Positions 1 through 64,000 of a stretch of 64,000 nucleotides of DNA are shown piece by piece (position 1 is the stretch's first letter; each line of letters begins with the position of its first letter). The stretch is from an uncultured delta proteobacterium. GTDB lineage: Bacteria > Desulfobacterota > Syntrophobacteria > BM002. The stretch spans positions 32,001 to 96,000 of the forward strand of contig CAVQGX010000043.1 of the NCBI GenBank assembly GCA_963712115.1. Direction: 5' to 3'. Below the pieces are notes generated by a model. It was not told where the DNA came from and searched no databases. It saw only the letters and a program-made list of their open reading frames with translations. The translations under genes were made by a program, and so were the position numbers.

Positions 1-319
1 CTTTCAAGGTCGGGATTTCTTTCTCACTTCTTGTGACGATTACCTTTCCGCTCTCCAGTATTGGCAGTCCTTTCTCCTTGCAGTATGTACGCATGAGGAA
101 ATTGCCATTTAGGCATGATCTGGCTTTTAAGCTATCTGGGGCATAGTAAATACCTGCGTGCAATACTCCGCTATTACGCCCGGATGCGTGTTTACCTAAA
201 TCCTTCTCTTTGTCTATAATAACAATGTCTTTGTATCCCTTTTGGATCAGCTCTCTGGCGATTGTAAGGCCAATTATACCCCCACCGACTATAAGGATGT
301 CAGCCGTGGTCTTGGACAT
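1..319 (-). CDS. lhgO: L-2-hydroxyglutarate oxidase-like FAD-dependent oxidoreductase, N-terminal part (runs off the window start)
   Basis: Manual translation MSKTTADILIVGGGIIGLTIARELIQKG...HASGRNSGVLHAGIYYAPDSLKA has the GxGxxG and SGRNSGVLHAGIYY motifs; GGGGAG RBS upstream. Not in the ORF track. Confidence 0.8.
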   Translation of the reverse strand, partial: MSKTTADILIVGGGIIGLTIARELIQKGYKDIVIIDKEKDLGKHASGRNSGVLHAGIYYAPDSLKARSCLNGNFLMRTYCKEKGLPILESGKVIVTRSEKEIPTLK

Positions 320-658
320 GGTTGCTCCCCTTAGTTGGTTAGAATCAGAAGTAAGCTCTTAAAAACCACAACTTAGGCGGTAAGGCGAAGGGCACAAGGC
401 ATAGGGCATGGAGCATAGAGTCTAAACATTTCGAAATTGTTCTTCGGACTTCCACCCTTCGGGCGGGTTCCCGATTTCGAATTTCGAAGTTAGAAATTAC
501 TATACCTGGCTACTGAATCCTGACCCCTGACGTCTGACCCCTGACCCCCTAGTATACCCATGCCGTCAAAAACGGGAAGGATCTTTTTACTGGGTTGAGC
601 CAAATCAATCAATTTGCTTGATTTACGGCAGTTCACGGGAAGAGGTAATTAGTTTTTG

Positions 659-1357
659 TTAGTTTTGAGATGAAGGTGTGCGGGCTAAACGGGAAAGGCG
701 CCATAGTTCCGCCTCATTTTTTTGAATTTCTTGCTCTTCTTCCTGATTTAATCGGTCAGCCTTGCGCATAGCAGCTTTTTGGACAAGGAGAAGCTTCTGT
801 CCTATGCGGTCAAGCGCTTCGTTGAGACTGACACGGCGCTCGTCGTCGTTGATGGCAGTCTCGAAACGGTGCAGGGCGGCAACTGTAAGGCGATTTATCT
901 CTTTCCAATCAAGAGGTTCTCCCCTTTCTTCGAGTTGCACAGTGTAGAGGCCTGCATGACAGCTTGAGAGGACGCCCCGACGCAACTCCAGCCAGATTTG
1001 AGAATTTATTGCCTTAAGTCGGCGGTGAATTTCTTCTAGGCTGTAGGACTCAGGAAAGGATGGTTTGACTGGTTTGCGGCCCAAAATTTTTGAGAACCAA
1101 GACCGCCTTGAAGAGGACAAGGGTGGATTTTCTGACTGGGCCAGTATTGCAACTGGTAGTCCATCATTTTTGTTTTCTATTTGGGCGCTGAGCAACGAAG
1201 CGTAGCCTTCCGCCAGGTGATAACCCCAGAGGGACCCCAGTGTCAGTCCTAACATCGCTCCGAGGCTGCTGTAAAGCCACCATCCGACGGCAGTGCCCCA
1301 GAAGGAGCCGAGGAGAATGAATAGTAGACCACAAAGGTTTGCCAACACCTGGTTCAT
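659..1357 (-). CDS. hypothetical membrane protein
   Basis: Long ORF (track start 1423; likely start MNQVLANL) with two N-terminal hydrophobic Gly-rich helices and a charged C-terminus. Confidence 0.55.
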   Translation of the reverse strand: MNQVLANLCGLLFILLGSFWGTAVGWWLYSSLGAMLGLTLGSLWGYHLAEGYASLLSAQIENKNDGLPVAILAQSENPPLSSSRRSWFSKILGRKPVKPSFPESYSLEEIHRRLKAINSQIWLELRRGVLSSCHAGLYTVQLEERGEPLDWKEINRLTVAALHRFETAINDDERRVSLNEALDRIGQKLLLVQKAAMRKADRLNQEEEQEIQKNEAELWRLSRLARTPSSQN

Positions 1358-1539
1358 AATAGGAGACTCTTTTCGTAGGGTAAAACCATCTAACATATTG
1401 GATTTAAGCAACATACGTGCCATAGTTCATGTGCATTCTATCGATTGTTAAACTACATCCACAGTGCAAGTTCGGATATTGCGGCAGCCAATCTAAAACC
1501 TAACATCTCAAATCTGAAATGGAACTTGCGTTCTTTTCT

Positions 1540-1725
1540 CAGCCTTGATAATCTTAAGTCGCATCAAAGGGCTACTAAGACCGCAGATATGGCCGTTCTT
1601 CCGGGCGTCACAACGACTTTTCAAGTACGGTGTGGGTGCCCGGCACGCGGCGCAAGCGTCTGCGCTGCGCGTGCCAAGCCCATCTTCACGGTCTCTCAAC
1701 ACTTTTTCATAAACTATGTGAGTTA
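1540..1725. mobile_element. diverged relative of the TIR-bounded MITE-like element
   Basis: GACCGCAGATATGGCCGTTCTTCCGGGCGTC and CCCATCTTCACGGTCTC...TTCATAAAC resemble the matching parts of the copies at 10431 and 23879. Boundaries are approximate. Confidence 0.5.
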
Positions 1726-1751
1726 AATGCTAATTGCTGGGGGGATGACGC

Positions 1752-1931
1752 ATGGCCACATTGAACCTCAAGAACTTTCCTGAAGATTTACACGAGCAGG
1801 CCAAATCACGCGCTGCCCTGGAGGGGATTACCCTAAGAGAACTTGTTGTGCAGGCAGTGACCGGGTACCTTTCTGGCCCTATTACCCTTGATGTCCAGGA
1901 AGTAATCGTAAAGAAGAAAGATTCTGAGTAA
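1752..1931 (+). CDS. small ribbon-helix-helix (Arc/FitA-like) DNA-binding protein, 59 aa
   Basis: MATLNLKNFPEDLHEQAKSRAALEGITLRELVVQAVTGYL fits an RHH pattern; GGGGGA RBS. Below the ORF-track length cutoff. Confidence 0.7.
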   Translation: MATLNLKNFPEDLHEQAKSRAALEGITLRELVVQAVTGYLSGPITLDVQEVIVKKKDSE

Positions 1932-1947
1932 GAATAAATGGTGAAAA

Positions 1948-2271
1948 ATGGAAGAATCTCGTCGTTCTAGACGCAAGAACATGGCTGGAGATGTGAAGAT
2001 TTTTACCAATGGCGGTACTTATTTGGGAGGCCTTAGAGACATTTCCGAAGGCGGCATCTCAGTGGCGACTTCAACCCCTTATGAAGTTGGCTATGAGATG
2101 TTTGTCTCAATCGAATTGCCGGAGACACTGGAGACAGTTACCGCCTTGGCCGAAGTGGTGTGGGTCCATCCTTTGGAGGCTACCTTTCATCCAACAGGTA
2201 TGGGTCTTAAGTTCCTTGCTCTAAAAGACGAGGATTATTATAAGTTAGAGAAGATTCTTGAACTAGCCTGA
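1948..2271 (+). CDS. stand-alone PilZ domain protein
   Basis: RxxxR (RRSRR), DISEGG and the EVVW...GMGLKF pattern. Confidence 0.8.
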   Translation: MEESRRSRRKNMAGDVKIFTNGGTYLGGLRDISEGGISVATSTPYEVGYEMFVSIELPETLETVTALAEVVWVHPLEATFHPTGMGLKFLALKDEDYYKLEKILELA

Positions 2272-2495
2272 TGTTAGAGGCATAGCCTCTGGTAACCGGT
2301 AGGTTTTTGAAACCGTTTAAACCGTTCAATTCGTTCAAGCCGTTCAAATCGTAAAACATTTTTAAATCCGCAATCCGAAATTCTGACCTCCGACCCCTGA
2401 CCTCTGAGTTCTACCTGCTTTCAGCTTTATTTCCCTATGCCCCATGCTCCATGCCCCATGCCAATTCCGGAACAATCTTGGACTGTGAAGGAATA

Positions 2496-5228
2496 TCAGG
2501 TAGGTATTACAACTGGCTCCCGCAACAAACGTTCAATAGCCTCAGTGGCACTGGCTGCAAGACGTGGGTGAGTTTGGGTGAGGCCTTCTAATTGTCGAAG
2601 GCTGTCAGCGGTACGATAAATCAGCATAGCCAGATCGCCTTCGTCTAGACCAGAAATGGCCAGCAACTCGTCCCAGGTGGCTCCTCCAATCCAAAAGTAA
2701 ATAGCGGCTGCGGGCCAGAAGGATAAAGGCTGAACCACAAAACCTTGAGAACGCAGGCGGCGGCGCAAAGGATGCAGCGCCGAGACCATTTTAGCGAAGG
2801 CCTGGCCCAGATTTGGATACTTCAGGTTGAGTTGTTCCGCAGGATCGTCGTGACTATCCCGATCGCTGACGAAGGGGGCTATGAGGCTGGCTAACATGGC
2901 TGGGTCGTCATGGGGAAAAACATCATGCCGGATAGACTCAGCTACCAGTAATGGCTGGTCGAGCCGCAGCTGTGAGGCCCAGACGCCATCGGCACTCAAA
3001 CGACCTGCCTCGTCCACATAACCTTCTTCTCGCAGAAAGTGGAAGTGACGGTTGAATTCGAACCAAATTTGATTGGTCACTTGATCAACGCGCTGTCGCA
3101 AGTCTAGGATTTTGTTCATTTTTTTTGTGAAATTACCCCGTCTCTCTGGCTCACATCTGTTTAGATGAGCGCATTGGGGGCAGGGGAGGGCTGCAATGGC
3201 AGCCTGGAGGTCATCGCGCCTGGTCTTCAGGGTTTGCCAACCATCTTGCTGGGGGGAGGGGAGAGGTTCTTTGATTTCCAGCTTCGGATGAGTGTCAAGG
3301 GGCTTGGTGAGAACTGATTGGAGCCAAAGCTCTGGTTTATCCAGACCAGTTAGATCAAAACAAACGTCTAGTAAGGAAACAACCTTGTCAAAACGCAGCC
3401 ATCTTTTCCGCACACGACCGCGGCGCAAGCCTGGTCCTACCCGAAGGGCAGTAATCCCCTCTGCTCCTCCTCGGCTCTCCTTCCCTAAGGTAACGAAGAA
3501 GTCTCGCTTCTTGTTTTGAAAGAGCCTTCCAGGAGTTATATAGGCCTGTTTACTGAGAAGATCCCAACTCCGGCGGAGCTCCAGGTGCGATTGTTTAAGC
3601 TGGTACTCCAACTCGCGTTTTTTGGACAGAGTTCGCAAAACCGTATCCAGATCGCCACATCGAGCTTCCCCCAGTTCAGCGCTTAGGTCTTTTTCCAGCA
3701 GTCTCAAATCCTCAACAAGTTCTCTCCGTTCTTCCAAATTCTGGTAAGTGGCAAAGGAACGAGCAAGTAACGTCCTTATTCCTTCGGGTCGATGGGAAAG
3801 CAGTAAATTCAAAACCATAGAGAAGGTGATATGAATTTGGCTATTTACTGGGTCAGGTGTTGAGTGCAGGAGATCTATGATGAGGTGAGGATCCTGATAA
3901 GGTCCAGGTAACACAACAACGAAGCCCACCTTGTCCATACCTCGCCGTCCCGCCCTGCCGGTCATTTGGAGGAGATCAGTTGCACTGAGGGGAACGAATG
4001 CACGTCCGTTGAAACGATCGCTTTGGGAAAGAACCACGGTGCGTGCTGGAAAATTGACACCTGCTGCCACAGTTGAGGTAGAAAAAATCGCCTCTAGCTG
4101 TCCTTCTTTCATCATAATTTCCACGAGGCCCTTCCATTGGGGTAGTTGCCCTCCATGGTGGGCTGCCACCCGGCCGTTTCGAAGCGAAGAAAGTTGCCGG
4201 TGGCCTTTTAGGTACCCGTGGGTTTGCAGCAGTTGCCGCAGTCGTTTGTGAAAGCGACGATCTTTCTCTTCGCTCTCATTGGGGAGAAGACGGGGCAATG
4301 CCGCGAGCAAAGCCTGGTTACAGTCTGATCTCGACTTCAGGAAAAAAATAGCAGGCAACATGTTGAGGTGACGAAGCCCATTAATTATCTGGGAGAAGTT
4401 CGCAACCCCCTGCCGTGGAGTAAGTCCGGCCCTCGGGCTATTGCGGAGAAAGTGGCGCACCTTGCCCGTCATTTGTCTTCGCTGAATAAGAGGTGTGACC
4501 TCGCCGGTGGGAAACATGAAGAGTGGGTGGATGGGCACAGGTCGTTCATGAGCTGCCACAACTCTGCATGGAGCCTGACGCAACCATTCCAGCCATCCGG
4601 CAATCTCTGCTCCGTTAGAGATGGTTGCTGAGAGGAGCAACACCCTCACCCGAGCCGGAAGATAAATTATAACCTCCTCCCAGACTACCCCCCGATCCTC
4701 ATCTCCCAGGTAATGAGCTTCATCAAGTACTACAAGATCAACCTCTAGGTCCTCTCCCCGGTGCATGGCGTCGTAAAGCTGATTGCGAAGAATTTCGGTA
4801 GTGCCAACAATTACAGGCGCTTGAGTATTCTCTTTGCGATCGCCGGTGAGAATGCCAACGTTTTCTTTGCCAAATTTATGACAGAATTCCGTATACTTGG
4901 AATTAGAGAGTGCCTTCAAAGGAGAGGCATACCAGATGCGTTCTCTCTGGGCCAGCAACTTTTCCATAGCCTGAAGAGCAATCCAGGTCTTGCCAGAGCC
5001 TGTAGGGGCGGTAACCAACACGTCACTATGCTGCAATTCCTCGACAGCTCTTAGCTGAAAGGGGTCTGGGACAAGGGGCGTAGCTTTGGGCACGCCGATC
5101 TCCGCAAGGAGCGGTTTCAGTTGGCGCGAAGCCCTTGGTTTAAACCCAGGAGAATCCTTTTGCGCTCCAGGTTGACCTTTTCTGCGCTTCCGTTGGTATT
5201 TTTTTGTGGGATATCTTCTTCTATTCAT
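2496..5228 (-). CDS. Ski2/HelY-like DEAD/DEAH-box RNA helicase
   Basis: APTGSGKT, SPLKALSN, DEAH, LSAT, AHHGG and QMTGRAGRRGMD motifs; DSHCT-like C-terminus (EGDLAMLIYRTADSL). Confidence 0.9.
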   Translation of the reverse strand: MNRRRYPTKKYQRKRRKGQPGAQKDSPGFKPRASRQLKPLLAEIGVPKATPLVPDPFQLRAVEELQHSDVLVTAPTGSGKTWIALQAMEKLLAQRERIWYASPLKALSNSKYTEFCHKFGKENVGILTGDRKENTQAPVIVGTTEILRNQLYDAMHRGEDLEVDLVVLDEAHYLGDEDRGVVWEEVIIYLPARVRVLLLSATISNGAEIAGWLEWLRQAPCRVVAAHERPVPIHPLFMFPTGEVTPLIQRRQMTGKVRHFLRNSPRAGLTPRQGVANFSQIINGLRHLNMLPAIFFLKSRSDCNQALLAALPRLLPNESEEKDRRFHKRLRQLLQTHGYLKGHRQLSSLRNGRVAAHHGGQLPQWKGLVEIMMKEGQLEAIFSTSTVAAGVNFPARTVVLSQSDRFNGRAFVPLSATDLLQMTGRAGRRGMDKVGFVVVLPGPYQDPHLIIDLLHSTPDPVNSQIHITFSMVLNLLLSHRPEGIRTLLARSFATYQNLEERRELVEDLRLLEKDLSAELGEARCGDLDTVLRTLSKKRELEYQLKQSHLELRRSWDLLSKQAYITPGRLFQNKKRDFFVTLGKESRGGAEGITALRVGPGLRRGRVRKRWLRFDKVVSLLDVCFDLTGLDKPELWLQSVLTKPLDTHPKLEIKEPLPSPQQDGWQTLKTRRDDLQAAIAALPCPQCAHLNRCEPERRGNFTKKMNKILDLRQRVDQVTNQIWFEFNRHFHFLREEGYVDEAGRLSADGVWASQLRLDQPLLVAESIRHDVFPHDDPAMLASLIAPFVSDRDSHDDPAEQLNLKYPNLGQAFAKMVSALHPLRRRLRSQGFVVQPLSFWPAAAIYFWIGGATWDELLAISGLDEGDLAMLIYRTADSLRQLEGLTQTHPRLAASATEAIERLLREPVVIPT

Positions 5229-5687
5229 ATATAATTTAACATATTGATATATATATAAATTAGATTTCTAAATTAATATTTAACATTAACTTATATCACC
5301 GATTGGTTTTTCATTCAAATCTAGGAAATTTGGTCCTCCGGCCTCCGGTTCGACTCCATTCCGTAGGGAACTATGCCCGGTTAGAGTGCTAGAGCATTAC
5401 AAAATATCAAATTCCAAGCACCAAATTCCAATATTCAAACACAGAGACAGGTTTGGAATTTTGAATTTTGGTCATTGTGATTTGTTTGAAATTTGTGATT
5501 TGCGATTTGGAATTTTAATTACTCTAGCACTCCATTACTCCAGCAGACTTTCGGATGAAGGAAAGACCAGCTCTGGTGGACCTCAAAGCCAGGTCCTTTG
5601 CGCCTGGAGTCTTTAGTCTTGCTCTGTTCCCCTTCTCTGGTATAAATGTGAAGATGGTTTTCCTCTTATTGTGGGGAGTCGGTTTCT

Positions 5688-6281
5688 ATGTCTGAAGGTA
5701 GAGAGGTCCAGGAGTACCTCCGACTTGAAGGTCCGCTAGGTCTTATGGCCATTCACGGTGGAGGTATTGAGCCTGGCACCGAGGAAATAGCAAGATTTGT
5801 AGCCTATCACAGCGGAGCCAGCCTTTACATTTACGCAGGCCGGCTGTCCGGGGGAAATCTTTCCTTGCACCGACCCAGCCATGATGGGAGAATCGAGAAA
5901 AGGGCTTTGGTTGTGCAATTCCTCAAGCATGTGAAAACTGCCATATCAATACACGGCCACGGTCGCGGACAAAACCGCGCTTATGTAGGAGGCCTGCATC
6001 AAAGCATGGTGCAGAGTTTTGTAGAGCTTGCGCGGCCAGCCCTTTCGCAATATGAGTGGATATCGGACCCGGAGATCATACCGCCGGGGTTAAGCGGCCA
6101 AAGCCCGAGTAACCTGGTTAACCTCCCACCTGCTAAAGGAATGCAGCTCGAATTGCCCTTAAAATTAAGACAGACTAAGGGGACTCCAGACGGCAGAGGT
6201 TTCGAGCCGGCTGGAGATGCTCTGCTATTGAGCCGATTATTGATCAGTTTTGTTACCACCTTGATCAATGAAAGTAGTTAA
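5688..6281 (+). CDS. poly-gamma-glutamate hydrolase family protein (YjqB/DUF867-like)
   Basis: AIHGGGIEPGTEEIA, ISIHG, YVGG, N-x-VN and GMQLEL motifs. Confidence 0.75.
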   Translation: MSEGREVQEYLRLEGPLGLMAIHGGGIEPGTEEIARFVAYHSGASLYIYAGRLSGGNLSLHRPSHDGRIEKRALVVQFLKHVKTAISIHGHGRGQNRAYVGGLHQSMVQSFVELARPALSQYEWISDPEIIPPGLSGQSPSNLVNLPPAKGMQLELPLKLRQTKGTPDGRGFEPAGDALLLSRLLISFVTTLINESS

Positions 6282-6718
6282 CAGAACTGGGCCTTGCGCC
6301 AGCCAGCCTCACGGAATTTCTTAACTCGGGCAGAGCCCCACCGTTTTATTTCCGCTAGATAGAGGCGCATGTCTTGATCTGCCAGTCCAATTATTTGTTG
6401 CCTTTCCACCAGTCTCTGGTCCAATTCATCGGGTGTAAAACCATTCCAACTTGCATAGCCCTGGTCAAAAATGAATGCTGGGCTAAGATCTGCGGTGTTG
6501 ATATTGGCACGATGCAAACAACCGCGGGCGATAACTAGATCGAATTTCAAAATCCAATCGTTGTCTTCAAGCATGGACTCGGCGTCGAAATTTACATTTC
6601 TTGAGCACTCAGGACAGAAAATGTTACTAAGGACACTGAGATTTAAAATATGATTCTTGAACAAAAGATTAGCTTGATTCTGACCGCAGCTGCACGATAA
6701 ACGGTGGTTGCTGCACAT
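6278..6718 (-). CDS. hypothetical protein with CxC and CxxC motifs (possible Zn ribbon)
   Basis: Track ORF 6278..6757; likely start MCSNH; contains CSCG and FCPECS. Confidence 0.6.
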   Translation of the reverse strand: MCSNHRLSCSCGQNQANLLFKNHILNLSVLSNIFCPECSRNVNFDAESMLEDNDWILKFDLVIARGCLHRANINTADLSPAFIFDQGYASWNGFTPDELDQRLVERQQIIGLADQDMRLYLAEIKRWGSARVKKFREAGWRKAQFC

Positions 6719-6858
6719 TTGCACATGTCCTTTGTCGGCTTTGAATTTTATCAGCATTATTCTATGCCCGGGGCCCCATAATTACAAGAGATGGTTTCGG
6801 CAAGACTGGAATAATGGAATAATGGGTTAGTGGAACTCTGGGCAAGGTAGAAAAGAAG

Positions 6859-7431
6859 TTGAATATGAGAGATGAACAAGATTTTCGACTTCTTTACCGG
6901 AGATTTATTCAACTGGGGCGATGGTTGCTGCTGCTGGTCTGCCTTGTTGCTGGACTATTCCTTCTGGTAGGCGAAAAAAGCATAGGTTTCGGCATTTTAT
7001 TTATTTTGGCTGTGCTCTGGTTGATTCTAGACAATCCTTTGGAAAGTTTCGCGACTCTGGAGGTTCATGACTCTTCAAATGTTAATTCGCAATCCGATGA
7101 GGGGGAGGAGGTTTTGCCGGACTTCTCCCAAAGGGAGGCAGTTGTAGTAGGTCCAAGTGACACTTTAGATCTCCACACCTTTTCTCCCAAAGAGGTACCA
7201 TCGCTGCTAGAGGAGTTTATCCATCAGTCACAGAGAGCTGAGATTTATCTAGTCAAGATAGTTCACGGGAAGGGTTCTGGCGCCCTGCGCCGTCGGGTGC
7301 AGGCTTTATTAGCACGGGATCGACGAGTTCTAGCATTTTATGATGCCCCGCGGAAATCTGGCGGGTGGGGAGCCACGGTGGTGGAGCTTCTGCCACGCCA
7401 AGAAGGGGAGAGCGACGAATCGAATTCCTGA
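6859..7431 (+). CDS. Smr domain protein with N-terminal transmembrane helices
   Basis: LDLHTF, IVHGKGSGALR and SGGWGATVV are Smr motifs; two hydrophobic N-terminal segments. Confidence 0.85.
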   Translation: MNMRDEQDFRLLYRRFIQLGRWLLLLVCLVAGLFLLVGEKSIGFGILFILAVLWLILDNPLESFATLEVHDSSNVNSQSDEGEEVLPDFSQREAVVVGPSDTLDLHTFSPKEVPSLLEEFIHQSQRAEIYLVKIVHGKGSGALRRRVQALLARDRRVLAFYDAPRKSGGWGATVVELLPRQEGESDESNS

Positions 7432-7480
7432 GGTGTGGGCGGCAGGCAGAGTAAAAGAGTAAAGAGGACAGAAGACAGCA

Positions 7481-7588
7481 GGCAGCAGATAGAACTTAGA
7501 GGTCAGAGATCAGATGTCGGAGGTCAGGAGTAAAGCTGATCTCTGATCTCCGACTTCTGACCTCTGTGAGGGACGACTTCTACGATTT
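7481..7588. repeat. 108-bp palindromic intergenic repeat, copy 1
   Basis: About 6 mismatches against 57441-57548; internal inverted repeat AGAGGTCAGA...TCTGACCTCT. Confidence 0.85.
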
Positions 7589-7700
7589 CTAGGACTTCGA
7601 TGTGGGATGGAAGATTGGAAGAGGATAGGCGGGGAATCTCACATCTCACATCGTAGGCTTCGAATTTTTGACAGAGGGTGCAGGGAACGACGAATAATGG

Positions 7701-7730
7701 TTGACGAATTGAAAGGCTGGAATGTAAACT
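7701..7730 (+). promoter_or_regulatory. sigma70-like promoter of the candidate ncRNA
   Basis: TTGACG-18 nt-TAAACT. Confidence 0.5.
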
Positions 7731-7736
7731 AGATTT

Positions 7737-7894
7737 AACTCCCACAGGCTCTCCGGCCGTGGTCCCTAGGGGCTGCAAGCGTTTGCTACCGCTTCCTTTC
7801 GCAAGTAGGTTACTGGCAACGAAAGCGAATCCTGTGGATGGGGCCGGTAAAGGTCGGTGGGAGATCTACCGCGGGGCTTCGGCCCCGCTTTTTT
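7737..7894 (+). ncRNA. candidate structured ncRNA (rod-like hairpin plus terminator), family unknown
   Basis: Nested pairings CTCCCAC/GTGGGAG, CCGGCC/GGCCGG, TCCCTAGG/CCTGTGGA and CGTTTGCTA/TGGCAACG. Promoter directly upstream, terminator directly downstream, no ORF in the track on this strand. Confidence 0.5.
7871..7894 (+). terminator. intrinsic terminator
   Basis: GCGGGGC-TTCG-GCCCCGC followed by TTTTTT. Confidence 0.9.
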
Positions 7895-7972
7895 ATTTTG
7901 GTAAACGGTGAACAATTAACTACTTGACTAGTTCTCTAATTAACTACCTGCGAGCTGCCAGCTGGGAAGTGC

Positions 7973-8713
7973 TTATCTTTTGCTTCTTTTGAGGCGCCGC
8001 TCGCTGCTTCTCTGGCGCTTACGCTCTTTATCCTTTTTCCTCCTCTCTCTTCTCATTGGATCAGGGTCCCTGGCGGGGTCAAGCAAAAAAGAACCAATCA
8101 TTTCCGTTACATCCACTTTGCGAGGCTTAGGGGCTTTCGGTCGTGAGACCTTAGTGGGCTTGGGAGATTCGCGGAGAGGCGGGCCACTCAGGAAGGGGGG
8201 AGGGAGAGTTCTTACCAAATAGAGGAATTCGCCACAAAGAGAAAAGGCGTGGCCTTTATCGTGGGCCTGAGCCGCATGTATGGTCAAAAGTATCGGTTTG
8301 GGGTCACGACGTCTACCAATACGCAAGGCTATTTCCTCTGTTGTGGCCAAGGGCACATAGGGACGGCCTGCCGGCCTGAGCCCATGCTTGAGGATCACGG
8401 GGTAAGCCTTTCTTCTTGCGGCGTAAAAGAGCAATCGAGGCGGGACAGTGGTTGAACTTATCTGCTCCCTCGGTTGTTTGGGTTTTATATAATTTTCCTC
8501 TAGGGTGAAGGCTGACTCAAATTGGGAGTAAGCCAATTCTTGCAGATGGCTCAAACGGATGTGCTTCAAGCCTTCTTCCTCATGAAGGGCCCACAGGAGC
8601 TCTTTGATAGGGAGGGAGCCATCATTGTCCAAAAATAGCCCGAATTCATCAGGTCGGTAGAGGAGGATGTACTCGATGATTTTTCCTAGTTCCTGAAGCT
8701 GGTATTTCCTCAA
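7973..8713 (-). CDS. RNA 2'-phosphotransferase (KptA/Tpt1)-like protein, divergent
   Basis: PDEFGLFLDNDG, ILKHGLRP.GRPYVPL and IGRRRDPKPILLTI match the family layout; basic C-terminal tail. Confidence 0.7.
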   Translation of the reverse strand: MRKYQLQELGKIIEYILLYRPDEFGLFLDNDGSLPIKELLWALHEEEGLKHIRLSHLQELAYSQFESAFTLEENYIKPKQPREQISSTTVPPRLLFYAARRKAYPVILKHGLRPAGRPYVPLATTEEIALRIGRRRDPKPILLTIHAAQAHDKGHAFSLCGEFLYLVRTLPPPFLSGPPLRESPKPTKVSRPKAPKPRKVDVTEMIGSFLLDPARDPDPMRRERRKKDKERKRQRSSERRLKRSKR

Positions 8714-8772
8714 TGTTTGGTCCCAGAGTTCTGTGCAAGCAAATTGTTGGTCAATTTATCTACCTTTTATTC

Positions 8773-8801
8773 TTGACACAATCCCGCCTATTCTCTATGG
8801 T
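8773..8801 (+). promoter_or_regulatory. sigma70 promoter of the attenuated cluster
   Basis: TTGACA-17 nt-TATGGT. Confidence 0.7.
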
Positions 8802-8843
8802 ATAGCATCATTCATCCGAAAGGCAAGGAGTCGGGAGTACTTC

Positions 8844-8927
8844 ATGGCCTTCTCCGCGAGACAGACCGTCCTCCAGAGATATTATTACTTTTTTTATTAT
8901 TTTAGTGGGGAGACGTCTGTCCACTAG
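8844..8927 (+). CDS. Phe/Tyr-rich attenuator leader peptide (27 aa)
   Basis: MAFSARQTVLQRYYYFFYYFSGETSVH*; GGAG RBS 6 nt upstream; 8 consecutive Tyr/Phe codons at 8880-8903. Confidence 0.85.
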   Translation: MAFSARQTVLQRYYYFFYYFSGETSVH

Positions 8928-8985
8928 CCCTGTTCAACCTATAGAATCGAGGCCGGGGGCAGACTCAACTGCCTGCGGCTTTTTT
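8903..8985 (+). promoter_or_regulatory. transcription attenuator (1:2, 2:3 antiterminator, 3:4 terminator)
   Basis: 1:2 TAGTGGG/TCCACTA; 2:3 GTCTGTCCACTAGCC/GGCCGGGGGCAGAC; 3:4 GCCG-GGGGCAG/CTGCCT-G-CGGC followed by T6. Confidence 0.8.
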
Positions 8986-8997
8986 GTCTGCAAAGAG

Positions 8998-9023
8998 GCC
9001 GCCACATGAAAGCGGCTTTTTTT
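8998..9023 (+). terminator. second, weaker terminator-like hairpin
   Basis: GCCGC-9 nt-GCGGC followed by T7. Confidence 0.5.
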
Positions 9024-9193
9024 GTTTGATTCTGGCCTCGAAAGAGTTTTTTGTGGAGCTTAAGCCTGGACCATCTAAGGTGCGAATTTTTTGATATTGA
9101 CAAAATCTAAGAAACACGGGAAAGGAGGTGACACCCCATCCACATTCGGTGTAAGAGATTATGATGCCATATGACCTAGAGGAGGGAAAATCA

Positions 9194-10354
9194 ATGAAGA
9201 TAAAGGGAAGATCGATATGGATAGCGCTGGCGTTAACCATCTCACTTGTTTTGGTATTTTCGTGCGCTAAAGAGAAAGAGCCTTATAAAGTGGGCGCCGT
9301 TTTCTCAGCCACTGGCCGTGCCTCGTTCCTGGGTGAACCCGAAAAAAAGACTGTCGAGATGATCGCCGAGGCAATAAACAAGGTTGGTGGTATCAATGGC
9401 CATCGACTGGAGGTCATACTCTATGATGACGAAAGTGACGAAACCAAAAGCGTCCTTGCGGTTAAACGGCTAATTAAGAAAGACAATGTCCCCGTGATCA
9501 TCGGACCCAGCCTCAGTGGTAACACTATGGCGGTGATCAAAGTTGCGAATGATGAGCAGATCCCCTTGGTTTCCTGTGCGGCCAGCAACAAGATTGTGAC
9601 TCCGGTGGCAGAGCGAAAGTGGGTCTTCAAGGTACCGCAGTCGGATAGCCATGCGGTTGAAAAAATTTATGATTATCTGCTGAAAAATGGCATGACTAAG
9701 ATTGCCATCATGAGCGTTTCCACTGGGTTCGGTGCCAGCGGTCGCGAAGAACTGCTGCGACTAGCTCCTGAAGTTGGCATAGAGATACTGGCGGACGAAC
9801 GCTATGGCCCTAAGGATACTGATATTACCGCTCAACTTACTCGCATCCGCGGCACCGGAGCACAGGCAATTGTCAACTGGTCTGTGGGACCCACCCAGGT
9901 TCTGGCAGTAAAAAACTGGAAAGATCTGGGAATGACATCCATTCCGTTCTTTCAGAGTCACGGCTTTGGGAGTCACAAAAACATCGAGCTAGCGGCAGGT
10001 GCCGCCGAAGGCGTATTTTGTCCTCTGGGCAAGGTCAATATTCCTCTACTTGTTGCTGATGACGATCCACAAAAGAAGGTAATAATGCTTTACAACGAAG
10101 CCTATGAGCAAAAGTACAATGAACCCATATCGTCCTTTGGCGGGCATGCCTGGGATTCGCTGAACCTAGTCATCGATGCCATGAGGAGTGTGGGACCCGA
10201 TTCAGCTAAAATTAGGGACTACATCGAGAACCGACAAAAATTCATCGGTCAGCACGGCGTGTTCAATTTCTCTCCCACCGATCACAATGGCCTTACCAAG
10301 GAGGCCTTTGTAATGGTAGTGGTGAAGGAAAACACTTGGGCCTTGGCTCCTTAG
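9194..10354 (+). CDS. HAAT/LIV-family ABC transporter substrate-binding lipoprotein
   Basis: Signal peptide ending in FSC; GGINGHRLEVILYDDESD; GGAGG RBS before MKIKGRS. Confidence 0.9.
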   Translation: MKIKGRSIWIALALTISLVLVFSCAKEKEPYKVGAVFSATGRASFLGEPEKKTVEMIAEAINKVGGINGHRLEVILYDDESDETKSVLAVKRLIKKDNVPVIIGPSLSGNTMAVIKVANDEQIPLVSCAASNKIVTPVAERKWVFKVPQSDSHAVEKIYDYLLKNGMTKIAIMSVSTGFGASGREELLRLAPEVGIEILADERYGPKDTDITAQLTRIRGTGAQAIVNWSVGPTQVLAVKNWKDLGMTSIPFFQSHGFGSHKNIELAAGAAEGVFCPLGKVNIPLLVADDDPQKKVIMLYNEAYEQKYNEPISSFGGHAWDSLNLVIDAMRSVGPDSAKIRDYIENRQKFIGQHGVFNFSPTDHNGLTKEAFVMVVVKENTWALAP

Positions 10355-10380
10355 AGTTCAATAAGAATGCGATGGCGATG

Positions 10381-10415
10381 GAAGCCTCTCCAGTCCTTTG
10401 GTCAGGAGAGGCTTT
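10381..10415 (+). terminator. stem-loop after the binding-protein gene (mRNA stabiliser or terminator)
   Basis: AAGCCTCTCC...GGAGAGGCTT. Confidence 0.55.
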
Positions 10416-10430
10416 CTGTTGAAGATTGCT

Positions 10431-10788
10431 TAGCCCGGATGTTTCATGAATCCGCCTAAGGCGGACCACGGATATGGTCGTCCTTCTCTCCGAGCTGTAG
10501 GCTCTACGAGCCCGAGGCCGTGCGTCCTCGGGTGTCGGCCCCTGCGACGTACCATTCAGGTACGCCTCGGCTTCGATCTTGGATTTGGGATTTCGGATCT
10601 CGGATTTTTGAGTACAATTGGTGATATAGAACTTAACAGTTCAGATCTCACCATTTGCTCTCTGGTTCTCGCGAACTCTTCAGCAAATTTTAAATCCGCA
10701 TTCCGCAATCCGCATTCCGCAATCGTCGACCCGGTGGCACGTCCATCTTCGTGGTCTCGTGACACCAATTCATGAAACATCCGGGCTA
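10431..10788. mobile_element. MITE-like non-autonomous element, copy 1
   Basis: Perfect 21-bp terminal inverted repeat TAGCCCGGATGTTTCATGAAT; near-identical copy at 23879-24195; no transposase. Confidence 0.85.
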
Positions 10789-10820
10789 GAACTGGACAAA
10801 AGCTTCAAGTTGTTGTTGCT

Positions 10821-11723
10821 ATGGAAAGAATTTCCTTAATAGGACAGCTCACTCAGTATCTTTTCACTGGAATCACCGTGGGAAGCATTTACGCTTTGGT
10901 GGCCGTGGGCTTTAATATCATCTACAACGTTACAGAAATAATTAACTTCGCCCAGGGCGAGTTTGTCATGCTGGGCGGGCTTATTATGGTCTTTTTCACC
11001 GCTGCGGCTAAACTGCCTCTGCCAATAGCTTTTGTTCTGACAGTCACGGCGGTCACCGGTGTGGGAGTTTTGATGGAGAGGTTTACCATTAACCCACTCA
11101 AAAATGCCACCGTATTGACGATGATTATCGTCACCATCGCTGTTTCAATTCTCTTTAAGGGAATTGCTATGTTTGTTTGGGGCAAAGATCCGTATATTAT
11201 CCCACCATTTAGCGGAAGCGAACCAATATTCATCCTCGGAGCAGCTATTCAAACCCAGACATTATGGGTGCTGCTCATAACTGCGGTAGTGGTAGTGCTG
11301 CTGACCCTCTTTTTTAAGAAAACACGATATGGTAAAGCCATGCTGGCATGTGCCGATGATCCCGAAGCGGCTCGCCTAGTAGGCATTAGAGTTAACATTA
11401 TGATTTTAATTTCTTTTGCCTTGAGTGCGGCCATTGGTGCAGTTGCGGGAGCCATAATCACTCCCATATCCCTGATGGAATACGACCGAGGTGCCCTTTT
11501 AGCCTTAAAGGGTTTTGGCGCTGCTGTGATGGGTGGCTTGGGAAGTTTTTATGGAGCAGTGGTGGCTGGTATTTTTCTTGGAATTATCGAATCCCTATGC
11601 GCTGGTTTTGTTTCCTCAGGCTACAAGGATGCTGTAGCGCTTCTTCTACTGCTCTTGGTTTTATACGTTCGTCCAAGTGGTTTGTTTGGCAATGTAGAGG
11701 CGAGCAAAATAAAGGAGTTCTAG
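10821..11723 (+). CDS. livH: LIV-type ABC permease (LivH-like)
   Basis: GSIYALVAVG...INFAQGEF and A.LVGI motifs; multiple TM helices. Confidence 0.85.
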   Translation: MERISLIGQLTQYLFTGITVGSIYALVAVGFNIIYNVTEIINFAQGEFVMLGGLIMVFFTAAAKLPLPIAFVLTVTAVTGVGVLMERFTINPLKNATVLTMIIVTIAVSILFKGIAMFVWGKDPYIIPPFSGSEPIFILGAAIQTQTLWVLLITAVVVVLLTLFFKKTRYGKAMLACADDPEAARLVGIRVNIMILISFALSAAIGAVAGAIITPISLMEYDRGALLALKGFGAAVMGGLGSFYGAVVAGIFLGIIESLCAGFVSSGYKDAVALLLLLLVLYVRPSGLFGNVEASKIKEF

Positions 11724-11733
11724 TACTTAGGAC

Positions 11734-12690
11734 ATGCAGAAATCCAATCTAAAAATGCTTTTTTGCTTGATTATCTTTCTTGCCCTGTTTCCGGCGGTGG
11801 TTTTTAATGTGAGGGCAATTGGCCACTATCTCGACGTGATGATATTTGTCGGTATCTACAGTTTAATAAACATGGGACTAAGCCTTCTCATGGGTTATGC
11901 GGGTCAGATCTCCCTTGGACACGCAGCCTTTTTTGGTCTGGGAGCTTACACTTCAGGGATATTATGCACAAAACTTTCCCTGTCTCCATGGCTAGCCATG
12001 GTTGCCGGCGTTTTCCTGACAGCTCTGGTTGCATACATTGTGGGCGTTCCGTCGCTGAAACTAAAAGGGCACTATCTTGCCATGGCCACCCTTGGTTTTG
12101 GTGTTATCGTCTACATTTTTTTCAATGAGGAGGTGGCCCTCACCGGTGGTCCCTCTGGATTTTCAGACATTCCGGGGTTAACCATCTTTGGTTTAGACCT
12201 AAATAATGATCTCTATTACTATATCCTGGTTTGGTCGCTGGTGTTGCTTACCCTGGTTTTCTCGCTCAATGTGATTAATTCCCGTATAGGCAGGGCCTTG
12301 CGTTCTTTGCACGACAGTGAAGTTGCAGCAGACGCAATGGGGGTTGAAACCTCGAGATTCAAAGTCATCATTTTTGTCTTAAGCGCTGCATATGCCTCCC
12401 TTGCCGGAAGTCTCTACACCCATTACGTAGGTTTCTTGAGCCCCAGTTCTTTTGATCTCTTCCTTTCTATAAAACTGGTAATGATGGTAGTGGTGGGTGG
12501 CATGCATAACATCTGGGGAGCGCTTCTCGGTACCTGGCTGCTTACTTTTTTGGGGAACGAGTGGCTTCATGTTTTCCGCGATTTTGATATTCTAGTCTAT
12601 GGAGCTGTTCTCCTGGCTATTGTAATGTTTCTGCCTGAAGGTTTGGTTGATCTAACTCCGAAAATGAGACGGTTATGGAAGCGAAGCTGA
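11734..12690 (+). CDS. livM: LIV-type ABC permease (LivM-like)
   Basis: GYAGQISLGHAAFFGLGAY, LKGHYLAMATLG and TGGPSG motifs. Confidence 0.85.
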   Translation: MQKSNLKMLFCLIIFLALFPAVVFNVRAIGHYLDVMIFVGIYSLINMGLSLLMGYAGQISLGHAAFFGLGAYTSGILCTKLSLSPWLAMVAGVFLTALVAYIVGVPSLKLKGHYLAMATLGFGVIVYIFFNEEVALTGGPSGFSDIPGLTIFGLDLNNDLYYYILVWSLVLLTLVFSLNVINSRIGRALRSLHDSEVAADAMGVETSRFKVIIFVLSAAYASLAGSLYTHYVGFLSPSSFDLFLSIKLVMMVVVGGMHNIWGALLGTWLLTFLGNEWLHVFRDFDILVYGAVLLAIVMFLPEGLVDLTPKMRRLWKRS

Positions 12691-12812
12691 AAGCCTGAGC
12701 TTGGCGGCGCCATGCGCGCCCCGGCTTTCCTTTTGTGCTCTTTGTGAACCTCGCCGTTGGGATCCCATGTTAAGAATTGTTTGCGGCAGCCTGAGATTTT
12801 GGTGAGATTTAA

Positions 12813-13607
12813 ATGGCTTCTGAGAATTTCAACACTTTCCTGCGCGTAGAGGACCTGCGCAAATCATTTGGTGGCGTGCGAGCTCTAAAGGGGTTAAGCT
12901 TCACGGTAGCTTCCGGAATGATCAAGGCAATTATCGGACCAAACGGGGCGGGAAAGACAACACTATTCAATATAATTAGTGGGGTTTTCCCACCCAACAA
13001 TGGATCCATTATCTTTGAAGGTGTGCCTATCGAGGGCAGGAAGTCCCGGGAGATTGCCCGCCTAGGTGTTTCCCGGACTTTTCAAAACGTGGAAGTATTT
13101 GGTCGTATGACTGTGCTGGAAAATGTAATGGTGGGAAGGCACATCCAGAGTCGGGCCGGAATAATCAGTACAGGTCTCAAACTGCCTTGGATGAGGAGGG
13201 AGGAGCGACAGATCCGGAACGGTGCAAGGGATTACCTGGAATTCGTAGGGCTAGAACACAAAGCAGGCGAGTTAGCTGGTAATCTGCCTTTAGGGGAACA
13301 AAAGCTTCTTGAGATAGCCCGAGCATTGGCCACAGAACCAAAAATACTGTTGCTGGACGAGCCAGCTGGGGGGCTGAATACCAGAGAGACTGAAGAGTTG
13401 GCGGCATTGATCCGGCGGATTCTGGAAAGGGGAATCACAGTAGTGTTGGTCGAGCACGACATGAATCTTGTAATGGACATTTCGGACGAGATCGTTGTCA
13501 TGAACTTTGGTGAAAAAATCGCTGAAGGCAAGCCGAAACAAATAAAGAATGATCCCGTGGTGGTCGAAGCTTATTTAGGGGAAGAGGTTGATTATTCAGA
13601 TCTCTAG
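12813..13607 (+). CDS. livG: LIV-type ABC ATPase (LivG-like)
   Basis: [24 protein letters not shown] and AYLG. Confidence 0.9.
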   Translation: MASENFNTFLRVEDLRKSFGGVRALKGLSFTVASGMIKAIIGPNGAGKTTLFNIISGVFPPNNGSIIFEGVPIEGRKSREIARLGVSRTFQNVEVFGRMTVLENVMVGRHIQSRAGIISTGLKLPWMRREERQIRNGARDYLEFVGLEHKAGELAGNLPLGEQKLLEIARALATEPKILLLDEPAGGLNTRETEELAALIRRILERGITVVLVEHDMNLVMDISDEIVVMNFGEKIAEGKPKQIKNDPVVVEAYLGEEVDYSDL

Positions 13608-13721
13608 CGCGAAGCGCATTGCGCTTAGAGCTAGGCATATACCTTGAGCCTTATGCCCCTGGCGTTTGACTCTCCGCTCATCGAACACAACGCAAGATAT
13701 GTGGTAAGTGAAAACTAAACC

Positions 13722-14450
13722 ATGCTAACACTTAAAAGTGTCCACACTTACTACGGCAATATTCACGCTCTTAGGGGTGTTTCTCTTCATGTAAACCAAG
13801 GCGAAATAGTGACATTAATAGGCGCCAACGGAGCCGGTAAGACTACGGTTTTAAAAACAATTTCCGGAATTACCCCTGCCAGTCGCGGTTCCATTACTTT
13901 CGAAGGGAGGGACTTAACTAGGGTGGCAGCTGAGGAGATCGTCCGGGCCGGCATTTCTCACGTTCCAGAAGGACGGAAGGTCTTTTCCACCCTAAGCTTG
14001 CGAGATAACCTTGAAATGGGCGGATTTATCCGTAGGGACAAGAAAGAAGTACAAGCGGATATGGATCGTTTCAGAGAGAAGTTTCCCATTCTCTCTGACC
14101 GATGGAATCAGATGGCAGGTACCCTTAGTGGTGGTGAACAACAAGTCTTGGCTATAACTCGAGCCTTAATGGCGAGGCCAAGGCTTCTAATACTGGACGA
14201 ACCTTCCATGGGTCTTTCACCTTTGCTAGTCAAGGAAACGTTTAAAATCATAAAAACATTGCGAGAAGAGGGAACCACCATTTTGCTCATCGAACAGAAC
14301 GCCCGTGCCGCCCTTCACATAGCAGATCGTGGCTATGTGCTGGAAACTGGCAAAATCGTCCTCCAGGGGAAATGCCGGATGCTTCTCGAGCACGAAGAAG
14401 TAAAGCGGGCCTATCTCGGCAAAGGCTATCGGGAAGTTTGGGAGGACTGA
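13722..14450 (+). CDS. livF: LIV-type ABC ATPase (LivF-like)
   Basis: [21 protein letters not shown] and LDEPSMGL. Confidence 0.9.
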   Translation: MLTLKSVHTYYGNIHALRGVSLHVNQGEIVTLIGANGAGKTTVLKTISGITPASRGSITFEGRDLTRVAAEEIVRAGISHVPEGRKVFSTLSLRDNLEMGGFIRRDKKEVQADMDRFREKFPILSDRWNQMAGTLSGGEQQVLAITRALMARPRLLILDEPSMGLSPLLVKETFKIIKTLREEGTTILLIEQNARAALHIADRGYVLETGKIVLQGKCRMLLEHEEVKRAYLGKGYREVWED

Positions 14451-14456
14451 GAAGCT

Positions 14457-14596
14457 AAATTCGAATATCTAATATCGAAATCCTAAACAAATTCAAATGA
14501 CCAAAATCCAAATGACCGAAACACTGACGCGTTTAGAACATTGGAAAATTTGAATTTCGGATTTGTTTCGGATTTCGTGCTTCGGATTTCGGATTT
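14457..14596. repeat. 140-bp heptamer-periodic palindromic element
   Basis: Inverted near-identical copy at 33199-33338 (about 7 mismatches); related copies near 5400, 21908 and 51558. Confidence 0.85.
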
Positions 14597-14655
14597 AGTT
14601 CAGGATCGATCCCTGGAATGAACGTTTCTTCTGATCTGACGAGGATTAAAGGACT

Positions 14656-15960
14656 ATGAAGATTTGGGATGCGGATTATGAATGTATGCCACGGGACGAG
14701 CTAGCCCAGTTGCAGCTTGAGCGCCTACAGGCAACGCTCAATCGGGTTTACAAGAACGTCGCTTTTTACCGGAAGAAATTTGATGAGATTGACTTTGAGC
14801 CTGAGGACCTTGTTGAGCTGAATGATCTGGGGAAACTGCCTTTCACCTGCAGCAGGGATCTCAGTGATGCTTACCCCTATGATCTTTTCGCCGTTCCCTT
14901 GCGAGAGGTGGTAAGGGTCCATTCTTCCTCAGGTGCCACCAAGCCAGTTGTTGTAGGTTATACTAGACAGGACCTTAAAAATTGGAGCGAGCTTGTAGCC
15001 CGCGTTCTTACCGCCGGAGGCGTCACGGCTGACGATGTGGTACAAGTGACGCTGAATTATGGACTTCTCACCGGAGGCTTGGGACTCCACTATGGAGCCG
15101 AGCTCATCGGTGCGTCAGTACTTCCCACCTCAGTTGGGCGTACTGAACGGCAGGTAAAAATTATGCAAGACTACCGTACCACGGCTTTAGTGGCTACTCC
15201 TTCTTATGCTCTGGTTATAGCTGATCGCATGGAAAGGATGGGCGTTGATGCGAAGACACTTACGCTCAAGTTTGCCATGCTTGCCGGGGAGCCATGGTCT
15301 GAGGAGATGCGACAGGAAATTGAAGCAAGATTGTACGTCAAGGCTACGGACAATTACGGCCTCAGCGAGATAATGGGGCCTGGGGTGGCTGGCGAATGTC
15401 TTTATCAGGCCGGAATGCATCTGAACGAGGATCATTTCATTTTTGAGGTAGTGGATCCAAAAACGGGAGAGAATTTGCAGCCCGGGGAAGTTGGGGAACT
15501 GATCATAACAACTGTTACCAAAGAGGCATTTCCTCTGATCAGGTTTCGTACAGGTGATCTCTGCTCTATGCAATCTGAGACTTGCCAGTGCGGTCGGAGT
15601 CTGGCCCGCATGAGCAGGGTGCTCGGCCGTACCGACCAGGTAATCATAGTAAAAGGCATAAATATCATTCCGAGTCGCGTGGGTGATCTTCTTGAGGAAG
15701 TCCTAGGAAGCAAGCCCCCTTACCAGTTGGTGGTGGACAGAAAAGGCCACCTAGACAGCCTTACGGTGCAAGTTGAGGTTTCTGAGGACCTATTCTTTGA
15801 CAAAATGCGGGAGCAGCGCTCCTTGATAGAGAGAATGGGTGAAAAGGTCGCGGGGGGAATCGGAGTTACCCCAAAAATTATTTTGGTTGAACCTGGGTCC
15901 ATCAAGCGGGAGAAAGAGACTGCCTTCAAAGTGGTGGATTACAGGAAACTATCCAAATGA
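14656..15960 (+). CDS. paaK: phenylacetate-CoA ligase family protein
   Basis: VVRVHSSSG, YGLLTGGLGLHYG, GEPWSE, YGLSEIMGPG and RFRTGD. Confidence 0.9.
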   Translation: MKIWDADYECMPRDELAQLQLERLQATLNRVYKNVAFYRKKFDEIDFEPEDLVELNDLGKLPFTCSRDLSDAYPYDLFAVPLREVVRVHSSSGATKPVVVGYTRQDLKNWSELVARVLTAGGVTADDVVQVTLNYGLLTGGLGLHYGAELIGASVLPTSVGRTERQVKIMQDYRTTALVATPSYALVIADRMERMGVDAKTLTLKFAMLAGEPWSEEMRQEIEARLYVKATDNYGLSEIMGPGVAGECLYQAGMHLNEDHFIFEVVDPKTGENLQPGEVGELIITTVTKEAFPLIRFRTGDLCSMQSETCQCGRSLARMSRVLGRTDQVIIVKGINIIPSRVGDLLEEVLGSKPPYQLVVDRKGHLDSLTVQVEVSEDLFFDKMREQRSLIERMGEKVAGGIGVTPKIILVEPGSIKREKETAFKVVDYRKLSK

Positions 15961-16139
15961 CATTGTACTTGTAGTCCGTGGCCTGTTGTCAAGAGCGGCA
16001 TAGGGCATAGAGCATGAGGCATAGGGCAAAATCTCAAATTCAAAACCGCTGTGCTCTTGACGCTCTGCGCTTTGCGGCCAACGAAGTGAGCTCAACTGAC
16101 TACGGACCGGGAAAAATTAGCAAACTGAGAGGTAAAAAA

Positions 16140-17999
16140 ATGCATGAACTGCTGGCAGCCGAACCGGGTAGCAAGAGATTACTCCTGGGAAACGAGGCTA
16201 TTGTCCGAGGGGCTCTTGAGGCAGGTATCTCCTTTGCCACCACCTACCCCGGAACTCCCTCCTCGGAGATCGGCGACAATTTCTATCGAATATCCCAAGA
16301 AACAGATATTTATTTCGAGTATTCGGTAAATGAGAAAGTAGCACTAGAAACTGCAGCTGCGGCTTCGACTTCTGGTCTGCGCACCATGTGCAGCATGAAG
16401 CATGTTGGCTTGAATGTAGCGTCCGATGCTCTTATGACTTTGGCTTATGTAGGGGTAAAGGGAGGCATGGTCATAGTCAGTGCTGACGATCCCTCAATGC
16501 ACTCCAGCCAAAACGAACAGGACAACCGTTTCTACGCCAGATTCGCCGGAATACCTATGCTCGAGCCAGCCAATTCCCAGGAAGCCTTGGATATGGCCCG
16601 GGCCGCTTTTGCGCTGTCCGAGTCCCATGGTATTCCAGTCCTGCTGCGCACCACTACGCGAGTAAATCACAGCCGGTCCGTTGTAGAGGTGGGACCATTG
16701 CAGGACTCGAGGGTGAAAGGGAGCTTCATAAAGGATCCCCTTAACCTCGTGCCGGTGCCCATGGTGGCAAGAAGGCTTCACGTTGAACTACTCGAAAAGC
16801 TAAAAAAATTACGAGTGGAGGCTGATAGTTCGTCTTTCAACAGAGTTGAAGGGGAGGGGACCTGGGGAGTGGTAACCAGTGGGGTGAGTTACAACTATGT
16901 CAAGGATGCCATTCGAGAATTAAATATTGCCGACCAAGTTCAGGTGCTAAAACTGGGAATGACCTATCCATTTCCAGAGGCACTCTGCTTGGACTTCATT
17001 GGAAAAGTTAAGAAAGTTCTGGTGGTTGAAGAGTTGGAGCCCTTCTTGGAAGACATGCTCAAGGTGACAGCTCAGGAACAAGGGCTGACAATCAAAATTA
17101 AGGGTAAGGGTGATGAATTACTGCCCCGTTACTTCGAATTCGATCCAGTCCTGGTCAAGTCAGCCGTTGCCCGGTTTTTCCAACTGGATTATGAGCCACC
17201 GAAGGTGGAAATGAGATCGGATCTTCCTCAGCGACCGCCTAATCTTTGCGCGGGTTGTCCGCACAGAGCCAGTTATTATGCGGTGAGACAGGCATTTGGC
17301 GAAGGGGGTGCTATTTACCCATCTGACATAGGTTGTTACACTCTGGGGTTACTGCCGCCTCTCGCTGCAGCCGACTATCTCCTTTGTATGGGATCCAGTG
17401 TTTCCAGCGCTGGCGGTTTTTCCAAGGCTCAGGACCAGCCTGTAGTGGCTTTTGTTGGCGATTCGACCTTCTTCCACTCGGGTGTTACCGGGCTTATTAA
17501 TGCTGTCCAGAATGAACACAATTTTATCCTGGTAATTTTGGACAACGGCACAACCGCCATGACAGGACAGCAGCCCCATCCTGGGGTGGAACTCACTGAA
17601 GAAGGGCGCCAGCCTCCCAAAGTGGATCTTAAGGCATTAGTTCGAGGTTGCGGTGTAGATCGGGTAGTTGTGGTTAATCCCCTGCAGGTTGAAAAGACAG
17701 TCGCCACTATAAAAGAGGTTATGCAAGACAAACCTGGTGTAAAGGTGGTCATCTCAAAATCACCCTGTCCGCTATTCGAAAGACGTGTCACTGGCAAGAA
17801 ACAGAAGGTTGTTTTTAGGGTGACTAACGAGTGCGATATGTGTAGAAGGTGCCTGGATGAGCTCGGATGTCCGGCCTTTACCTACTGTGAGGATGAGAAT
17901 GAGTGCGCTTTTATTGCAATCGATGAACATTTATGCAGCGGTTGCAGCGTCTGTAAGCAAATTTGTCACGCAATAAAGCCGAAGAAGAAGAGTGCTTAA
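16140..17999 (+). CDS. iorA: indolepyruvate:ferredoxin oxidoreductase alpha subunit
   Basis: LLGNEAIVRG, YPGTPSSEI, MKHVGLNVA, RPPNLCAGCPH, SDIGCY and GDSTFFH; C-terminal ferredoxin domain. Confidence 0.92.
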   Translation: MHELLAAEPGSKRLLLGNEAIVRGALEAGISFATTYPGTPSSEIGDNFYRISQETDIYFEYSVNEKVALETAAAASTSGLRTMCSMKHVGLNVASDALMTLAYVGVKGGMVIVSADDPSMHSSQNEQDNRFYARFAGIPMLEPANSQEALDMARAAFALSESHGIPVLLRTTTRVNHSRSVVEVGPLQDSRVKGSFIKDPLNLVPVPMVARRLHVELLEKLKKLRVEADSSSFNRVEGEGTWGVVTSGVSYNYVKDAIRELNIADQVQVLKLGMTYPFPEALCLDFIGKVKKVLVVEELEPFLEDMLKVTAQEQGLTIKIKGKGDELLPRYFEFDPVLVKSAVARFFQLDYEPPKVEMRSDLPQRPPNLCAGCPHRASYYAVRQAFGEGGAIYPSDIGCYTLGLLPPLAAADYLLCMGSSVSSAGGFSKAQDQPVVAFVGDSTFFHSGVTGLINAVQNEHNFILVILDNGTTAMTGQQPHPGVELTEEGRQPPKVDLKALVRGCGVDRVVVVNPLQVEKTVATIKEVMQDKPGVKVVISKSPCPLFERRVTGKKQKVVFRVTNECDMCRRCLDELGCPAFTYCEDENECAFIAIDEHLCSGCSVCKQICHAIKPKKKSA

Positions 18000-18183
18000 G
18001 GTCTGTTGTCTAGATTCGCAAAGCGCAGAGCGCCAGGCGCATAGCGGTTTTGAATTTAATATTTTACCCTAGGCTCTATGCTCTGTGCCGCTTTTGACAA
18101 CCGACCGCGGACGCTTGACGCATGGATGTACACGCCCATGGTTGTGACGGATCTGCAATTAGTCGACAACTGAGGAACAAGGT

Positions 18184-18765
18184 ATGGAAAGCTGGCGTAT
18201 TTTTTTTACTGGTGTAGGCGGGCAGGGTACCTTGCTGGCCACCAGGGTGTTAGGTGAAGCGGCGCTAGTCTCTAATATTCCTGTGGTGGTGAGTGAGGTT
18301 CACGGTATGGCCCAGCGCGGAGGGGTGGTCGAGTCGGCAGTGGTGCTGGGCGAGGTACAGAGTCCAGTTATATCAGATGGTGAAGTAGACATCCTTATGG
18401 CCTTTGAACCGTTAGAGGCTTTGAGGGCAGTACGAAAGTGCTCGTCTCGTAGCCTGGTGATTTGCAACACTAGCCCTGTAGCTCCTTTTAGTGTATCCAG
18501 TGGCAGGGATCGATATCCAGATGTCTCTAGTATGATGAAAGCTATATGGAGCCAAGTAAGCAATCTCATTGCCTATGACGCCAGAGCTCTGGCCCGCGAA
18601 GCCGGCTCGGAGCTCTCGGTAAATATTGTGATGCTTGGAACCCTTATGCGCCATGCAACAATGCCCTTCGATGAGAAGGTGGTAAAGAAGGTTCTCAATA
18701 CTAGGACAAAGAAATCTTTTCTGGAGATAAATCTGAAGGCATTTGATTTGGGTTATGAGGTATGA
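18184..18765 (+). CDS. iorB: indolepyruvate:ferredoxin oxidoreductase beta subunit
   Basis: GVGGQG, SEVHGMAQRGG and FEPLEALR. Confidence 0.92.
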   Translation: MESWRIFFTGVGGQGTLLATRVLGEAALVSNIPVVVSEVHGMAQRGGVVESAVVLGEVQSPVISDGEVDILMAFEPLEALRAVRKCSSRSLVICNTSPVAPFSVSSGRDRYPDVSSMMKAIWSQVSNLIAYDARALAREAGSELSVNIVMLGTLMRHATMPFDEKVVKKVLNTRTKKSFLEINLKAFDLGYEV

Positions 18766-19283
18766 TTAGACAAAAAACGTTAATCTTACTAGGATTACCA
18801 CTCCTCTGGCTTGTTCTTGCCAACGCCACTTGCAACAACAGAAAGGGCGAGGAAGATTTGGTCAACTCTTATAAGGTGGTGCGATTCCATTTGTCAGAGT
18901 GTCGCAATATGGGTGCAGATAGCTTGGATCCAGTTGGCCTGGAGGAGGCCATGCGTCTCACTGAGGAGGTGGGTGGAATGTTGGACAAGGGCAATTGGAC
19001 CCAGGCGAGTGAGGCCATTGCTCAATTGGAACAAACCGTCGGGTTTCTCCTCGAGCAGATGAAAAGCTGGGACCCAGATGAAGACGGCCTGAGTAACTAC
19101 GCAGAGTATATGTTGTACGGGACCTCTTGGGCAGATGGTGACACCGATGGGGATGGATATTTCGATGGTAGTGAAATTCTACATTTCGAAACGGATCCTC
19201 TGGATCACTGTGGAGTACCAATAGGTTTCCCTCTGGAGACTACAGTCCAACGTGACTGCCCGGCACTGGAGAAACTGAGGTAG
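18762..19283 (+). CDS. exported protein or lipoprotein with Ca-binding DxDxDG (bacterial TSP3-like) repeats
   Basis: Signal peptide ending in ATC; DPDEDGLSN and DTDGDGYFDGSE; ATGA overlap with the iorB stop. Confidence 0.65.
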   Translation: MIRQKTLILLGLPLLWLVLANATCNNRKGEEDLVNSYKVVRFHLSECRNMGADSLDPVGLEEAMRLTEEVGGMLDKGNWTQASEAIAQLEQTVGFLLEQMKSWDPDEDGLSNYAEYMLYGTSWADGDTDGDGYFDGSEILHFETDPLDHCGVPIGFPLETTVQRDCPALEKLR

Positions 19284-19446
19284 GGATTGAATGCAGATCA
19301 TTGAAAAAGAGGTGACGAGGTCCGCAAGATTACTGTATAATCGAGTAAAAGCACTAAATCATAAGCATCCAGCACCTTCGAAAAGGTCAACTTAACAGGT
19401 CAGACAGAGGGCATAAGAACCCTTTTGTCTTGTGAAGGAACATCTT

Positions 19447-19698
19447 ATGAAATGCGAGACGTGCGGCGCGCTGAACGATGCTGATGCTGCTTTTTGCAAA
19501 GGATGTGGAAGTAAACTTGGGCTCAGTGAGTGTTCTAAGTGCGGTGCGCCAACTGATCCAGACGCATCGTTTTGTTCGAAGTGTGGATTTGAGCTTGCTG
19601 CCAATGTTCCGTCCAATAGCAAGACTTGTCAAAGCTGTGGTTTTGTCAACCCACCGGCTACAGTGTACTGTAAGAGGTGTAATCAGAAGATAATATAG
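19447..19698 (+). CDS. multiple zinc-ribbon (DZR-type) protein
   Basis: Three CxxCG...[FY]CxxC units. Confidence 0.75.
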   Translation: MKCETCGALNDADAAFCKGCGSKLGLSECSKCGAPTDPDASFCSKCGFELAANVPSNSKTCQSCGFVNPPATVYCKRCNQKII

Positions 19699-19767
19699 TT
19701 GATTTTATCAAGTGAAATGAGGTAATAATCCCAGCCAGGAGAACTCAACCCCTCGGGACACTTAAAG

Positions 19768-20517
19768 ATGGAATTTAAGCGTACTGTAGAATACGAGGAT
19801 GGAGAGCTCATTCTAATGGAAGGAGGGGAGAGCGACCGGGATATTTATGTTCTTCTGGAAGGTCAGGCAAAGGTGACCAAGGAGACCGACAAAGGGCAAG
19901 TGACGCTCGCTTTGCTCGAGGAAGGTGACATTTTCGGCGAGGTTTCATTCTTGGCCCAGAGGGTTGGAGCTCGCTCTGCAACTATTGCCGCTAGGGGTAA
20001 AGTAAAAATTGGGATTTTAGACCATGAAAAGTTATCAGGTGAGTACAAAGCACTCTCACCCCTCTTTCAGCAAATGCTTAAAGAGTTGGCTGAGCGCTTC
20101 AGCAAGACTACGGCCTTGGCAGCTCGGCTTGCCGCAAGGCGTATGGATAGACCGAGCCTGGAAAGGCGTGAGGCAAAGCGGAATCCCTTGCAGGACCTGC
20201 GCATTCAGGTAACCTACTCACTGGAAGGGGGCGTTAGGACGGAAACCTACCAAGGTATACTTCTAGACTTGGCGAGTACCGGCATGGGTCTAGCCTTGCT
20301 TACAAACAGTTTTAGTGAAGCAACCCACCGTCTAGGGGCCCAGTTCAACTTTCAGTTTACCCTTCCCGGCAAACCCATGATTAAGGTGGCGGGCCATATT
20401 GCTTGGGCACGCGCAATGGGTGGAAGGAAAGCCCGCATGGGGGTAAAATTCAGCGAACCCAATCCTTACCTCCGTAAACTCATCGAGGAATTTCTCCAAA
20501 GTATAGCTGACCATTAG
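19768..20517 (+). CDS. cNMP-binding domain + PilZ domain protein
   Basis: FGEVSF...RSATI (cNMP pocket); RREAKR, DLASTG and IAW...MGVKF (PilZ). Confidence 0.8.
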   Translation: MEFKRTVEYEDGELILMEGGESDRDIYVLLEGQAKVTKETDKGQVTLALLEEGDIFGEVSFLAQRVGARSATIAARGKVKIGILDHEKLSGEYKALSPLFQQMLKELAERFSKTTALAARLAARRMDRPSLERREAKRNPLQDLRIQVTYSLEGGVRTETYQGILLDLASTGMGLALLTNSFSEATHRLGAQFNFQFTLPGKPMIKVAGHIAWARAMGGRKARMGVKFSEPNPYLRKLIEEFLQSIADH

Positions 20518-20741
20518 AAGGGTTTCACCCGCCATCTAAAACATTTATTTCACCGGCCTGCATTTAGTATAGAGGGATAAGTTAGGTGTGCCAGTGCGTC
20601 TTATAGCGCAAAGCACAATGGTCTTTTTACATTTGACATCTATAAGAATAGTCCAGGAGAGCTTTTATTCTAAGAATGGACTGGTGGTAAATGTGGAATG
20701 TGTTTACTGCTCAGTGCCTGGTTCGTAGTGCCTAGAGTTCC

Positions 20742-20990
20742 TTAACGAGTGGGCCCAGGGATGTCTATAGTGGCGCAGGTTCCGCCGCTGCAAGATTTGC
20801 TGGTCACCTTGGTTTTGTCGGAGCCCCCACTTGAACTGCTACCCATCACATAGCTAACGCAGCTCATTACTCGCTCAACCTCTTCGTTATTGCAGTTGGG
20901 ACATTTCATCTCGGTTGTGTCATCTTGGCGAACAGCAAGAAGCTCGAAACAATGATTGCAGGAAAGACAGCGGAATTCATAAATAGGCAT
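20742..20990 (-). CDS. FmdB-family zinc ribbon protein
   Basis: MPIYEFRCLSCNHCFE...CPNC. Confidence 0.85.
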   Translation of the reverse strand: MPIYEFRCLSCNHCFELLAVRQDDTTEMKCPNCNNEEVERVMSCVSYVMGSSSSGGSDKTKVTSKSCSGGTCATIDIPGPTR

Positions 20991-21165
20991 ATTTACCCTC
21001 CGAGCCCAAGTATCCCGGGGTTGAACATTTATCCCACTTTAATTCAGAGCGCGCCAGTTGTCAAATCCAATGGAGTTTCACCAGAGCGCAGAGCTCTTAT
21101 GGGCTCGGGCCGACGAGCAAATGGCGCATGACAAAACATGAGCCTCTGGCTATAGTGAACAGCTC

Positions 21166-21909
21166 ATGCAGTTACTAGAGGAATTGATAAATAGCTTGAA
21201 AAGGGACCTTCCTGTAACAGCTGGAGTGGTGGGTTCTCATCTAATCGCAGTGGCGAGCCGGCGGCTAGGGTTAGCGGCTCATCTTCCCAGGGCTGAAGGC
21301 AAAGAGCTAGTTTCTTCTGAGAAGGCGATGTTTACCCTGGTTGGCAGGAGCGCCCGCGATCTTGCCATGTGGCTAATGGGCGACGAGTGGCTTAGGGCTG
21401 GAATCGGCATGGCATCACTCAATTCTCTGCTTGAAATTGACCACGGCAAACTCCATGAGATCAACGCCAAACATATAATAGCAGACCGGGCTGCTGGCAA
21501 AAATCTTATGGTAGTGGGGCATTTTCCTTTTGTGAATACAATTCGGCCAAGTGTGCGTAATCTTTGGATTATGGAAAAAAAATCAGGTGCTGAGTACATC
21601 TCTGAGGAAGAGGGCTATCATCTCCTGCCAGAGGCCGACGTCGTTGCCATTACGGGTAGTAGCTTGATCAACCATACCTTCGAACGTATCATGTCTAATT
21701 GCAGATCGGGTAGTTTCAAAATAATGTTGGGTCCATCCACTCCCTTGAGTCCTGTTCTTTTTGATTATGGTCTGGACGCCATCGGTGGTGCCTTGGTGGA
21801 AGTTGTGAACGCTGTTTTGGCTGAGGTCGAACAAGGTGCTGCCTTTCGTAATCTGAAGGGGGTACGTACGGTGGTAATGGCTAAGGATTCCCTCCGGGAA
21901 TTCAGATAA
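21166..21909 (+). CDS. DUF364-family Rossmann-like protein
   Basis: GIGMASLNS, VGHFPF, ITGSSLINHT and GPSTPLSPVLFDYG. Confidence 0.8.
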   Translation: MQLLEELINSLKRDLPVTAGVVGSHLIAVASRRLGLAAHLPRAEGKELVSSEKAMFTLVGRSARDLAMWLMGDEWLRAGIGMASLNSLLEIDHGKLHEINAKHIIADRAAGKNLMVVGHFPFVNTIRPSVRNLWIMEKKSGAEYISEEEGYHLLPEADVVAITGSSLINHTFERIMSNCRSGSFKIMLGPSTPLSPVLFDYGLDAIGGALVEVVNAVLAEVEQGAAFRNLKGVRTVVMAKDSLREFR

Positions 21910-22046
21910 ATTCGAAATTCTAATATCTAAATCCGAAACAAATTCAAATTACCAAATTCTCCAATGCTCAAAACGAATCACTGTCTTGGTCATTTGGATT
22001 TTGGTAATTAGGATTTGTTTAGTGCTTCGTGCTTCGGATTTAGAGT
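21908..22046. repeat. heptamer-periodic palindromic element
   Basis: AAATTCGAAATTCTAATATCTAAATCCGAAAC...GTGCTTCGTGCTTCGGATTT. Confidence 0.7.
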
Positions 22047-22071
22047 TTACCAGCGAGAGATTGGAGCAGGG

Positions 22072-22905
22072 ATGTTGGATCCAGAACAACTTCTATATGT
22101 GTACGAGTTGAAGGGGGGAGTTCCTCCGCCCTTTTTGGATCTCAAAGGGTTATTAGGAGTTTGGCCGGAGGCAGATTATACCTATTTGTTCTTTACCAGC
22201 CCTGCCGATGCCACCTTAGAGTTGTTTTTTCGCGAGCATCCTGAGTATAGCTTGACTCGTCACTATCGACTCCCCTATGGGCATTGGCAGCAGCTTGCGG
22301 TGAAGGAGCCACTGGTTATCGATAGGTTCAAAATCATCACTAGTAAGCAGTCGGTCAAGTTGTCAGCGGGTGAGATTCTCCTATGGATTGATCCTGGAGT
22401 TATATTCGGATCGGGCCTTCATCCAACTACCCGCGGTTGCTTGCGAGCGTTGTCAAGTCTTTATTCTCAGGCTGCACCGGTTAAAGTCTTAGACCTGGGC
22501 ACCGGTACTGGTATACTGGCGATAGCAGCTGCGAAACTTGGAGCTGAGCAGGTGGATGCCGTGGATTTGAATCCAATGGCCATTTCTACTGCAGCAGATA
22601 ATTGCGAGCGCAACGGGGTTAAAGATGCTGTAAGATTGATTCAGGGAGATGCTCGCCACCAATTGCCTGAAGCGGAACTTTTGTGCGTTAATATACACTT
22701 TGACTTCCTTGAGACTTTTTTGGGAAGCTCTGCTGTTTGCCGTTACCGTTGGGCCATAGTCGGCGGCTTCCTTAAAGAAAAACTACCCGAGGTTCGAGTT
22801 TTACTACCATCTTGTGCCGTGTTAAAAAAGCCGGTGCTGGAGGAAGAAGGCTGGGTTACGCTGCTATTGGAGATAGAAAAGGATAAGGCAGCCCACTCTC
22901 ACTAA
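22072..22905 (+). CDS. prmA: ribosomal protein L11 methyltransferase-like protein
   Basis: IDPGVIFGSGLHPTT and VLDLGTGTGILAIAAAKLGA. Confidence 0.75.
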   Translation: MLDPEQLLYVYELKGGVPPPFLDLKGLLGVWPEADYTYLFFTSPADATLELFFREHPEYSLTRHYRLPYGHWQQLAVKEPLVIDRFKIITSKQSVKLSAGEILLWIDPGVIFGSGLHPTTRGCLRALSSLYSQAAPVKVLDLGTGTGILAIAAAKLGAEQVDAVDLNPMAISTAADNCERNGVKDAVRLIQGDARHQLPEAELLCVNIHFDFLETFLGSSAVCRYRWAIVGGFLKEKLPEVRVLLPSCAVLKKPVLEEEGWVTLLLEIEKDKAAHSH

Positions 22906-23033
22906 GGAGCCACGGCCGAGCATAATGCCTGGTGCCTAGTCGGAGCAGTTCTCTGAGTTCTCCAGCGAGATCGCAGAGGCAAGGGAGCGGGCGAAGGTCT
23001 ATTTTCTCTGAATTGCTTGCTGGAAGGTTTATC

Positions 23034-23462
23034 ATGCATAACAATAACTTACCTACAAGGGGCCCGCATTTTACCGATGCTCAACGAACGGTTATCAGAA
23101 TCTTGCTAAATGCAGTGGCATTGGTTCTCACGGCAGGGCTGTTTGAAAGCATTTATCTGGAGGGATTTTTCTCTGCAGTTCTTGCTGTTATGATCCTTGC
23201 CTTCATTAATGCTTTTATTCGACCGATCTTTTTACTTTTAACATTACCCCTTACTGTGATGACTCTCGGGCTTTTCACCTTGGTTATCAACGCCACACTT
23301 TTCAAGCTAACTTCTATTCTGGTCCCCGGGTTTCATGTAGGTGGATTCTGGAGTGCTTTGGGCGGGGCAGTCATGTACAGCATATTGATATTGTTGATTA
23401 ATATCTTTTTGTTTCCACCACCCGGCGGTCCAGGTATTACTTTCTACTACCGCCGGTTCTAG
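23034..23462 (+). CDS. YvlD/phage holin family membrane protein
   Basis: NAFIRPI..LLTLPLTVMTLGLFTLVINA. Confidence 0.8.
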   Translation: MHNNNLPTRGPHFTDAQRTVIRILLNAVALVLTAGLFESIYLEGFFSAVLAVMILAFINAFIRPIFLLLTLPLTVMTLGLFTLVINATLFKLTSILVPGFHVGGFWSALGGAVMYSILILLINIFLFPPPGGPGITFYYRRF

Positions 23463-23551
23463 TATGCTACTAGGCACCAAGAACTAAGCACCACGCACCA
23501 GGTGATTCTTGGTAGTGTTTAGTGCCTACTGTCTAGTGCCTAGTTTCTTCA

Positions 23552-23821
23552 CTAGCGCGTTACCAGCATAATCACACCCATGACGATAAAGAGGATTCCG
23601 GCCACTGTTTTAATCACGTAGGGCGGAAAGCAGCGAGCCAGAAAAGCCCCCAACAAAACCGCCAGCAACGAGCTGATGACCAGGGCCAGAGAAGCTCCTA
23701 AGAACACGGCCAAAGGCGATTTGCTGTCAGCTGATAGGCAGAGGGCTGCAAATTGAGTTTTGTCCCCCAGTTCTGCCAGAAAAATAAGACTGAAAGTGGT
23801 CAACAGGGTTCTTATATCCAC
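23552..23821 (-). CDS. TMEM165/GDT1 (UPF0016) family half-size protein
   Basis: FLAELGDKTQ motif; GTG start after GGAGG. The track's N-terminal extension lies in the MITE. Confidence 0.85.
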   Translation of the reverse strand: MDIRTLLTTFSLIFLAELGDKTQFAALCLSADSKSPLAVFLGASLALVISSLLAVLLGAFLARCFPPYVIKTVAGILFIVMGVIMLVTR

Positions 23822-23878
23822 ATTAGCCTCCCCATAGACTTGTTTGCAGAAAAATTTTTGCTGCCAAGTTGATTCACC

Positions 23879-24195
23879 TAGCCCGCATATTTCATGAATC
23901 ACCTGCTGCGACCACGGATATGGCCGTCCTTCCTGGCGTCCTCGGGTGTCGGCCCCTGCGACGTACCGTTCAGGTATGCCTCGGCTTCGATCTTGGATTT
24001 GGGATTTCGGATCTCGGATTTTTGAGTACAATTGGTGATATAGAACTTAACAGTTCAGATCTCACCACTTGCTCTCTGGTTCTCACGAACTCTTCAGCAA
24101 ATTTTAAATCCGCATTCCGCATTCCGCAATCGTCGACCCGGTGGCACTCCCATCTTCGTGATCTCGCGACAGCAATTCATGAAATATCCGGGCTC
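23879..24195. mobile_element. MITE-like non-autonomous element, copy 2
   Basis: TIRs TAGCCCGCATATTTCATGAAT / ATTCATGAAATATCCGGGCTC; interior nearly identical to copy 1. Confidence 0.85.
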
Positions 24196-24255
24196 GAATT
24201 GTCTTGCAGCTTGCATCTATAGGTGAGTTCGAGGTCAAAAGTCCACGGTTCTTTA

Positions 24256-25485
24256 TCAGTAACTAACATAGAAGCCGATAAGAAAAGTATCGATGTTTTT
24301 ATCGGCGCTACCGCCGATTTTCTCAGCAGCACTGAATCGCTCGAGTCCCACCTTTATGTTGGCATTATGCCCCTTGATGAAATAGCTAAGTCCAACCCGC
24401 CAGGCGGACCAGCTTCCCGCATCATCTGAGGCATCGCTGTACCAACTTTCATATAGGGCCCAGGGTTGGAGATTTAGGTTCTCGAGGTAGTATCCGCTCT
24501 GAACATAGAATCCCTTCCCCTCGGTCTCTTTGGCATTTTTTGGAGGACCAGAGGCTGAGTCTCGAAGAGAGGTTGAGTCTTCAAGATCTAGATTACTATA
24601 ACCTGCCTCTAAGGTTGTGTTCCCTGGTCCAACAGGAATATCGGCGAAAGCATCGAAGGAGTACCAGATATAGTTGACGTTGTCATCGGTGATAGTATCA
24701 CGGGCAATCCTCTGCTGATGATCAATGGAGGCGCCGATGGCTACGGTCTTTTTTCTTCCGAGATAGGTAGAGAGATTATAGTAGCCCGGTTCGGGTTCGA
24801 AAAAGTTCAATTGCACCCGACCGGTGACCCGCTCTTTGTCTTCGGCATTGTTCATAAATTGGATGCCGGTGTAACCGCCCACATAGTACTTGGCATGAAA
24901 TGTCTCGGTGAAAGATGTGGAGCCGAACAATGTTACCCCAATATCGCGGTTTACATTACCATCCCCGCTGAGATCCAAGTTGCCATCGTCAAAGATGGCG
25001 GTGTTGAATACGGCACCACCGTTTAGACCCCAGGTGAGATTATAGTCGGTGATACCTGGACGATCGATGGCCAACATGGCGGCAGAGCTGGTAAGTTGTT
25101 GCCGGCCCGCAGGAGCCATGTGCTCCCCCAAGATGACTTGTGCTTGCTCAAGTAAATGGAGATTGATAAAACCGTCGATCACTTTTGCGTCGCCAACGCT
25201 TCCGTCCTCTCCTGAATCTGACCCAATCTGCATGAAGAAATTGACCCATTTGGTGACGTTGCCCCCGAGTCTGATCCGGGCCCGACGAAGAAGAAATTTC
25301 TCCTCGTGCTCGCTTTCTGCATCCGCCTGAGAATTGGTGCTACTGAGAAATTGGGTCTGGAGCCTGAAGCCTAGCTCCAAGTTGGAATCTTGGTCGATTT
25401 GTAGCTCGACTCCGGCCCAGGAAGCAGATGGCCAAACCAAAAGGACTCCAACCAGCACACCGGTCAACAGGGCTATCTTCCGCAT
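24256..25485 (-). CDS. outer-membrane porin (OprO/OprP or ExtI-like)
   Basis: Signal peptide, FLLRRARIRLGG, alternating beta strands and a terminal aromatic residue (FYVSY). Confidence 0.75.
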   Translation of the reverse strand: MRKIALLTGVLVGVLLVWPSASWAGVELQIDQDSNLELGFRLQTQFLSSTNSQADAESEHEEKFLLRRARIRLGGNVTKWVNFFMQIGSDSGEDGSVGDAKVIDGFINLHLLEQAQVILGEHMAPAGRQQLTSSAAMLAIDRPGITDYNLTWGLNGGAVFNTAIFDDGNLDLSGDGNVNRDIGVTLFGSTSFTETFHAKYYVGGYTGIQFMNNAEDKERVTGRVQLNFFEPEPGYYNLSTYLGRKKTVAIGASIDHQQRIARDTITDDNVNYIWYSFDAFADIPVGPGNTTLEAGYSNLDLEDSTSLRDSASGPPKNAKETEGKGFYVQSGYYLENLNLQPWALYESWYSDASDDAGSWSAWRVGLSYFIKGHNANIKVGLERFSAAEKIGGSADKNIDTFLIGFYVSY

Positions 25486-25791
25486 GACAACTCCTTTTTC
25501 TACATTCCAGGATCGACACAGGAGGTCTCAGAGGTGGTTTTAGTCCAAAGGAGGTTTACCTACTGAAACATCTACCTCGATTTCGAGCAAAGAGCTGCAT
25601 ATGAGCACTACCGAAGCACATCGATAGCACAAGATAGATGTACGAGCAAGGCAAGAAATGTTTAGGATCCCTCATTTAAATCAGACTGATCAAGGGGGCC
25701 AGGTACATATCTACCACTCAGTATGATAAGATTTATTATTCAAGTCTGGGTGTGGGTAGAAGGCCTGGTAGAAAAGCAAGAGAGGATAGGA

Positions 25792-26928
25792 ATGATAGAA
25801 CAAGGCCCTATAAGACCCCCTAGTGAAAGTAAAAGTCTACTCTTGAGGCTGACGCGCAACTGTCCCTGGAATAGATGCTTGTTTTGCCCTGTTTACAAGG
25901 GCACGACGTTTTCTCGTCGATCTGTAGCAGAGATTAAAGCAGAGATAGATCAACTCAATGAAATTATTAATGATATCAAAAACATTTCATGCAAGCTCGG
26001 ATTCGCGGGGAAGATTACCGGGACAGTTATCTCCCATATTTACCCGAGCAAGGATTACGCTACTATTTACCGGCATGTTGCTCACTGGTTGTATTTCGGA
26101 GAAGGAAGCGTTTTTCTCCAGGATGCGAACAGCTTGATCATGAAACCGGAGGATTTGGCGGAGATTCTCAACTATTTGCGCCAGAAAATTCCAGGAATAC
26201 GTCGAATCACCAGTTACGCCCGCTCCAGAACTTTGGCCCGGAGAAAGCCAGGCCAGCTGGTCATGCTGCGGGAGGCTGGGCTGAATCGGATTCATATCGG
26301 CATGGAGAGCGGTTACGATCCGGTGTTACGTTTCATGGAAAAGGGAAGCACCGCAGCCGATCATATCAAGGCAGGTTGCCTTGTTAGAGAAGCCGGCATC
26401 TCTTTGTCAGAGTATGTGATGCCTGGGCTTGGGGGTAAACGGTGGTGGCGAGAGCACGCCCTGGCCACAGCAGATGTGCTGAATCGAATCAACCCTGATT
26501 TCATAAGGCTCCGTTCTTTGCGGGTTCCTAAAACTGCTCCTCTTTCAGAGAAGATTGACAACGGAGAGATAGAACTTCTCGACGATGACGGTGTGGTGCG
26601 TGAGATCCGACTTTTCATTGAAAACCTAAATGGCATTACCTCAGCCGTTACTTCGGATCATATCATGAACCTGCTGGAGGAGATATCTGGAACCTTGCCT
26701 GATGACAAAGAAAAGATGTTGTCTGTAGCTGACCGCTATTTGGACCTGCCGGAAGAGGAACGAATCATATATAAAGTTGGAAGATGGGGTGGAGCTTTCA
26801 GGAGTGTAGACGACCTGAGAGATCCTGACCTCAGGGGCAAGATCGAAAAGGTCATCCACCAGTGGAATCTGGAAACCTCGGGACAACTGGATGAAATAAT
26901 TAAAGAAATAGCGGATCAGTATATCTAG
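25792..26928 (+). CDS. radical SAM protein
   Basis: IRPPSE...CPWNRCLFC (CxxxCxxC), FLQDAN and SDHIMN. Confidence 0.85.
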   Translation: MIEQGPIRPPSESKSLLLRLTRNCPWNRCLFCPVYKGTTFSRRSVAEIKAEIDQLNEIINDIKNISCKLGFAGKITGTVISHIYPSKDYATIYRHVAHWLYFGEGSVFLQDANSLIMKPEDLAEILNYLRQKIPGIRRITSYARSRTLARRKPGQLVMLREAGLNRIHIGMESGYDPVLRFMEKGSTAADHIKAGCLVREAGISLSEYVMPGLGGKRWWREHALATADVLNRINPDFIRLRSLRVPKTAPLSEKIDNGEIELLDDDGVVREIRLFIENLNGITSAVTSDHIMNLLEEISGTLPDDKEKMLSVADRYLDLPEEERIIYKVGRWGGAFRSVDDLRDPDLRGKIEKVIHQWNLETSGQLDEIIKEIADQYI

Positions 26929-27414
26929 TCGCATAGCGCATTTAAACCAGCTGGCAGCAAGCACCAATAAAAGGTCTATATATTAAGTTTTTACACTGCA
27001 AGCTGTCTGCTGCCCGCTGTGCAAAGCGCTATGCGAACTTAGGAGTTGCCTTTGGTGCAAAACTGCGATATATAGCGCGATGTTGTTCCGTTATGGAGTA
27101 ACTTTCAATTGTTTATATGATTGTTTATATGAAGGAGAGGAGAGAAGAGAACACCAACCAGTAACCACTTGAAAGTAAGATTTTAGCAGGCAAGAACACA
27201 AGATCGATTTAGAAACCATCTGGTCCAAGTTTAATCAGGGCATATAAAACCAGTGAATCTAATAATTTAAGTACTTTGGCCCGACTAATTCGATAAAACC
27301 ACTAGCAACCCCACCTTTTCTAGCCTGCCTTTTCACTTTCTTCTCGGGATCCTGTTGGAGTGAGCCTTCAACATGCCCCACTGGGCCAACGCTGGTTGGA
27401 ATCCAGCATAAATT

Positions 27415-28530
27415 ATGGGAATTCGTGTACCTAATCACATCGCTACCTTGAAACCCTACCCACCTGGAAAGCCCCTCGAAGAGCTAGAACGCGAATACGG
27501 TATAACAGATTCAATAAAACTAGCCTCCAACGAAAACCCATTGGGGACATCTCCGCTGGCACTCGAAGCTATAAGGAGCCACCTGAAAAACCTGCGCAGA
27601 TACCCAGATGGGAGCGCTTACTATCTCAAACAAGGTCTCAGCCAGCGATTGGGTGTGGGAGAGTCTTCTATTGTCTTGGGCAATGGGTCGAATGAAATCA
27701 TCGATCTAGTCATCCGCACCTTTGTCCAACCGAAAGAAGAAGTGTTGATGTCGGAGCCCACCTTTTTGGTGTATCCCCTGATGACACAGGCGATTGGTGC
27801 TCGAGCTGTCAAGGTGCCCCAGAAGAACTTTGCCCATGACTTGAAAGCTATGGCAGAGGCCGCAACTAAGAACACCCGCGTCGTCTTTATGGACAATCCC
27901 AATAATCCAAGTGGTACGGTCATTAGTCGCAAGGATTTCGAAACTTTCAGGAGCCGAATTCCTCAAGATGTAATCATCGTCCTCGATGAGGCATATATGG
28001 AATTTGCTGACCCCGAGCAGACTATGGCTGGCCTTGAATACCTTAACGGTTCCCCGCCAGTTATTAGCCTTCGAACCTTTTCCAAAGCCTATGGTCTTGC
28101 AGGACTGCGGGTTGGTTATGGAGTCATGCCGCCAGAGGTGGCTGATTATCTCAACCGGGTACGTCAGCCCTTTAACGTCAATAGTTTAGCTCAGGTGGCG
28201 GCTCTTGCAGCGCTGGACGATGAAGAATTTCTGCAGGAAACTCAGAAGATTGTGCGCGAAGGACTAGCTTTCTTATATGTCGAGTTGGATAAGTTGCAAC
28301 TGCGCACCCATGCCACTCAGGCCAATTTTTTTCTCATAGAGGTTGGATACGACGGACGAAAGGTTTATGAGGCAATGCTGAGGCGGGGGGTGATTGTCCG
28401 GGCTATGAATTCATACGGTTTGGATAACTACATACGAATTTCTGTGGGACGGCCAGAAGAGAATAAAAGGTTTGTAGAGAGTCTTAAAGAGGTTCTGGCG
28501 GAATTGGAGTCGGCCAATGAAACCCTCTAA
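27415..28530 (+). CDS. hisC: histidinol-phosphate aminotransferase
   Basis: KLASNENP, GNGSNE, NPNNPSG, DEAY and RTFSKAYGLAGLRVGY. Confidence 0.92.
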   Translation: MGIRVPNHIATLKPYPPGKPLEELEREYGITDSIKLASNENPLGTSPLALEAIRSHLKNLRRYPDGSAYYLKQGLSQRLGVGESSIVLGNGSNEIIDLVIRTFVQPKEEVLMSEPTFLVYPLMTQAIGARAVKVPQKNFAHDLKAMAEAATKNTRVVFMDNPNNPSGTVISRKDFETFRSRIPQDVIIVLDEAYMEFADPEQTMAGLEYLNGSPPVISLRTFSKAYGLAGLRVGYGVMPPEVADYLNRVRQPFNVNSLAQVAALAALDDEEFLQETQKIVREGLAFLYVELDKLQLRTHATQANFFLIEVGYDGRKVYEAMLRRGVIVRAMNSYGLDNYIRISVGRPEENKRFVESLKEVLAELESANETL

Positions 28531-29233
28531 GAAATGGCTCATAACAATAGACGGACCAGCCGGCGCTGGGAAAAGTACCGTGAGCAAGCTCCTGGCTAAA
28601 AGACTTGGTTACATCTACCTAGATACTGGGGCCATGTATCGGGCCGTGGCCTTACTGGCAAGGAATAGTGGACACTCGGATCCTCTGGATGAAAGAACCC
28701 TTGAGGAGATCTGTCTAGGGCTTTATTTAGAATTTGTCCAGAAAGACGGGACATTACGTTTGCTGGCAAATGGAAGAGATATCACTGAGGAGATACGGCA
28801 GCCCGAGATTAGCTCCCTTGCCTCAGCAGTGTCTGCAAAGGGTGTTGTACGGGAGCGGCTCTCAACGATTCAGCGAAGTATGGGCAAAGCTGGAGGGGTA
28901 GTCCTCGAAGGTCGTGACATGGGCACGGTAGTATTCCCAGAAGCTGATGTTAAGTTCTTCTTGGATGCTAGTCCTGAAGTCCGCAGCAAGAGACGTTTTC
29001 TGGAGTTAGAGGCTGAGGGCCAAGATACCACACCTGAGGAAGTGCACCGGCTGATGCTGGAAAGGGATCGCAACGATCGTAGTCGTCAGTTGGCTCCCCT
29101 CAAACCAGCGGACGACGCCATTTTGGTGGATTCCAGCGATCTGCAGATTGAAGCGGTTGTAAAGCTGATGTTTGACCATATTGAAGCAATGAACAAAGCG
29201 CATAGTGCATGGCGTCATGACCTAGAAAAATGA
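28517..29233 (+). CDS. cmk: cytidylate kinase
   Basis: IDGPAGAGKST, DTGAMYR and EGRDMGTVVFP. Confidence 0.95.
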   Translation: MKPSKKWLITIDGPAGAGKSTVSKLLAKRLGYIYLDTGAMYRAVALLARNSGHSDPLDERTLEEICLGLYLEFVQKDGTLRLLANGRDITEEIRQPEISSLASAVSAKGVVRERLSTIQRSMGKAGGVVLEGRDMGTVVFPEADVKFFLDASPEVRSKRRFLELEAEGQDTTPEEVHRLMLERDRNDRSRQLAPLKPADDAILVDSSDLQIEAVVKLMFDHIEAMNKAHSAWRHDLEK

Positions 29234-29412
29234 GCAAACATGATCGGCGAGATAGGCTGCACTATAAGCAGTAATTTGGGGAAATAGTTTGTAATTCCCT
29301 ACCGTTTCTGTTATACAGGTACCAAATTTTCATGCGGGATCAGAGATAATAGACCGGGTGGAATTGATTTGGCATAAAGGGAAAGGGATTTTAAATAAGT
29401 AACGGGGGTGGC

Positions 29413-31407
29413 TTGTTAATGGTTGAAAAAAAACAAAACGAAGTTATGCAAGAGGCCGAAGAGCAAGTAGGCCAGGTAGAAAAGGTCGAGGCGACTGCGA
29501 AAGAGGAAACTGAGGCTCAGGAGTCTGCAGAGGATACCTTGGAAACAACAGAGGACCAAGAACCTCAGCAGGTGGATGTCGAGGCTGATGCTCAAGATGA
29601 AACTGAAACTCAGGATTCCGAGGAAGTTGTTGTGGAGTTGGCAGCGGATACTGAAGCACAGCCTGTAGACAGTCAGGTTGCTGTCGAAGAAAATGATCAG
29701 GTCGACACCATTAAGGAGGAATCCTTCCAGGAGCTTTATGAGGAAAGTCTCAAGAGCATCAAGGAAGGTGAGGTTGTGCGTGGTAATATTATCCAAGTGA
29801 CCGACGATTATGTGATGGTAGATATAGGCTACAAATCGGAAGGCCAGATCCGCATCTCTGAATTCACAGATGAAGAGGGTGCTGTATCCGCCAAAGTCGG
29901 CGACGAAGTGGACGTTTTGCTAGAATACCACGAGGACGAAAATGGCGAAATAGTGCTCTCCAAAGAGAAGGCCGCTAAGATTAAGGTATGGGACGAAATT
30001 AGCAAAATTTATAAAGATGACGGTGTAATCGAGGGCCGAATTGTTTCCAAGGTAAAAGGTGGGCTTTCAGTTGACATTGGCGTGCAGGCTTTCTTACCTG
30101 GCTCCCAGGTTGATCTGCGACCAGTTCGTAATCTTGATAGTCTAATTGGTCAGCAGTGTCAGTTCAAGATTTTGAAATATAACAAGAAAAGGCGAAACGT
30201 GGTGCTCTCACGCAGGGTCCTCCTGGAGAAAGAGAGGGAGGAACTCAAGTCCGATACTCTAGATAGGCTAGAAGAGGGAAAAGTCCTTGAAGGTGTTGTA
30301 AAAAACATCACAGAGTATGGAGTTTTTGTAGATCTCGGTGGAATCGATGGTTTGCTTCACATCACCGACATGAGTTGGGGCCGAGTCGGGCACCCATCTG
30401 AGATGTGTTCCATAGGTGATTCCATCGAAGTAATGGTGCTGAACTTTGATCCCGAAAAAGAACGGGTCTCTTTGGGTCTAAAACAGTTGTCAGAGGACCC
30501 GTGGAGTTCGGTTGATGCACGATATCCTGAGGGCGGACGGGTAACAGGGCGCGTGGTAAGCCTTACGGATTATGGGGCTTTCGTGGAACTAGAGCCAGGC
30601 ATTGAAGGGCTGATTCATGTGTCTGAAATGTCCTGGACCGCGAAAGTTCGGCATCCGTCCAAGGTCGTTTCAGTAGGCGATATTGTCGAGGCCGTGGTTC
30701 TCAATCTGAACAAAGAGAACAAACGGATCAGTTTGGGTATGAAACAGGTGGAGCCCAATCCGTGGGACGTCATTGGTGAGAAGTATCCAGTGGGCACTAC
30801 CATTCAGGGGAAAATTAAAAATATAACAGATTTTGGACTTTTTATTGGCATAGATGAAGGTATAGACGGTCTTGTACATATCTCTGATCTTTCCTGGACT
30901 AAACGGATCAAACACCCCTCCGAGCTCTACAAAAAAGGAGAAGAACTACAGGCTATTGTCTTGAATATAGATAAAGAAAACGAGCGTTTTTCTCTGGGAG
31001 TCAAACAACTGAATGCCGATCCATGGGAAGAGATTCCAAAGAGATACCCAGTGGGAAGTTCTGTCGTGGGCACGGTGACCAATGTTACGGATTTTGGTCT
31101 CTTCGTCGAAATTGAAGAAGGAATAGAGGGGTTGGTTCACGTTTCAGAAATAAGTAAAGAAAAAATCAAGACACCTGTAGGGCTTTTTCAAGAAGGTCAA
31201 GAGGTAACCGCCAAGGTGGTAAATATAGGCAGGGAAGAACGCAAGATTGGGCTTTCTCTCAAGCGACTGGAAGAGGAAGAAGAAAAAACTCGTTATTACG
31301 ATTACATAGATAGCCCCAAGGCAGCTACCTCGAATCTCGGTCAGCTACTTAAAGAGGAGTTGGAAGGACGTGCTGACAACCTTTTGGGGGGGGAGGACAA
31401 GGAATAG
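29413..31407 (+). CDS. rpsA: 30S ribosomal protein S1 with a long acidic N-terminal extension
   Basis: Repeated S1 domains (GIDGLLHITDMSW, GIEGLIHVSEMSW); cmk-rpsA synteny. Confidence 0.95.
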   Translation: MLMVEKKQNEVMQEAEEQVGQVEKVEATAKEETEAQESAEDTLETTEDQEPQQVDVEADAQDETETQDSEEVVVELAADTEAQPVDSQVAVEENDQVDTIKEESFQELYEESLKSIKEGEVVRGNIIQVTDDYVMVDIGYKSEGQIRISEFTDEEGAVSAKVGDEVDVLLEYHEDENGEIVLSKEKAAKIKVWDEISKIYKDDGVIEGRIVSKVKGGLSVDIGVQAFLPGSQVDLRPVRNLDSLIGQQCQFKILKYNKKRRNVVLSRRVLLEKEREELKSDTLDRLEEGKVLEGVVKNITEYGVFVDLGGIDGLLHITDMSWGRVGHPSEMCSIGDSIEVMVLNFDPEKERVSLGLKQLSEDPWSSVDARYPEGGRVTGRVVSLTDYGAFVELEPGIEGLIHVSEMSWTAKVRHPSKVVSVGDIVEAVVLNLNKENKRISLGMKQVEPNPWDVIGEKYPVGTTIQGKIKNITDFGLFIGIDEGIDGLVHISDLSWTKRIKHPSELYKKGEELQAIVLNIDKENERFSLGVKQLNADPWEEIPKRYPVGSSVVGTVTNVTDFGLFVEIEEGIEGLVHVSEISKEKIKTPVGLFQEGQEVTAKVVNIGREERKIGLSLKRLEEEEEKTRYYDYIDSPKAATSNLGQLLKEELEGRADNLLGGEDKE

Positions 31408-31459
31408 ACCCCAAGTTTTTTCTTGAACAAGGACCGAACCAAAACTAGGAGGCGGGAAG

Positions 31460-32359
31460 GTGCGCAAACGTTCCGTCTTGCTGGCGGGAAGCATATTAGT
31501 TCTGATCCTTGTTGCCCTTCTTGGCAGCATTGCCTGGTTTTCGCACTTGCGTGGCCGTGAAGCAGGACTGATGTTTGGCGAAAAGGTTGGCGTCCTTGAG
31601 GTGAAGGGAGTAATAGCAAACGTCCAACCAACTATAGAAGAGCTGGCGAAGTTTAGAAGAGATGGTTCGGTAAAGGCCGTAGTAGTAAGGATTGAGTCTC
31701 CCGGCGGTGGTGTAAGCCCCTCCCAGGAACTTTACCAGGAAATAAGACGCACGGTGCGGGAGAAGCCGGTGGTGGTGTCAATGGGTTCTGTTGCCGCCTC
31801 CGGGGGCTACTACATCGCTTGCGCTGCCCAAAAGATCTATGCCAACCCGGGCACTATCACCGGCAGTATAGGCGTGATTCTACAGTTCACCAATTTCGAG
31901 GAACTTTTAAGAAAGATTGGCTTCCGCATGGAAGTCGTAAAAAGCGGCCCCTACAAGGATGTGGGCAATCCCGGGCGCGAGATGACCGCTGAGGAGAAAG
32001 CCTATCTCCAAGAAATGGTTGACAATGTCCATCAGCAATTCGTTCGAGACGTGGCTAGAGGAAGAGGCATGAAGGTAGAGAAAGTGCGAGAGGTTGCCGA
32101 CGGCCGTATCTTTACAGGAGAGCAGGCCATGGAATTGGGGCTGGTGGATGAACTGGGAAATCTTAAGGATGCCATAAATGCGGCTGCAAAAATGGCCGCA
32201 ATTGAAGGTGAACCGAAGATTGTTTACCCAGAAAAGGAAAAGAAATCTGTATTTGACTATTTGTTCGATCGAATCACAGAGAAGATTGCCAATAACGTCC
32301 AGCCCTATATGGGACTCTTACTGCTCCCGCCTCTTCCTGGGAAAGCCAGCCTTTCCTAA
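31460..32359 (+). CDS. sppA: signal peptide peptidase SppA (36K type)
   Basis: RIESPGG, AASGGYY and TGSIGV. Confidence 0.92.
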   Translation: MRKRSVLLAGSILVLILVALLGSIAWFSHLRGREAGLMFGEKVGVLEVKGVIANVQPTIEELAKFRRDGSVKAVVVRIESPGGGVSPSQELYQEIRRTVREKPVVVSMGSVAASGGYYIACAAQKIYANPGTITGSIGVILQFTNFEELLRKIGFRMEVVKSGPYKDVGNPGREMTAEEKAYLQEMVDNVHQQFVRDVARGRGMKVEKVREVADGRIFTGEQAMELGLVDELGNLKDAINAAAKMAAIEGEPKIVYPEKEKKSVFDYLFDRITEKIANNVQPYMGLLLLPPLPGKASLS

Positions 32360-32425
32360 GTATCGCCTATTAGTCTCCGAGTCTCACCAAACTGCAACCA
32401 TCACATTCCCGCAAACCATCCCAAC

Positions 32426-33037
32426 TCACTCAAATACGCTCACATCTCCCTGTCCTTCTCGGATAATGTCCGGGGAATCGTCAATGAGTGAGACAACACT
32501 TGAAGGCTTTAAAGATACAGGGCCACCATCGATAATCAAATCTAGAGCATGGCCCAACCTTGCCTCAATCTCAACAACAGACTCCAGTATCGCCCCGTCA
32601 GGGTCAGTTGCACTGGTACTCAATATAGGATTGCCCAGTTCTTCTACGATGGCGAGACAGATTGTATGGTCTGGAACCCGGATACCGGCAGTTTTTCTCT
32701 TGGTCAACATGATCTTTGGCACTAGCCGCGAGCCTTCCAAGATGAAGGTATATGGTCCGGGTAAGAGGCGCTTCATTGTTTTGTAGGCGTAATTGGTTAC
32801 TTGGGCATATTGACTAATATTCTTTAGGTCCGAACAAATGAAGCTGAAAGGTTTGTGTTTGGATCTTCTTTTTAGCAAATAAACTCTTTCAATGGCTTTC
32901 TTGTTCATGATATCACAGCCGATACCGTAGTAAGTGTCAGTGGGGTAGGCAATGATGCCACCGCCACGGAGAATCTCAGCTGCTCTACGAATGAGACGTT
33001 TTTGTGGATTCTGCGGATTGATCTCCAAAACCATCAT
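32426..33037 (-). CDS. L-threonylcarbamoyladenylate synthase family protein (Sua5/YrdC/YciO)
   Basis: AYPTDTYYG, LLPGPYTFIL, GIRVP and STSA. Confidence 0.9.
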   Translation of the reverse strand: MMVLEINPQNPQKRLIRRAAEILRGGGIIAYPTDTYYGIGCDIMNKKAIERVYLLKRRSKHKPFSFICSDLKNISQYAQVTNYAYKTMKRLLPGPYTFILEGSRLVPKIMLTKRKTAGIRVPDHTICLAIVEELGNPILSTSATDPDGAILESVVEIEARLGHALDLIIDGGPVSLKPSSVVSLIDDSPDIIREGQGDVSVFE

Positions 33038-33198
33038 ATCGTCACCTCTGTAAGCGAGTTGCATCAGGGAAAGGGAATATTCAGACTACTTTATTTTCGC
33101 AGAACAAAGGGTTGAGAACAAGGGGATTATCAGCCAGCAGCTAGCAGGAGGCAGCTGGCAGAAGAGCTCGGGACGGAGAACATTGAGCGCTCAATATC

Positions 33199-33338
33199 AA
33201 ATTCGAAATCCGAAGCATGAAATTCAAAACAAATCCGAAATTCGAATTTTCCAATGTTCTAAACGCGTCAGTGTTTCGGTCATTTGGATTTTGGTCATTT
33301 GAATTTGTTTAGGATTTCGATATTCGATATTCGGATTT
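33199..33338. repeat. 140-bp heptamer-periodic palindromic element (inverted copy of 14457-14596)
   Basis: Shares the core TTCTAAACGCGTCAGTGTTTCGG in reverse orientation. Confidence 0.85.
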
Positions 33339-33385
33339 ATCTACGTCCAGAAATATCAAGAACTTCCGCGCCTAGTTCGCCATAA

Positions 33386-34243
33386 TTAGCGGATATGATT
33401 TGCCCATTCTGGCTCAAAGGTGGCAAGCCAGCGTTTTACTGCCTTCTTAAGTTCAGCGTAGTAAGCCTCCGAAGAGCCAAAGAATCTGCGGCCGAACCAA
33501 TAGTTAATTTCCAGGAAAAGTGGTTTCTTGGACTCATCATCTTTGTCGAACATCAAATCAATACCAGCTAGATTAATGCCTGTCTGTTTGCAAAAATGGT
33601 GGACAATCTCCTCGGCCTTTTCTAAAAGATGATAGTCAGAGTGGAGGTCTATTGTCCCACCTGCACTCAGATTTGTTAAAAACTGCCGGGGATCTCTCTG
33701 GACTCTCCAGTAGCTGATCAAGCGGTCATGGAGGACCACAACGCGGACATCCCGCCCGCCGTGGTCAATCCACTGCTGGATAATAAACCCCCGGGTTCCG
33801 CTACTTTCCATTGCTCCCAGTTGGTCAATAATGGTCTGCAGCTCTTGTCCACTATGAATTCTGTAAACCATGCGACCTTCGCCCCCGTAATTTCCTTTGA
33901 CCACAAAAGGAAAGGGAAAAGGCAAGCTATCTTCCTCTGCAGGGAAGTGTGAGTGGTAATCGGCCACATTCTGGAACAAAAACGTTTCGGGGTGAGGGAC
34001 TGTCGCGGTGCGGAAGAGTAAAATATCACCAATCTTTCCAGGGCTTTGAAAGCGCAGATCGTAGTTGGGAAAGACCCGGGTAGTATATTTGCGGCATAGA
34101 TCGTAAAGATCCTTTCTAACCCCTTGAGGAAGAATGATGGCGTCAGCTCGTTTCACCATTGATTCTTCTTCAGGCCCGGGAGGTCTACCTGCTACTATAG
34201 CGTTTAGATCAGCATCGATACACGGATGGAAAGATAGGATCAT
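33386..34243 (-). CDS. RimK-like ATP-grasp protein
   Basis: FPFVVK..GGEG, DVRVVV, TNLSAGG, AGIDL and FLEIN. Confidence 0.75.
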   Translation of the reverse strand: MILSFHPCIDADLNAIVAGRPPGPEEESMVKRADAIILPQGVRKDLYDLCRKYTTRVFPNYDLRFQSPGKIGDILLFRTATVPHPETFLFQNVADYHSHFPAEEDSLPFPFPFVVKGNYGGEGRMVYRIHSGQELQTIIDQLGAMESSGTRGFIIQQWIDHGGRDVRVVVLHDRLISYWRVQRDPRQFLTNLSAGGTIDLHSDYHLLEKAEEIVHHFCKQTGINLAGIDLMFDKDDESKKPLFLEINYWFGRRFFGSSEAYYAELKKAVKRWLATFEPEWANHIR

Positions 34244-34488
34244 GGTTCTAAGGGTCCTTTCGAGCTATCCATTCGGAACAGGGATTGCGGATCGCCCATT
34301 GAGGATCAGCAAAGGAACATGTATCCAGTCATTGCCAGGTAATCTCTATATTTCATTTACCACGAAGTAGATAGTGCAGCAATGCATAGAATCAATTGTG
34401 ACTGAGGAGAGTTCAAACCATCTCAGGCAAGAACAATATGAGGCCATTGCGACAATGAAGGATCCCTGCCAGATTCCGACACGGCTTA

Positions 34489-35643
34489 TTGCTACAACCC
34501 CCATGGGAGATATCCCCGTTGCGAGAGGAGAGAGGAGCAAGACATTTGCCTGTGGGCCCAGGAGAGTCAGATTTTGAGGCTGATTTACGCTATGAGCCCT
34601 ATCTGAAGGCCGTACGCTATCTGCTCTTGCAGAAAGGCTGTAAGAAGATTCTGGAAGCCCTGGCCTCCCGGTTGGGTCGGATTGTGCAGCTCGAGGAGAT
34701 TGAATGGATAGAGATCAGGACGGAAAAGCACGGTGCCTGTTATCACGTGGCTCGCGCCGATCTGAAAGTCGCAGAAAATGCAGTGTCCTTTGCGGTGAAC
34801 CTGGCTGTTTCCGATGCGACCAGATCCCTATTAGAGAGAGATTTTCGGCTGCTGCGGAGACTGGCGCAGCAATATCAAGGCCAATGTCTGCCCCAGGTAT
34901 ACTTCAAGGGTGCGGGACTGTACAAAGAGAGCGAAAAAAGATCAAGGTGGCTTCATATGTTTGTGGCTGAATGGTTCAGGGGCTACCACGAATTTCACCT
35001 GCACTACGACCAATCAGAGAGTTCTTTGCGTGTGTTGCTATGGGATCTGGATCGTGGCTGCCGCTTTTTATCTCGAAAACAGTGTGTGGAGCTCTACCGG
35101 CAGATGGCCAGGATCCTTACCCTCTATTACGATTGGAACACTTTTAGGCAAATCTACCCCTGGCACCATGCGGCTGGAGACTTTGTCCTGAAAACGGAAA
35201 AGGGTAGGGTAAATCTTCGTTTGATTACGGTAAGAAACTACGGGCCAATGGTTGATTTCAGGACCAGGAAAAGTTCGGGTAAACTTCTAGCCCTGATCCT
35301 CTTCTTTCTGCACTTGACTGTCCAGATGCGACTTGATCGTCTTGATGGTGTGGGTGATGTCGTCTGGGCAGAGGATTATTGTTTGGAAGGGGTGGTGGTA
35401 GGATTCCTAGAGGGCTTGGCCTTAGGGGATGAGAGATTCAGAAGAGGTATTCCATCAGGAGGAGAAATCCTGGATTTGCTTCGCAGTTTCACGAAAAAAG
35501 ATTGGCTGCAAATGCTAAAGCAATATTTGGACATATACGAATTATCACAGGAGGAATTGCATTTAATTCAAGGGCATGCCGATGCTCACTTAGACAAAAT
35601 GCAGCAGGTTATTGGGGAGTTTATTTCCACACATGTATTTTAG
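34489..35643 (+). CDS. hypothetical protein (true start uncertain, possible 5' frameshift)
   Basis: 384-codon ORF; EKHGA.YH and PWHHAAGDF look like conserved motifs. Confidence 0.65.
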   Translation: MLQPPWEISPLREERGARHLPVGPGESDFEADLRYEPYLKAVRYLLLQKGCKKILEALASRLGRIVQLEEIEWIEIRTEKHGACYHVARADLKVAENAVSFAVNLAVSDATRSLLERDFRLLRRLAQQYQGQCLPQVYFKGAGLYKESEKRSRWLHMFVAEWFRGYHEFHLHYDQSESSLRVLLWDLDRGCRFLSRKQCVELYRQMARILTLYYDWNTFRQIYPWHHAAGDFVLKTEKGRVNLRLITVRNYGPMVDFRTRKSSGKLLALILFFLHLTVQMRLDRLDGVGDVVWAEDYCLEGVVVGFLEGLALGDERFRRGIPSGGEILDLLRSFTKKDWLQMLKQYLDIYELSQEELHLIQGHADAHLDKMQQVIGEFISTHVF

Positions 35644-35848
35644 ATATATATATGTATTTTATAGTTAAAAAATATAAAACCTAGAAATAATATTAAATAT
35701 TTTCTGGCAGGTCATATTGACTTGACAGCAATCCATTGACTCGGAGGCAACGCTCTGATATTTTTCTCACGTTGTGCTATAAGTAGGGTATGAATGTGGA
35801 AGCGCAGAAGAGAAGTAAAGTGGCTAAATCTCTATAGAGGAGGTACGT

Positions 35849-36967
35849 ATGAAAAGGATTCTACTTTTTACGCTGGCTCTCTGCCTCGTAGCAGGGACGG
35901 CTCTTGCTGCAAACACCATCAAGATAGGTTTGATGGCTCCCCTGACTGGCCCGTGGGCAAGCGAGGGCCAGGATATGAAACAGATCGTTGAACTGCTTGC
36001 CGATGAATTAAATGGACAAGGGGGACTTCTGGGGAAGAAAATCGAAATTATCAGTGCAGATGACGGGGGCGATCCGAAGACCGCTGCCCTGGCAGCACAG
36101 AAACTTGTAACTCAAGACGTCGTAGGTGCAATCGGTACCTACGGGTCATCCATTACTGAAGCATCCCAAAACATTTATGACGAATCCAACGTCATACAAA
36201 TTGCCAATGGTTCCACCGCTGTCCGACTCACTGCTAAAGGTTTGAAGTACTTCTTTCGGACCTCTCCTCGCGATGACGAGCAGGGGAGGGTGGGCGTTCA
36301 GACTCTTCAGAAACTTGGATATAAAAATGTCGCCATTCTCCACGACAATACCACCTATGCCAAGGGGCTCGCTGAGGAGGCGAAGGCTCTTTTGCAGAAA
36401 AAAGGCGTGAAGATTGTCTTCTACGATGCCCTCACACCCGGCGAAAGAGATTATACCGCTATTCTCACTAAGCTGAAGTCCGCGCGTCCGGATGGAGTTT
36501 TCTTTACTGGTTACTATCCGGAATGTGGCCTTTTGCTTCGGCAGAAGAAAGAGATGAACTGGAATGTGCCTTTCCTCGGAGGTGACGCCAACAATAATCC
36601 TGATCTGATCAAGATTGCTGGTAACGACGCGGCTGAGGGCTTCTATTTTCTCAGCCCGCCGGTTCCCCAGGATCTTCCCTCCAAAGAGGCGTCGGATTTT
36701 CTTGCGGCCTATAAGAAGAAATATGGCTCTGCTCCCGGTTCCATTTGGGCGGTGTTGTCGGGAGACGGTTTCCGGGTGCTAGCAGCGGCCATCAAGGCTA
36801 CCGGCTCGACCGATTCCGATAAGGTGGCTGATTACTTGCACAACAAACTCAGAAATTATCCGGGACTGACCGGGACGATATCCTTTGATGATAAAGGTGA
36901 TCGAGTTGGCGAGGTCTATAGGGTCTACCGGGTAAATGCGAAAGGCGAATTCATTTTGCAGCCGTAA
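35849..36967 (+). CDS. livK: branched-chain amino acid ABC substrate-binding protein
   Basis: Signal peptide, IKIGLMAPLTG, FFRTSPRDDEQG and GLTGTISFD. Confidence 0.85.
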   Translation: MKRILLFTLALCLVAGTALAANTIKIGLMAPLTGPWASEGQDMKQIVELLADELNGQGGLLGKKIEIISADDGGDPKTAALAAQKLVTQDVVGAIGTYGSSITEASQNIYDESNVIQIANGSTAVRLTAKGLKYFFRTSPRDDEQGRVGVQTLQKLGYKNVAILHDNTTYAKGLAEEAKALLQKKGVKIVFYDALTPGERDYTAILTKLKSARPDGVFFTGYYPECGLLLRQKKEMNWNVPFLGGDANNNPDLIKIAGNDAAEGFYFLSPPVPQDLPSKEASDFLAAYKKKYGSAPGSIWAVLSGDGFRVLAAAIKATGSTDSDKVADYLHNKLRNYPGLTGTISFDDKGDRVGEVYRVYRVNAKGEFILQP

Positions 36968-36982
36968 CCCTGCTCCTTCCAT

Positions 36983-37019
36983 GATCGGCTCACGGTTAAT
37001 TTGCCGTGAGCCGATTTTT
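36983..37019 (+). terminator. stem-loop after livK
   Basis: ATCGGCTCACGG...CCGTGAGCCGAT followed by TTTT. Confidence 0.65.
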
Positions 37020-37039
37020 CTCAATTACTCCGCACGACA

Positions 37040-37945
37040 ATGGAAGAATTCTTTCAACAGCTCACCAATGGTCTGGCCGTTGGTGCCATTTATGCCCTGA
37101 TTGCCCTTGGTTACACCATGGTCTATGGTGTGCTAAAGCTGATCAATTTCGCCCATGGTGAGCTTTTCACCATCGGCTCCTACCTAGGACTGACTCTGCT
37201 AACCTCCCTTGGATTGAGCGGTTTATTCGGGCCAGTTCTAGGTGTGCTCCTACTCGCCGTAATGGTCATGGGACTGGTGGCAGTGGTGGGGGCGCTTCTG
37301 GAAAGGGTGGCTTACCGCCCCCTTCGGGAGTCACCCCGGCTTTCTGCAGTGGTTTCGGCGCTGGGAGCTTCCATTTTTTTCCAGAACGCGGTGATGCTTA
37401 TCTATGGGGCTCGCTTACAAGTATATCCCCTGGGAATCCTTCCCAGGACTGCGGTGAATCTTTTCGGTCTCTACCTTCCCCTAGTGAAGCTCCTAATATT
37501 ACTTGCCGCGGTAGTAATCATGACCGCACTCTACTTGTATATCCACAAAACCAGAATAGGCACGGCTATCAGAGCAGCGGCCATTGATCAAGGGGCAGCC
37601 AAGCTGATGGGTATTGATGTTGACCGGGTTATTCTCATTGTCTTCTTGATTGGGCCGGCATTGGGGGGAGCGGCTGGACTTATGGTGGGGCTTCTCTATG
37701 GGCAGATCAATTTCACCATGGGTTGGGTGTACGGGTTGAAGGCTTTTACCGCGGCTATTCTTGGAGGAATAGGCAACATCCCTGGTGCTATGGTGGGAGG
37801 GATCCTGCTCGGGGTCATCGAGGCCATGGGCGCGGCCTACATCTCCATTGCTTGGAAAGATGCCATTGCCTTTGTAGTGCTGATCTTGATTCTCATCGTG
37901 CGTCCTACAGGTCTGTTGGGCGAACGGGTGGCAGAAAAGGTATGA
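37040..37945 (+). CDS. livH: branched-chain amino acid ABC permease
   Basis: ALGYTMVYGVLKLINFAHG and KAFTAAILGGIG. Confidence 0.9.
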   Translation: MEEFFQQLTNGLAVGAIYALIALGYTMVYGVLKLINFAHGELFTIGSYLGLTLLTSLGLSGLFGPVLGVLLLAVMVMGLVAVVGALLERVAYRPLRESPRLSAVVSALGASIFFQNAVMLIYGARLQVYPLGILPRTAVNLFGLYLPLVKLLILLAAVVIMTALYLYIHKTRIGTAIRAAAIDQGAAKLMGIDVDRVILIVFLIGPALGGAAGLMVGLLYGQINFTMGWVYGLKAFTAAILGGIGNIPGAMVGGILLGVIEAMGAAYISIAWKDAIAFVVLILILIVRPTGLLGERVAEKV

Positions 37946-38901
37946 AGGATCATAGGAAGATCGCCTACGGAATTGTCACAGCGCTTTTGGCAATCTCACC
38001 TCTATTTCTAAACAAGTACTGGGTAGATGTTCTTAACAACGTGGGGCTCTACGCCATCCTGGGGCTCAGTCTGAATATCATTGTAGGCCATGCTGGATTA
38101 TTCAATCTTGGCCATGCCGCGTTTTACGCCGTGGGGGCGTATACCGCTGCGATTCTCAACACCCGCTTCAATATTCCGGTCTTGTGGCTTCTACCCCTGT
38201 GTGCACTTTCTGCAGGACTCTTCGCTGCAATTGTGATGCGTCCTATTATCCACCTCCGGGGAGACTATCTCTGCATCGTTACCATCGGCCTGGGAGAAAT
38301 AGTTCGTATTGCCCTGATCAATGATGTTTTCGGCATAACCGGCGGCGCCAACGGCATTTTTGGCATTGGTCGGCCGTCAATTTTTGGAATCTCAATTCGG
38401 CGACCCCATGAATTCTTTTATCTTATTTGGGGATTCGTAGCTGTTAGCGTATTCTTCTTTCACAGGTTGGAGAATTCACGATTTGGCAGAGCCCTTAATT
38501 ACCTAAGGGAAGATGAGGTGGCAGCTGAGGGCAGTGGGATAAATGTTGCCCATTACAAACTAGCCTGCTTTGTCATCGGAGCGGCCTGGGCCGGAATGGT
38601 CGGTGATATCTTCGCCTCGAAAATGACCATCATATCACCGGAGTCATTTAGTTTTTGGGAGTCTGTGCTCTTGTTCACTCTCATTTTGCTGGGAGGATCA
38701 GCGAGCATTCCCGGGGTAATATTGGGTGCTTTGTTGATTGTTGGCCTACCTGAAGTGTTCAGGGGGATTGCCAATGCTCGGATGCTAATCTTCGGCGGCG
38801 CCATGATCGCCATGATGATCTTTCGAACCGAGGGAATTCTACCTCCCCGGCCGCGGCAGTACGCTTTGCCAGATGATTCCTCGGGGGAGAGTAGGGCATG
38901 A
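37942..38901 (+). CDS. livM: branched-chain amino acid ABC permease
   Basis: [12 protein letters not shown] and [15 protein letters not shown]; ATGA overlap with livH. Confidence 0.9.
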
Positions 38902-39662
38902 GTCTGTTGAGTATAAAGAATCTCACCAAGAGATTCGGGGGTGTGCAAGCGGTCAACGATGTCTCTTTCGAGGTAACCACCGGTTCCATCATGGGACTAA
39001 TCGGGCCCAATGGGGCAGGTAAAACTACTGTTTTTAACCTGATTACAGGGATTTATCGTCCGGATCAAGGAGAAATAATCTTTGATGGAAAGTCAATTGT
39101 CAATCTATTGACCCATAGCATTATCTCTCTTGGCATTGCTAGGACCTTTCAAACCATCCGGCTCTTCCAGAATCTCTCCGTTTTGGAGAACGTCATGGCA
39201 GGATGCCACAGTAGGATGAAGTCGGGCTCTTTGCAGGCCATGCTCCGGACTCCGTTCCAACGGGGGGAGGAAAAAGCTGCTCTTGCAAGGGCTGTGCAGG
39301 CATTAAACTTCGTCGGACTGAGACGAGATGCCGAGCAGTTGGCCAAAAATCTTTCCTATGGAAATCAACGACTCCTGGAAATTGCCCGAGCCTTGGTCAC
39401 AGAGCCTAGCCTACTGATTCTTGATGAGCCTGCGGGAGGGATGAACGAACAAGAGACAACAGGTCTGATAAGCCTTATCCGCAAGATCAGGGATAAGGGA
39501 ATAACCATTCTACTCATCGAACATGACATGAGTCTGGTAATGCGTGTTTGTGAGAATATTGTTGTGCTTGATTATGGGGCCAAGATTTCAGAAGGCACAG
39601 CTGAGAGAGTTAAGAGTGATCCCCTGGTAATTGAGGCTTATCTTGGCACAGATGAGGACTAG
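38898..39662 (+). CDS. livG: branched-chain amino acid ABC ATPase
   Basis: [24 protein letters not shown] and IEHDM. Confidence 0.9.
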
Positions 39663-39666
39663 GTTG

Positions 39667-40383
39667 ATGCTCCTACGCGTTGAAAACCTGCGAGTGAAAT
39701 ATGGAAACATTGAGGTTCTACACGGTGTCAGTTTGGAGGTAAACCAGGGGGAGATTGTTACTATTCTGGGGGCAAACGGCGCGGGAAAATCAACTACACT
39801 TCTTAGCATTAGCGGCCTAGTTAGAGTGGCGGCGGGAACTATTCTTTTTGAGAACGGTGAACTCCAAAAGCTCCGGGCTCATGAAATCGTTAAACATGGT
39901 ATTGCCCAGGTACCAGAGGGCAGACGCATATTCGACACGCTCTCGGTGCAGGAAAACTTGAACATGGGGGCCTTTGTCCGCAAGGACTCCCATCAAGTTA
40001 ATGAGACCAGGGAGTGGGTTTATCAGTTATTTCCCATCCTGGAAGAGCGTCGCCAACAACTGGCCGGAACCCTCAGTGGTGGAGAACAGCAAATGCTAGC
40101 CATCGGTCGGGGTCTGATGAATCAGCCAAGGATTCTCCTGCTGGACGAGCCGAGTCTTGGTTTGGCGCCACTGCTGGTTAAAGCGATTTTCCAGACGCTG
40201 AAACAGATCAATGAATCCGGCGTAACCATTCTTCTGGTGGAGCAAAACGCGAGAGCTGCCCTCAAACTGGCAAATCGCGGTTACGTGATGGAGGTCGGGC
40301 GGATTGTTCTGGAAAATACGGCGGAAGCCCTTCTGGCCAGTCCAGAAGTGCAGAAGGCTTATCTTGGAGGAAGCAGGGTTTGA
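39667..40383 (+). CDS. livF: branched-chain amino acid ABC ATPase
   Basis: GANGAGKST, LSGGEQQML and LDEPSLGLAP. Confidence 0.9.
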   Translation: MLLRVENLRVKYGNIEVLHGVSLEVNQGEIVTILGANGAGKSTTLLSISGLVRVAAGTILFENGELQKLRAHEIVKHGIAQVPEGRRIFDTLSVQENLNMGAFVRKDSHQVNETREWVYQLFPILEERRQQLAGTLSGGEQQMLAIGRGLMNQPRILLLDEPSLGLAPLLVKAIFQTLKQINESGVTILLVEQNARAALKLANRGYVMEVGRIVLENTAEALLASPEVQKAYLGGSRV

Positions 40384-40639
40384 ATTAAGCCAAGGTTAGA
40401 TTGTTGCCTTTAAAGAAGCAATATTAATTTATACATAAAACACTGTAATATATATATATTATAGTATTTTATTAAAGTATTACTTCAATAAAAATTTGCT
40501 GCAATATTTACAAATACGCGAACTCAAAGACTCATTTATTCTGGTTCCGGTCCCGCCATTAAATATTCCGAGCTGTCTTTTGATCAATAATTGCAACCAT
40601 CTGGATTTTTAAGTAAATTAAAGTTTTAAACTAGAATGC

Positions 40640-43600
40640 TTAAATATTATGATCCTGATCACTTATGGGTGTAAAACCTCTTCTCATTGTGTTTTCAGTG
40701 ATTGTACGGGGATGCATGAATTGCATGAGATAGTCAGGGCCTCCAGCCTTTGAGCCTACACCCGACATTTTGAACCCGCCGAAAGGCTGCCTTTCAACCA
40801 GGGCACCGGTAATGCCCCTATTAAGATAGAGGTTTCCAACTCTGAAATTCCTCCGGGCTTGTTCCAGGTGTTTTGGGCTTCGGCTGAAGACGCCCCCGGT
40901 AAGGGCAAACTTGGTGGAATTGGCCAATTTGATTGCTTGCTCAAAAGTCTTGGCTTTCATGACGGAAAGCACTGGGCCAAAAATTTCCTCCTGCGCCAGA
41001 CGATGTTCAGGCTTGATGTTGGTAAAAATAGTTAGAGGAACATAGTAACCTTGATTTGGAACATCTCTGGATATCAATATTTTACCTTCTTTTTTTCCTA
41101 TTTGGATATAGTCTAGAATTCTTAGCTGAGCCTGCTCGTCGATAACGGGTCCCATGTAGTTAGCTGGATCTTCTGCAGGACCTATGTTTAGCGATTCTGC
41201 CGCCTGTGCTAGGCGATGAACAAACTTGTCGTAGATGGGTTCCAAGACGATCACTCTGGAACAGGCTGAACACTTTTGCCCCTGAAAGGCAAAGGCCGAC
41301 TGAAGTATGTGGACAATGGCTTCGTCTAGGTCGGCATCATCGTCAACGATTATGGCGTTCTTGCCACCCATTTCAGCAATAACCTTTTTCACTTCCGCCT
41401 GCTGTGGTTGCACTTTACTTGCTCTCCCGAGTATGCGGAGGCCAACCTCCATGGAACCGGTAAAGGCGATGACACTCACATCAGGGTGGTCCACTAGGTA
41501 ATCGCCAATTACTTTGCCCCGTCCCGGGGTATAGTTGAAGACGCCTTGGGGTAGACCGGCCTGCTGGAAAATCTCGGCTAAGGTGAAGCCTGTAACAGAC
41601 GAGAGGCCGGAAGGCTTATATATCACGCAATTGCCCGCGACAATTGCCGCTGCAGACATGCCGCAACTTATAGCGAGAGGGAAGTTCCAGGGGGCGATGA
41701 CCACGGCCAGACCTTTAGGTTGATAAAAATAGTGATTCAACTCACCGGGGGCTCTTCCCAGGGGAGTTTCCTTGCCTAGTCGGATCATCTCTTTTCCGTA
41801 ATATTCCAGGAAATCAATAGCTTCTCCAACGTCGGCATAAGCCTGGTCCCATTGCTTACCCACTTCCAGCACCTGCCAGGCTGCTAAATTGTATATACGG
41901 TTACGGGCGATATCTGCGGCTCGGAAAAGATATTGGGCTCTATCTTTGGGTGACGTGTCCCGCCAAGAGGGGAAAGTCTCCTTGGCAGCTGCAATGGCGG
42001 AGTCAATCTCCTTGGTGCCAGCCTGACATACATGGCCGATTACTTCTGACGGTTTTGCCGGATTTAAAGAGGGCAGGGTGTCTCTTGTTCTCGTCTCTCT
42101 ACCTGCAATCAAGAGGGGATAAGTGCGTCCCAGCATCCCTCGCACCTGGGTAATTGCTTGCGGAAATGCTGACCTTATTTCGGACTTGGTAAAATCCACC
42201 GTAGGATGGTTAATAAAGGGACTTAAGCCATTTTTATTGTTTGTTGTTAATTCTTCGAATATACTAGCTTTTTCTGTATCAGACAATTGCTCAACTGGGT
42301 CCGCCAGGAGCTTGTCTATATCCAATTTTTCGGCAAAACTCTGGCGGAGAAAGGACTCATTTGCTGTATTTTCTAGAAGGCGACGGACCAGATAGGCCAT
42401 ACCAGGCAAAAGCTCACCGTAAGGGCAGTATAGTCTTACCCTTTTTACCACCTTTTGCAGTGCTTTTCTAACCGGTTCTGCCATGCCGTATAGAACCTGG
42501 AATTCATAGCGGTCTTCGGGCACCTGCAATGTATTCGCCGTCTCCAATACGGCGGAAATGCTTCGGATATTGTGAGAGCCGCAGGCTAAGTGGCAGATGT
42601 CGTGGTTTTGCAAAATTTTCTTTGCCTGGCGTTCGAAGGCGGCGTCAGTCTCAGCCTTGATTGTATAAACGGGCACTTTCCATCCGTGCTGCCTGGCAAT
42701 AACAGTTTCATAATCCCAGTAGGCTCCTTTGACCAGCCTGATAGAGAAGGGCAGACCCTCATCTCGCGACCAGTTAAGCAAGTCATCCAGGTCTTCATCT
42801 GTGTCACGCAAATAGCTCTGCAGCACTAAACCAAAGTTGGAATAATTCCTAAATTCTGGAGAAGAACGTAGCCTGCGGTACACTTCTAGGGTTATGTCCT
42901 TATATTTGTACTGTTCCATGTCGATTCTGACAAAAGCTGCCATTTCCTTGGCCTTAGATAAAATGGGCTTGAAACGATCGCTGATGGCTTGGACAGAACC
43001 CTCAAAATCGGCAGGATTGGCCTGGGAGTATAAACTTGAAGGCTTGACCGAGATGTAGACTTTGGCTGTATGGGCCCAATCCAGTCCTGAGGCTGCATCC
43101 CCAAGGCTTGTCCAGTTTTTTTCCTCCTTTTTCAGGTTATCGAGAAGATCGAGGTAGCTCAGCTGATATTGTTCAGCCTCTTTCTTGCTCACCGAGGCTT
43201 CACCTAGTATGTCGACGGTAAAGCCGAAGTTGTTTTTTCTTAGTTTTGTCAATACCTTAAGAGCCTCTTTGGTGTTTTCACCTATAATGAATTGTTTGGC
43301 CATACTTTCGATGTTGGCTCGGATAGTTTGAGCCAAAATTTTGCCGGCAACCCTACCACCTATACCAGCGGTCTTGGCGCCCCACTTAAGCACGGAGGGA
43401 ATGTCCTCGTCGTCGTCGGCGAAATATTCTTGAATGTGACGACTGAGAGATTCACTGGTGGTCAAGTAGGGCATTACATCGACAAAACGGAAAAGCTGGA
43501 CCTTGAAGTTATCATTACTCATGCACCAGTCTGTGAGTTTTCCGGTCCACCATCCTTTATCGAATATGGAGGGTGTTTCACCCCTGATTACCGAAAAGAA

Positions 43601-43648
43601 CTCTTGGCCTCGCGCTTTGATTCTCTTATCAAGATCTGGGCTGTCCAT
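40640..43648 (-). CDS. putA: bifunctional proline dehydrogenase / P5C dehydrogenase
   Basis: RLVKGAYWD and YLVRRLLENTANESF (PRODH); PWNFP, EMGGKN, GQKCSA and EEIFGP (ALDH). Confidence 0.95.
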   Translation of the reverse strand: MDSPDLDKRIKARGQEFFSVIRGETPSIFDKGWWTGKLTDWCMSNDNFKVQLFRFVDVMPYLTTSESLSRHIQEYFADDDEDIPSVLKWGAKTAGIGGRVAGKILAQTIRANIESMAKQFIIGENTKEALKVLTKLRKNNFGFTVDILGEASVSKKEAEQYQLSYLDLLDNLKKEEKNWTSLGDAASGLDWAHTAKVYISVKPSSLYSQANPADFEGSVQAISDRFKPILSKAKEMAAFVRIDMEQYKYKDITLEVYRRLRSSPEFRNYSNFGLVLQSYLRDTDEDLDDLLNWSRDEGLPFSIRLVKGAYWDYETVIARQHGWKVPVYTIKAETDAAFERQAKKILQNHDICHLACGSHNIRSISAVLETANTLQVPEDRYEFQVLYGMAEPVRKALQKVVKRVRLYCPYGELLPGMAYLVRRLLENTANESFLRQSFAEKLDIDKLLADPVEQLSDTEKASIFEELTTNNKNGLSPFINHPTVDFTKSEIRSAFPQAITQVRGMLGRTYPLLIAGRETRTRDTLPSLNPAKPSEVIGHVCQAGTKEIDSAIAAAKETFPSWRDTSPKDRAQYLFRAADIARNRIYNLAAWQVLEVGKQWDQAYADVGEAIDFLEYYGKEMIRLGKETPLGRAPGELNHYFYQPKGLAVVIAPWNFPLAISCGMSAAAIVAGNCVIYKPSGLSSVTGFTLAEIFQQAGLPQGVFNYTPGRGKVIGDYLVDHPDVSVIAFTGSMEVGLRILGRASKVQPQQAEVKKVIAEMGGKNAIIVDDDADLDEAIVHILQSAFAFQGQKCSACSRVIVLEPIYDKFVHRLAQAAESLNIGPAEDPANYMGPVIDEQAQLRILDYIQIGKKEGKILISRDVPNQGYYVPLTIFTNIKPEHRLAQEEIFGPVLSVMKAKTFEQAIKLANSTKFALTGGVFSRSPKHLEQARRNFRVGNLYLNRGITGALVERQPFGGFKMSGVGSKAGGPDYLMQFMHPRTITENTMRRGFTPISDQDHNI

Positions 43649-44010
43649 CTCTGATAGCCTCCATGAATTCATTCACAAGTATAGATGATTACAATTATAA
43701 GCTTTTTTCAATAACTGATCTTTTCACTTAATAACAAATTTGGCTAGTTTTAGCCTCCAATTACACTGCTATTATAACAGCCATTGTTCTTTGCCATCTA
43801 TAAAACCATTGAAGGGTGGTCTAGGATCGAAAGGATAATTTTGTTAAAGCAAGTCGGAAGTGCGAGGCCAAAAGGAGGGGTGTTGCGGGAGATCTCAGGA
43901 GGGTGCTACTAGCAGAATTATTATCACAGAAATTAAAGTTTACATAATATACATTATCAGACTATATTTCTCTGCCGAAAACGAATCATGGGAGCAACCC
44001 CCTTCCCACC

Positions 44011-44042
44011 AAAAAAAGAGGCCGGACAGGATCTCCGGCCTC
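44011..44042 (-). terminator. intrinsic terminator after dsrC
   Basis: On the minus strand GAGGCCGGA-loop-TCCGGCCTC followed by T7. Confidence 0.8.
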
Positions 44043-44114
44043 GAGCAAACACTAATCCTCTTTGGGAGAGTCTTATACTTCCCACCCCCAGTGAAAAAGT
44101 TGTAGAATCCCTAG

Positions 44115-44432
44115 TTAGACACAACCGGTGGGCTTGGGAAGCCCAGCCATCTTACAGGCGCCTTTGCCTGGTCCAGAGGGAAAGAGCTCGTAGATATATT
44201 TGAGCTTGTACCCCGTCACCTTGGTAAGGATCCGGACCATGGGTGCAATACCGTGCTTCTGATAGTAGTCCTGCAGTACGTGGATGACCTTCCAGTGCTC
44301 TTCGGTCAATTCCTGAATTCCCTCAGACGCCTTTACGTAATCGACCCACTCGGTGCACCAACTGTCAAAAGCATCGATGAAGCCGTCTTCATCAATCTCG
44401 AACGTTTTGCCCATGTGCTCAACTGTTGCCAT
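44115..44432 (-). CDS. dsrC: sulfur carrier DsrC
   Basis: C-terminal GPGKGACKMAGLPKPTGCV with both Cys; GGAGG RBS. Confidence 0.95.
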   Translation of the reverse strand: MATVEHMGKTFEIDEDGFIDAFDSWCTEWVDYVKASEGIQELTEEHWKVIHVLQDYYQKHGIAPMVRILTKVTGYKLKYIYELFPSGPGKGACKMAGLPKPTGCV

Positions 44433-44453
44433 GAAATTCACCTCCTGATTTTA

Positions 44454-45920
44454 TTAGCGGACCCCGTCGCCAACCCCAGTGTTGGTAGTCCGGTGGTCCA
44501 TTTTTCTTTTTTTCTCCTTAGTATTACCTCTCAACTCCCGTTGGTATGCCAGGGCCCGTCGGATCAACCCCTCGGCCCATTCCGGTGTACCGATGGCGTG
44601 CACATGCGAATAGGTGGCCAGTATATTTTTATAACACACTCCATCCTTTCGATCCAAGATGCCGGACCCTCTCCTCATGGCGAATGCTAATGATTCAGGG
44701 CTAAGGTCGAAGCGGGTCACCCGGGAGTAATGAAATTCATGTCCCTTCAAGGTGGTTCCCACTGGATAAAAAGGATTTCTCTTCACCACTTCCAGCTCGG
44801 TGTAGCCGTGTCCTTGTGGCTTTTTCTCAAGCCGGAAGTCCATCGGCAGAGCTTGTACCATAGGATAGGTGTTGCCCTTGATCTCCAAGTTTCGTCCCAG
44901 GTACATGAGGCCACCGCATTCAGCGTAAACCGGCAGCCCATCTTCAATTGCCGATCTGAGTCCTGTTCTCAGTTGATCATTGACAGCCAATTGCTCCGCA
45001 TGTGTCTCGGGAAAACCGCCGCCGATATAAAGCCCGTCCAGTTCTGGAAGAAAGGTGTCTTGCAAGGCGTTTATGGTCACCAAGTTAGCCCCCCTTCTTT
45101 CAAGGGCCTCGAGATTCTCAGGATAGTAGAATTGGAAAGCAGAATCCCTGATAATCCCAATAGTTGGCTGGCGATAAGCTTTGCTCGCCCTCTTCCTGGG
45201 GTAAACTGGCTCCCAGGTCAACGGGGGAGCCTGGTCGGCTATTGTAAGTACCTTTTCCAGATCCAGGTAGCGTTCTACAACCTGAATGCGAGCGAAAATA
45301 GCCTCCCTTGCTTCCGGATGCTCAAGGGCGGTGACCAAGCCCATATGCCGCTCAGGGAAGTCATCTTCCTTGAGCTTGGGAATGGCACCTACCACTGGAA
45401 CCCTGCAATAACGCTCAATTGTGGTTTTCAGCATCTCCTCGTGGCGGGGTCCTGCCACCCGGTTCAAAACTACACCCTGGATAGCGACCTCAGGGTCGAG
45501 ATGCTGGCAGCCCAGGACAGCCGCAGCCGCAGTGCGAGTGACCATGGTACCATCTACCACCAAAATGACCGGGGCCTGGAGTAATTTGGCCAGTTCTGCG
45601 GTGCTACAGGAGCCGTCAGCGTCCATTCCGTCAAAAAGGCCACGATTACCCTCGATTACTGCGGCTTCAGCTTTCTGAACGTGTTGCCAGAATGAGTCGA
45701 GGATTTGCTCCCCGCTCATCATATACGGATCTAAATTGTAGCAAGGCTGGCCGGCAGCCAGGGCAAGCCAGCCCGCGTCAATATAGTCAGGGCCCTTTTT
45801 AAAGGGCACAACCTCCCCTACCCTTTGCCGCCAGGCGGCAACCAATCCAAGGGAAAGGGTGGTTTTTCCTGAACCCCCGCGTAGACCTGCAATCACTACG
45901 CGGGGTTTGCTGTTATCCAT
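44454..45920 (-). CDS. dsrN: cobyrinate a,c-diamide synthase-like siroheme amidase
   Basis: GGSGKT, KKGPDYID and YAECGGLMYL; lies in the dsr operon. Confidence 0.85.
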   Translation of the reverse strand: MDNSKPRVVIAGLRGGSGKTTLSLGLVAAWRQRVGEVVPFKKGPDYIDAGWLALAAGQPCYNLDPYMMSGEQILDSFWQHVQKAEAAVIEGNRGLFDGMDADGSCSTAELAKLLQAPVILVVDGTMVTRTAAAAVLGCQHLDPEVAIQGVVLNRVAGPRHEEMLKTTIERYCRVPVVGAIPKLKEDDFPERHMGLVTALEHPEAREAIFARIQVVERYLDLEKVLTIADQAPPLTWEPVYPRKRASKAYRQPTIGIIRDSAFQFYYPENLEALERRGANLVTINALQDTFLPELDGLYIGGGFPETHAEQLAVNDQLRTGLRSAIEDGLPVYAECGGLMYLGRNLEIKGNTYPMVQALPMDFRLEKKPQGHGYTELEVVKRNPFYPVGTTLKGHEFHYSRVTRFDLSPESLAFAMRRGSGILDRKDGVCYKNILATYSHVHAIGTPEWAEGLIRRALAYQRELRGNTKEKKRKMDHRTTNTGVGDGVR

Positions 45921-45938
45921 AGATTTCAGGTTTCTTTC

Positions 45939-47054
45939 TTACCACTTGAACTGAGTGGTGGTTCTCCAGGTGGTCATGGCCAACCGGTAGTCGTCAATGT
46001 GCTCATGCCGGAATTCCAGTTCGGCCTTTTCGAAGAACTTCTCCCAGCCGATTCGCTCTATCCATTCACCCACACGCTCGTAACGGTTGGCGTCGCTGGC
46101 GTAAAGATCCACAATCTTTTTTATGGTCTTGACCGTGGTGGGCCAGCGTGGCGGCTCGTTGGGAATGTAAGGCACAGCCAGCTTGGAAAACTTGGGAGCA
46201 CAGCGCGAGTTAGAAACCTTACCGCCTACCCATAAGGCAATGCCATCTCCCTCGGCGCTCGCTAGGGGCATAGCTGGACACATGGTGTAGCAGTTGCCGC
46301 AAAACATGCAACGCTCGTTTTTTACCGCCACGGTTTTGAGCTCGCCTTCCTTGGCCGGTTTGATGGCTGCGGTGGGACAAGCAGCGATGGCCAGCGGAAT
46401 CTCACAGACCTTGCCGACTCGTTCATGCTCAATGAAAGGCGGCTTTCTGTGAACGCCGAGGATGGCGATATCCGAGCAGTGCACGGCGCCACACATGTTG
46501 AGACAACAGGCCAGAGAAATCCGCACCTGGGCCGGAAGACGCATGCCACAGAAGTCATCATAGAGCTCATCCAGTACCGCTTTGACGATACCGGAAGCGT
46601 CGATGGCCGGGGTGTGGCAGTGGAGCCAGCCCTGGGTGTGAACGATGTTGGTAACACCGGCGCCAGTACCGCCAATGGGGAACTTGTTGCTGCCACCGGC
46701 GAACTTCCGGCCCTTGAGGTCCTTGATCAGCGGCTGCAGCTTGGCCTTGTTGTCGACCATGAACTCCACATTATTTCGAGTCGTCCAGCGAACATAGCCT
46801 TCGCAGTGCTTGTCGGCGATGTCGCAGATTTCCCGGATGATGTCAACGCTCATGAGTCGGCAGCCGCCCACCCTGACGGTGTAGACTTCCGCACCGGTTT
46901 CCGAGACATGGACGAGCACCCCCGGCTCGAGAATGTCGTGATATTTCCACTTGCCGTAGTTTTCCTTGATCACAGGCGGGAAAAACTGCTCGTAGTGCGG
47001 CGGCCCGATATCAGTGATTCGGTCTTTCATCGGTTCATTAGGATCATATGCCAT
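45939..47054 (-). CDS. dsrB: dissimilatory sulfite reductase beta subunit
   Basis: [35 protein letters not shown] and CMFCGNC. Confidence 0.97.
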
Positions 47055-47066
47055 TGTGTTAACCTC

Positions 47067-48341
47067 CTAGGCATGGTGTTTCTTGCGGAAAGCTACTCCA
47101 TCAATCTCCCAACCACCGGGTACATCTTCGCGGTCGTAGAAGATGTAGGGGTTGTAGCGCGGTGTGTTGATCATCCGTGGATCGGGCTCCAATTCAACCG
47201 CTTTGAGGAATTCCCTGAGGCCTAGCCTCTGGATCAATTCGCCCAGGCGCTCGCGGTTCTTGCCCTCCTCCATCCACCAATCCCACATCTTTTCCACGAA
47301 GTCCTTGAATTCTTCGTACGGCTCTTCCATCTTGATGAAGGGGATGATCACGCTGGAAAGCTGCGCACCCTCAAGGATGGGGGCTTTAGCACCGCACAGG
47401 ATGGTGGCGCCCACATCTTTTCCCGGCCACAAGGCCCGGGGCATCACATTGATGCAGTGCATGCAGCGAGTGCAGTTCTCATCCCAGATCTTAAGGTTCT
47501 TGCCGTCCCAGTCGATGCAGCGGGTGGGGCACAAATCGCATACCTCTTTCTGAATATCCAGAGCGCTCGCTCCTGTGCCATGAGCATTGCCGTTGGGGGC
47601 GAACTCACCGGCGGCATAAGCCCTTACAGCCTTCTGGTCGATGCGGATGTTGTCACGCCAGGTGCCGATGATTGAGCAGTCGGCCCGGGCAATGGCGGCC
47701 ACACAGTCGTTGGGGCAGCCCGAGGTCTTGAACTTGAACTTGTATGGGAAGGCAGGTCGATGGAGTTCGTCCTGGTATGTGTGGGTGAGGTCGTAGGTGA
47801 TAGCCTGGGTGTCTATACAGGACCACTCGCAGCGGGCCTTGCCCAGGCAGCAACTGGGGGTACGCAGGTTGGAGCCTGATCCACCCAGGTCCATGTTAAG
47901 GTTATGGGTCAATTCGTAAAAAACCGGCTCCAGCTCGTCGGTAGTGGTGCCGAGGAGGATGACGTCACCGGTTGAGCCATGCATGTTGGTGAGGCCGCTG
48001 CCGCGCCTCTCCCACAGTTCACAGAGTTTTCTGAGCTGTTCGGTGGAGTAAAACTTACTTGCGGGCTGATTCACACGTAGGGTGTGAAAGTGGGCCACGT
48101 TGGGGAAAAGGTCGGGGCGGTCGCAATAGCGGCCGATAACGCCTCCACCATAACCCAGCACGCCCACGATGCCGCCGTGCTTCCAGTGCCCCTCTTTGTC
48201 TACATAGGACTGTTCCATTACGCCCAAGAGGTCATCGCACATGGGTTTTCTCTCGGCCATCTGCTTGATGTCCGAGATGAAGCTTGGCCAGGGCCCCTTT
48301 TCCAGCTCGTCCAGCAGGGGGGTCTTGTGTTTTAGAGCCAT
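47067..48341 (-). CDS. dsrA: dissimilatory sulfite reductase alpha subunit
   Basis: HWKHGGIVGV.GYGGGVIGRY, CLGKARC and YKFKFK.SGCPNDC. Confidence 0.97.
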   Translation of the reverse strand: MALKHKTPLLDELEKGPWPSFISDIKQMAERKPMCDDLLGVMEQSYVDKEGHWKHGGIVGVLGYGGGVIGRYCDRPDLFPNVAHFHTLRVNQPASKFYSTEQLRKLCELWERRGSGLTNMHGSTGDVILLGTTTDELEPVFYELTHNLNMDLGGSGSNLRTPSCCLGKARCEWSCIDTQAITYDLTHTYQDELHRPAFPYKFKFKTSGCPNDCVAAIARADCSIIGTWRDNIRIDQKAVRAYAAGEFAPNGNAHGTGASALDIQKEVCDLCPTRCIDWDGKNLKIWDENCTRCMHCINVMPRALWPGKDVGATILCGAKAPILEGAQLSSVIIPFIKMEEPYEEFKDFVEKMWDWWMEEGKNRERLGELIQRLGLREFLKAVELEPDPRMINTPRYNPYIFYDREDVPGGWEIDGVAFRKKHHA

Positions 48342-48535
48342 TCCATTTACCTCCTTCAAGTGGAAATCATTTCCTTGCCTAGTGAATGCGGATTTATCTC
48401 AACCGTGAAATTCTCACCTCCCCTCTCATGGCTGTTATTTGGATAAACAGCTTTATCTTTTTGCAGTAATTACAAATAGTTGCGCTATTCAAATTTAGGT
48501 GGGACAGGTCTGAGATGCAATCCATAGCGCTATTC

Positions 48536-48593
48536 GTGAATCAATTCACTCAGTGATTTATGTTTGTATAAACCGTCTTTTGAATTTTGTCAA
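48536..48593 (-). promoter_or_regulatory. dsrA promoter with Rex-like operator
   Basis: TTGACA-17 nt-TATACA (48593-48565); palindrome GTGAA-TCAA-TTCAC at 48536-48549. Confidence 0.7.
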
Positions 48594-48952
48594 TCAAAAT
48601 AAGATCAGGGAAATAGCTGGGGGGCAAGGTGGAAGGATCTGGACCGCAGTTACCAGTGCCCTACCCTCTCAGATGCAGGTATTTAACTCACCCGCAGTTG
48701 TAGTCTCACTTATTGGTGCCTTAACAGAGAAGGCCGCCCCAATTTCCTTAAGAGTTGGTTGCGGCCTCGGGCTTAACGTGTTGAGGACAATGGTGAAGCG
48801 TTTTGTTCGAAGGCCAAAATAGGCTGTCAAGTTAAAATCAAGACCGACCTCAAGAAATCAAGTCGGCAAAGGTCTTTGGGGGGTCGAGCTCGTGATGCAT
48901 CCCTTGCATCAAGTGGTAAAACAGCCAGATTTGACACTGGCCAGGTGATGGC

Positions 48953-49195
48953 CTAGTCGCCCATCCCCTTCTCTTCTGCACCCAGGTCGGCATGTTCGGG
49001 AAGTAAGTAAAGTGTGGTACTGCCGCTGGACCAGTACTTCAGCTGACCGTCATTGACCATCTCGTTTATGACTTTCTTAACCTGGCGCATTTTCATGTCG
49101 GGTAGTGCCTTGCAGAGCTCATTGAAATAATGCTTGGTTTTCCCCTTTTTAGATTTCATGAAATCGATAATTGCCTGCTTCTCTGCCTCGCTCAT
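48953..49195 (-). CDS. dsrD: DsrD
   Basis: KTKHYFN and YWSSGSTT motifs; 80 aa. Confidence 0.92.
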   Translation of the reverse strand: MSEAEKQAIIDFMKSKKGKTKHYFNELCKALPDMKMRQVKKVINEMVNDGQLKYWSSGSTTLYLLPEHADLGAEEKGMGD

Positions 49196-49235
49196 TTCTT
49201 CCTCCTTGAGGGGTAGTGAATGTCTAGACGAATAA

Positions 49236-49288
49236 GTGAATCAATTCACTCACTCATCATCTATAATCCGCAGCCTACCTTTTGTCAA
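49236..49288 (-). promoter_or_regulatory. dsrD promoter with Rex-like operator
   Basis: TTGACA-17 nt-TATAGA (49288-49260); the same GTGAATCAATTCAC at 49236-49249. Confidence 0.7.
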
Positions 49289-49425
49289 TAAAAAAAGCTG
49301 GCAAGGATAACCTATCTTTTGTTGTCCGGAGCCTCTATATATTATATAAAGATTAGGTTTATCTGTCGCCCTCTGGAAGTACACAAACAGAAAGCCTACT
49401 AGGCTAGCGAAATCGAGGGTCTTGC

Positions 49426-50166
49426 ATGTCTCTCAAGAAACACCTGGAGGAATTAGAAGCTTTTCGGGCCACTGACAATGAGCCAGGCATTGCCAATGCC
49501 TGTTTCAAGATAGGCGACCTCTACCTCAGCAAAGGTAAGTGGAGTGATGCCAAAGAATATCTGAGAGAAGCAAAGGCCATATGTGGAAAACTGGGCAACG
49601 AAGAAGGATCCGCCATAACCGCCATTGGACTGGGAGATGTTTACCGTAATACCCGGAATCTTGAAACAGCCCGCAACCACTACGAGCAAGCCCTGGATTT
49701 TTTCGAAAAAGAAGGGAACGAAAAGAAAATAGCTAATCTGATGGAGAGATTGGGAGATCTTTCTAGAGAACAGGGAGATTTCTCCCGGGCAATGGAGGCC
49801 TTCGCCAGGGCACGGCTCATCTGTCAGAATCACGGCGACGAAGTTGGCACAGCCCATTTTAGCGAGAGAATGGCCCTGGTGCACAGGCAACAGGAGAACT
49901 TTGGTTCAGCAATCGAGTGTTTTCAACAAGCGCTGAGTTATTATGAGCAACACCGTGTTGCGGATCGACTTGCCTTTGTCCTCACTGGCTTGGGTGAACT
50001 TCAATACAAAATAGGACAACCACAGGAAGCTCTGGATTACCTGGGCAGGGCCTTGCACATCTACAAGAGGCTGGGGGCGGGCAAGCCAGCAGAATTGCTA
50101 GCAGCGGAAATAGATGCCATTCAAGCCACTTTGGAAGACGAGAAAAAGGAGGTGGATAAAGTTTGA
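49426..50166 (+). CDS. tetratricopeptide repeat protein
   Basis: Repeated LG..Y...G....A...Y..AL units. Confidence 0.85.
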   Translation: MSLKKHLEELEAFRATDNEPGIANACFKIGDLYLSKGKWSDAKEYLREAKAICGKLGNEEGSAITAIGLGDVYRNTRNLETARNHYEQALDFFEKEGNEKKIANLMERLGDLSREQGDFSRAMEAFARARLICQNHGDEVGTAHFSERMALVHRQQENFGSAIECFQQALSYYEQHRVADRLAFVLTGLGELQYKIGQPQEALDYLGRALHIYKRLGAGKPAELLAAEIDAIQATLEDEKKEVDKV

Positions 50167-50395
50167 GTATCCCCCTGCCCTCCCCTCATTTATACTTTAT
50201 TGAGTTTGCTGTTGACATGTGAGGGAGAGGTAGATAAATTTGTTAATTCACGTATTTACGAATTCAGGTATTAAGGGATTAAGGAATTGAGGGATTAGGG
50301 AATTTGGGTTCCCCAGTTCCAAAACCCCAAGATTTGAAATCCCTGAATTCGGCATTCCTAAATTTCCGAATTTATTATTATGGAGTTAGATAGTT

Positions 50396-51025
50396 ATGGA
50401 AGAGAAAAAAAAGAAAGAGGTTTCTGAAGATACGGTTTTTCGGGCTCTGAGAAGGCAGCTTTTGGCGACGCCCTACTCGGCTCCGCTGCATTACAATTTG
50501 GGTCTTGCTTACGCCCGAAGGGGCCAGCTGGACGAGTCAGTCACAGCTTTCCAACAGGCCATTGTTTTTGACCCAAAGATGGTTGAGGCCTATATCAACC
50601 TGGGAGGAATTTATTTACGCAAAGGTAATTTGGAGGCTTGCATAGAGGCCAATCAGAAGGCACTTGAAATAAACCCCAGCCATCCTCTCGCCCACAGTAA
50701 CCTGGGTTTCTCCCTAATCCAGCAGGGAAAAGTGGATGAGGGCATGATTGAGTATGAGAAGGCCCTGGAAATAGATCCAAATCAAGCTGCGGTAAGGGCT
50801 AATCTAGGCGGGGCTTATTTCCAAAAAGGCAACTTTGAGGCAGCCATCAAAGAAAATCTCAAGGCCCTTGAATTAAATCCTAGCTTTGCTTTGGCCCACA
50901 ACAACCTGCTCCATGCTTATCGTGCAATCGACGACCAGGAGTCGGCCAAAATTCACTGTGAGAAAGCATTGGAACTCGGCTTTCAGGTAAATCCTGAGCT
51001 GGCTAAAGAGTTAGGCTGCGGCTAA
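50396..51025 (+). CDS. tetratricopeptide repeat protein
   Basis: Canonical TPRs (YNLGLAY, AYINLGGIY, KALEINP). Confidence 0.9.
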   Translation: MEEKKKKEVSEDTVFRALRRQLLATPYSAPLHYNLGLAYARRGQLDESVTAFQQAIVFDPKMVEAYINLGGIYLRKGNLEACIEANQKALEINPSHPLAHSNLGFSLIQQGKVDEGMIEYEKALEIDPNQAAVRANLGGAYFQKGNFEAAIKENLKALELNPSFALAHNNLLHAYRAIDDQESAKIHCEKALELGFQVNPELAKELGCG

Positions 51026-51040
51026 AGGGAGTATGGGTGC

Positions 51041-51553
51041 ATGGTGAAAATTCAACCCGAAAACAGTTACGTGGTGATAAAATACACGGTAAAATTGGAA
51101 GATGGCGAGGTTATCAAGGGTGACCCCGAGGAGGGATTGGCCCATATGGAGTTTGTCACCGGTTACAACCAGGTAATCCTAGGGCTGGAAAGAAGACTAA
51201 TCGGGATGTCCAAGGGAGACAGGGGTGAAGTTGCCGTACCACCAGAGGAGGGCTTCGGCTCATATGATCCCAAGCTGATACAGGAGAAACTTTACAAAGA
51301 ATTTCCGGAAGGTAGGAATCTGGAAGAAGGTCGCTGGGTTAGGGCCACCAACCCTGATCATCGGGTGACATTTGGATATCTGGTATTAGAAAAAAAACCG
51401 GACCGTATCATCCTTGACTACAACCATCCACTGGCCGGAAAGACTCTCATCTATGAGTTCACCGTTGAGAATGTCAGAGAAGCGAACCGAGAAGAATTAG
51501 AGATTCTCAGACCTTGTGAGTTTGGGCAAACAGAGGGGCCGCCTATGGAATAG
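51041..51553 (+). CDS. FKBP-type peptidyl-prolyl isomerase (SlyD-like)
   Basis: VPPEEGFG and DYNHPLAGKTL. Confidence 0.85.
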   Translation: MVKIQPENSYVVIKYTVKLEDGEVIKGDPEEGLAHMEFVTGYNQVILGLERRLIGMSKGDRGEVAVPPEEGFGSYDPKLIQEKLYKEFPEGRNLEEGRWVRATNPDHRVTFGYLVLEKKPDRIILDYNHPLAGKTLIYEFTVENVREANREELEILRPCEFGQTEGPPME

Positions 51554-51557
51554 GCGG

Positions 51558-51749
51558 AAATTCGAAATTCTAAATACTAAGCACGAAACAAATTCTAAAT
51601 CCAAATTTCAAATGTTCCAAAGGAAACTCGCTCCAATCTACAATTCAAAAGCTTTGATCATTTGAAACCGGGGCCCCGCCTGGAAGGTGGGGACTCCGAA
51701 GGAGAATTTGAGAATTGTTTCGGATTTTGATACTAGGATTTAGGATTTG
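51558..51749. repeat. heptamer-periodic palindromic element with internal insert
   Basis: AAATTCGAAATTCTAAATACTAAGCACGAAAC...GGATTTAGGATTT. Confidence 0.65.
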
Positions 51750-51836
51750 CCGTGGGCTACTAGAGCCTCAGATAATGCTAGCCCGCGTATAATTTCAAGG
51801 AACATCTGGACGCGTTACGCTTAGGACCACGGAGCT

Positions 51837-52205
51837 ATGGCAAAGCTAACTCCCGAAGAAGAAGAGAAAAAAAGGGCAATTTTCGACGGAATGTCCCCCA
51901 AAACCCAGGAACGCATCCTCAAAAAGGGCTATGAAGAATGGGACCCCTTTATGATGCCCAAAGAACCATTGGGCTACAAGTTAAGACAAGAGGCCAGGGG
52001 TGAGGAGGTTAGCCTAGATTCCGGCCACGAGTTATATGAGAGGTTTTTCGCCGGACGTAAAATAACCGACTACTCGGCCGAATATGTCAAGGGGGTTTTG
52101 GAAATAGCAGAGGGTATTTTCCGTGAAAAAGATAGTTACCGAGGCATGTACGATTTCAGCTGCTGGTATGCGAATTGGCGCAAAAATAAGGAAAAGGAAG
52201 AATGA
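51837..52205 (+). CDS. hypothetical protein
   Basis: ORF with GGAG RBS; GYEEWDPF..PKEP looks like a conserved motif. Confidence 0.7.
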   Translation: MAKLTPEEEEKKRAIFDGMSPKTQERILKKGYEEWDPFMMPKEPLGYKLRQEARGEEVSLDSGHELYERFFAGRKITDYSAEYVKGVLEIAEGIFREKDSYRGMYDFSCWYANWRKNKEKEE

Positions 52206-52254
52206 CTAATACGGAGCCGTATTTGGATCTGTTTATTACGACAGGTGATTGAAC

Positions 52255-52971
52255 ATGAGCAAATTCGTGATCCATCCCTTGGTTGTGGGCATCAATGAGA
52301 CTGATCAGGGCATTATGACTTATCAGAAAGGTTACGGTAAGCGTATTTTTCTTCCCATATATGTTTTCTACCTAGAGGGCGGTGATCAGAGAATTCTCGT
52401 GGATACCGGTATGGAGGAGTTCATGGTTCCTCCCGAGGCCGAAGAACAGACCGGTTTGCAAATTATGAAGTTTGAAGACGCGCTGGCCACCGTGAATTTG
52501 AAGCCGGAAGATGTGGACATAGTAATCCAGACTCACCTGCACAATGATCACTGTGAGAATACCTACAAGTGCACAAATGCCAAGATTTACGTGCAGCAAG
52601 CAGAATTGGATTTTTTCAACGCGCCCCACCCTCTTGATCACCGCTACTATTCAGATCTTCTTGACGACTTGGAGGTGATTACTTTGGAGGGTGATGCAGA
52701 AATCGTTCCTGGCGTTCGCGTCATTTTGACTCCCGGGCACACAGCGGGTGGACAATCTGTTGCGGTGGAGACCCATAAGGGAACTGCAGTCATCACCGGT
52801 TTTTGTTGTAATGCTGATAACTTCCCCAGCGTGGGCCCTGCGGTAACACCGGGTGTACATATAAACGCCATTGACGCTTATGAAAGCGCTCAGCGCGTTA
52901 AAAAACTGGCAGATATTTTGATTCCAATCCACGATATTGAAATGGGACGCAGGGGAAAGATTCCAGCCTGA
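52255..52971 (+). CDS. metallo-beta-lactamase fold hydrolase (AHL-lactonase-like family)
   Basis: LVDTG, THLHNDH, TPGHTAG and IPIHD. Confidence 0.85.
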   Translation: MSKFVIHPLVVGINETDQGIMTYQKGYGKRIFLPIYVFYLEGGDQRILVDTGMEEFMVPPEAEEQTGLQIMKFEDALATVNLKPEDVDIVIQTHLHNDHCENTYKCTNAKIYVQQAELDFFNAPHPLDHRYYSDLLDDLEVITLEGDAEIVPGVRVILTPGHTAGGQSVAVETHKGTAVITGFCCNADNFPSVGPAVTPGVHINAIDAYESAQRVKKLADILIPIHDIEMGRRGKIPA

Positions 52972-53000
52972 GAAGACATTCCCCCCGAGAAGTGCTAGCG

Positions 53001-53201
53001 ATGAAACGGACTATAGAACTGCGAAAGGCAAAAAGGAAGAAATATATCTGCCATTGCTGCAGCAAAGAACACAAATTCTGCTGGACCTGCGACTGCGGCT
53101 TTCAGATATGTCTAACTTGTATGCAGGAGAATCAATGGGGTATAAGCGGTAACTCTGTGACCTGGATCTGCCCCGACTGTGGCGAGTTGCGGGGTATCTA
53201 A
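53001..53201 (+). CDS. small Cys-rich (zinc finger-like) protein
   Basis: CHCC, CWTCDCG, CLTC and CPDCG within 66 aa. Confidence 0.6.
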   Translation: MKRTIELRKAKRKKYICHCCSKEHKFCWTCDCGFQICLTCMQENQWGISGNSVTWICPDCGELRGI

Positions 53202-53212
53202 CCTTACCAAAA

Positions 53213-54749
53213 ATGACCTTCCACACAGATCGCTTCAAACTGCACCATCCGGAATCGTTTCCCAACGTCCTCAGGACGGTTAATCGCTATGTATATGAGG
53301 GAAATGTAGTTTACCGTTGGCAGGGTTCTCCGACTCCTTTTGCCCGCCCTGGAGACCTTTTTCTTGCTTCAGGGGCAAGCAAAGAGATCCCGGCTCCCTC
53401 TGAATCTGTAGAACTGCCAGAGTCGGCGCTCAATCACCTTGTGCCCCTCAAATCCGGACGGGTTGCCCTCCTGTGGGACAAGTCTTTTCTCTGGGGATTC
53501 CTAGCAGTTAGTACTTTCAGGGATCTCGGATTTTCTGTTGATCTGCTCACCGCCACCGATGTGAGAGCTGGAGCTCTGGCAAGCTACCAGTTGCTTATTG
53601 TGCCAGGCGGTTGGGCTAGTCTCAAGAGCGAAGAGCTGGGCTTTGGTGGCCGGGAAGAGCTCCGACGCTATGTGTATAGAGGTGGAGCCTACTTGGGAAT
53701 CTGCGGTGGTGCTGGGCTCGCTCTTCAGGTGGATGAAGGGCTGGCGCTAGTGCCTGTTGCACGGAAAGCGATAACCGATCGACTCCCCAATTTTAGCGGT
53801 TCCATCCGGGTGCGCCAGGCAAGCTCACACCCTCTCTGGTGGAGCCTTCAAGGGGAGGAAGTCTTTCAAGTTTGGTGGCCTTCGCAGTTTGATCTCGTGG
53901 AACCTAATGACATTAAAATTCTCGGACGATATGGCGAGCCGGAGAGCGATTTCTGCGTCTCGGACCTTAAGGTCGCTGAAACCCTGGCGGCTGGAAGAGA
54001 TTGGAAACAATTTGAGGAAACCTATCAGATCAATCTAGATCCCGAGCGTCTGATTAACGAGCCTGCAGTTCTTGAAGGTAGATACGGTGAGGGCCGAGTC
54101 TTACTCTCATATCCACATTTGGAAACCCCGGGTGATGCCGCGGGCAATACGGCCCTTTTCAATATTTGGTATGATTTACTGAATAATTCTGTTGTTGGAG
54201 CCGGTGGTGATTCTGATAAGGTCAGTCCTCTAACAATAAAAGAGGTGGATGGTAAGAGCTTGGAGCGGATAGGAAAAATAGCGCGCGAAGCCCTTATGTT
54301 AGTTGACTTGGGTGAAAGACATAACCTTTGGTCCTGGCGCAATTCCTGGTTGCTGCAGTGGAAAAGAGGTGTCCGCGGAGCTGAATTTGGCACAATTTCC
54401 GTACTTCTGAATGGACTTGCAGATGAGCTGGAACGGACAGGAGCAGTGGCAATTGTTTCCCACAGCTCCCGTTATAGTGGAAATGGGAGAGCAATGTGAC
54501 AGACTTGAGGAACTTTGGAGGCAATTTCACCACAAAGGGTGCGCTTTGCTGGAAGAGGAAGCACGGGGACTCAATGGCGAAAATGATATAAATACCGGCA
54601 AGATCACCCCTAGAGTTCGAACTTTGCGAACAGAAATTTTCAACTGCGTTGAGTGTTATGGGAGTAAGAGTTATGGCGGTCTTTACCGCCTACTCTTGGA
54701 CCAGATCGATTCTCTTTTGCTGGGTGCCTTGCTTGTCAGATCTACCTAG
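53213..54749 (+). pseudogene. BPL-N (class I glutamine amidotransferase-like) domain protein split by a +1 frameshift near 54455
   Basis: VPGGWAS, GGAYLGICGGAG and LSYPHLE in 53213..54499; overlapping ORF 54411..54749 appears to supply a C-terminus. Confidence 0.55.
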
Positions 54750-54990
54750 GGAGGCAACCTCAATACCTTAAGTGTGGACATGGATGCGCAGTGTGCTCCC
54801 GCCAACGTCCTGAAAGGAGTAATGGAGTACTGGAGTAATGGAGTAGTACAAAATGGCAACTTAACATTCTAAAGAATTCAGCATCTTAACAACACTCCAA
54901 TACTCCAACCCTCCAATACTCCATAAACACTTGAGGTGTATCATACCTTTTGAGCAACTTGTGCCTGCCAGGTGAGAGAGCTATGCGGCC

Positions 54991-55542
54991 TCAAGGAGAT
55001 TCATATAGGACAAATCTCCCCACAGATGGTGCACACTCAGCTATTCTTCTAAAATAACGGGGGGGAAAATGGGGACCATTTACAAGTAAGCGTCCCCTCC
55101 AGGTGGTAAGTAAGCGCTCCTCCAACTCGTAAAACGGCTTGTCCGGATACAGGTACAACAAGTCATGACCCCTGAGGTCGGCTCGGAGAAAATTTGCTCG
55201 TAAAAATGTGGCCTTGGACAAGTTAAGAGAATGCCAAAATTCGATTGACTTTTGATAGAGCCATTCGTCAATTTCGTAGCCCGTAGCCTGAGTGAATAAT
55301 GAAGCAATGGCCACCACTATGCCGTCTCCACTCCCCAAGTCAGCCATGTGGCTATATTGATCCAGCTGAAAATGGCAAAAACCGCGATAGACCTCTTCCG
55401 CGATAGAAGTGGCCCACATTCCCGACTTCGTACTACGGTATGGTGGCCTGTCTTCTAAGAGTTTGAGCCTTTGATAAAAGTCTTGGTAAGCGGTTTTAAC
55501 CTTCCTGAAGGTTAAATCTCTATCCCGTGACGGATCAGACAT
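54991..55542 (-). CDS. class I SAM-dependent methyltransferase
   Basis: ADLGSGDG, GYEID and YLYPD. Confidence 0.8.
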   Translation of the reverse strand: MSDPSRDRDLTFRKVKTAYQDFYQRLKLLEDRPPYRSTKSGMWATSIAEEVYRGFCHFQLDQYSHMADLGSGDGIVVAIASLFTQATGYEIDEWLYQKSIEFWHSLNLSKATFLRANFLRADLRGHDLLYLYPDKPFYELEERLLTTWRGRLLVNGPHFPPRYFRRIAECAPSVGRFVLYESP

Positions 55543-55749
55543 TTTGGTAGGCAAGATTAAGCGGGCTTTTTATTGTAATGGCGAGTACTTATCTTGCGAA
55601 ACATGGGCAAGATCGAGTCGATAAGAAACTTACCCTCCCCTGCAGGTCTCCCAGAATTTCTATGGAGTTATCTTTTTCCGCAAATGCGACTATTGCAGCG
55701 GATGCTTGAATAGATGGGTGACTGATTTACAAATTAGAACTTCGAAGTT

Positions 55750-56028
55750 CTATTTGCTGTCAACGCGCTCCTTCATTTCTTTTCCAACTTTGAAATAAGG
55801 AAGCTTCTTTTCCTTTACTTGAATTATTTCTCCTGTCTTTGGATTACGTCCCTGATAGCTATTGTAGCTTTTGACTTTAAAGCTGCCGAAGCCTCGGATT
55901 TCGACCCGGTCGCCCTTGGCAAGAGAGTCTGACATGGAGTCAAACACCACATTCACCACGCTGGCAGCATTCTTGATCGTAATACCCTCCTCTTTGGCAA
56001 TTCGCTCGATGAGCTGGCTCTTGTTCAT
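55750..56028 (-). CDS. ihfB: integration host factor beta / HU family protein
   Basis: MNKSQLI, RVEIRGFGSF, GRNPKTG and PYFKVGKEMKERV. Confidence 0.8.
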   Translation of the reverse strand: MNKSQLIERIAKEEGITIKNAASVVNVVFDSMSDSLAKGDRVEIRGFGSFKVKSYNSYQGRNPKTGEIIQVKEKKLPYFKVGKEMKERVDSK

Positions 56029-56248
56029 CCTCCTTCCTCCCCGCTAAAATGTTCACCCAGGCATCCTCCTTTATTAATAAGGAGGGTACGACGACAATTC
56101 CTATCTCTCTGAAAGGTTCTTAACAAACTAGCCGAAGCTTTTACCTTTGTCAACGATATTTTTCGATAATTAACTAAAATAATTATAAAAAAATAAAGGG
56201 CGGGAATAATTGGTGTGAATAAGGCTTTGGCTCATGGCCGGATTGAGC

Positions 56249-57043
56249 TTAGCGCACAATCGAGCGATCTGCATAATATCCACTTTTGACCGATATGGCC
56301 GGGAACACTAAACAACGGCGACCCAGTAGGGTCCCGGGATTAGTAACTGAATTGCAGCCCGTTTCGGTATCGTCGCCGATAATGGCACCGAATTTTCGCA
56401 AACCGGTGTCGTATAACTTGTCGTTTATTCTTATCCCTACTGGTGTTCCGGTTATTTTGAGATTGGCCAATTTTGTGCCCGCCCCTAAGTTGGTGCGATT
56501 TCCAAGAATACTATCTCCAATGTAAGCAAAGTGGCCGGCTTTGGCACCATCCAACATAACTGAGTGCTTCATTTCGGTGGTGTGTCCTAGTACACAGCGG
56601 TCCCCCACAAGGCAATGTCCACGGAGATATGCACCTTGTCGAACCTCGCAGTAGGAGCCAATGATCGTAGGGCCTTTGATCAAGGCTCCAGGCTCTACCA
56701 CACTCCCTGGTCCCACAAAGATATCATCGTCCATCAGGCAGGCCCCTGCATAGAATACAATGGCGCCTTCGAGAACCTCTCCTTCGTGGATCACCTGAAA
56801 TTTGCCTTTGCAGACGTCTCCTGGGCGTAAATCAAAACCAGAGGTCAGGACATTCCCCCGGTGTAAAACCACTGTTTGCTGAAACACCGGTCCAGAGCTG
56901 ACAAGTCCCTGCAAATTGGGCTTCAAAGTTTGGGCTATGTAAGATTTAAGGCGAGTGAGGGCCTGCCAGACAGGCTCGTCCTTGTTGAAGAGTTCCCCAT
57001 GGGCCCAATCTTTAAGAGCGAAAAAATTTTCTGCAGAGAGCAT
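56249..57043 (-). CDS. hexapeptide-repeat (GlmU C-terminal-like) transferase
   Basis: EVRQGAYLRG, HFAYIGDSILG, NLGAGT and GCNSVTNPG. Confidence 0.8.
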   Translation of the reverse strand: MLSAENFFALKDWAHGELFNKDEPVWQALTRLKSYIAQTLKPNLQGLVSSGPVFQQTVVLHRGNVLTSGFDLRPGDVCKGKFQVIHEGEVLEGAIVFYAGACLMDDDIFVGPGSVVEPGALIKGPTIIGSYCEVRQGAYLRGHCLVGDRCVLGHTTEMKHSVMLDGAKAGHFAYIGDSILGNRTNLGAGTKLANLKITGTPVGIRINDKLYDTGLRKFGAIIGDDTETGCNSVTNPGTLLGRRCLVFPAISVKSGYYADRSIVR

Positions 57044-57069
57044 TCTAACTCCAGTGGAATAATGATTAA

Positions 57070-57312
57070 TTACCGTGATCTCGAGTTGAAGAACTGCCTC
57101 GCTTCGTCTTTGAGAATGTCCAACAGAGTCATTCCTCTTTTCTTTGCAATCTCTCGGGCCTCATCCAGGAGGCGTGAGGCTGCGACATCGAGATCGCTGT
57201 TATTTGGTATAGGGGATCCTTCTTTCTGCAATTTCCAGCGCAGAATGGATTTGGCCAGCCTGAGTTCGCTTTGCCGGAGATGGTTCAACAATGAGTCGGG
57301 TAAAATCTTCAT
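57070..57312 (-). CDS. hypothetical protein
   Basis: 80-aa helical ORF co-oriented with the downstream gene. Confidence 0.55.
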   Translation of the reverse strand: MKILPDSLLNHLRQSELRLAKSILRWKLQKEGSPIPNNSDLDVAASRLLDEAREIAKKRGMTLLDILKDEARQFFNSRSR

Positions 57313-57440
57313 ATTATTAATTATTTAGAGTAATGACGGTCAGTGTAGCCAAAAAGCGTTGGACCGTCAAGGTAAATGAATCAGGCTTGAATTCAGCGGC
57401 CAGAATTAAGGGGCCAGAAGACAGCCAGCAGCTGAGAGCG

Positions 57441-57548
57441 GGCAGCAGATAGAACTTAGAGGTCAGAGATCAGATGTCGAAGGTCAGGAGTAAACCTGAT
57501 CTCTGACCTCCGACTTCTGACCTCTTTGATGGACGACTTCAACGATTT
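57441..57548. repeat. 108-bp palindromic intergenic repeat, copy 2
   Basis: Matches 7481-7588. Confidence 0.85.
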
Positions 57549-57593
57549 AAACGATTTGACGAATCGACTAATAACTCCTGGCACCTGACCTCT

Positions 57594-59099
57594 TTATTTC
57601 CACTTTATTAGCAACCGAGCGGCCTGATCAAGCGCTTCCTGCTGAGTACTTATGCGCCCCTCCCACTGGAGTTCAACCAGAGCGTCAAGAAGCCTTCCCA
57701 CCATAGGGCTTGGAGAGAGATGCAGAAACTTCATAAGATCGTGACCGCTGACTACAGGAGGCTCCATCTCCCTAGGCTTCAGTTGTTCATAGTAAAAATC
57801 TAGCCAGTCACGTATTCGCTGGCGCAGTGGCTGCAAATCGCTTCCAGCTGAGGTAGCGTCGTGAAATGCTTTGTAATTTGAGGCAAACAGCAGAATGAGC
57901 GGCCAAAAAAGCTCAGGTCCTAGTCTAAAGAAACGGGACAGGGCCCGTGTTGGAGTGCGAGTGAGGCGGAAGAGATGGACTGGACGCATATGCTGGCGAA
58001 CAAGCTGGCTGACAAAGTTGATTTCCTTGTTACTTAACAGTAGCCGGGTGCAAAGGGAAGCAGCCAACTCTGATCCTGCAACTTCGTGGCCGTAAAAGTG
58101 GACAGCACCGTTTTTGCCCAGGGATCTGCGACACGGCTTACCTATATTATGGAGCAAAACACCTAGTTTCAGGGCAGTTTGTCGCGTTCTTTCGCCTGCG
58201 AGCTTCTGTAAAAGAATAGCTGAAACGTCGTCAGCATAGTCTCCAAGCAACTCCTGCATGTTGGTTAGAAAGAACTCCATTGCTTCTAGGGCTGAGAGGC
58301 TATGCTGCCAAAGATCCCGATGCTGAGAATCATTCTGCCCCAGATTCCGCATGGCTGCGCACTCAGGCAGCAAAAGTTGCAATACACCGTCTTTGTCCAA
58401 CATTCTTAGGACTGATGCGGAACTCGCTGCCGAAAGAATCAGCATCATTTCATCCCTGATCCGCTCTACCGCTACCTGATTTAAACGGTGACATGCTTGG
58501 AGTATGCTTTTCCGGGTCTGAGCAGGGAGGACAAGACCGTAAGCTGACACTAAACGGTACGCCCTCAAAATGCGAAGCGGATCATCTGAAAGTGAACCTT
58601 GCGAGCAAACACGCAATCTACCGGCCTCAAGGTCCGTAATCCCTCCTAAAGGGTCGAGGAGATGGGCTCCTCTACCAGTCCACCAAGCTGATATATCAAA
58701 AGCCAGGGAATTTATTGTAAAATCACGCTGATAAAGATCATCAAAGATAGATGAACCTCTCAGGGGGGAAAGGTCAACTACGTACGGCTCTCCTATTCCA
58801 TCTGTATGGAGATAGGATATGAGGCGAACGGTCCCAAATTTCCGGTCTATGACCACTGGCTTGCTACCGGTTTGCCTCGCCACTAACTTTGCCAGTTCAG
58901 AAGCGTTGCTGCTTACAAAATCTACATCCTTACAACTCCTTCCGAGCAAGGCGTCGCGCAAGAAACCTCCCACCAAATAGAGTTGATACTCCTCCCTTTG
59001 CGCAACCTCCAGCAGAGCAGAAATGGTTTTGCAGCCCGCGATAAGGTTCTCAACGGAACTCTCAAGCTTGCTGAGGTGAATATTGACAGGTCTATTCAT
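57594..59099 (-). CDS. CCA-adding enzyme / poly(A) polymerase family protein with HD-like domain
   Basis: LVGGFLRD, DVDF, DL.QRDFTIN, DPLGG, DDPLRILR and ERIRDE. Confidence 0.88.
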   Translation of the reverse strand: MNRPVNIHLSKLESSVENLIAGCKTISALLEVAQREEYQLYLVGGFLRDALLGRSCKDVDFVSSNASELAKLVARQTGSKPVVIDRKFGTVRLISYLHTDGIGEPYVVDLSPLRGSSIFDDLYQRDFTINSLAFDISAWWTGRGAHLLDPLGGITDLEAGRLRVCSQGSLSDDPLRILRAYRLVSAYGLVLPAQTRKSILQACHRLNQVAVERIRDEMMLILSAASSASVLRMLDKDGVLQLLLPECAAMRNLGQNDSQHRDLWQHSLSALEAMEFFLTNMQELLGDYADDVSAILLQKLAGERTRQTALKLGVLLHNIGKPCRRSLGKNGAVHFYGHEVAGSELAASLCTRLLLSNKEINFVSQLVRQHMRPVHLFRLTRTPTRALSRFFRLGPELFWPLILLFASNYKAFHDATSAGSDLQPLRQRIRDWLDFYYEQLKPREMEPPVVSGHDLMKFLHLSPSPMVGRLLDALVELQWEGRISTQQEALDQAARLLIKWK

Positions 59100-59215
59100 A
59101 GCGAAATCCCAGGAGGAAGCATATACCTACATAGTACAGAGAGAAGATTGCCTGTCAAGGAAGTAGAAGTCTATTAATTAATGGAGAGAACAGAGCTTAA
59201 AAGGATACAGACTTT

Positions 59216-59483
59216 TACTGTCTAAGCTAGGTGGTATTGAGTTAGACAGTATGGATGGGGTATATGGAAGATATTAGGTTATCTTACTATAATTATTTAG
59301 ACTTAGACTGTCTAAATGTATACGCAAAAAGACTTTTCCAAATGAGTCTTATTGGCAACTATACGCAAGTCTTTTTTAGTGTCTTAGACAGTATAAAATA
59401 CTAATATCGCTGCAAGTTTTATCTTATATTAATTTTTTTGAATTTTTTTCTTGACATTTATACAATATATTTGTACTGTCTAA
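59216..59483 (+). promoter_or_regulatory. operator array (TTAGACAGTA-type, 5 sites) and sigma70 promoter
   Basis: Sites at 59216, 59242, 59307 (9/10), 59384 and 59474; TTGACA(59451)-17 nt-TACTGT(59474). Confidence 0.65.
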
Positions 59484-59526
59484 ATCACTAGGTAAAAAAT
59501 GTAACCCAGTCAATCAAGGATAACTT

Positions 59527-61035
59527 TTGGACAACAATTTAAACAGTAGCACTATCTCTAGTAAGGAACTAATTGCCAAGACAGGAATATCCAGGGCTAC
59601 TCTGAATAATTATATTTCCCTCAATCTTATTCCCTCTCCTGCAGTGCGCAGGCCAGAAGAGCCTGGTGGTCCGACAAAAATGGGGTATTTCCCTGTGTGG
59701 GTTGTGAAAAGGATCGAGAGAATTCAGGAGATGAAATCTTCTGGAATGAGGATGGCAGAAATAGCCCTCCACTTTATGGATGAGGGTACTGAAGGAAAAG
59801 AAGTCCCACGGCAAGGGGTGCTTGATTTTACCTATCAATCAATTGAGCGGATAGTTTTTCCTGCCATTCTGGTCAACTCAAGTTGGGAGATCATTTGGAT
59901 TAACCAAAGTGCCGAGAGGGTGTTTTTTCAAGAGTCTGTTCGTGAAATTCCTACCGCAGCAAACCGGAATATCTTGAGACTTTTCCTGGAGAAAGGTTTG
60001 CTGGGACGGTTTAAAAACTGGAAGGAAATCCTGACGCTGCATTTGCGTCTGGCTAAGCGGGATCTGACTGAGGACCGGGTCGAACAGATCTGTCGCCAGA
60101 TAGAAACTTGTCCTCTAGAAGAGCTGAAGGAATTATGGCGTGAGGCTGAAGCCTTGCAGGAACGGCCTATTACCCAGCAAGACTTGATTTTGAGGCCTTA
60201 CAAAGGCAAGAATAGCAGACATACGCTTTTTTCCACTGATTTTCGTGAGGGCACGCTGCTACTATATACCCCTGTTAACATGCAGCTGGACCAGATTTTA
60301 AACCTTCTTATGGGTAGAGAAAGGCTGGTCAAAGCTCTGCTGTCACGGCGAATTCCTTCCCTTACATCACTTTGTATTCTCGCTGGTCGTTTAGAGTCGA
60401 GCCTTCATCTTCGTACTGCCCTGCCCCCCCACGAGTATTTTGATTTAATCAACCAAGTCATTTTGACCTCCCACCAATGCTTCAAGGATCACGGTGGTAC
60501 GCCAGGCCGTTCAATTCAAGAAGGCGTGGTGTGCTTTTTTCTTTCAGCCCCTGATTCACCCAGGGAATACCTTCACTCAGCCATACAATGTGCTCAGACC
60601 CTGAAACAGATTATCGCCACTCTCGACAAGCGCTGGAAATACAAAAAGGTGTGGAAAAACACCTTGCAGATGAATATGTCCATTCACTGTGGTGAGGAGT
60701 GGCTGGGAACCATACCGTCATCACTGGCCTTCGATTTCACCGTTATGGGCGAAAGCCTGATAGAGTCGGTCAAACTAAGCGAATTTGCTGAGGGTGGCTC
60801 TATCTGGGCCAGCAAGAAAGTGATTGAAAACATGTCGCCAGGAGACCGTCAGCGAGTTGAATTCGGAGTTCGACTTGGAACCGGCCAAGAGAGGTTCGTC
60901 AGCCCAGGTATTTATTCTCAAGTAAAGGAACTGGTCAGCGGTGACGAACTGCATCAGAGAGGACTGAGGGAGATAAGTAACCTTGCAGTCACGGAGATAA
61001 TCAACGTCCACCCACCAGAAGAGCAAGATTTATAA
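59527..61035 (+). CDS. MerR-like HTH + PAS-like + degenerate class III nucleotide cyclase protein
   Basis: SSKELIAKTGISRATLNNY (HTH); PAILVN..WEI.WIN (PAS-like); IHCG...FTVMG (cyclase fold). Confidence 0.75.
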   Translation: MDNNLNSSTISSKELIAKTGISRATLNNYISLNLIPSPAVRRPEEPGGPTKMGYFPVWVVKRIERIQEMKSSGMRMAEIALHFMDEGTEGKEVPRQGVLDFTYQSIERIVFPAILVNSSWEIIWINQSAERVFFQESVREIPTAANRNILRLFLEKGLLGRFKNWKEILTLHLRLAKRDLTEDRVEQICRQIETCPLEELKELWREAEALQERPITQQDLILRPYKGKNSRHTLFSTDFREGTLLLYTPVNMQLDQILNLLMGRERLVKALLSRRIPSLTSLCILAGRLESSLHLRTALPPHEYFDLINQVILTSHQCFKDHGGTPGRSIQEGVVCFFLSAPDSPREYLHSAIQCAQTLKQIIATLDKRWKYKKVWKNTLQMNMSIHCGEEWLGTIPSSLAFDFTVMGESLIESVKLSEFAEGGSIWASKKVIENMSPGDRQRVEFGVRLGTGQERFVSPGIYSQVKELVSGDELHQRGLREISNLAVTEIINVHPPEEQDL

Positions 61036-61040
61036 TCTTT

Positions 61041-63047
61041 TTGTTTAAAGCTTCGAGAGTTTATCTCGTGATAACAAATGATTATACAGATAGCGTGGGT
61101 AACCCATTGAGGGGCAGAGCCAGCCTTGTTATCAGGCACATTGCGAAGGCCATGGGGTTAGGCGAACATAGGGTTTACTACGGTCTGGTCATGGCCTTCG
61201 GCCTCCTGTTCGTCCTTCCCAGCCTGGGTTTTATCAATTTTGCCTTCAAGTATGACTTTTTCGCCGACCGAGACATAACTTACTACTTTCTCTCCATCCT
61301 CATCTTTTCCTATCTGGGGTTTTTCATACTTCGCTCGCATGCAGATAGAATCCGTAGCATTTCCGAAAACTTGGAACTGTCGCTACCAGAGGTTCAGCAA
61401 GACTCCAGCAAAAAGCAGACGAGCGAGCTAAATCGGATTGTCTTTTCCTTTCATCAGTTGATCGAGAGATTGGAGAAAAACAATCAAGCGCTTGAATCAC
61501 GTGCATGGCAGCTTCGCTCCTTTGGAGAAGTAATGCAGCTTAGTCCGGCCACCCCGAATACCACTGGTCTATTGAAGTTGGGTTTGCAGAAGGCCTGCGA
61601 AGGAGTTGGTGCCGGACGGGGTTGGGTATTATTGCTGGACGAAAGCCGTCGACACCACTTCAAAGTTGCCTGTGAGGTGGATACAAACGGTGGCCGCCAG
61701 AGCCGAGAGGGGTTCAAAATTGCTTTCAGCGATACTAAGGCAAAAGATGCTGTGATCCAGCGAAGCCCGAGATTCCTTAGTGCGCCTTTCTGGCAGGAAG
61801 AGGTGAATGAGCCAGATGACCAGATGGTGGATGACAAGGGAATCGCGCTTGTTGTGCCTCTCATAACGGGTAGAGACGTGTTTGGTGTCATGTGTCTCGA
61901 GGATAAGCAAGGAAGCCTATCTTTTTCGCCCGCAGATCTCGACTATGTCCTGCCGTTGGCCGCTTTTCTCTCCTACCGTTACGAAAATATTAAGCTTAGG
62001 AAGCTAATCGCCACCCAGTCCAGTCAATACAATTGCCTCGCCGCCTTCAACAATATTTGCAATAAGGGGCTGGTGCAGGGAAAAGTGTTTCAGCTGTTAA
62101 TCAAAGAACTACAAAATTTTGTACCGGTAACTGTGTCCTTTCTAGCTCTTTTTGAAAACGCTCAAGAACAATTGAAACTATTGGAAGTGGCCTCTAAGGA
62201 ACCAATTTCACTTCGCCGAGGTATGGCTTTGCCTCTCAACCAGAGTCTCTTGAGGTTGGTGCTGGAGGAAAACAGGGAAATCTATCGAGAGGACGTCACC
62301 GGGAAAGTTCACCCTCTGGAAGCACGCTGGTTCCGAGAATTAGGTATCAACTCATGTTACCTGGCTCCCTTCCGTATTCAAGGTGTCAATGCTGGAATTC
62401 TGTTCGTCGGAAGCGATACAAAAAGAGGTTTTTCCGATCCTCAGCGAGTCATCTTGAAGCAAGCATGCGATTATCTAGGATTGGCCGTGCACAATCAGAT
62501 GCTCTTGCAGCAGAGAGATGAGCAAGGTCGGGAACTTGAAGCTTTCAACAGAATAGGAAATGTAGTGACTTCATCTCTATTTGATTTGGACGACGTTTTG
62601 GATAAGGTTGGAACCCTGATTGGCCAAATGATAACGGTTGAGGCTGGCGCCATTTATCTTCAGGAGAAGGACGGTCTAGCTGTCAAAAAAAGCTTTGGAA
62701 CCAAGGGAGACAGAATTGAGCCATTTCGGATGAAAAGGATCGAAGGAATATGCGGTTATGTGATGTCTCGGGGAGAATCTGTGCTCGTGCGAGATGCCTC
62801 ACAAAACCCTCACCTGTCCTCAATGGTCAGAGATTTCGGTGGAACAAAAGCACGTTCAATTTTATGTGTGCCTATGGTGGTTGGTGGAGAGGTGATAGGT
62901 GCAATTCATATGTGGAACAAGGAACAGGGCCCATTTACTGCTCATGATAATAAACTAATTAAATCAGTGGCCGCCAGCCTAGCAACAGCTGTTGCAGGTG
63001 CTAGGTTCCGCCAGATCTGCCACGATTTTACCATAAATGAGGTTTAG
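61041..63047 (+). CDS. membrane sensor with three GAF domains and no recognisable output domain
   Basis: Two TM helices; VVPL..GRDVFGVM, LAPF...GILFV and SILCVPM..GGEVIGAI. Confidence 0.75.
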   Translation: MFKASRVYLVITNDYTDSVGNPLRGRASLVIRHIAKAMGLGEHRVYYGLVMAFGLLFVLPSLGFINFAFKYDFFADRDITYYFLSILIFSYLGFFILRSHADRIRSISENLELSLPEVQQDSSKKQTSELNRIVFSFHQLIERLEKNNQALESRAWQLRSFGEVMQLSPATPNTTGLLKLGLQKACEGVGAGRGWVLLLDESRRHHFKVACEVDTNGGRQSREGFKIAFSDTKAKDAVIQRSPRFLSAPFWQEEVNEPDDQMVDDKGIALVVPLITGRDVFGVMCLEDKQGSLSFSPADLDYVLPLAAFLSYRYENIKLRKLIATQSSQYNCLAAFNNICNKGLVQGKVFQLLIKELQNFVPVTVSFLALFENAQEQLKLLEVASKEPISLRRGMALPLNQSLLRLVLEENREIYREDVTGKVHPLEARWFRELGINSCYLAPFRIQGVNAGILFVGSDTKRGFSDPQRVILKQACDYLGLAVHNQMLLQQRDEQGRELEAFNRIGNVVTSSLFDLDDVLDKVGTLIGQMITVEAGAIYLQEKDGLAVKKSFGTKGDRIEPFRMKRIEGICGYVMSRGESVLVRDASQNPHLSSMVRDFGGTKARSILCVPMVVGGEVIGAIHMWNKEQGPFTAHDNKLIKSVAASLATAVAGARFRQICHDFTINEV

Positions 63048-63129
63048 ACTTCGATAATAGTCCAGGTTTAATTCCTAGGATGTTTGGCAGTGTTTGAGTG
63101 ATGATAACCTGATGATTGGGAGGACCCCC

Positions 63130-63570
63130 ATGCAGAACTCCAACCTTGAATCACCTCGAGCTCACATTTTGCTTGTCGAACGGAATCGGGGTGCTCTTGA
63201 GCTCCTTGAAACAATGCTTTGTTGGAAGGGTTATCGGGTGACCACAGCCGTAGATGGTCTTGACGGTTTGGAGAAATTCCGTCTTGGACATTTCAACCTC
63301 ATTCTCACCAATCTTTCTACTTCAAGAATATCAGGCTGGGAGTTAGGCCGTATAGTCAAGAGCAGCCCATCTTCAGTGCCTGTGGCCCTGATTACCGGTC
63401 TGGATTTCGGCACCAGACCAGACCACTCCCCCTTCGATGCCATTATCCCCGAGCCCTTTCCCTTTGATGAATTAGAGTTTATGGTTAATTCGCTGATTGA
63501 ATGTCGGAATGGAGGAGCTGCACCGGCAAACTCAGCAAAGAGCGTGCCGCTGGAGGAAGGCAGATTATGA
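63130..63570 (+). CDS. receiver-domain protein (pseudo-receiver)
   Basis: CheY-like layout ILLV...GYRV..A.DG...LIL...SGWEL...PVALITG; key residues substituted. Confidence 0.75.
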   Translation: MQNSNLESPRAHILLVERNRGALELLETMLCWKGYRVTTAVDGLDGLEKFRLGHFNLILTNLSTSRISGWELGRIVKSSPSSVPVALITGLDFGTRPDHSPFDAIIPEPFPFDELEFMVNSLIECRNGGAAPANSAKSVPLEEGRL

Positions 63571-64000
63571 TTGCTCCTTTGCGCGGTTATTCAGATATGA
63601 GATGAGCGATTTCTCAACTTCCTTTATTTCCTTTAGCGCAGGCAGATTACTGCAAAGCCTCTCAACATAATGTCTTTCTAGTACCTCACGGCATGAGATC
63701 GAAAAGTTGAGGTCAAATACCCATCCAAGGCGTAACAATATCATGTCGTTTCGGTTTTGCACTGAGCTAAAGTCCGGGATCTTTCTCTCCATAAGTTCAG
63801 TCACTATTCCACGGTTGAAAGAATTGCTAGTAGGTATGACACCCTCTAGGGTTTCCAATAGGTTACCATGTCCTTCCAGTTCGGTGATGACCACGCGCCA
63901 TATGTCCAGCTTGTCTGCATCCCGGAGGAGTCGGGAAAAAAAATCCTGCCTTTGGGAGAGATTCAGAGGTAGTTTTCGCACATTGTGATGGCGAATTGCT
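63565..64000 (-). CDS. HD-domain protein, C-terminal part (runs off the window end)
   Basis: AIRHHN...LLRDADKLDIW. Confidence 0.7.
   Translation of the reverse strand, partial: AIRHHNVRKLPLNLSQRQDFFSRLLRDADKLDIWRVVITELEGHGNLLETLEGVIPTSNSFNRGIVTELMERKIPDFSSVQNRNDMILLRLGWVFDLNFSISCREVLERHYVERLCSNLPALKEIKEVEKSLISYLNNRAKEQS

Follow-up and report, generated by a model that had tools for sequence, protein, structure and literature searches.

The window (the whole stretch of DNA analyzed here, 64,000 nucleotides in length) harbors an operon encoding a LivK-type periplasmic binding protein, the permeases and ATPases of an ABC transporter, a PaaK-like aryl-acetate--CoA ligase and both subunits of an indolepyruvate:ferredoxin oxidoreductase (IOR). 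The operon is preceded by a leader in which a promoter, a Shine-Dalgarno region, a short ORF with a run of aromatic codons and two intrinsic terminators follow one another (Table 1). Clusters combining a LivK-type ABC transporter, a PaaK-like ligase and IorAB are very common in anaerobes. In this instance, IorA matched TIGR03336 with 790 bits, above the model cut-off, and IorB matched TIGR03334 (198.8 bits) and NF005323 (205.7 bits) below the cut-offs of both models.

Table 1. Elements of the leader and genes of the downstream operon, in window coordinates
Feature	Position	Strand	Details
Sigma-70-type promoter, TTGACA-17-TATGGT	8773..8801	+	TTGACA 8773-8778, TATGGT 8796-8801; 10 of 12 matches
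Shine-Dalgarno region	8825..8837	+	AAGGAG 8825-8830; GGGAG 8833-8837, 6 nt 5' of the leader ATG
Leader ORF	8844..8927	+	27 codons plus stop, MAFSARQTVLQRYYYFFYYFSGETSVH*; orthologous ORF in family relatives
Segment 1 (long form)	8858..8882	+	pairs with 8900-8923, -22.9 kcal/mol
Control codons	8877..8900	+	TAT TAT TAC TTT TTT TAT TAT TTT (YYYFFYYF; five Tyr and three Phe, consecutive)
Segment 1' (segment 1 of the earlier note)	8902..8912	+	5' arm of small hairpin 8902-8927, -12.0 kcal/mol
Segment 2	8915..8930	+	GTCTGTCCACTAGCCC; class-wide equivalent CGGTCTGCCC
Segment 3	8949..8964	+	5' arm of T1; alternative partner is segment 2 (antiterminator)
Terminator T1	8949..8985	+	stem 8949-8962/8969-8982, T6 8980-8985, -23.3 kcal/mol
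Second antiterminator 4:5	8975..9002	+	T1 3' arm and U tract 8975-8986 with T2 5' arm 8991-9002
Terminator T2	8990..9027	+	core GGCCGC 8997-9002/GCGGC 9012-9016, T7 9017-9023, -13.9 kcal/mol
LivK-type periplasmic binding protein (Peripla_BP_6)	9194..10354	+	first structural gene; lipoprotein-like signal sequence, by eye only
ABC transporter	10821..14450	+	permeases 10821-11723, 11734-12690; ATPases 12813-13607, 13722-14450
PaaK-like aryl-acetate--CoA ligase (AMP-forming)	14656..15960	+	TIGR02155, E = 4.5e-148, 493 bits, below the cut-off of 646
Indolepyruvate:ferredoxin oxidoreductase	16014..18765	+	alpha 16014-17999, beta 18184-18765

The leader ORF and its competing helices

Leader-peptide attenuation is textbook biology, and the leader presents the features of attenuators of the trpL/pheL/hisL type. 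The 5' leader of the operon includes a short ORF that has its own Shine-Dalgarno sequence and start codon, and this ORF contains a conserved cluster of eight codons for the putative regulating amino acids, Tyr and Phe. This cluster is also rare in the genome: over the six frames of the 4.9 Mb sequence it is the sole run of at least eight aromatic codons, poly-T and one TGG repeat aside. The leader stop codon (8925-8927) falls within segment 2, and both terminators are located between the ORF and the first structural gene. The two promoter hexamers are retained in nearly all the relatives in the family alignment, and AAGGAG is conserved in family alignments. An earlier note on this DNA had pointed to the promoter, the ribosome-binding site, the 27-codon ORF and its eight aromatic codons, together with a small 1:2 hairpin, a 2:3 antiterminator and a 3:4 terminator followed by T6. 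All of these elements were found at the coordinates given there. Beyond them, the analysis identified a longer 1:2 helix, a second terminator (T2) and a 12-bp helix (4:5).

The core of the long 1:2 helix is formed by GACAGAC (8860-8866) pairing with GTCTGTC (8915-8921). In 18 family sequences, 74% of cells are paired along this helix and the core pairs are retained in 15 to 18 sequences. The small hairpin (8902-8927) has 80% paired cells among family sequences, versus 28-49% in slid controls. The 2:3 antiterminator, which joins 8915-8930 with 8949-8964, has a folding energy of -23.6 kcal/mol, and T1 presents 96% of cells paired in the family and 90.6% class-wide. The second terminator was found in most class relatives, and the 4:5 helix (-17.3 kcal/mol) has 87% of cells paired in the family. 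As a whole, the leader adopts a more stable fold than shuffled sequences (z = -2.6 and -2.75). Because of the 4:5 pairing between the two terminators, a single ribosome stall could disable T1 and T2 alike.

Ribosome states were modelled by folding the leader with a masked footprint, at equilibrium. In the absence of a ribosome, the 1:2 helix and T1 form, and T1 also forms with a ribosome at the stop codon. A ribosome over 8883-8913 yields the 2:3 antiterminator, whereas with a footprint on the early control codons (8871-8901) the small hairpin and T1 still form. The geometry of the trpL/pheL/hisL type proposed in the earlier note is hence upheld by the alternative folds, with an antiterminator that excludes the terminator and whose upstream arm is hidden when the ribosome sits on the stop codon and exposed by late stalls. 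The accompanying claim that a stalled ribosome frees segment 2 holds for the late control codons and fails for the early ones at equilibrium. According to this model, antitermination would require a stall at about the final three control codons, unless kinetics help.

We consider it very probable that this leader is a ribosome-mediated transcription attenuator sensing charged tRNA-Tyr and, in the subclade of the window, also charged tRNA-Phe. In the proposed mechanism, transcription would begin at the promoter in Table 1 and a ribosome would translate the leader ORF. With ample Tyr and Phe, the ribosome would reach the stop codon and cover segment 2, T1 would form, and a polymerase escaping T1 would then encounter T2. 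Without ribosome loading, segment 1 would hold segment 2, and T1 and T2 would both form. A stall at the last Tyr/Phe codons (8892-8900) would mask segment 1 and leave segment 2 free to pair with segment 3, blocking T1. The released 3' arm of T1 would in turn capture the 5' arm of T2, blocking this terminator too and letting the polymerase enter the operon. Most likely, a shortage of Tyr or Phe would derepress the downstream operon for the uptake and conversion of aromatic compounds. The sequence elements, their alternative folds and their conservation are observed, whereas leader translation, the starvation response and the relay from T1 to T2 are inferred.

Conservation of the leader in the family and class

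Twenty of 21 family relatives match at the DNA level. The leader ORF with a Tyr-rich run, YYYYYYY in most cases, is retained in 19 of 20 family relatives, and one family member (L020) has lost both the ATG and the aromatic run. Orthologs of the binding protein are present in 93 of the 122 genomes of the class, which is labelled Syntrophobacterales in the records of the relatives. We sampled 40 of these orthologs in the five other families of the class. A Tyr- or Phe-rich short ORF, placed 220-510 nt upstream and followed by a T run, precedes 25 of them, distributed over four families (2/2 in f2, 5/7 in f4, 14/22 in f5 and 4/8 in f6; 0/1 in f3), and 15 of the 40 have none by the criterion applied. 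Carriers of the leader include several complete genomes of the class, among them G046, G113 and G115. The earlier note had suggested looking for conserved aromatic short ORFs and covarying helices upstream of orthologous operons, and the first of these expectations is borne out both in the family and beyond it. Upstream of binding-protein relatives from outside the class, no convincing leader was detected in the named records, which comprise Desulfobacteria-labelled, Verrucomicrobiota, Latescibacterota, Spirochaetia and proteobacterial loci. Separately, the search with model R1 described below added two binding-protein loci from other parts of the phylum, preceded by Phe-rich leaders.

The helices were also assessed on a class-wide alignment of 41 sequences (A2). 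The terminators T1 and T2 show 89.5% of cells paired and 8 pairs changed on both sides, and the antiterminators 2:3 and 4:5 show 95.6% of cells paired and 7 such pairs. Taken separately, 2:3 is paired in 99% of cells and 4:5 in 90.8%, the latter with 3 pairs changed on both sides; slid controls for the helices of this alignment reach 31-55%. In both sets, 0 of 500 shuffles attain the covariation score, a control that ignores relatedness, and the class-wide covariation rests on few independent events, chiefly the family of the window versus the rest. Within the family alone, covariation does not rise above shuffles because the sequences are too similar, and the helices barely vary. The second expectation of the earlier note is thus supported class-wide, by some compensatory changes, and not within the family. 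Overall, conservation of the element clearly exceeds what chance would give.

Most leaders in the family and the class consist of pure Tyr runs, such as YYYYYYY and YYYYGY, and within the family Phe codons occur only in the subclade of the window. The ancestral signal is tyrosine, a correction to the dual Tyr and Phe signal put forward earlier, and the three Phe codons are special to this subclade. The same distribution could indicate that the leader is effectively a Tyr-only sensor, in which the three Phe codons, recently arisen by single-base TAT-to-TTT changes, contribute little if anything. A precedent is found in the aroR leader, located 5' of aroF in Corynebacterium glutamicum, where only one of the amino acids specified by three control codons (Phe-Tyr-Phe) affected transcription, the response being to Phe and not to Tyr (Neshat et al. 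2014, via excerpts of PMC11802643). We regard such a restriction as unlikely, if a serious contender, given that any hungry codon in a suitable position should stall the ribosome and that the last control codon, the best placed for masking segment 1, is a Phe codon. Furthermore, some class lineages have switched to all-Phe runs (FFFCFF) ahead of the same kind of operon, indicating that Phe codons serve as signal.

The pattern of conservation also bears on readings in which the ORF is no sensor. The ORF could be part of a small RNA or small-protein gene, or T1 and T2 could be a constitutive terminator pair providing insulation from a divergent promoter, with the operon promoter lying downstream. 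A conserved TTGACA is present at 9097-9102, 3' of T2, and small RNAs derived from attenuators, such as rnTrpL, have been described (excerpts of PMC6614838). Contigs from four RNA libraries of four studies cover the leader and the binding-protein gene, carrying no ends, strand or level and with DNA carry-over possible. Those spanning T1 and T2, such as 8942-9153 in X1 and 8969-9153 in X2, leave the transcript starts unplaced, and these contigs were not counted as evidence. The sequence located 17 nt past the downstream TTGACA is, however, GAAAGG, which does not resemble a -10 element. Class-wide conservation extends to the run of aromatic codons, to the overlap of the stop codon with segment 2 and to both antiterminator helices, features that would be needless for a plain terminator or a small-protein gene, and the same design precedes trp and aro operons. 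These considerations make a role other than sensing improbable.

If a protein or uncharged tRNA brought about antitermination, as in TRAP-, PyrR- or T-box-like systems, the ORF would be incidental. The reading frame, start codon and codon run are nonetheless conserved amid changing surroundings, and no Rfam family, T-box included, matches positions 8000-10000; we deem this mechanism extremely improbable. A cmscan search of that interval against Rfam with E-values up to 10 returned chance-level matches to unrelated small RNAs, the best with an E-value of 0.99 and far below gathering scores. At the gathering score, the leader belongs to none of Phe_leader, Trp_leader, His_leader, Leu_leader, Thr_leader and T-box.

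Related leaders in the genome and the phylum

The genome contains five more aromatic leader attenuators, with the following leader runs: trpE (WYWWWY), an ADH-synthase aro operon (FFCYYYY), a DAHP-synthase/prephenate-dehydratase fusion (FFFFCFF), an AroFGH-type DAHP synthase (KYYFYYC) and a second paaK-ACT-ABC cluster (GGFFFKK). Other candidates from the genome scan were discarded. The MRSSSSV[LF]SL ORFs on C39 and C40 belong to a single stretch that occurs twice, with downstream regions unlike a terminator-controlled leader, and a Leu-run (C40) and an Arg-run (C30) candidate were not leader-like.

When 151 genomes sampled from the phylum were searched with a covariance model (R1), 85 yielded relatives. 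Members of this family display an aromatic-rich leader ORF followed by a segment 2 of the GGTCTGCC type, by T1, whose 5' arm holds GGGCAGACC, and by a second terminator with a 5' arm that pairs with the T1 3' arm. Against R1, the window reaches 122.8 bits by construction, being part of the seed alignment; independent members are the matches in its own genome and 29 inspected loci. Among these best 29 loci (28 found in the phylum sample, the other in this genome), 27 present aromatic or Trp leaders. The first genes at these loci are mostly involved in aromatic biosynthesis, and two encode LivK-type binding proteins. Mixed Tyr/Phe leaders are not unique to this operon but common on aromatic biosynthesis operons across the phylum. 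We tentatively propose, with slightly less than even confidence, that Desulfobacterota run a phylum-wide aromatic attenuation regulon through one family of two-terminator-relay leaders, the Tyr version of which controls an ABC importer/PaaK-like ligase/IorAB operon in this class.

Several described systems share parts of this design. The pheL-pheA and pheM-pheST systems of Escherichia coli are leader-peptide attenuators with aromatic codon runs. Like them, the leader studied here combines a translated short leader containing aromatic codons with a terminator/antiterminator choice that would read out tRNA charging (for pheL, excerpts of PMC3082878 and PMC11802643). It differs from both in lacking similarity at the level of sequence or Rfam model, in its mainly Tyr signal, in its two serial terminators, in its transport/PaaK/IOR target, as opposed to pheA or pheST, and in its phylum. 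The hisL attenuator of Salmonella and E. coli has seven His codons and helices A:B, C:D and E:F that alternate with B:C and D:E. Compared without sequences, both leaders have a long uninterrupted control run and a chain that exceeds four segments, whose relay of helices would be flipped by one stalled ribosome, but in the present leader a U tract makes the middle helix (3:4) a terminator in its own right, placing two terminators in the chain. With aroR, as portrayed in the excerpts, the leader shares a mixed Phe and Tyr peptide and the control of aromatic metabolism by attenuation; aroR targets a DAHP synthase, has only three control codons and belongs to an unrelated phylum. Two serial terminators in one leader, giving a tighter off state, are also found in the tandem riboswitch-terminator units formed by two THI elements before thiSGHFE in Desulfovibrio (excerpts of PMC545781). 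Each terminator has its own sensor in that arrangement, whereas in the present leader the ribosome on one ORF would be the only sensor, acting on both terminators through 4:5.

The operon and its putative role in aryl-acid salvage

The leader is followed by the same gene order through PaaK, IorA and IorB in two other families (G027 and G033), and as far as PaaK and IorA, the confirmed extent, in G113. None of the paralogous binding-protein genes of the genome (on C64, C7 and C26) has a leader directly upstream. The paralog on C7 lies inside a larger cluster, with a leader further upstream of that cluster. The nearest solved relatives of the binding protein belong to the aromatic-acid group and include CouP (4jb0), which binds ferulate and 4-hydroxyphenylpyruvate according to excerpts of PMC3610893. 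Of the PDB entries looked up, which also included 3sg0 and 4dqd, 4jb0 was the only one that could be linked to a ligand.

Both IOR subunits and an AMP-forming ligase are encoded together in the operon, with the ligase and the beta subunit matching at strong E-values but scoring below curated cut-offs. PaaK and IorAB are known in catabolic settings as well. The job of the operon is most likely salvage, with import of aromatic acids or amino acids and conversion of aryl-acetates through CoA esters, by reductive carboxylation, into aryl-pyruvates, from which Tyr and Phe are directly made. It is the putative starvation-type control and the AMP-forming ligase that point to this reductive direction. 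The genome contains its own prephenate dehydrogenase (two matches), and salvage is therefore not essential.

A catabolic role would fit a TnaC-like arrest peptide that senses free tyrosine and induces the operon when aromatic amino acids are abundant, and IorAB and PaaK-like ligases do act in aromatic amino acid breakdown (excerpts of PMC13285125). We give this explanation a very slim chance. Outside the aromatic run, the leader peptide varies widely among families, and the element relies on intrinsic terminators and competing helices and has no stop-codon stall. In addition, the same leaders precede the biosynthetic genes for TrpE, ADH synthase and DAHP synthase, in agreement with starvation sensing.

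Starvation sensing by attenuation would bring the operon close to the IOR-based route described for Methanococcus maripaludis, which converts aryl acids into aromatic amino acids (Porat et al., via excerpts of PMC4162585). In both cases IOR would act biosynthetically, a role implied here by starvation-induced expression. The operon differs from the archaeal route in combining IOR, a PaaK-like ligase and a dedicated ABC importer under one attenuator. No leader-peptide control of the M. maripaludis route was found in the literature searched. Likewise, the open literature searched, including excerpts of PMC545781, PMC4833913 and PMC2965389, yielded no report of a Tyr leader or of attenuated paaK/ior operons.

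Tyrosine control is usually reported via repressors or T-boxes. The conservation of a long leader of Tyr codons throughout a bacterial class would provide a clean, testable case of ribosomal tyrosine sensing and, if the proposal is true, this leader would be the first described tyrosine-specific leader-peptide attenuator. Its relay, in which one ribosome would govern two terminators, is compact and should combine low leak with full induction, and the R1 covariance model can be used to annotate many unmarked Desulfobacterota leaders. Starvation control argues for biosynthetic aryl-acid salvage by the LivK/PaaK/IorAB cluster. If this is true, the cluster would be not a catabolic module but a starvation-induced system that reductively carboxylates aryl-acetates from the environment to make Tyr and Phe, a role that bears on how syntrophs and sediment bacteria may spare the cost of aromatic ring synthesis.

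Architecture and predicted switching of the leader

An earlier note had proposed a Phe/Tyr leader-peptide attenuator at 8773-8985. Sequence inspection and folding confirmed these coordinates and added to the description a second terminator (T2), a second antiterminator (4:5) and a long form of the 1:2 helix. Runs of at least eight aromatic codons, read in six frames across the 4.9 Mb assembly, were otherwise found only in poly-T tracts and a TGG repeat. Metatranscriptome contigs from libraries of several studies span the leader and cross both terminators, these contigs carrying no information on ends, strand or amounts.

Features of the leader region (folding energies in kcal/mol) and further aromatic leaders on contigs (C) of the same genome
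Feature	Position	Strand	Details
Tpt1/KptA-like gene	7973-8713	minus	divergent neighbour
Leader region	8713-9193		between Tpt1/KptA-like and LivK-type binding-protein genes
Promoter	8773-8801		TTGACA-17-TATGGT
Two Shine-Dalgarno-like motifs			ahead of leader ORF
Leader ORF	8844-8927		peptide MAFSARQTVLQRYYYFFYYFSGETSVH
Long 1:2 helix	8858-8882 with 8900-8923		-22.9
Control codons	8877-8900		eight consecutive aromatic codons
Small hairpin	8902-8927		-12.0
Antiterminator 2:3	8915-8930 with 8949-8964		-23.6
Terminator T1	8949-8982		-23.3; T6 at 8980-8985
Antiterminator 4:5	8975-8986 with 8991-9002		-17.3
Terminator T2	8990-9027		-13.9; T7
WYWWWY leader	C7, about 30145-30336	minus	MKKNLNRQKNLVNWYWWWYVCVGVYPLPGE; two tandem terminators; upstream of trpE, trpG
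FFCYYYY leader	C7, about 22148-22288	minus	MKRRPSPFFCYYYYAMVAIEGAVRAC; terminator
FFFFCFF leader	C17, about 46421-46640	plus	ahead of 625-aa DAHP-synthase/prephenate-dehydratase fusion
KYYFYYC leader	C33, 109706-109858	minus	ahead of AroFGH-type DAHP synthase
GGFFFKK leader (locus L147)	C7, 8453-8650	minus	MQFAGFQINFPSGGFFFKKSALWLKR; T1 and T2, motif of the window element

The leader was folded with a 31-nt ribosome footprint held single-stranded. With no ribosome it adopted 1:2 and T1, and with a ribosome at the stop codon T1 formed, whereas a footprint over the last control codons (8883-8913) yielded the 2:3 antiterminator in place of T1; the alternative states thus behave as the earlier note had described them. 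Covering the early control codons (8871-8901) left the small hairpin and T1 in place, so equilibrium readthrough is predicted only if the ribosome stalls within roughly the final three codons (Tyr, Tyr, Phe). With T1 unformed, its 3' arm would be free to pair with the 5' arm of T2, and a single stalled ribosome would cancel both terminators through the 4:5 relay. We offer this two-terminator relay as a model of the switch.

An Rfam scan returned no match to known leader families or to the T-box. Judged from its sequence, the element is by mechanism a classical attenuator, differing from the documented ones in sensing tyrosine, in the two terminators linked by a second antiterminator, and in its target operon and host phylum. 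The closest documented mixed-codon precedent is aroR of Corynebacterium glutamicum (PMC11802643). No description of the element was found in a search of the open full-text literature.

Conservation in the family and the class

The family, which alone makes up its taxonomic order, has 21 further genomes, and a DNA search matched 20 of them. The promoter hexamers, an AAGGAG motif and the ATG are conserved in the extracted regions (one of them, L019, partly N-masked), and 19 of 20 contain a Tyr-rich run; in the exception, locus L020, both the ATG and this run are lost and the terminator part is retained. The run reads YYYYYYY in most relatives, Phe codons being restricted to the subclade of the window. 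The helices are well preserved (cells paired: T1, 96%; antiterminators, 88%; small hairpin, 80%), and covariation within the family did not exceed that of shuffles because the changes are too few.

Downstream of T2, nearly all family relatives also carry a conserved block (9095-9132) consisting of TATTGACAAAATC, 17 nt and GAAAGGAGGTGAC. It resembles a -35 box and a perfect Shine-Dalgarno sequence lying about 70 nt ahead of the real start codon, and it lacks a -10 box and is followed by no start codon. A similar sequence, AAGGAGGTGATAC, precedes the gene for a paralogous binding protein on contig C26 of the same genome, and GGAAGGAGGCGATAC occurs in f2, another family of the class.

Of the 122 genomes that represent the class, 93 encode an ortholog of the binding protein (61-70% identity), and 800 nt of upstream sequence were retrieved for 40 orthologs from the five other families. 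F/Y-rich short ORFs, for which the earlier note had proposed to look, are present in 25 of the 40 regions. Each has a run of Tyr or Phe codons, lies 220-510 nt ahead of the gene and is followed by a T run; no leader was detectable in the remaining 15 regions. By family, leaders were found in 2/2 regions for f2, 0/1 for f3 (upstream sequence of just 364 nt), 5/7 for f4, 14/22 for f5 and 4/8 for f6, counts that omit one further F-rich ORF lacking a T run. The same relaxed criterion, applied at any position, gave hits in 10 of 98 reverse-strand and 8 of 98 shuffled control regions. The peptide usually ends in YYYYGYLRRSA, with runs of YYYYYY, FCFYFF and FFFCFF in f6. The common architecture comprises the control-codon run, segment 2 (CGGTCTGCCC) immediately ahead of the stop codon, T1 (5' arm GCCGTGGGCAGACCG, 3' arm CTGCCCACGGC, then Us) and T2 (GCCGTGG ... 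CCACGGC, then Us), and the complementarity of the T1 3' arm to the T2 5' arm extends to the other-family lineages.

We aligned 18 family and 23 other-family sequences. The covariation that the earlier note had proposed to look for was recovered for both alternative structures, T1 plus T2 (89.5% of cells paired, 8 pairs changed on both sides, score 0.189) and 2:3 plus 4:5 (95.6%, 7 pairs, 0.213), neither score being reached in any of 500 shuffles, which ignore the relatedness of the sequences. Singly, 2:3 and 4:5 had 99.0% and 90.8% of cells paired, and slid controls 31-55%. The largest change replaces A-U with G-C at a single position in segments 4, 5 and 6 and amounts in essence to one event, splitting the family of the window from the others. 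Loci L062 and L064, excluded from the alignment since their helix sequences differ, lend the structure qualitative support, showing the same architecture built from unrelated helix sequences (segment 2 GGGGGAGCCTGCGAT opposite ATCGCAGGTGATCCCCC).

Related leaders in the phylum and the same genome

A covariance model built from this alignment (R1) hit 85 of 151 evenly sampled phylum genomes, in 61 of 110 genera, at E <= 0.001, these E-values being rough. We inspected the 28 top-ranking loci of this search and L151, from the genome of the window. Of these 29 loci, 25 had Tyr/Phe-rich leaders, many with Trp as well, two had Trp runs, one had a Val/Ile/Leu-rich leader and one was a weak candidate. 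The dual Tyr and Phe signal that the earlier note had singled out is hence not special, mixed leaders being common in the phylum; the transporter/PaaK/IOR target is. Omitting four duplicates or near-duplicates (L160, L166, L167 and L168), the first downstream gene encoded ADH synthase at 11 of 25 loci, a PLP aminotransferase at four, DAHP synthase, a LivK-type binding protein and a GNAT-domain protein at two each, and shikimate kinase, anthranilate synthase and acetolactate synthase at one each, with one left unassigned.

At L178 (contig C13 of genome G220, about 96065-96218), a two-terminator leader with a Val/Ile/Leu-rich peptide (…VISLVLIVV…) precedes the gene for the acetolactate synthase large subunit, and the design thus extends beyond aromatic amino acids.

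An assembly-wide scan for short ORFs that combine a run of one or more amino acids with a Shine-Dalgarno site and a T run, together with the R1 search, identified five further aromatic leaders outside the window. ORFs beyond trpE and trpG are provisionally read as trpD, trpC, trpF and trpB. The FFCYYYY leader precedes ADH synthase, dehydroquinate synthase II, chorismate mutase, aroD and aroE, an archaeal-type entry to the shikimate pathway. L147 precedes a TPR lipoprotein and another PaaK-like ligase, together with an ACT-domain pair and a paralogous ABC transporter (binding protein 51% identical). Given these five leaders, the window element is, on sequence grounds, one member of a set responding to aromatic amino-acid supply. 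A 10-codon ORF, MRSSSSV(L/F)SL (C39, about 64219; C40, about 11915), was rejected as an attenuator, having the look of a repeated element; its two copies are near-identical over at least 400 nt.

The downstream operon and its likely role

Pfam and NCBIfam assign the operon a binding protein, two permeases, two ATPases, a PaaK-like ligase, IorA and IorB. The same order follows a Tyr leader in two f4 genomes (G027, G033) and, confirmed as far as PaaK and IorA, in an f5 genome (G113), and a Phe leader in an f6 genome (G118) precedes the transporter and ligase with no ior genes. Between the binding-protein and first permease genes lies a 466-nt gap (10355-10820) whose sole ORF, of 109 codons (10446-10775), has no Pfam match; the gap may be non-coding or an additional control point. 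At 18762-19283, an ORF of 173 aa carrying a bacterial TSP3 repeat overlaps the iorB stop codon by 4 nt and is thus probably co-transcribed.

Among proteins of solved structure, those closest to the binding protein (E = 1e-35 to 1e-44) form a group distinct from the classical Leu/Ile/Val binders, one member being CouP (4jb0), with ferulate and 4-hydroxyphenylpyruvate as ligands (PMC3610893). For the transporter part, plain Tyr/Phe uptake is the simpler alternative. PaaK-type ligases are AMP-forming and serve acid activation, not energy conservation, which, with an operon switched on when Tyr/Phe-tRNA is scarce, fits salvage. An aromatic acid or amino acid would be imported, an aryl-acetyl-CoA formed, reductively carboxylated by IOR (indolepyruvate:ferredoxin oxidoreductase, IorAB) to an aryl-pyruvate, and transaminated to the amino acid. 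An aryl-acid route of this type is cited for Methanococcus maripaludis (PMC4162585). We see roughly an even chance that aryl-acid salvage to Tyr/Phe is the role of the operon; since the genome encodes prephenate dehydrogenase (two matches), such salvage would add to de novo synthesis.

What the first reader, a model, noticed from the sequence alone, without database searches (positions are those of the whole stretch)
9194..18765. Cluster is probably an anabolic aryl-acid salvage pathway rather than phenylacetate catabolism
Seen: co-oriented HAAT ABC transporter, phenylacetate-CoA ligase and IorAB, with no ring-degradation genes in the window. Established: IOR can reductively carboxylate aryl-acetyl-CoA to aryl-pyruvate, as in the aryl-acid route to aromatic amino acids in Methanococcus maripaludis. 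Inference: attenuation that opens under Phe/Tyr starvation fits biosynthesis, i.e. import of phenylacetate and 4-hydroxyphenylacetate, CoA activation, carboxylation, then transamination. The LIV-like transporter would then be an aryl-acid importer. The absence of Trp codons in the leader predicts that Trp is not the controlling signal. Co-transcription across the long gaps is not shown.
Basis: inference. Interest (0 to 1): 0.75.

Follow-up and report, generated by a model that had tools for sequence, protein, structure and literature searches.

The report
Tyrosine-starvation operon for arylacetate salvage
A conserved operon in uncultured sulfate-reducer-type sediment bacteria looks built to switch on when tyrosine or phenylalanine runs short and to remake them from scavenged aryl-acetic acids, which gives a regulatory clue to the direction in which this enzyme pair works.

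Summary
Window 9194-18765 carries, co-oriented, a five-part HAAT ABC importer, a PaaK-family AMP-forming ligase and IorAB.

The anabolic reading is supported as far as computation can reach:
- A 27-codon leader with eight consecutive Tyr/Phe codons and two terminators precedes the cluster. It is present in 10 of 10 related loci that have enough upstream DNA.
- The same genome puts the same kind of leader before its trp operon (Trp codons), its shikimate/tyrA cluster (Phe+Tyr) and its DAHP-synthase/prephenate-dehydratase gene (Phe). The cluster therefore sits in an aromatic biosynthesis regulon.
- The binding protein is nearest to solved aromatic-acid binders, not LivJ/K.
- PaaA, BcrC and Oah/BamA were not found genome-wide.

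- Tyr, not Phe, is the conserved signal.
- The de novo pathway exists, so this is a supplement.
- The long gaps are repeat insertions; relatives are compact.
- The idea that IOR plus an AMP-forming ligase is anabolic is already in print for methanogens and Bacteroides.

Direction and ligands remain inference.

The parts
8773..8801 (+). sigma-70-like promoter, TTGACA-17-TATGGT
   Evidence: 10 of 12 matches. Both hexamers are conserved in 9 of 10 aligned loci.
8844..8927 (+). Leader peptide ORF MAFSARQTVLQRYYYFFYYFSGETSVH*. Codons 13-20 are 5 Tyr + 3 Phe. GGGAG lies 6 nt before the ATG.
   Evidence: Homologous leaders occur in 10 of 10 loci with enough upstream DNA. It is the only short ATG ORF in the genome with 8 or more consecutive aromatic codons.
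8860..8921 (+). Helix 1:2. Region 1 (GACAGAC...) pairs with region 2 (...GTCTGTC), and the Tyr/Phe codons lie in the loop.
   Evidence: Predicted at -21.7 kcal/mol. 79.6% of cells are paired over 10 sequences.
8915..8964 (+). Antiterminator 2:3. GTCTGTCC, which ends 2 nt before the UAG stop, pairs with GGGCAGAC in the 5' arm of terminator 1.
   Evidence: Predicted at -23.6 kcal/mol once region 3 is made and a ribosome sits in the Tyr/Phe run. 89.4% of cells are paired. The core is invariant, so there is no covariation.
8949..8985 (+). Intrinsic terminator 1 (regions 3:4) followed by a T6 run
   Evidence: -22.8 kcal/mol. 96.9% of cells are paired. L033 keeps the stem with different letters.
8993..9025 (+). 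Intrinsic terminator 2 (regions 5:6) followed by a T7 run. Its 5' arm can instead pair with the 3' arm of terminator 1 (4:5, 8975-9002).
   Evidence: The 4:5 helix is -17.3 kcal/mol. 98% of cells are paired in T2 and 89% in 4:5.
9194..10354 (+). Substrate-binding lipoprotein (lipobox LVFSC) of the HAAT ABC system, of the aromatic-acid-binder type
10355..10820 (.). Intergenic gap filled by a dispersed repeat with terminal inverted repeats. The 109-codon ORF at 10446-10775 lies inside it and is probably not a gene.
   Evidence: 349 blastn hits in the genome. The same gap is about 85-140 nt in L006, L008 and L033.
10821..11723 (+). LivH-like permease
11734..12690 (+). LivM-like permease
12813..13607 (+). 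LivG-like ATPase
13722..14450 (+). LivF-like ATPase
14451..14655 (.). LivF-PaaK gap holding a dispersed repeat
   Evidence: 179 blastn hits in the genome. The gap is about 20 nt in L033 and about 72 nt in L006. RNA-library contigs of two studies join 14448 to 14656 through 79 other letters.
14656..15960 (+). PaaK-family AMP-forming arylacetate-CoA ligase
16140..17999 (+). IorA, the TPP and 4Fe-4S subunit. The ORF is open from 16014; the likely start is ATG 16140.
   Evidence: It is the only IorA in the genome.
18184..18765 (+). IorB
27415..28530 (+). Class I/II aminotransferase. It is a candidate for the last step (arylpyruvate to amino acid) but is not in the operon.
   Evidence: Aminotran_1_2, E 1.5e-61. 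Its role is inferred only.

Best explanation
This is one operon run by a classical leader-peptide attenuator that senses charged tRNA-Tyr, and secondarily tRNA-Phe.

Proposed switch:
- When Tyr and Phe are plentiful, the ribosome reaches the leader stop codon and covers region 2. Terminators 1 and 2 then form and transcription ends.
- When Tyr or Phe is scarce, the ribosome stalls in the YYYFFYYF run. Region 2 pairs with the 5' arm of terminator 1. The freed 3' arm of terminator 1 pairs with the 5' arm of terminator 2, and RNA polymerase reads through both.

Proposed pathway made by the read-through transcript:
1. A HAAT ABC importer whose binding protein takes aryl-acetic acids, most likely 4-hydroxyphenylacetate and phenylacetate.
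2. A PaaK-type ligase that makes the aryl-acetyl-CoA at the cost of ATP to AMP.
3. IorAB, which uses reduced ferredoxin and CO2 to carboxylate the thioester to 4-hydroxyphenylpyruvate or phenylpyruvate.
4. An aminotransferase encoded elsewhere, which gives Tyr or Phe.

The route supplements an intact de novo pathway.

Shown by sequence: the genes, the leader, the terminators, their conservation, and the parallel leaders on the biosynthetic operons. Inferred: the stalling logic, the ligands, and the reductive direction.
For: 1. Leader. The leader has 8 consecutive Tyr/Phe codons, a promoter-like site and two terminator-like hairpins. It is conserved in 10 of 10 loci with upstream DNA, and every leader carries 4-7 Tyr codons.

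2. Predicted folds. The folds give 1:2 + T1 + T2 without a stalled ribosome or with the ribosome at the stop codon. They give 2:3 (-23.6 kcal/mol) before region 4 exists when a ribosome sits in the run. With a late stall they give 2:3 + 4:5 as the minimum-energy form. Both forms keep 88-89% of cells paired across 10 loci, against 42-55% in slid controls.

3. Regulon. A genome-wide scan for aromatic-rich short ORFs followed by a hairpin and T-run gave 7 hits. The 4 with strong terminators (-20 kcal/mol or better, 55-106 nt after the stop) are this leader and three others:
- the trp operon leader (WYWWWY);
- the leader of the ADH-synthase/DHQS-II/aroD/aroE/aroA/tyrA cluster (FFCYYYY);
- the leader of the DAHP-synthase/prephenate-dehydratase fusion (FFFFCFF).
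The Phe leader recurs in 10 of 12 same-genus loci and the Phe/Tyr leader in 6 of 12.

4. General rule. [quoted passage not shown]

5. Binding protein. Its best solved relatives are 3sg0 and 4dqd (E 1e-44 to 1e-43) and CouP 3tx6/4jb0 (E 1e-38), against 2.4e-8 for LivJ.
- CouP binds ferulate and coumarate, and 4-hydroxyphenylpyruvate as a contaminant (passages of PMC3610893).
- This subcluster (B-III) is described as specific for aromatic compounds (passages of PMC10374108).
- The CouP ring-contact Phe306, the 4-OH-binding His309 and the carboxylate-binding Ser100/Thr102 align with F315, H318 and S106/S108, which are invariant in 12 orthologues.

6. No onward catabolism found. PaaA gave 0 matches, BcrC gave 0 matches, and Oah/BamA gave 8 weak crotonase-type matches, none over cut-off.

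7. Operon. Relatives have short gaps. Contigs from RNA libraries of two studies bridge the terminators into the SBP gene and the LivM-LivG, LivG-LivF, LivF-PaaK and IorA-IorB junctions.

8. Precedent.
- Aryl acids feed a second aromatic amino-acid route in M. maripaludis (passage of PMC4162585 citing Porat 2004).
- Phe can be made from phenylacetate in rumen cultures (passage of PMC7356843).
- The Bacteroides IOR neighbours an AMP-forming arylacetate-CoA ligase and may be anabolic (Discussion passage of PMC13285125).
Against: - No experiment bears on this organism.
- The structures show no covariation beyond shuffles: 105 of 500 and 207 of 500 shuffles reach the observed pairing. The slid control is biased because the structures were derived from the window's own sequence.
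- With an early stall, the equilibrium fold still prefers terminator 1, so antitermination has to be kinetic.
- The carboxylate-clamping Arg197 of CouP aligns with Pro206, with a Lys next to it, and Ser222 aligns with Val231. The pocket is therefore only partly conserved, and arylpyruvates or even amino acids are not excluded as ligands.
- In B. thetaiotaomicron an IOR has been reported to convert Phe to phenylacetate, that is, to work oxidatively (passage of PMC13285125).
- From recall, with no call behind it: Syntrophus aciditrophicus runs an AMP-forming acetyl-CoA synthetase backwards to make ATP, so in this kind of organism 'AMP-forming' is not proof of direction.
- This genome has 6 other PaaK-like genes, at least 3 of them beside HAAT ABC systems without IOR. 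The ABC+ligase module alone is therefore not diagnostic.
- The RNA evidence is contigs only. DNA carry-over was not excluded, because no silent stretch could be laid.
- Class II benzoyl-CoA reductase and PadBCD were not searched for.
Confidence: 0.62

Rival explanations
1. The attenuator serves an importer of Tyr/Phe themselves, or of their keto acids. PaaK and IorAB merely ride in the same transcript and work oxidatively or in balance, for example trimming surplus arylpyruvate to aryl-acetyl-CoA, with the ligase possibly run in reverse for ATP.
For: - Uptake systems commonly share regulation with biosynthesis (general knowledge).
- CouP-type proteins accept 4-hydroxyphenylpyruvate (PMC3610893 passages).
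- The Arg clamp of CouP is not conserved.
- The B. thetaiotaomicron IOR is reported to make phenylacetate from Phe (PMC13285125 passage).
Against: - Degrading arylpyruvate exactly when Tyr/Phe are short would be self-defeating.
- The whole block from SBP to IorB keeps its order and tight spacing in 16 loci.
- The binding protein is far closer to aromatic-acid binders than to solved amino-acid binders: 3td9 at E 1e-17, LivJ at 2.4e-8.
Confidence: 0.2
2. This is a catabolic cluster. Phenylacetate and/or aromatic amino acids are taken up and funnelled through PaaK and IOR to phenylacetyl-CoA for degradation or fermentation. This is the default annotation.
For: - The ligase's best solved relatives are catabolic PaaK1/PaaK2 (2y27, 2y4o).
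- IOR is oxidative in peptide-fermenting archaea (PMC13285125 passage).
- Similar ABC+PaaK modules elsewhere in the genome may well be catabolic.
Against: - A run of Tyr/Phe codons before two terminators turns genes on at starvation, not at abundance. The same device sits on three biosynthetic operons of this genome.
- PaaA, BcrC and Oah/BamA were not found.
- TIGR02155 scores under its equivalog cut-off.
Confidence: 0.08
3. The leader-like ORF and hairpins are not a working attenuator. They could be a conserved 5' UTR with ordinary terminators of the upstream unit, or a small protein gene, in which case nothing can be read from the codons.
For: There is no covariation support, no Rfam family, and no direct expression data for the peptide.
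Against: - The upstream gene is divergent (7973-8713, minus strand), so these are not its terminators.
- The peptide varies outside the aromatic run, while the run, the stop position and regions 1-6 are kept in 10 of 10 loci.
- Three further leaders of the same build sit before aromatic biosynthesis genes.
Confidence: 0.05

Closest known systems
Aryl-acid route to aromatic amino acids in Methanococcus maripaludis (Porat et al. 2004; seen only as cited in passages of PMC4162585; the paper itself is not held)
   Same: IorAB-type indolepyruvate oxidoreductase is used to turn activated aryl acids into arylpyruvates, beside a de novo pathway that also starts with ADH synthase and DHQ synthase II.
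   Different: Here the host is a bacterium, and the operon has a dedicated ABC importer, an adjacent PaaK-type ligase and a Tyr/Phe-codon attenuator. No labelling or genetics exists for this organism.
Bacteroides IOR with neighbouring AMP-forming arylacetate-CoA ligase (Discussion passage of PMC13285125; its Figure S11 is a supplement that I could not see)
   Same: The same enzyme pair, and the same argument that an AMP-forming ligase points to biosynthesis.
   Different: There the direction is an open suggestion, and the same passage cites evidence for Phe-to-phenylacetate conversion. Here a starvation-sensing leader and an importer add independent, though still computational, evidence. The ligase is 3.9e-100 from 4r1l; that 4r1l is a Bacteroides protein is recalled, not shown by a call.
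Leader-peptide attenuators trpL, pheL (pheA) and pheST of gamma-proteobacteria (principle: abstract of PMC1183508 in the listing; pheL: abstract of PMC3082878 in the listing)
   Same: A short ORF with a run of cognate codons, 1:2 / 2:3 / 3:4 alternative pairings, and a stop codon next to region 2.
   Different: The regulatory codons are mainly Tyr. PMC1262725 lists Tyr regulation under T-boxes, not attenuators (passage). There are two tandem terminators linked by a further 4:5 pairing. The controlled genes are uptake, activation and carboxylation genes rather than a de novo pathway.
CouPSTU of Rhodopseudomonas palustris (PDB 4JB0/4F8J/4FB4; PMC3610893 abstract and passages)
   Same: A HAAT-type ABC system whose Peripla_BP_6 binding protein takes aromatic carboxylic acids. 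Glu50, Ser100, Phe306 and His309 are kept, and Thr102 is replaced by Ser, in the window's protein.
   Different: CouP serves catabolism of phenylpropenoids under CouR control. Arg197, Ser222 and Gln305 are not kept here. The ligand side chain is expected to be shorter (acetate rather than propenoate).
Reductive carboxylation of phenylacetate to phenylalanine in rumen anaerobes (passage of PMC7356843; the original Allison papers are recalled, not seen)
   Same: The same physiological idea: scavenged fermentation acids are rebuilt into amino acids.
   Different: The genes and their regulation were not defined in that classical work, as far as I recall.

Membership tests
Classical ribosome-mediated leader-peptide attenuator | Short translatable ORF with a Shine-Dalgarno site between the promoter and the first structural gene | tested here: met
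   ATG 8844 with GGGAG 6 nt upstream, and a promoter-like site at 8773-8801. Kept in 10 of 10 loci.
Classical ribosome-mediated leader-peptide attenuator | Run of codons for the controlling amino acid | tested here: met
   The window has YYYFFYYF. Relatives have 4-7 Tyr and 0-3 Phe codons, and none has Trp.
Classical ribosome-mediated leader-peptide attenuator | Intrinsic terminator before the structural genes, and a mutually exclusive antiterminator that uses the segment next to the leader stop codon | tested here: met
   T1 and T2, 2:3 and 4:5 are predicted, and pairing potential is kept in 88-89% of cells. This is prediction only; covariation does not exceed shuffles.
Classical ribosome-mediated leader-peptide attenuator | Read-through rises when the cognate tRNA is poorly charged | not testable with these tools
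   RNA-library contigs span T1 and T2 into the SBP gene (X3 8917-9318, X4 8953-9414), but they say nothing about conditions.
Aryl-acid route to aromatic amino acids (ligase + IOR + aminotransferase) | IorA and IorB | tested here: met
   TIGR03336 scores 790 bits, over its cut-off of 651. IorB scores 198.8 bits, just under 205.8. There is a single copy in the genome.
Aryl-acid route to aromatic amino acids (ligase + IOR + aminotransferase) | Arylacetate-CoA ligase | tested here: inconclusive
   It is a PaaK family member (E 4.5e-111 to 2y27) but scores under the TIGR02155 equivalog cut-off (493 against 646 bits). Its substrate is untested.
Aryl-acid route to aromatic amino acids (ligase + IOR + aminotransferase) | Expression tied to demand for aromatic amino acids | tested here: met
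   The Tyr/Phe leader, and parallel leaders on the trp, aro/tyrA and DAHPS-PDT operons. This is predicted regulation only.
Aryl-acid route to aromatic amino acids (ligase + IOR + aminotransferase) | Carbon of the aryl acid ends up in protein Phe/Tyr | not testable with these tools
   Needs isotope labelling.
Phenylacetate catabolism (aerobic paa catabolon, or anaerobic route through benzoyl-CoA) | Ring-attacking enzymes downstream of phenylacetyl-CoA: PaaABCDE oxygenase, or benzoyl-CoA reductase plus the ring-opening hydrolase Oah/BamA | tested here: not met
   PaaA TIGR02156 gave 0 matches. BcrC TIGR02263 gave 0 matches. Oah TIGR03200 gave no match over cut-off, the best being 83 bits against 464. 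The genome is 94.4% complete. Class II reductase (BamB) and PadBCD/PadEFGHI were not searched.
HAAT ABC importers with aromatic-acid binding proteins (SBP subcluster B-III) | Five components, and a binding protein nearer to aromatic-acid binders than to LivJ/LivK | tested here: met
   3sg0 scores 3.5e-44 and CouP 1e-38, against LivJ at 2.4e-8. The meaning of B-III comes from passages of PMC10374108.
HAAT ABC importers with aromatic-acid binding proteins (SBP subcluster B-III) | Ligand-contact residues of CouP | tested here: inconclusive
   Five of the 8 mapped residues are kept or conservatively replaced: E50, S106, S108, F315 and H318. Arg197, Ser222 and Gln305 are not kept.

The most novel reading that the evidence does not exclude
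A whole lineage of uncultured Desulfobacterota runs its aromatic amino-acid economy through a set of codon-specific leader-peptide attenuators:
- a Phe leader on DAHP synthase/prephenate dehydratase;
- a Phe+Tyr leader on the common pathway plus tyrA;
- a Trp leader on the trp operon;
- a Tyr-dominated leader on an import/activation/reductive-carboxylation operon.

If so, this would be the first regulatory proof that a bacterial IorAB plus arylacetate-CoA ligase pair works in the biosynthetic direction. It would also be a natural Tyr-sensing classical attenuator, with a two-terminator relay.
Probability: 0.5. Interest if true: 0.7.

Novelty: new variant of a known kind. Interest (0 to 1): 0.6.

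Why it matters
IorAB next to a PaaK-like ligase is very common in anaerobe genomes and is routinely annotated as phenylacetate or aromatic amino-acid degradation. Its in vivo direction in bacteria is openly debated (PMC13285125).

Here the cell's own regulatory logic, a Tyr/Phe-hunger switch shared with the de novo pathway genes, points to synthesis. That turns the question into simple tests: a reporter fusion, ligand binding, and isotope tracing.

It also implies that sediment sulfate-reducer-type bacteria recycle 4-hydroxyphenylacetate and phenylacetate left by fermenters into protein. That bears on carbon budgets, cross-feeding models and genome-scale annotation.

Tried and rejected
- **Rfam.** Scans of the window and of six distant loci found no T-box, riboswitch or any other family.
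- **Distant IorAB loci.** Loci L018-L028, L030 and L031 (IorA 41-60% identical) carry no such leader. The only other hit of that scan was an unrelated ORF in L020. The leader is therefore specific to this clade.
- **Covariation.** The test gave no support beyond conservation.
- **Masked whole-transcript folds.** Minimum-energy folds with a masked ribosome footprint were ambiguous for early stall positions. Folds of only the RNA behind the polymerase were clearer.
- **First genome scan.** Asking for 5 or more consecutive aromatic codons missed the other leaders, because a Cys codon interrupts their runs. A window-based scan found them.
- **Other amino-acid leaders.** A scan for leaders rich in other amino acids gave nothing convincing.
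- **PDB codes as literature terms.** The search was mostly noise. The ligands of 3sg0 and 4dqd (benzoylformate and phenylpyruvate) are my recollection only and are not used as evidence.
- **Literature on such a leader.** Three searches found no paper describing one:
  - leader peptide, attenuator, indolepyruvate and tyrosine: no listed paper holds 'indolepyruvate';
  - leader peptide, attenuation, delta-proteobacteria, aromatic amino acid and Desulfovibrio: 3 unrelated papers;
  - 'tyrosine codons' with leader-peptide terms: 0 occurrences of 'tyrosine codons' in the 12 listed.
- **Porat 2004.** The paper (PMC451642) is not held.
- **Earlier notes of this scan.** None covers this place.
- **RNA depth.** The depth figures come from contigs and were not used to rank genes.

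Full report
**What is there.** Between 9194 and 18765 the + strand carries eight co-oriented genes.
- A Peripla_BP_6 binding protein.
- LivH- and LivM-like permeases.
- LivG- and LivF-like ATPases.
- A PaaK-family AMP-forming ligase. TIGR02155 scores 493 bits, under the 646-bit equivalog cut-off. The nearest solved structures are phenylacetate-CoA ligases, at E 4.5e-111.
- IorA. TIGR03336 scores 790 bits, over its cut-off.
- IorB, just under its cut-offs.

IorA probably starts at ATG 16140 rather than 16014. It is the only IorA in the genome.

The window is contig C43 of a 4.9-Mb assembly in 70 contigs, 94.4% complete. The nearest public loci are all metagenome-assembled genomes labelled Deltaproteobacteria, Syntrophobacterales or Desulfobacteraceae.

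**The switch in front.** Downstream of a TTGACA-17-TATGGT site lies a 27-codon ORF, MAFSARQTVLQRYYYFFYYFSGETSVH (8844-8927). Two hairpins with T-runs follow it (8949-8985 and 8993-9025). Rfam has nothing for it.

Of 29 related loci fetched with IorA, 16 share the gene order wherever the contig reaches. Nine of these, plus the window, have 300 nt or more upstream of the binding-protein gene, and all 10 carry the leader. The aromatic runs are:
- YYYFFYYF (window and L006)
- YYYFFYYY
- YYFYYY
- YYYYYFYY
- YYYYYYY (two loci)
- YYYYYY
- YY-RS-FYY
- F-G-YYY-C-Y

Tyr is therefore the constant element, Phe is optional and Trp never occurs. L021 is cut 255 nt upstream, so it keeps both terminators but not the ORF. 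Twelve more distant IorAB loci have no such leader.

**How the switch would work.** These steps are inference from the sequence and predicted folds.
- Region 1 (GACAGAC, 8860-8866) and region 3 (GGGCAGAC, 8957-8964) both complement region 2 (GTCTGTCC, 8915-8922). Region 2 ends two bases before the UAG stop.
- With no ribosome, or with the ribosome at the stop codon, the predicted folds are 1:2, T1 and T2.
- With a ribosome in the Tyr/Phe run, the RNA made up to region 3 folds into 2:3 (-23.6 kcal/mol) before region 4 exists.
- With a late stall, the minimum-energy fold keeps 2:3 and adds a 12-bp helix between the 3' arm of T1 and the 5' arm of T2. Both terminators are then undone.
- With an early stall, the equilibrium fold still favours T1, so the decision would have to be kinetic.
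- Across the 10 loci, 88.4% of cells in the terminated form and 89.2% in the antiterminated form are standard pairs, against 42-55% in slid controls. There is no covariation beyond shuffles, and the structures were derived from one of the sequences. Conservation, not covariation, is the support.

**The strongest argument: the company the leader keeps.** A genome-wide scan looked for short ATG ORFs with 6 or more aromatic residues in 7, followed by a hairpin and T-run. It gave 7 hits. The four with strong terminators close behind are this leader and three others.
- MKKNLNRQKNLVNWYWWWYVCVGVYPLPGE lies before trpEGDCFBA and also has two tandem terminators.
- MKRRPSPFFCYYYYAMVAIEGAVRAC lies before a cluster of ADH synthase, DHQ synthase II, aroD, aroE, aroA and tyrA.
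- MRMGATYSLVVRAGRFFFFCFFRTVRPAS lies before a DAHP-synthase/prephenate-dehydratase/ACT fusion.

The gene identities come (the trp operon gene order in part).

The codons match the branch each operon serves. The Phe leader recurs in 10 of 12 same-genus loci, and the two misses are truncated. The Phe/Tyr leader recurs in 6 of 12 at my threshold, with at least three truncated.

The ABC-PaaK-IorAB operon is thus regulated like a biosynthetic operon of the tyrosine side. The general rule is that regulatory codons are cognate to the amino acid the operon makes (abstract of PMC1183508, listing).

- pheA (as the fusion), two tyrA-type genes and aroA are present.
- Chorismate synthase is missing from this assembly but present in 11 of 12 same-genus genomes, so an assembly gap is likely.
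- The salvage route therefore supplements a de novo pathway, as in M. maripaludis (passage of PMC4162585).

**The transporter.** The binding protein's best solved relatives are 3sg0/4dqd (E 1e-44 to 1e-43) and CouP and its kin (E 1e-38 to 1e-35). LivJ and LivK score 2.4e-8 and 2.9e-8.
- CouP binds ferulate, coumarate and, as a contaminant, 4-hydroxyphenylpyruvate (PMC3610893).
- The B-III subcluster is described as binding aromatic compounds (PMC10374108).
- Mapping the CouP contacts through the alignment shows several residues kept. Glu50, Ser100, the ring-contact Phe306 and the 4-OH-binding His309 are kept as E50, S106, F315 and H318. Thr102 is replaced by Ser (S108).
- Arg197, Ser222 and Gln305 are not kept. 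They align with P206 (with K207 next to it), V231 and S314.
- All these positions are invariant in 12 orthologues.
- An aromatic carboxylate with a para-hydroxyl fits this pattern, but the ligand is not settled.

**Catabolism.** PaaA and BcrC gave no match, and Oah/BamA gave nothing near its cut-off. I did not search for class II benzoyl-CoA reductase or PadBCD.

The genome holds six other PaaK-like genes. At least three sit beside HAAT ABC systems without IOR. 'ABC plus ligase' is therefore a general module here. What sets this copy apart is IorAB and the leader.

- The SBP-LivH gap gives 349 blastn hits in the genome, the LivF-PaaK gap 179 and the IorA-IorB gap 11.
- The 109-codon ORF at 10446-10775 lies inside one of these repeats.
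- In relatives the gaps are short. LivF-PaaK is about 20 nt in L033 and about 72 nt in L006.

Contigs from metatranscriptome libraries of two studies cover all 30 bins of 8600-19400 and bridge several junctions:
- T1/T2 into the SBP gene (X3 8917-9318; X4 8953-9414);
- LivM-LivG;
- LivG-LivF;
- LivF-PaaK, through a 79-letter spacer instead of the window's 207 (X1 and X2);
- IorA-IorB (X1 17424-18413).

These are contigs, so they prove no single transcript. DNA carry-over was not excluded, because no silent control could be laid.

**Against the reading.**
- An IOR of B. thetaiotaomicron is reported to make phenylacetate from Phe (passage of PMC13285125).
- AMP-forming ligases can run backwards in at least one syntroph. 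This is my recollection, with no call behind it.
- The binding pocket is only partly conserved.
- Nothing has been measured in this organism.

**Novelty.** The chemistry and the idea are known. They appear for M. maripaludis, for rumen cultures and for Bacteroides in a 2026 paper.

What I did not find in three literature searches is a Tyr-codon leader attenuator, or any attenuator on an IOR/PaaK operon. A 2005 survey lists Tyr regulation under T-boxes rather than attenuators (passage of PMC1262725).

I rate this a new variant of a known kind. It is interesting mainly because it turns a contested annotation into a testable prediction.

Noticed in passing
G000:C7:30244-30336 (minus strand), upstream of trpE at C7:28630-30120: The trp operon (trpEGDCFBA) has a leader, MKKNLNRQKNLVNWYWWWYVCVGVYPLPGE, followed by two tandem terminators. 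This is the same two-terminator build as the leader in the window.
   Followed up: partly
L040:2524-2604 (= G000:C7:22208-22288, minus strand): The leader MKRRPSPFFCYYYYAMVAIEGAVRAC plus a terminator lies before an archaeal-type early shikimate cluster: ADH synthase, DHQ synthase II, aroD, aroE, aroA and tyrA. Related leaders occur in 6 of 12 same-genus loci.
   Followed up: partly
L059:1276-1365 (= G000:C17:46421-46510): The leader MRMGATYSLVVRAGRFFFFCFFRTVRPAS plus a terminator lies before a 625-aa DAHP-synthase/prephenate-dehydratase/ACT fusion. Poly-Phe leaders occur in 10 of 12 same-genus loci and Phe-rich ones in 3 of 8 loci of other families. L076 has a Trp-rich leader (NFWWCWWWC) before a DAHP synthase.
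   Followed up: partly
Leaders in the window (8844-8927), L008, L033, L040, L059 and L076: A single Cys codon often interrupts the aromatic runs (FFCYYYY, FFFFCFF, YYYCY, FYYC, WWCWWWC). Cys codons differ from Tyr and Phe codons only at the middle base. The meaning is unknown.
   Followed up: no
Window 10355-10820, 14451-14655 and 18000-18183: The intergenic gaps inside the operon are filled by dispersed repeats, with 349, 179 and 11 blastn hits in the genome. The first has terminal inverted repeats, like a miniature transposable element. The 109-codon ORF at 10446-10775 lies inside it.
   Followed up: partly
G000:C7:722-7186; G000:C64:1029-7500; G000:C26:103370-115011: Three further modules pair a HAAT ABC system with one or two PaaK-like ligases, without IOR. 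The C7 and C64 copies have identical gene sizes and may be duplicates or a product of the 6% contamination.
   Followed up: partly
L029:1924-4419: One relative has two tandem binding-protein genes (81% and 73% identical to the window's) before the permeases. This may be a split of ligand specificity.
   Followed up: no
L018:7626-8393, L019:9036-9821 and L027:9044-9823: In more distant Desulfobacterales loci, a lone LivG-like ATPase gene (59-61% identical) sits directly upstream of IorAB. No PaaK, permease or SBP match to the window's proteins lies beside it; L027 has a divergent ABC set on the other strand about 5 kb downstream.
   Followed up: no
Window 16015 to 18062: One low-depth (5) contig of RNA library X3 joins the end of PaaK to the IorA-IorB spacer and skips IorA. 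The two spacers share an inverted GCATAGAGC-type repeat, so it may be an assembly chimera or a variant without IorA.
   Followed up: no
Window 35849-40383: A second HAAT ABC system lies in the same window, with a Peripla_BP_6 binding protein at E 1.3e-66. Its other four genes are inferred from ORF sizes only.
   Followed up: no
Window 19432-19698: A small Cys-rich ORF with repeated C-x2-C pairs, zinc-ribbon-like by eye, lies in the conserved stretch between the TSP3-repeat gene and the cNMP-binding/PilZ gene.
   Followed up: no
G000, whole genome: Chorismate synthase (PF01264) is not found in this assembly although 11 of 12 same-genus genomes have it. This is probably an assembly gap.
   Followed up: yes
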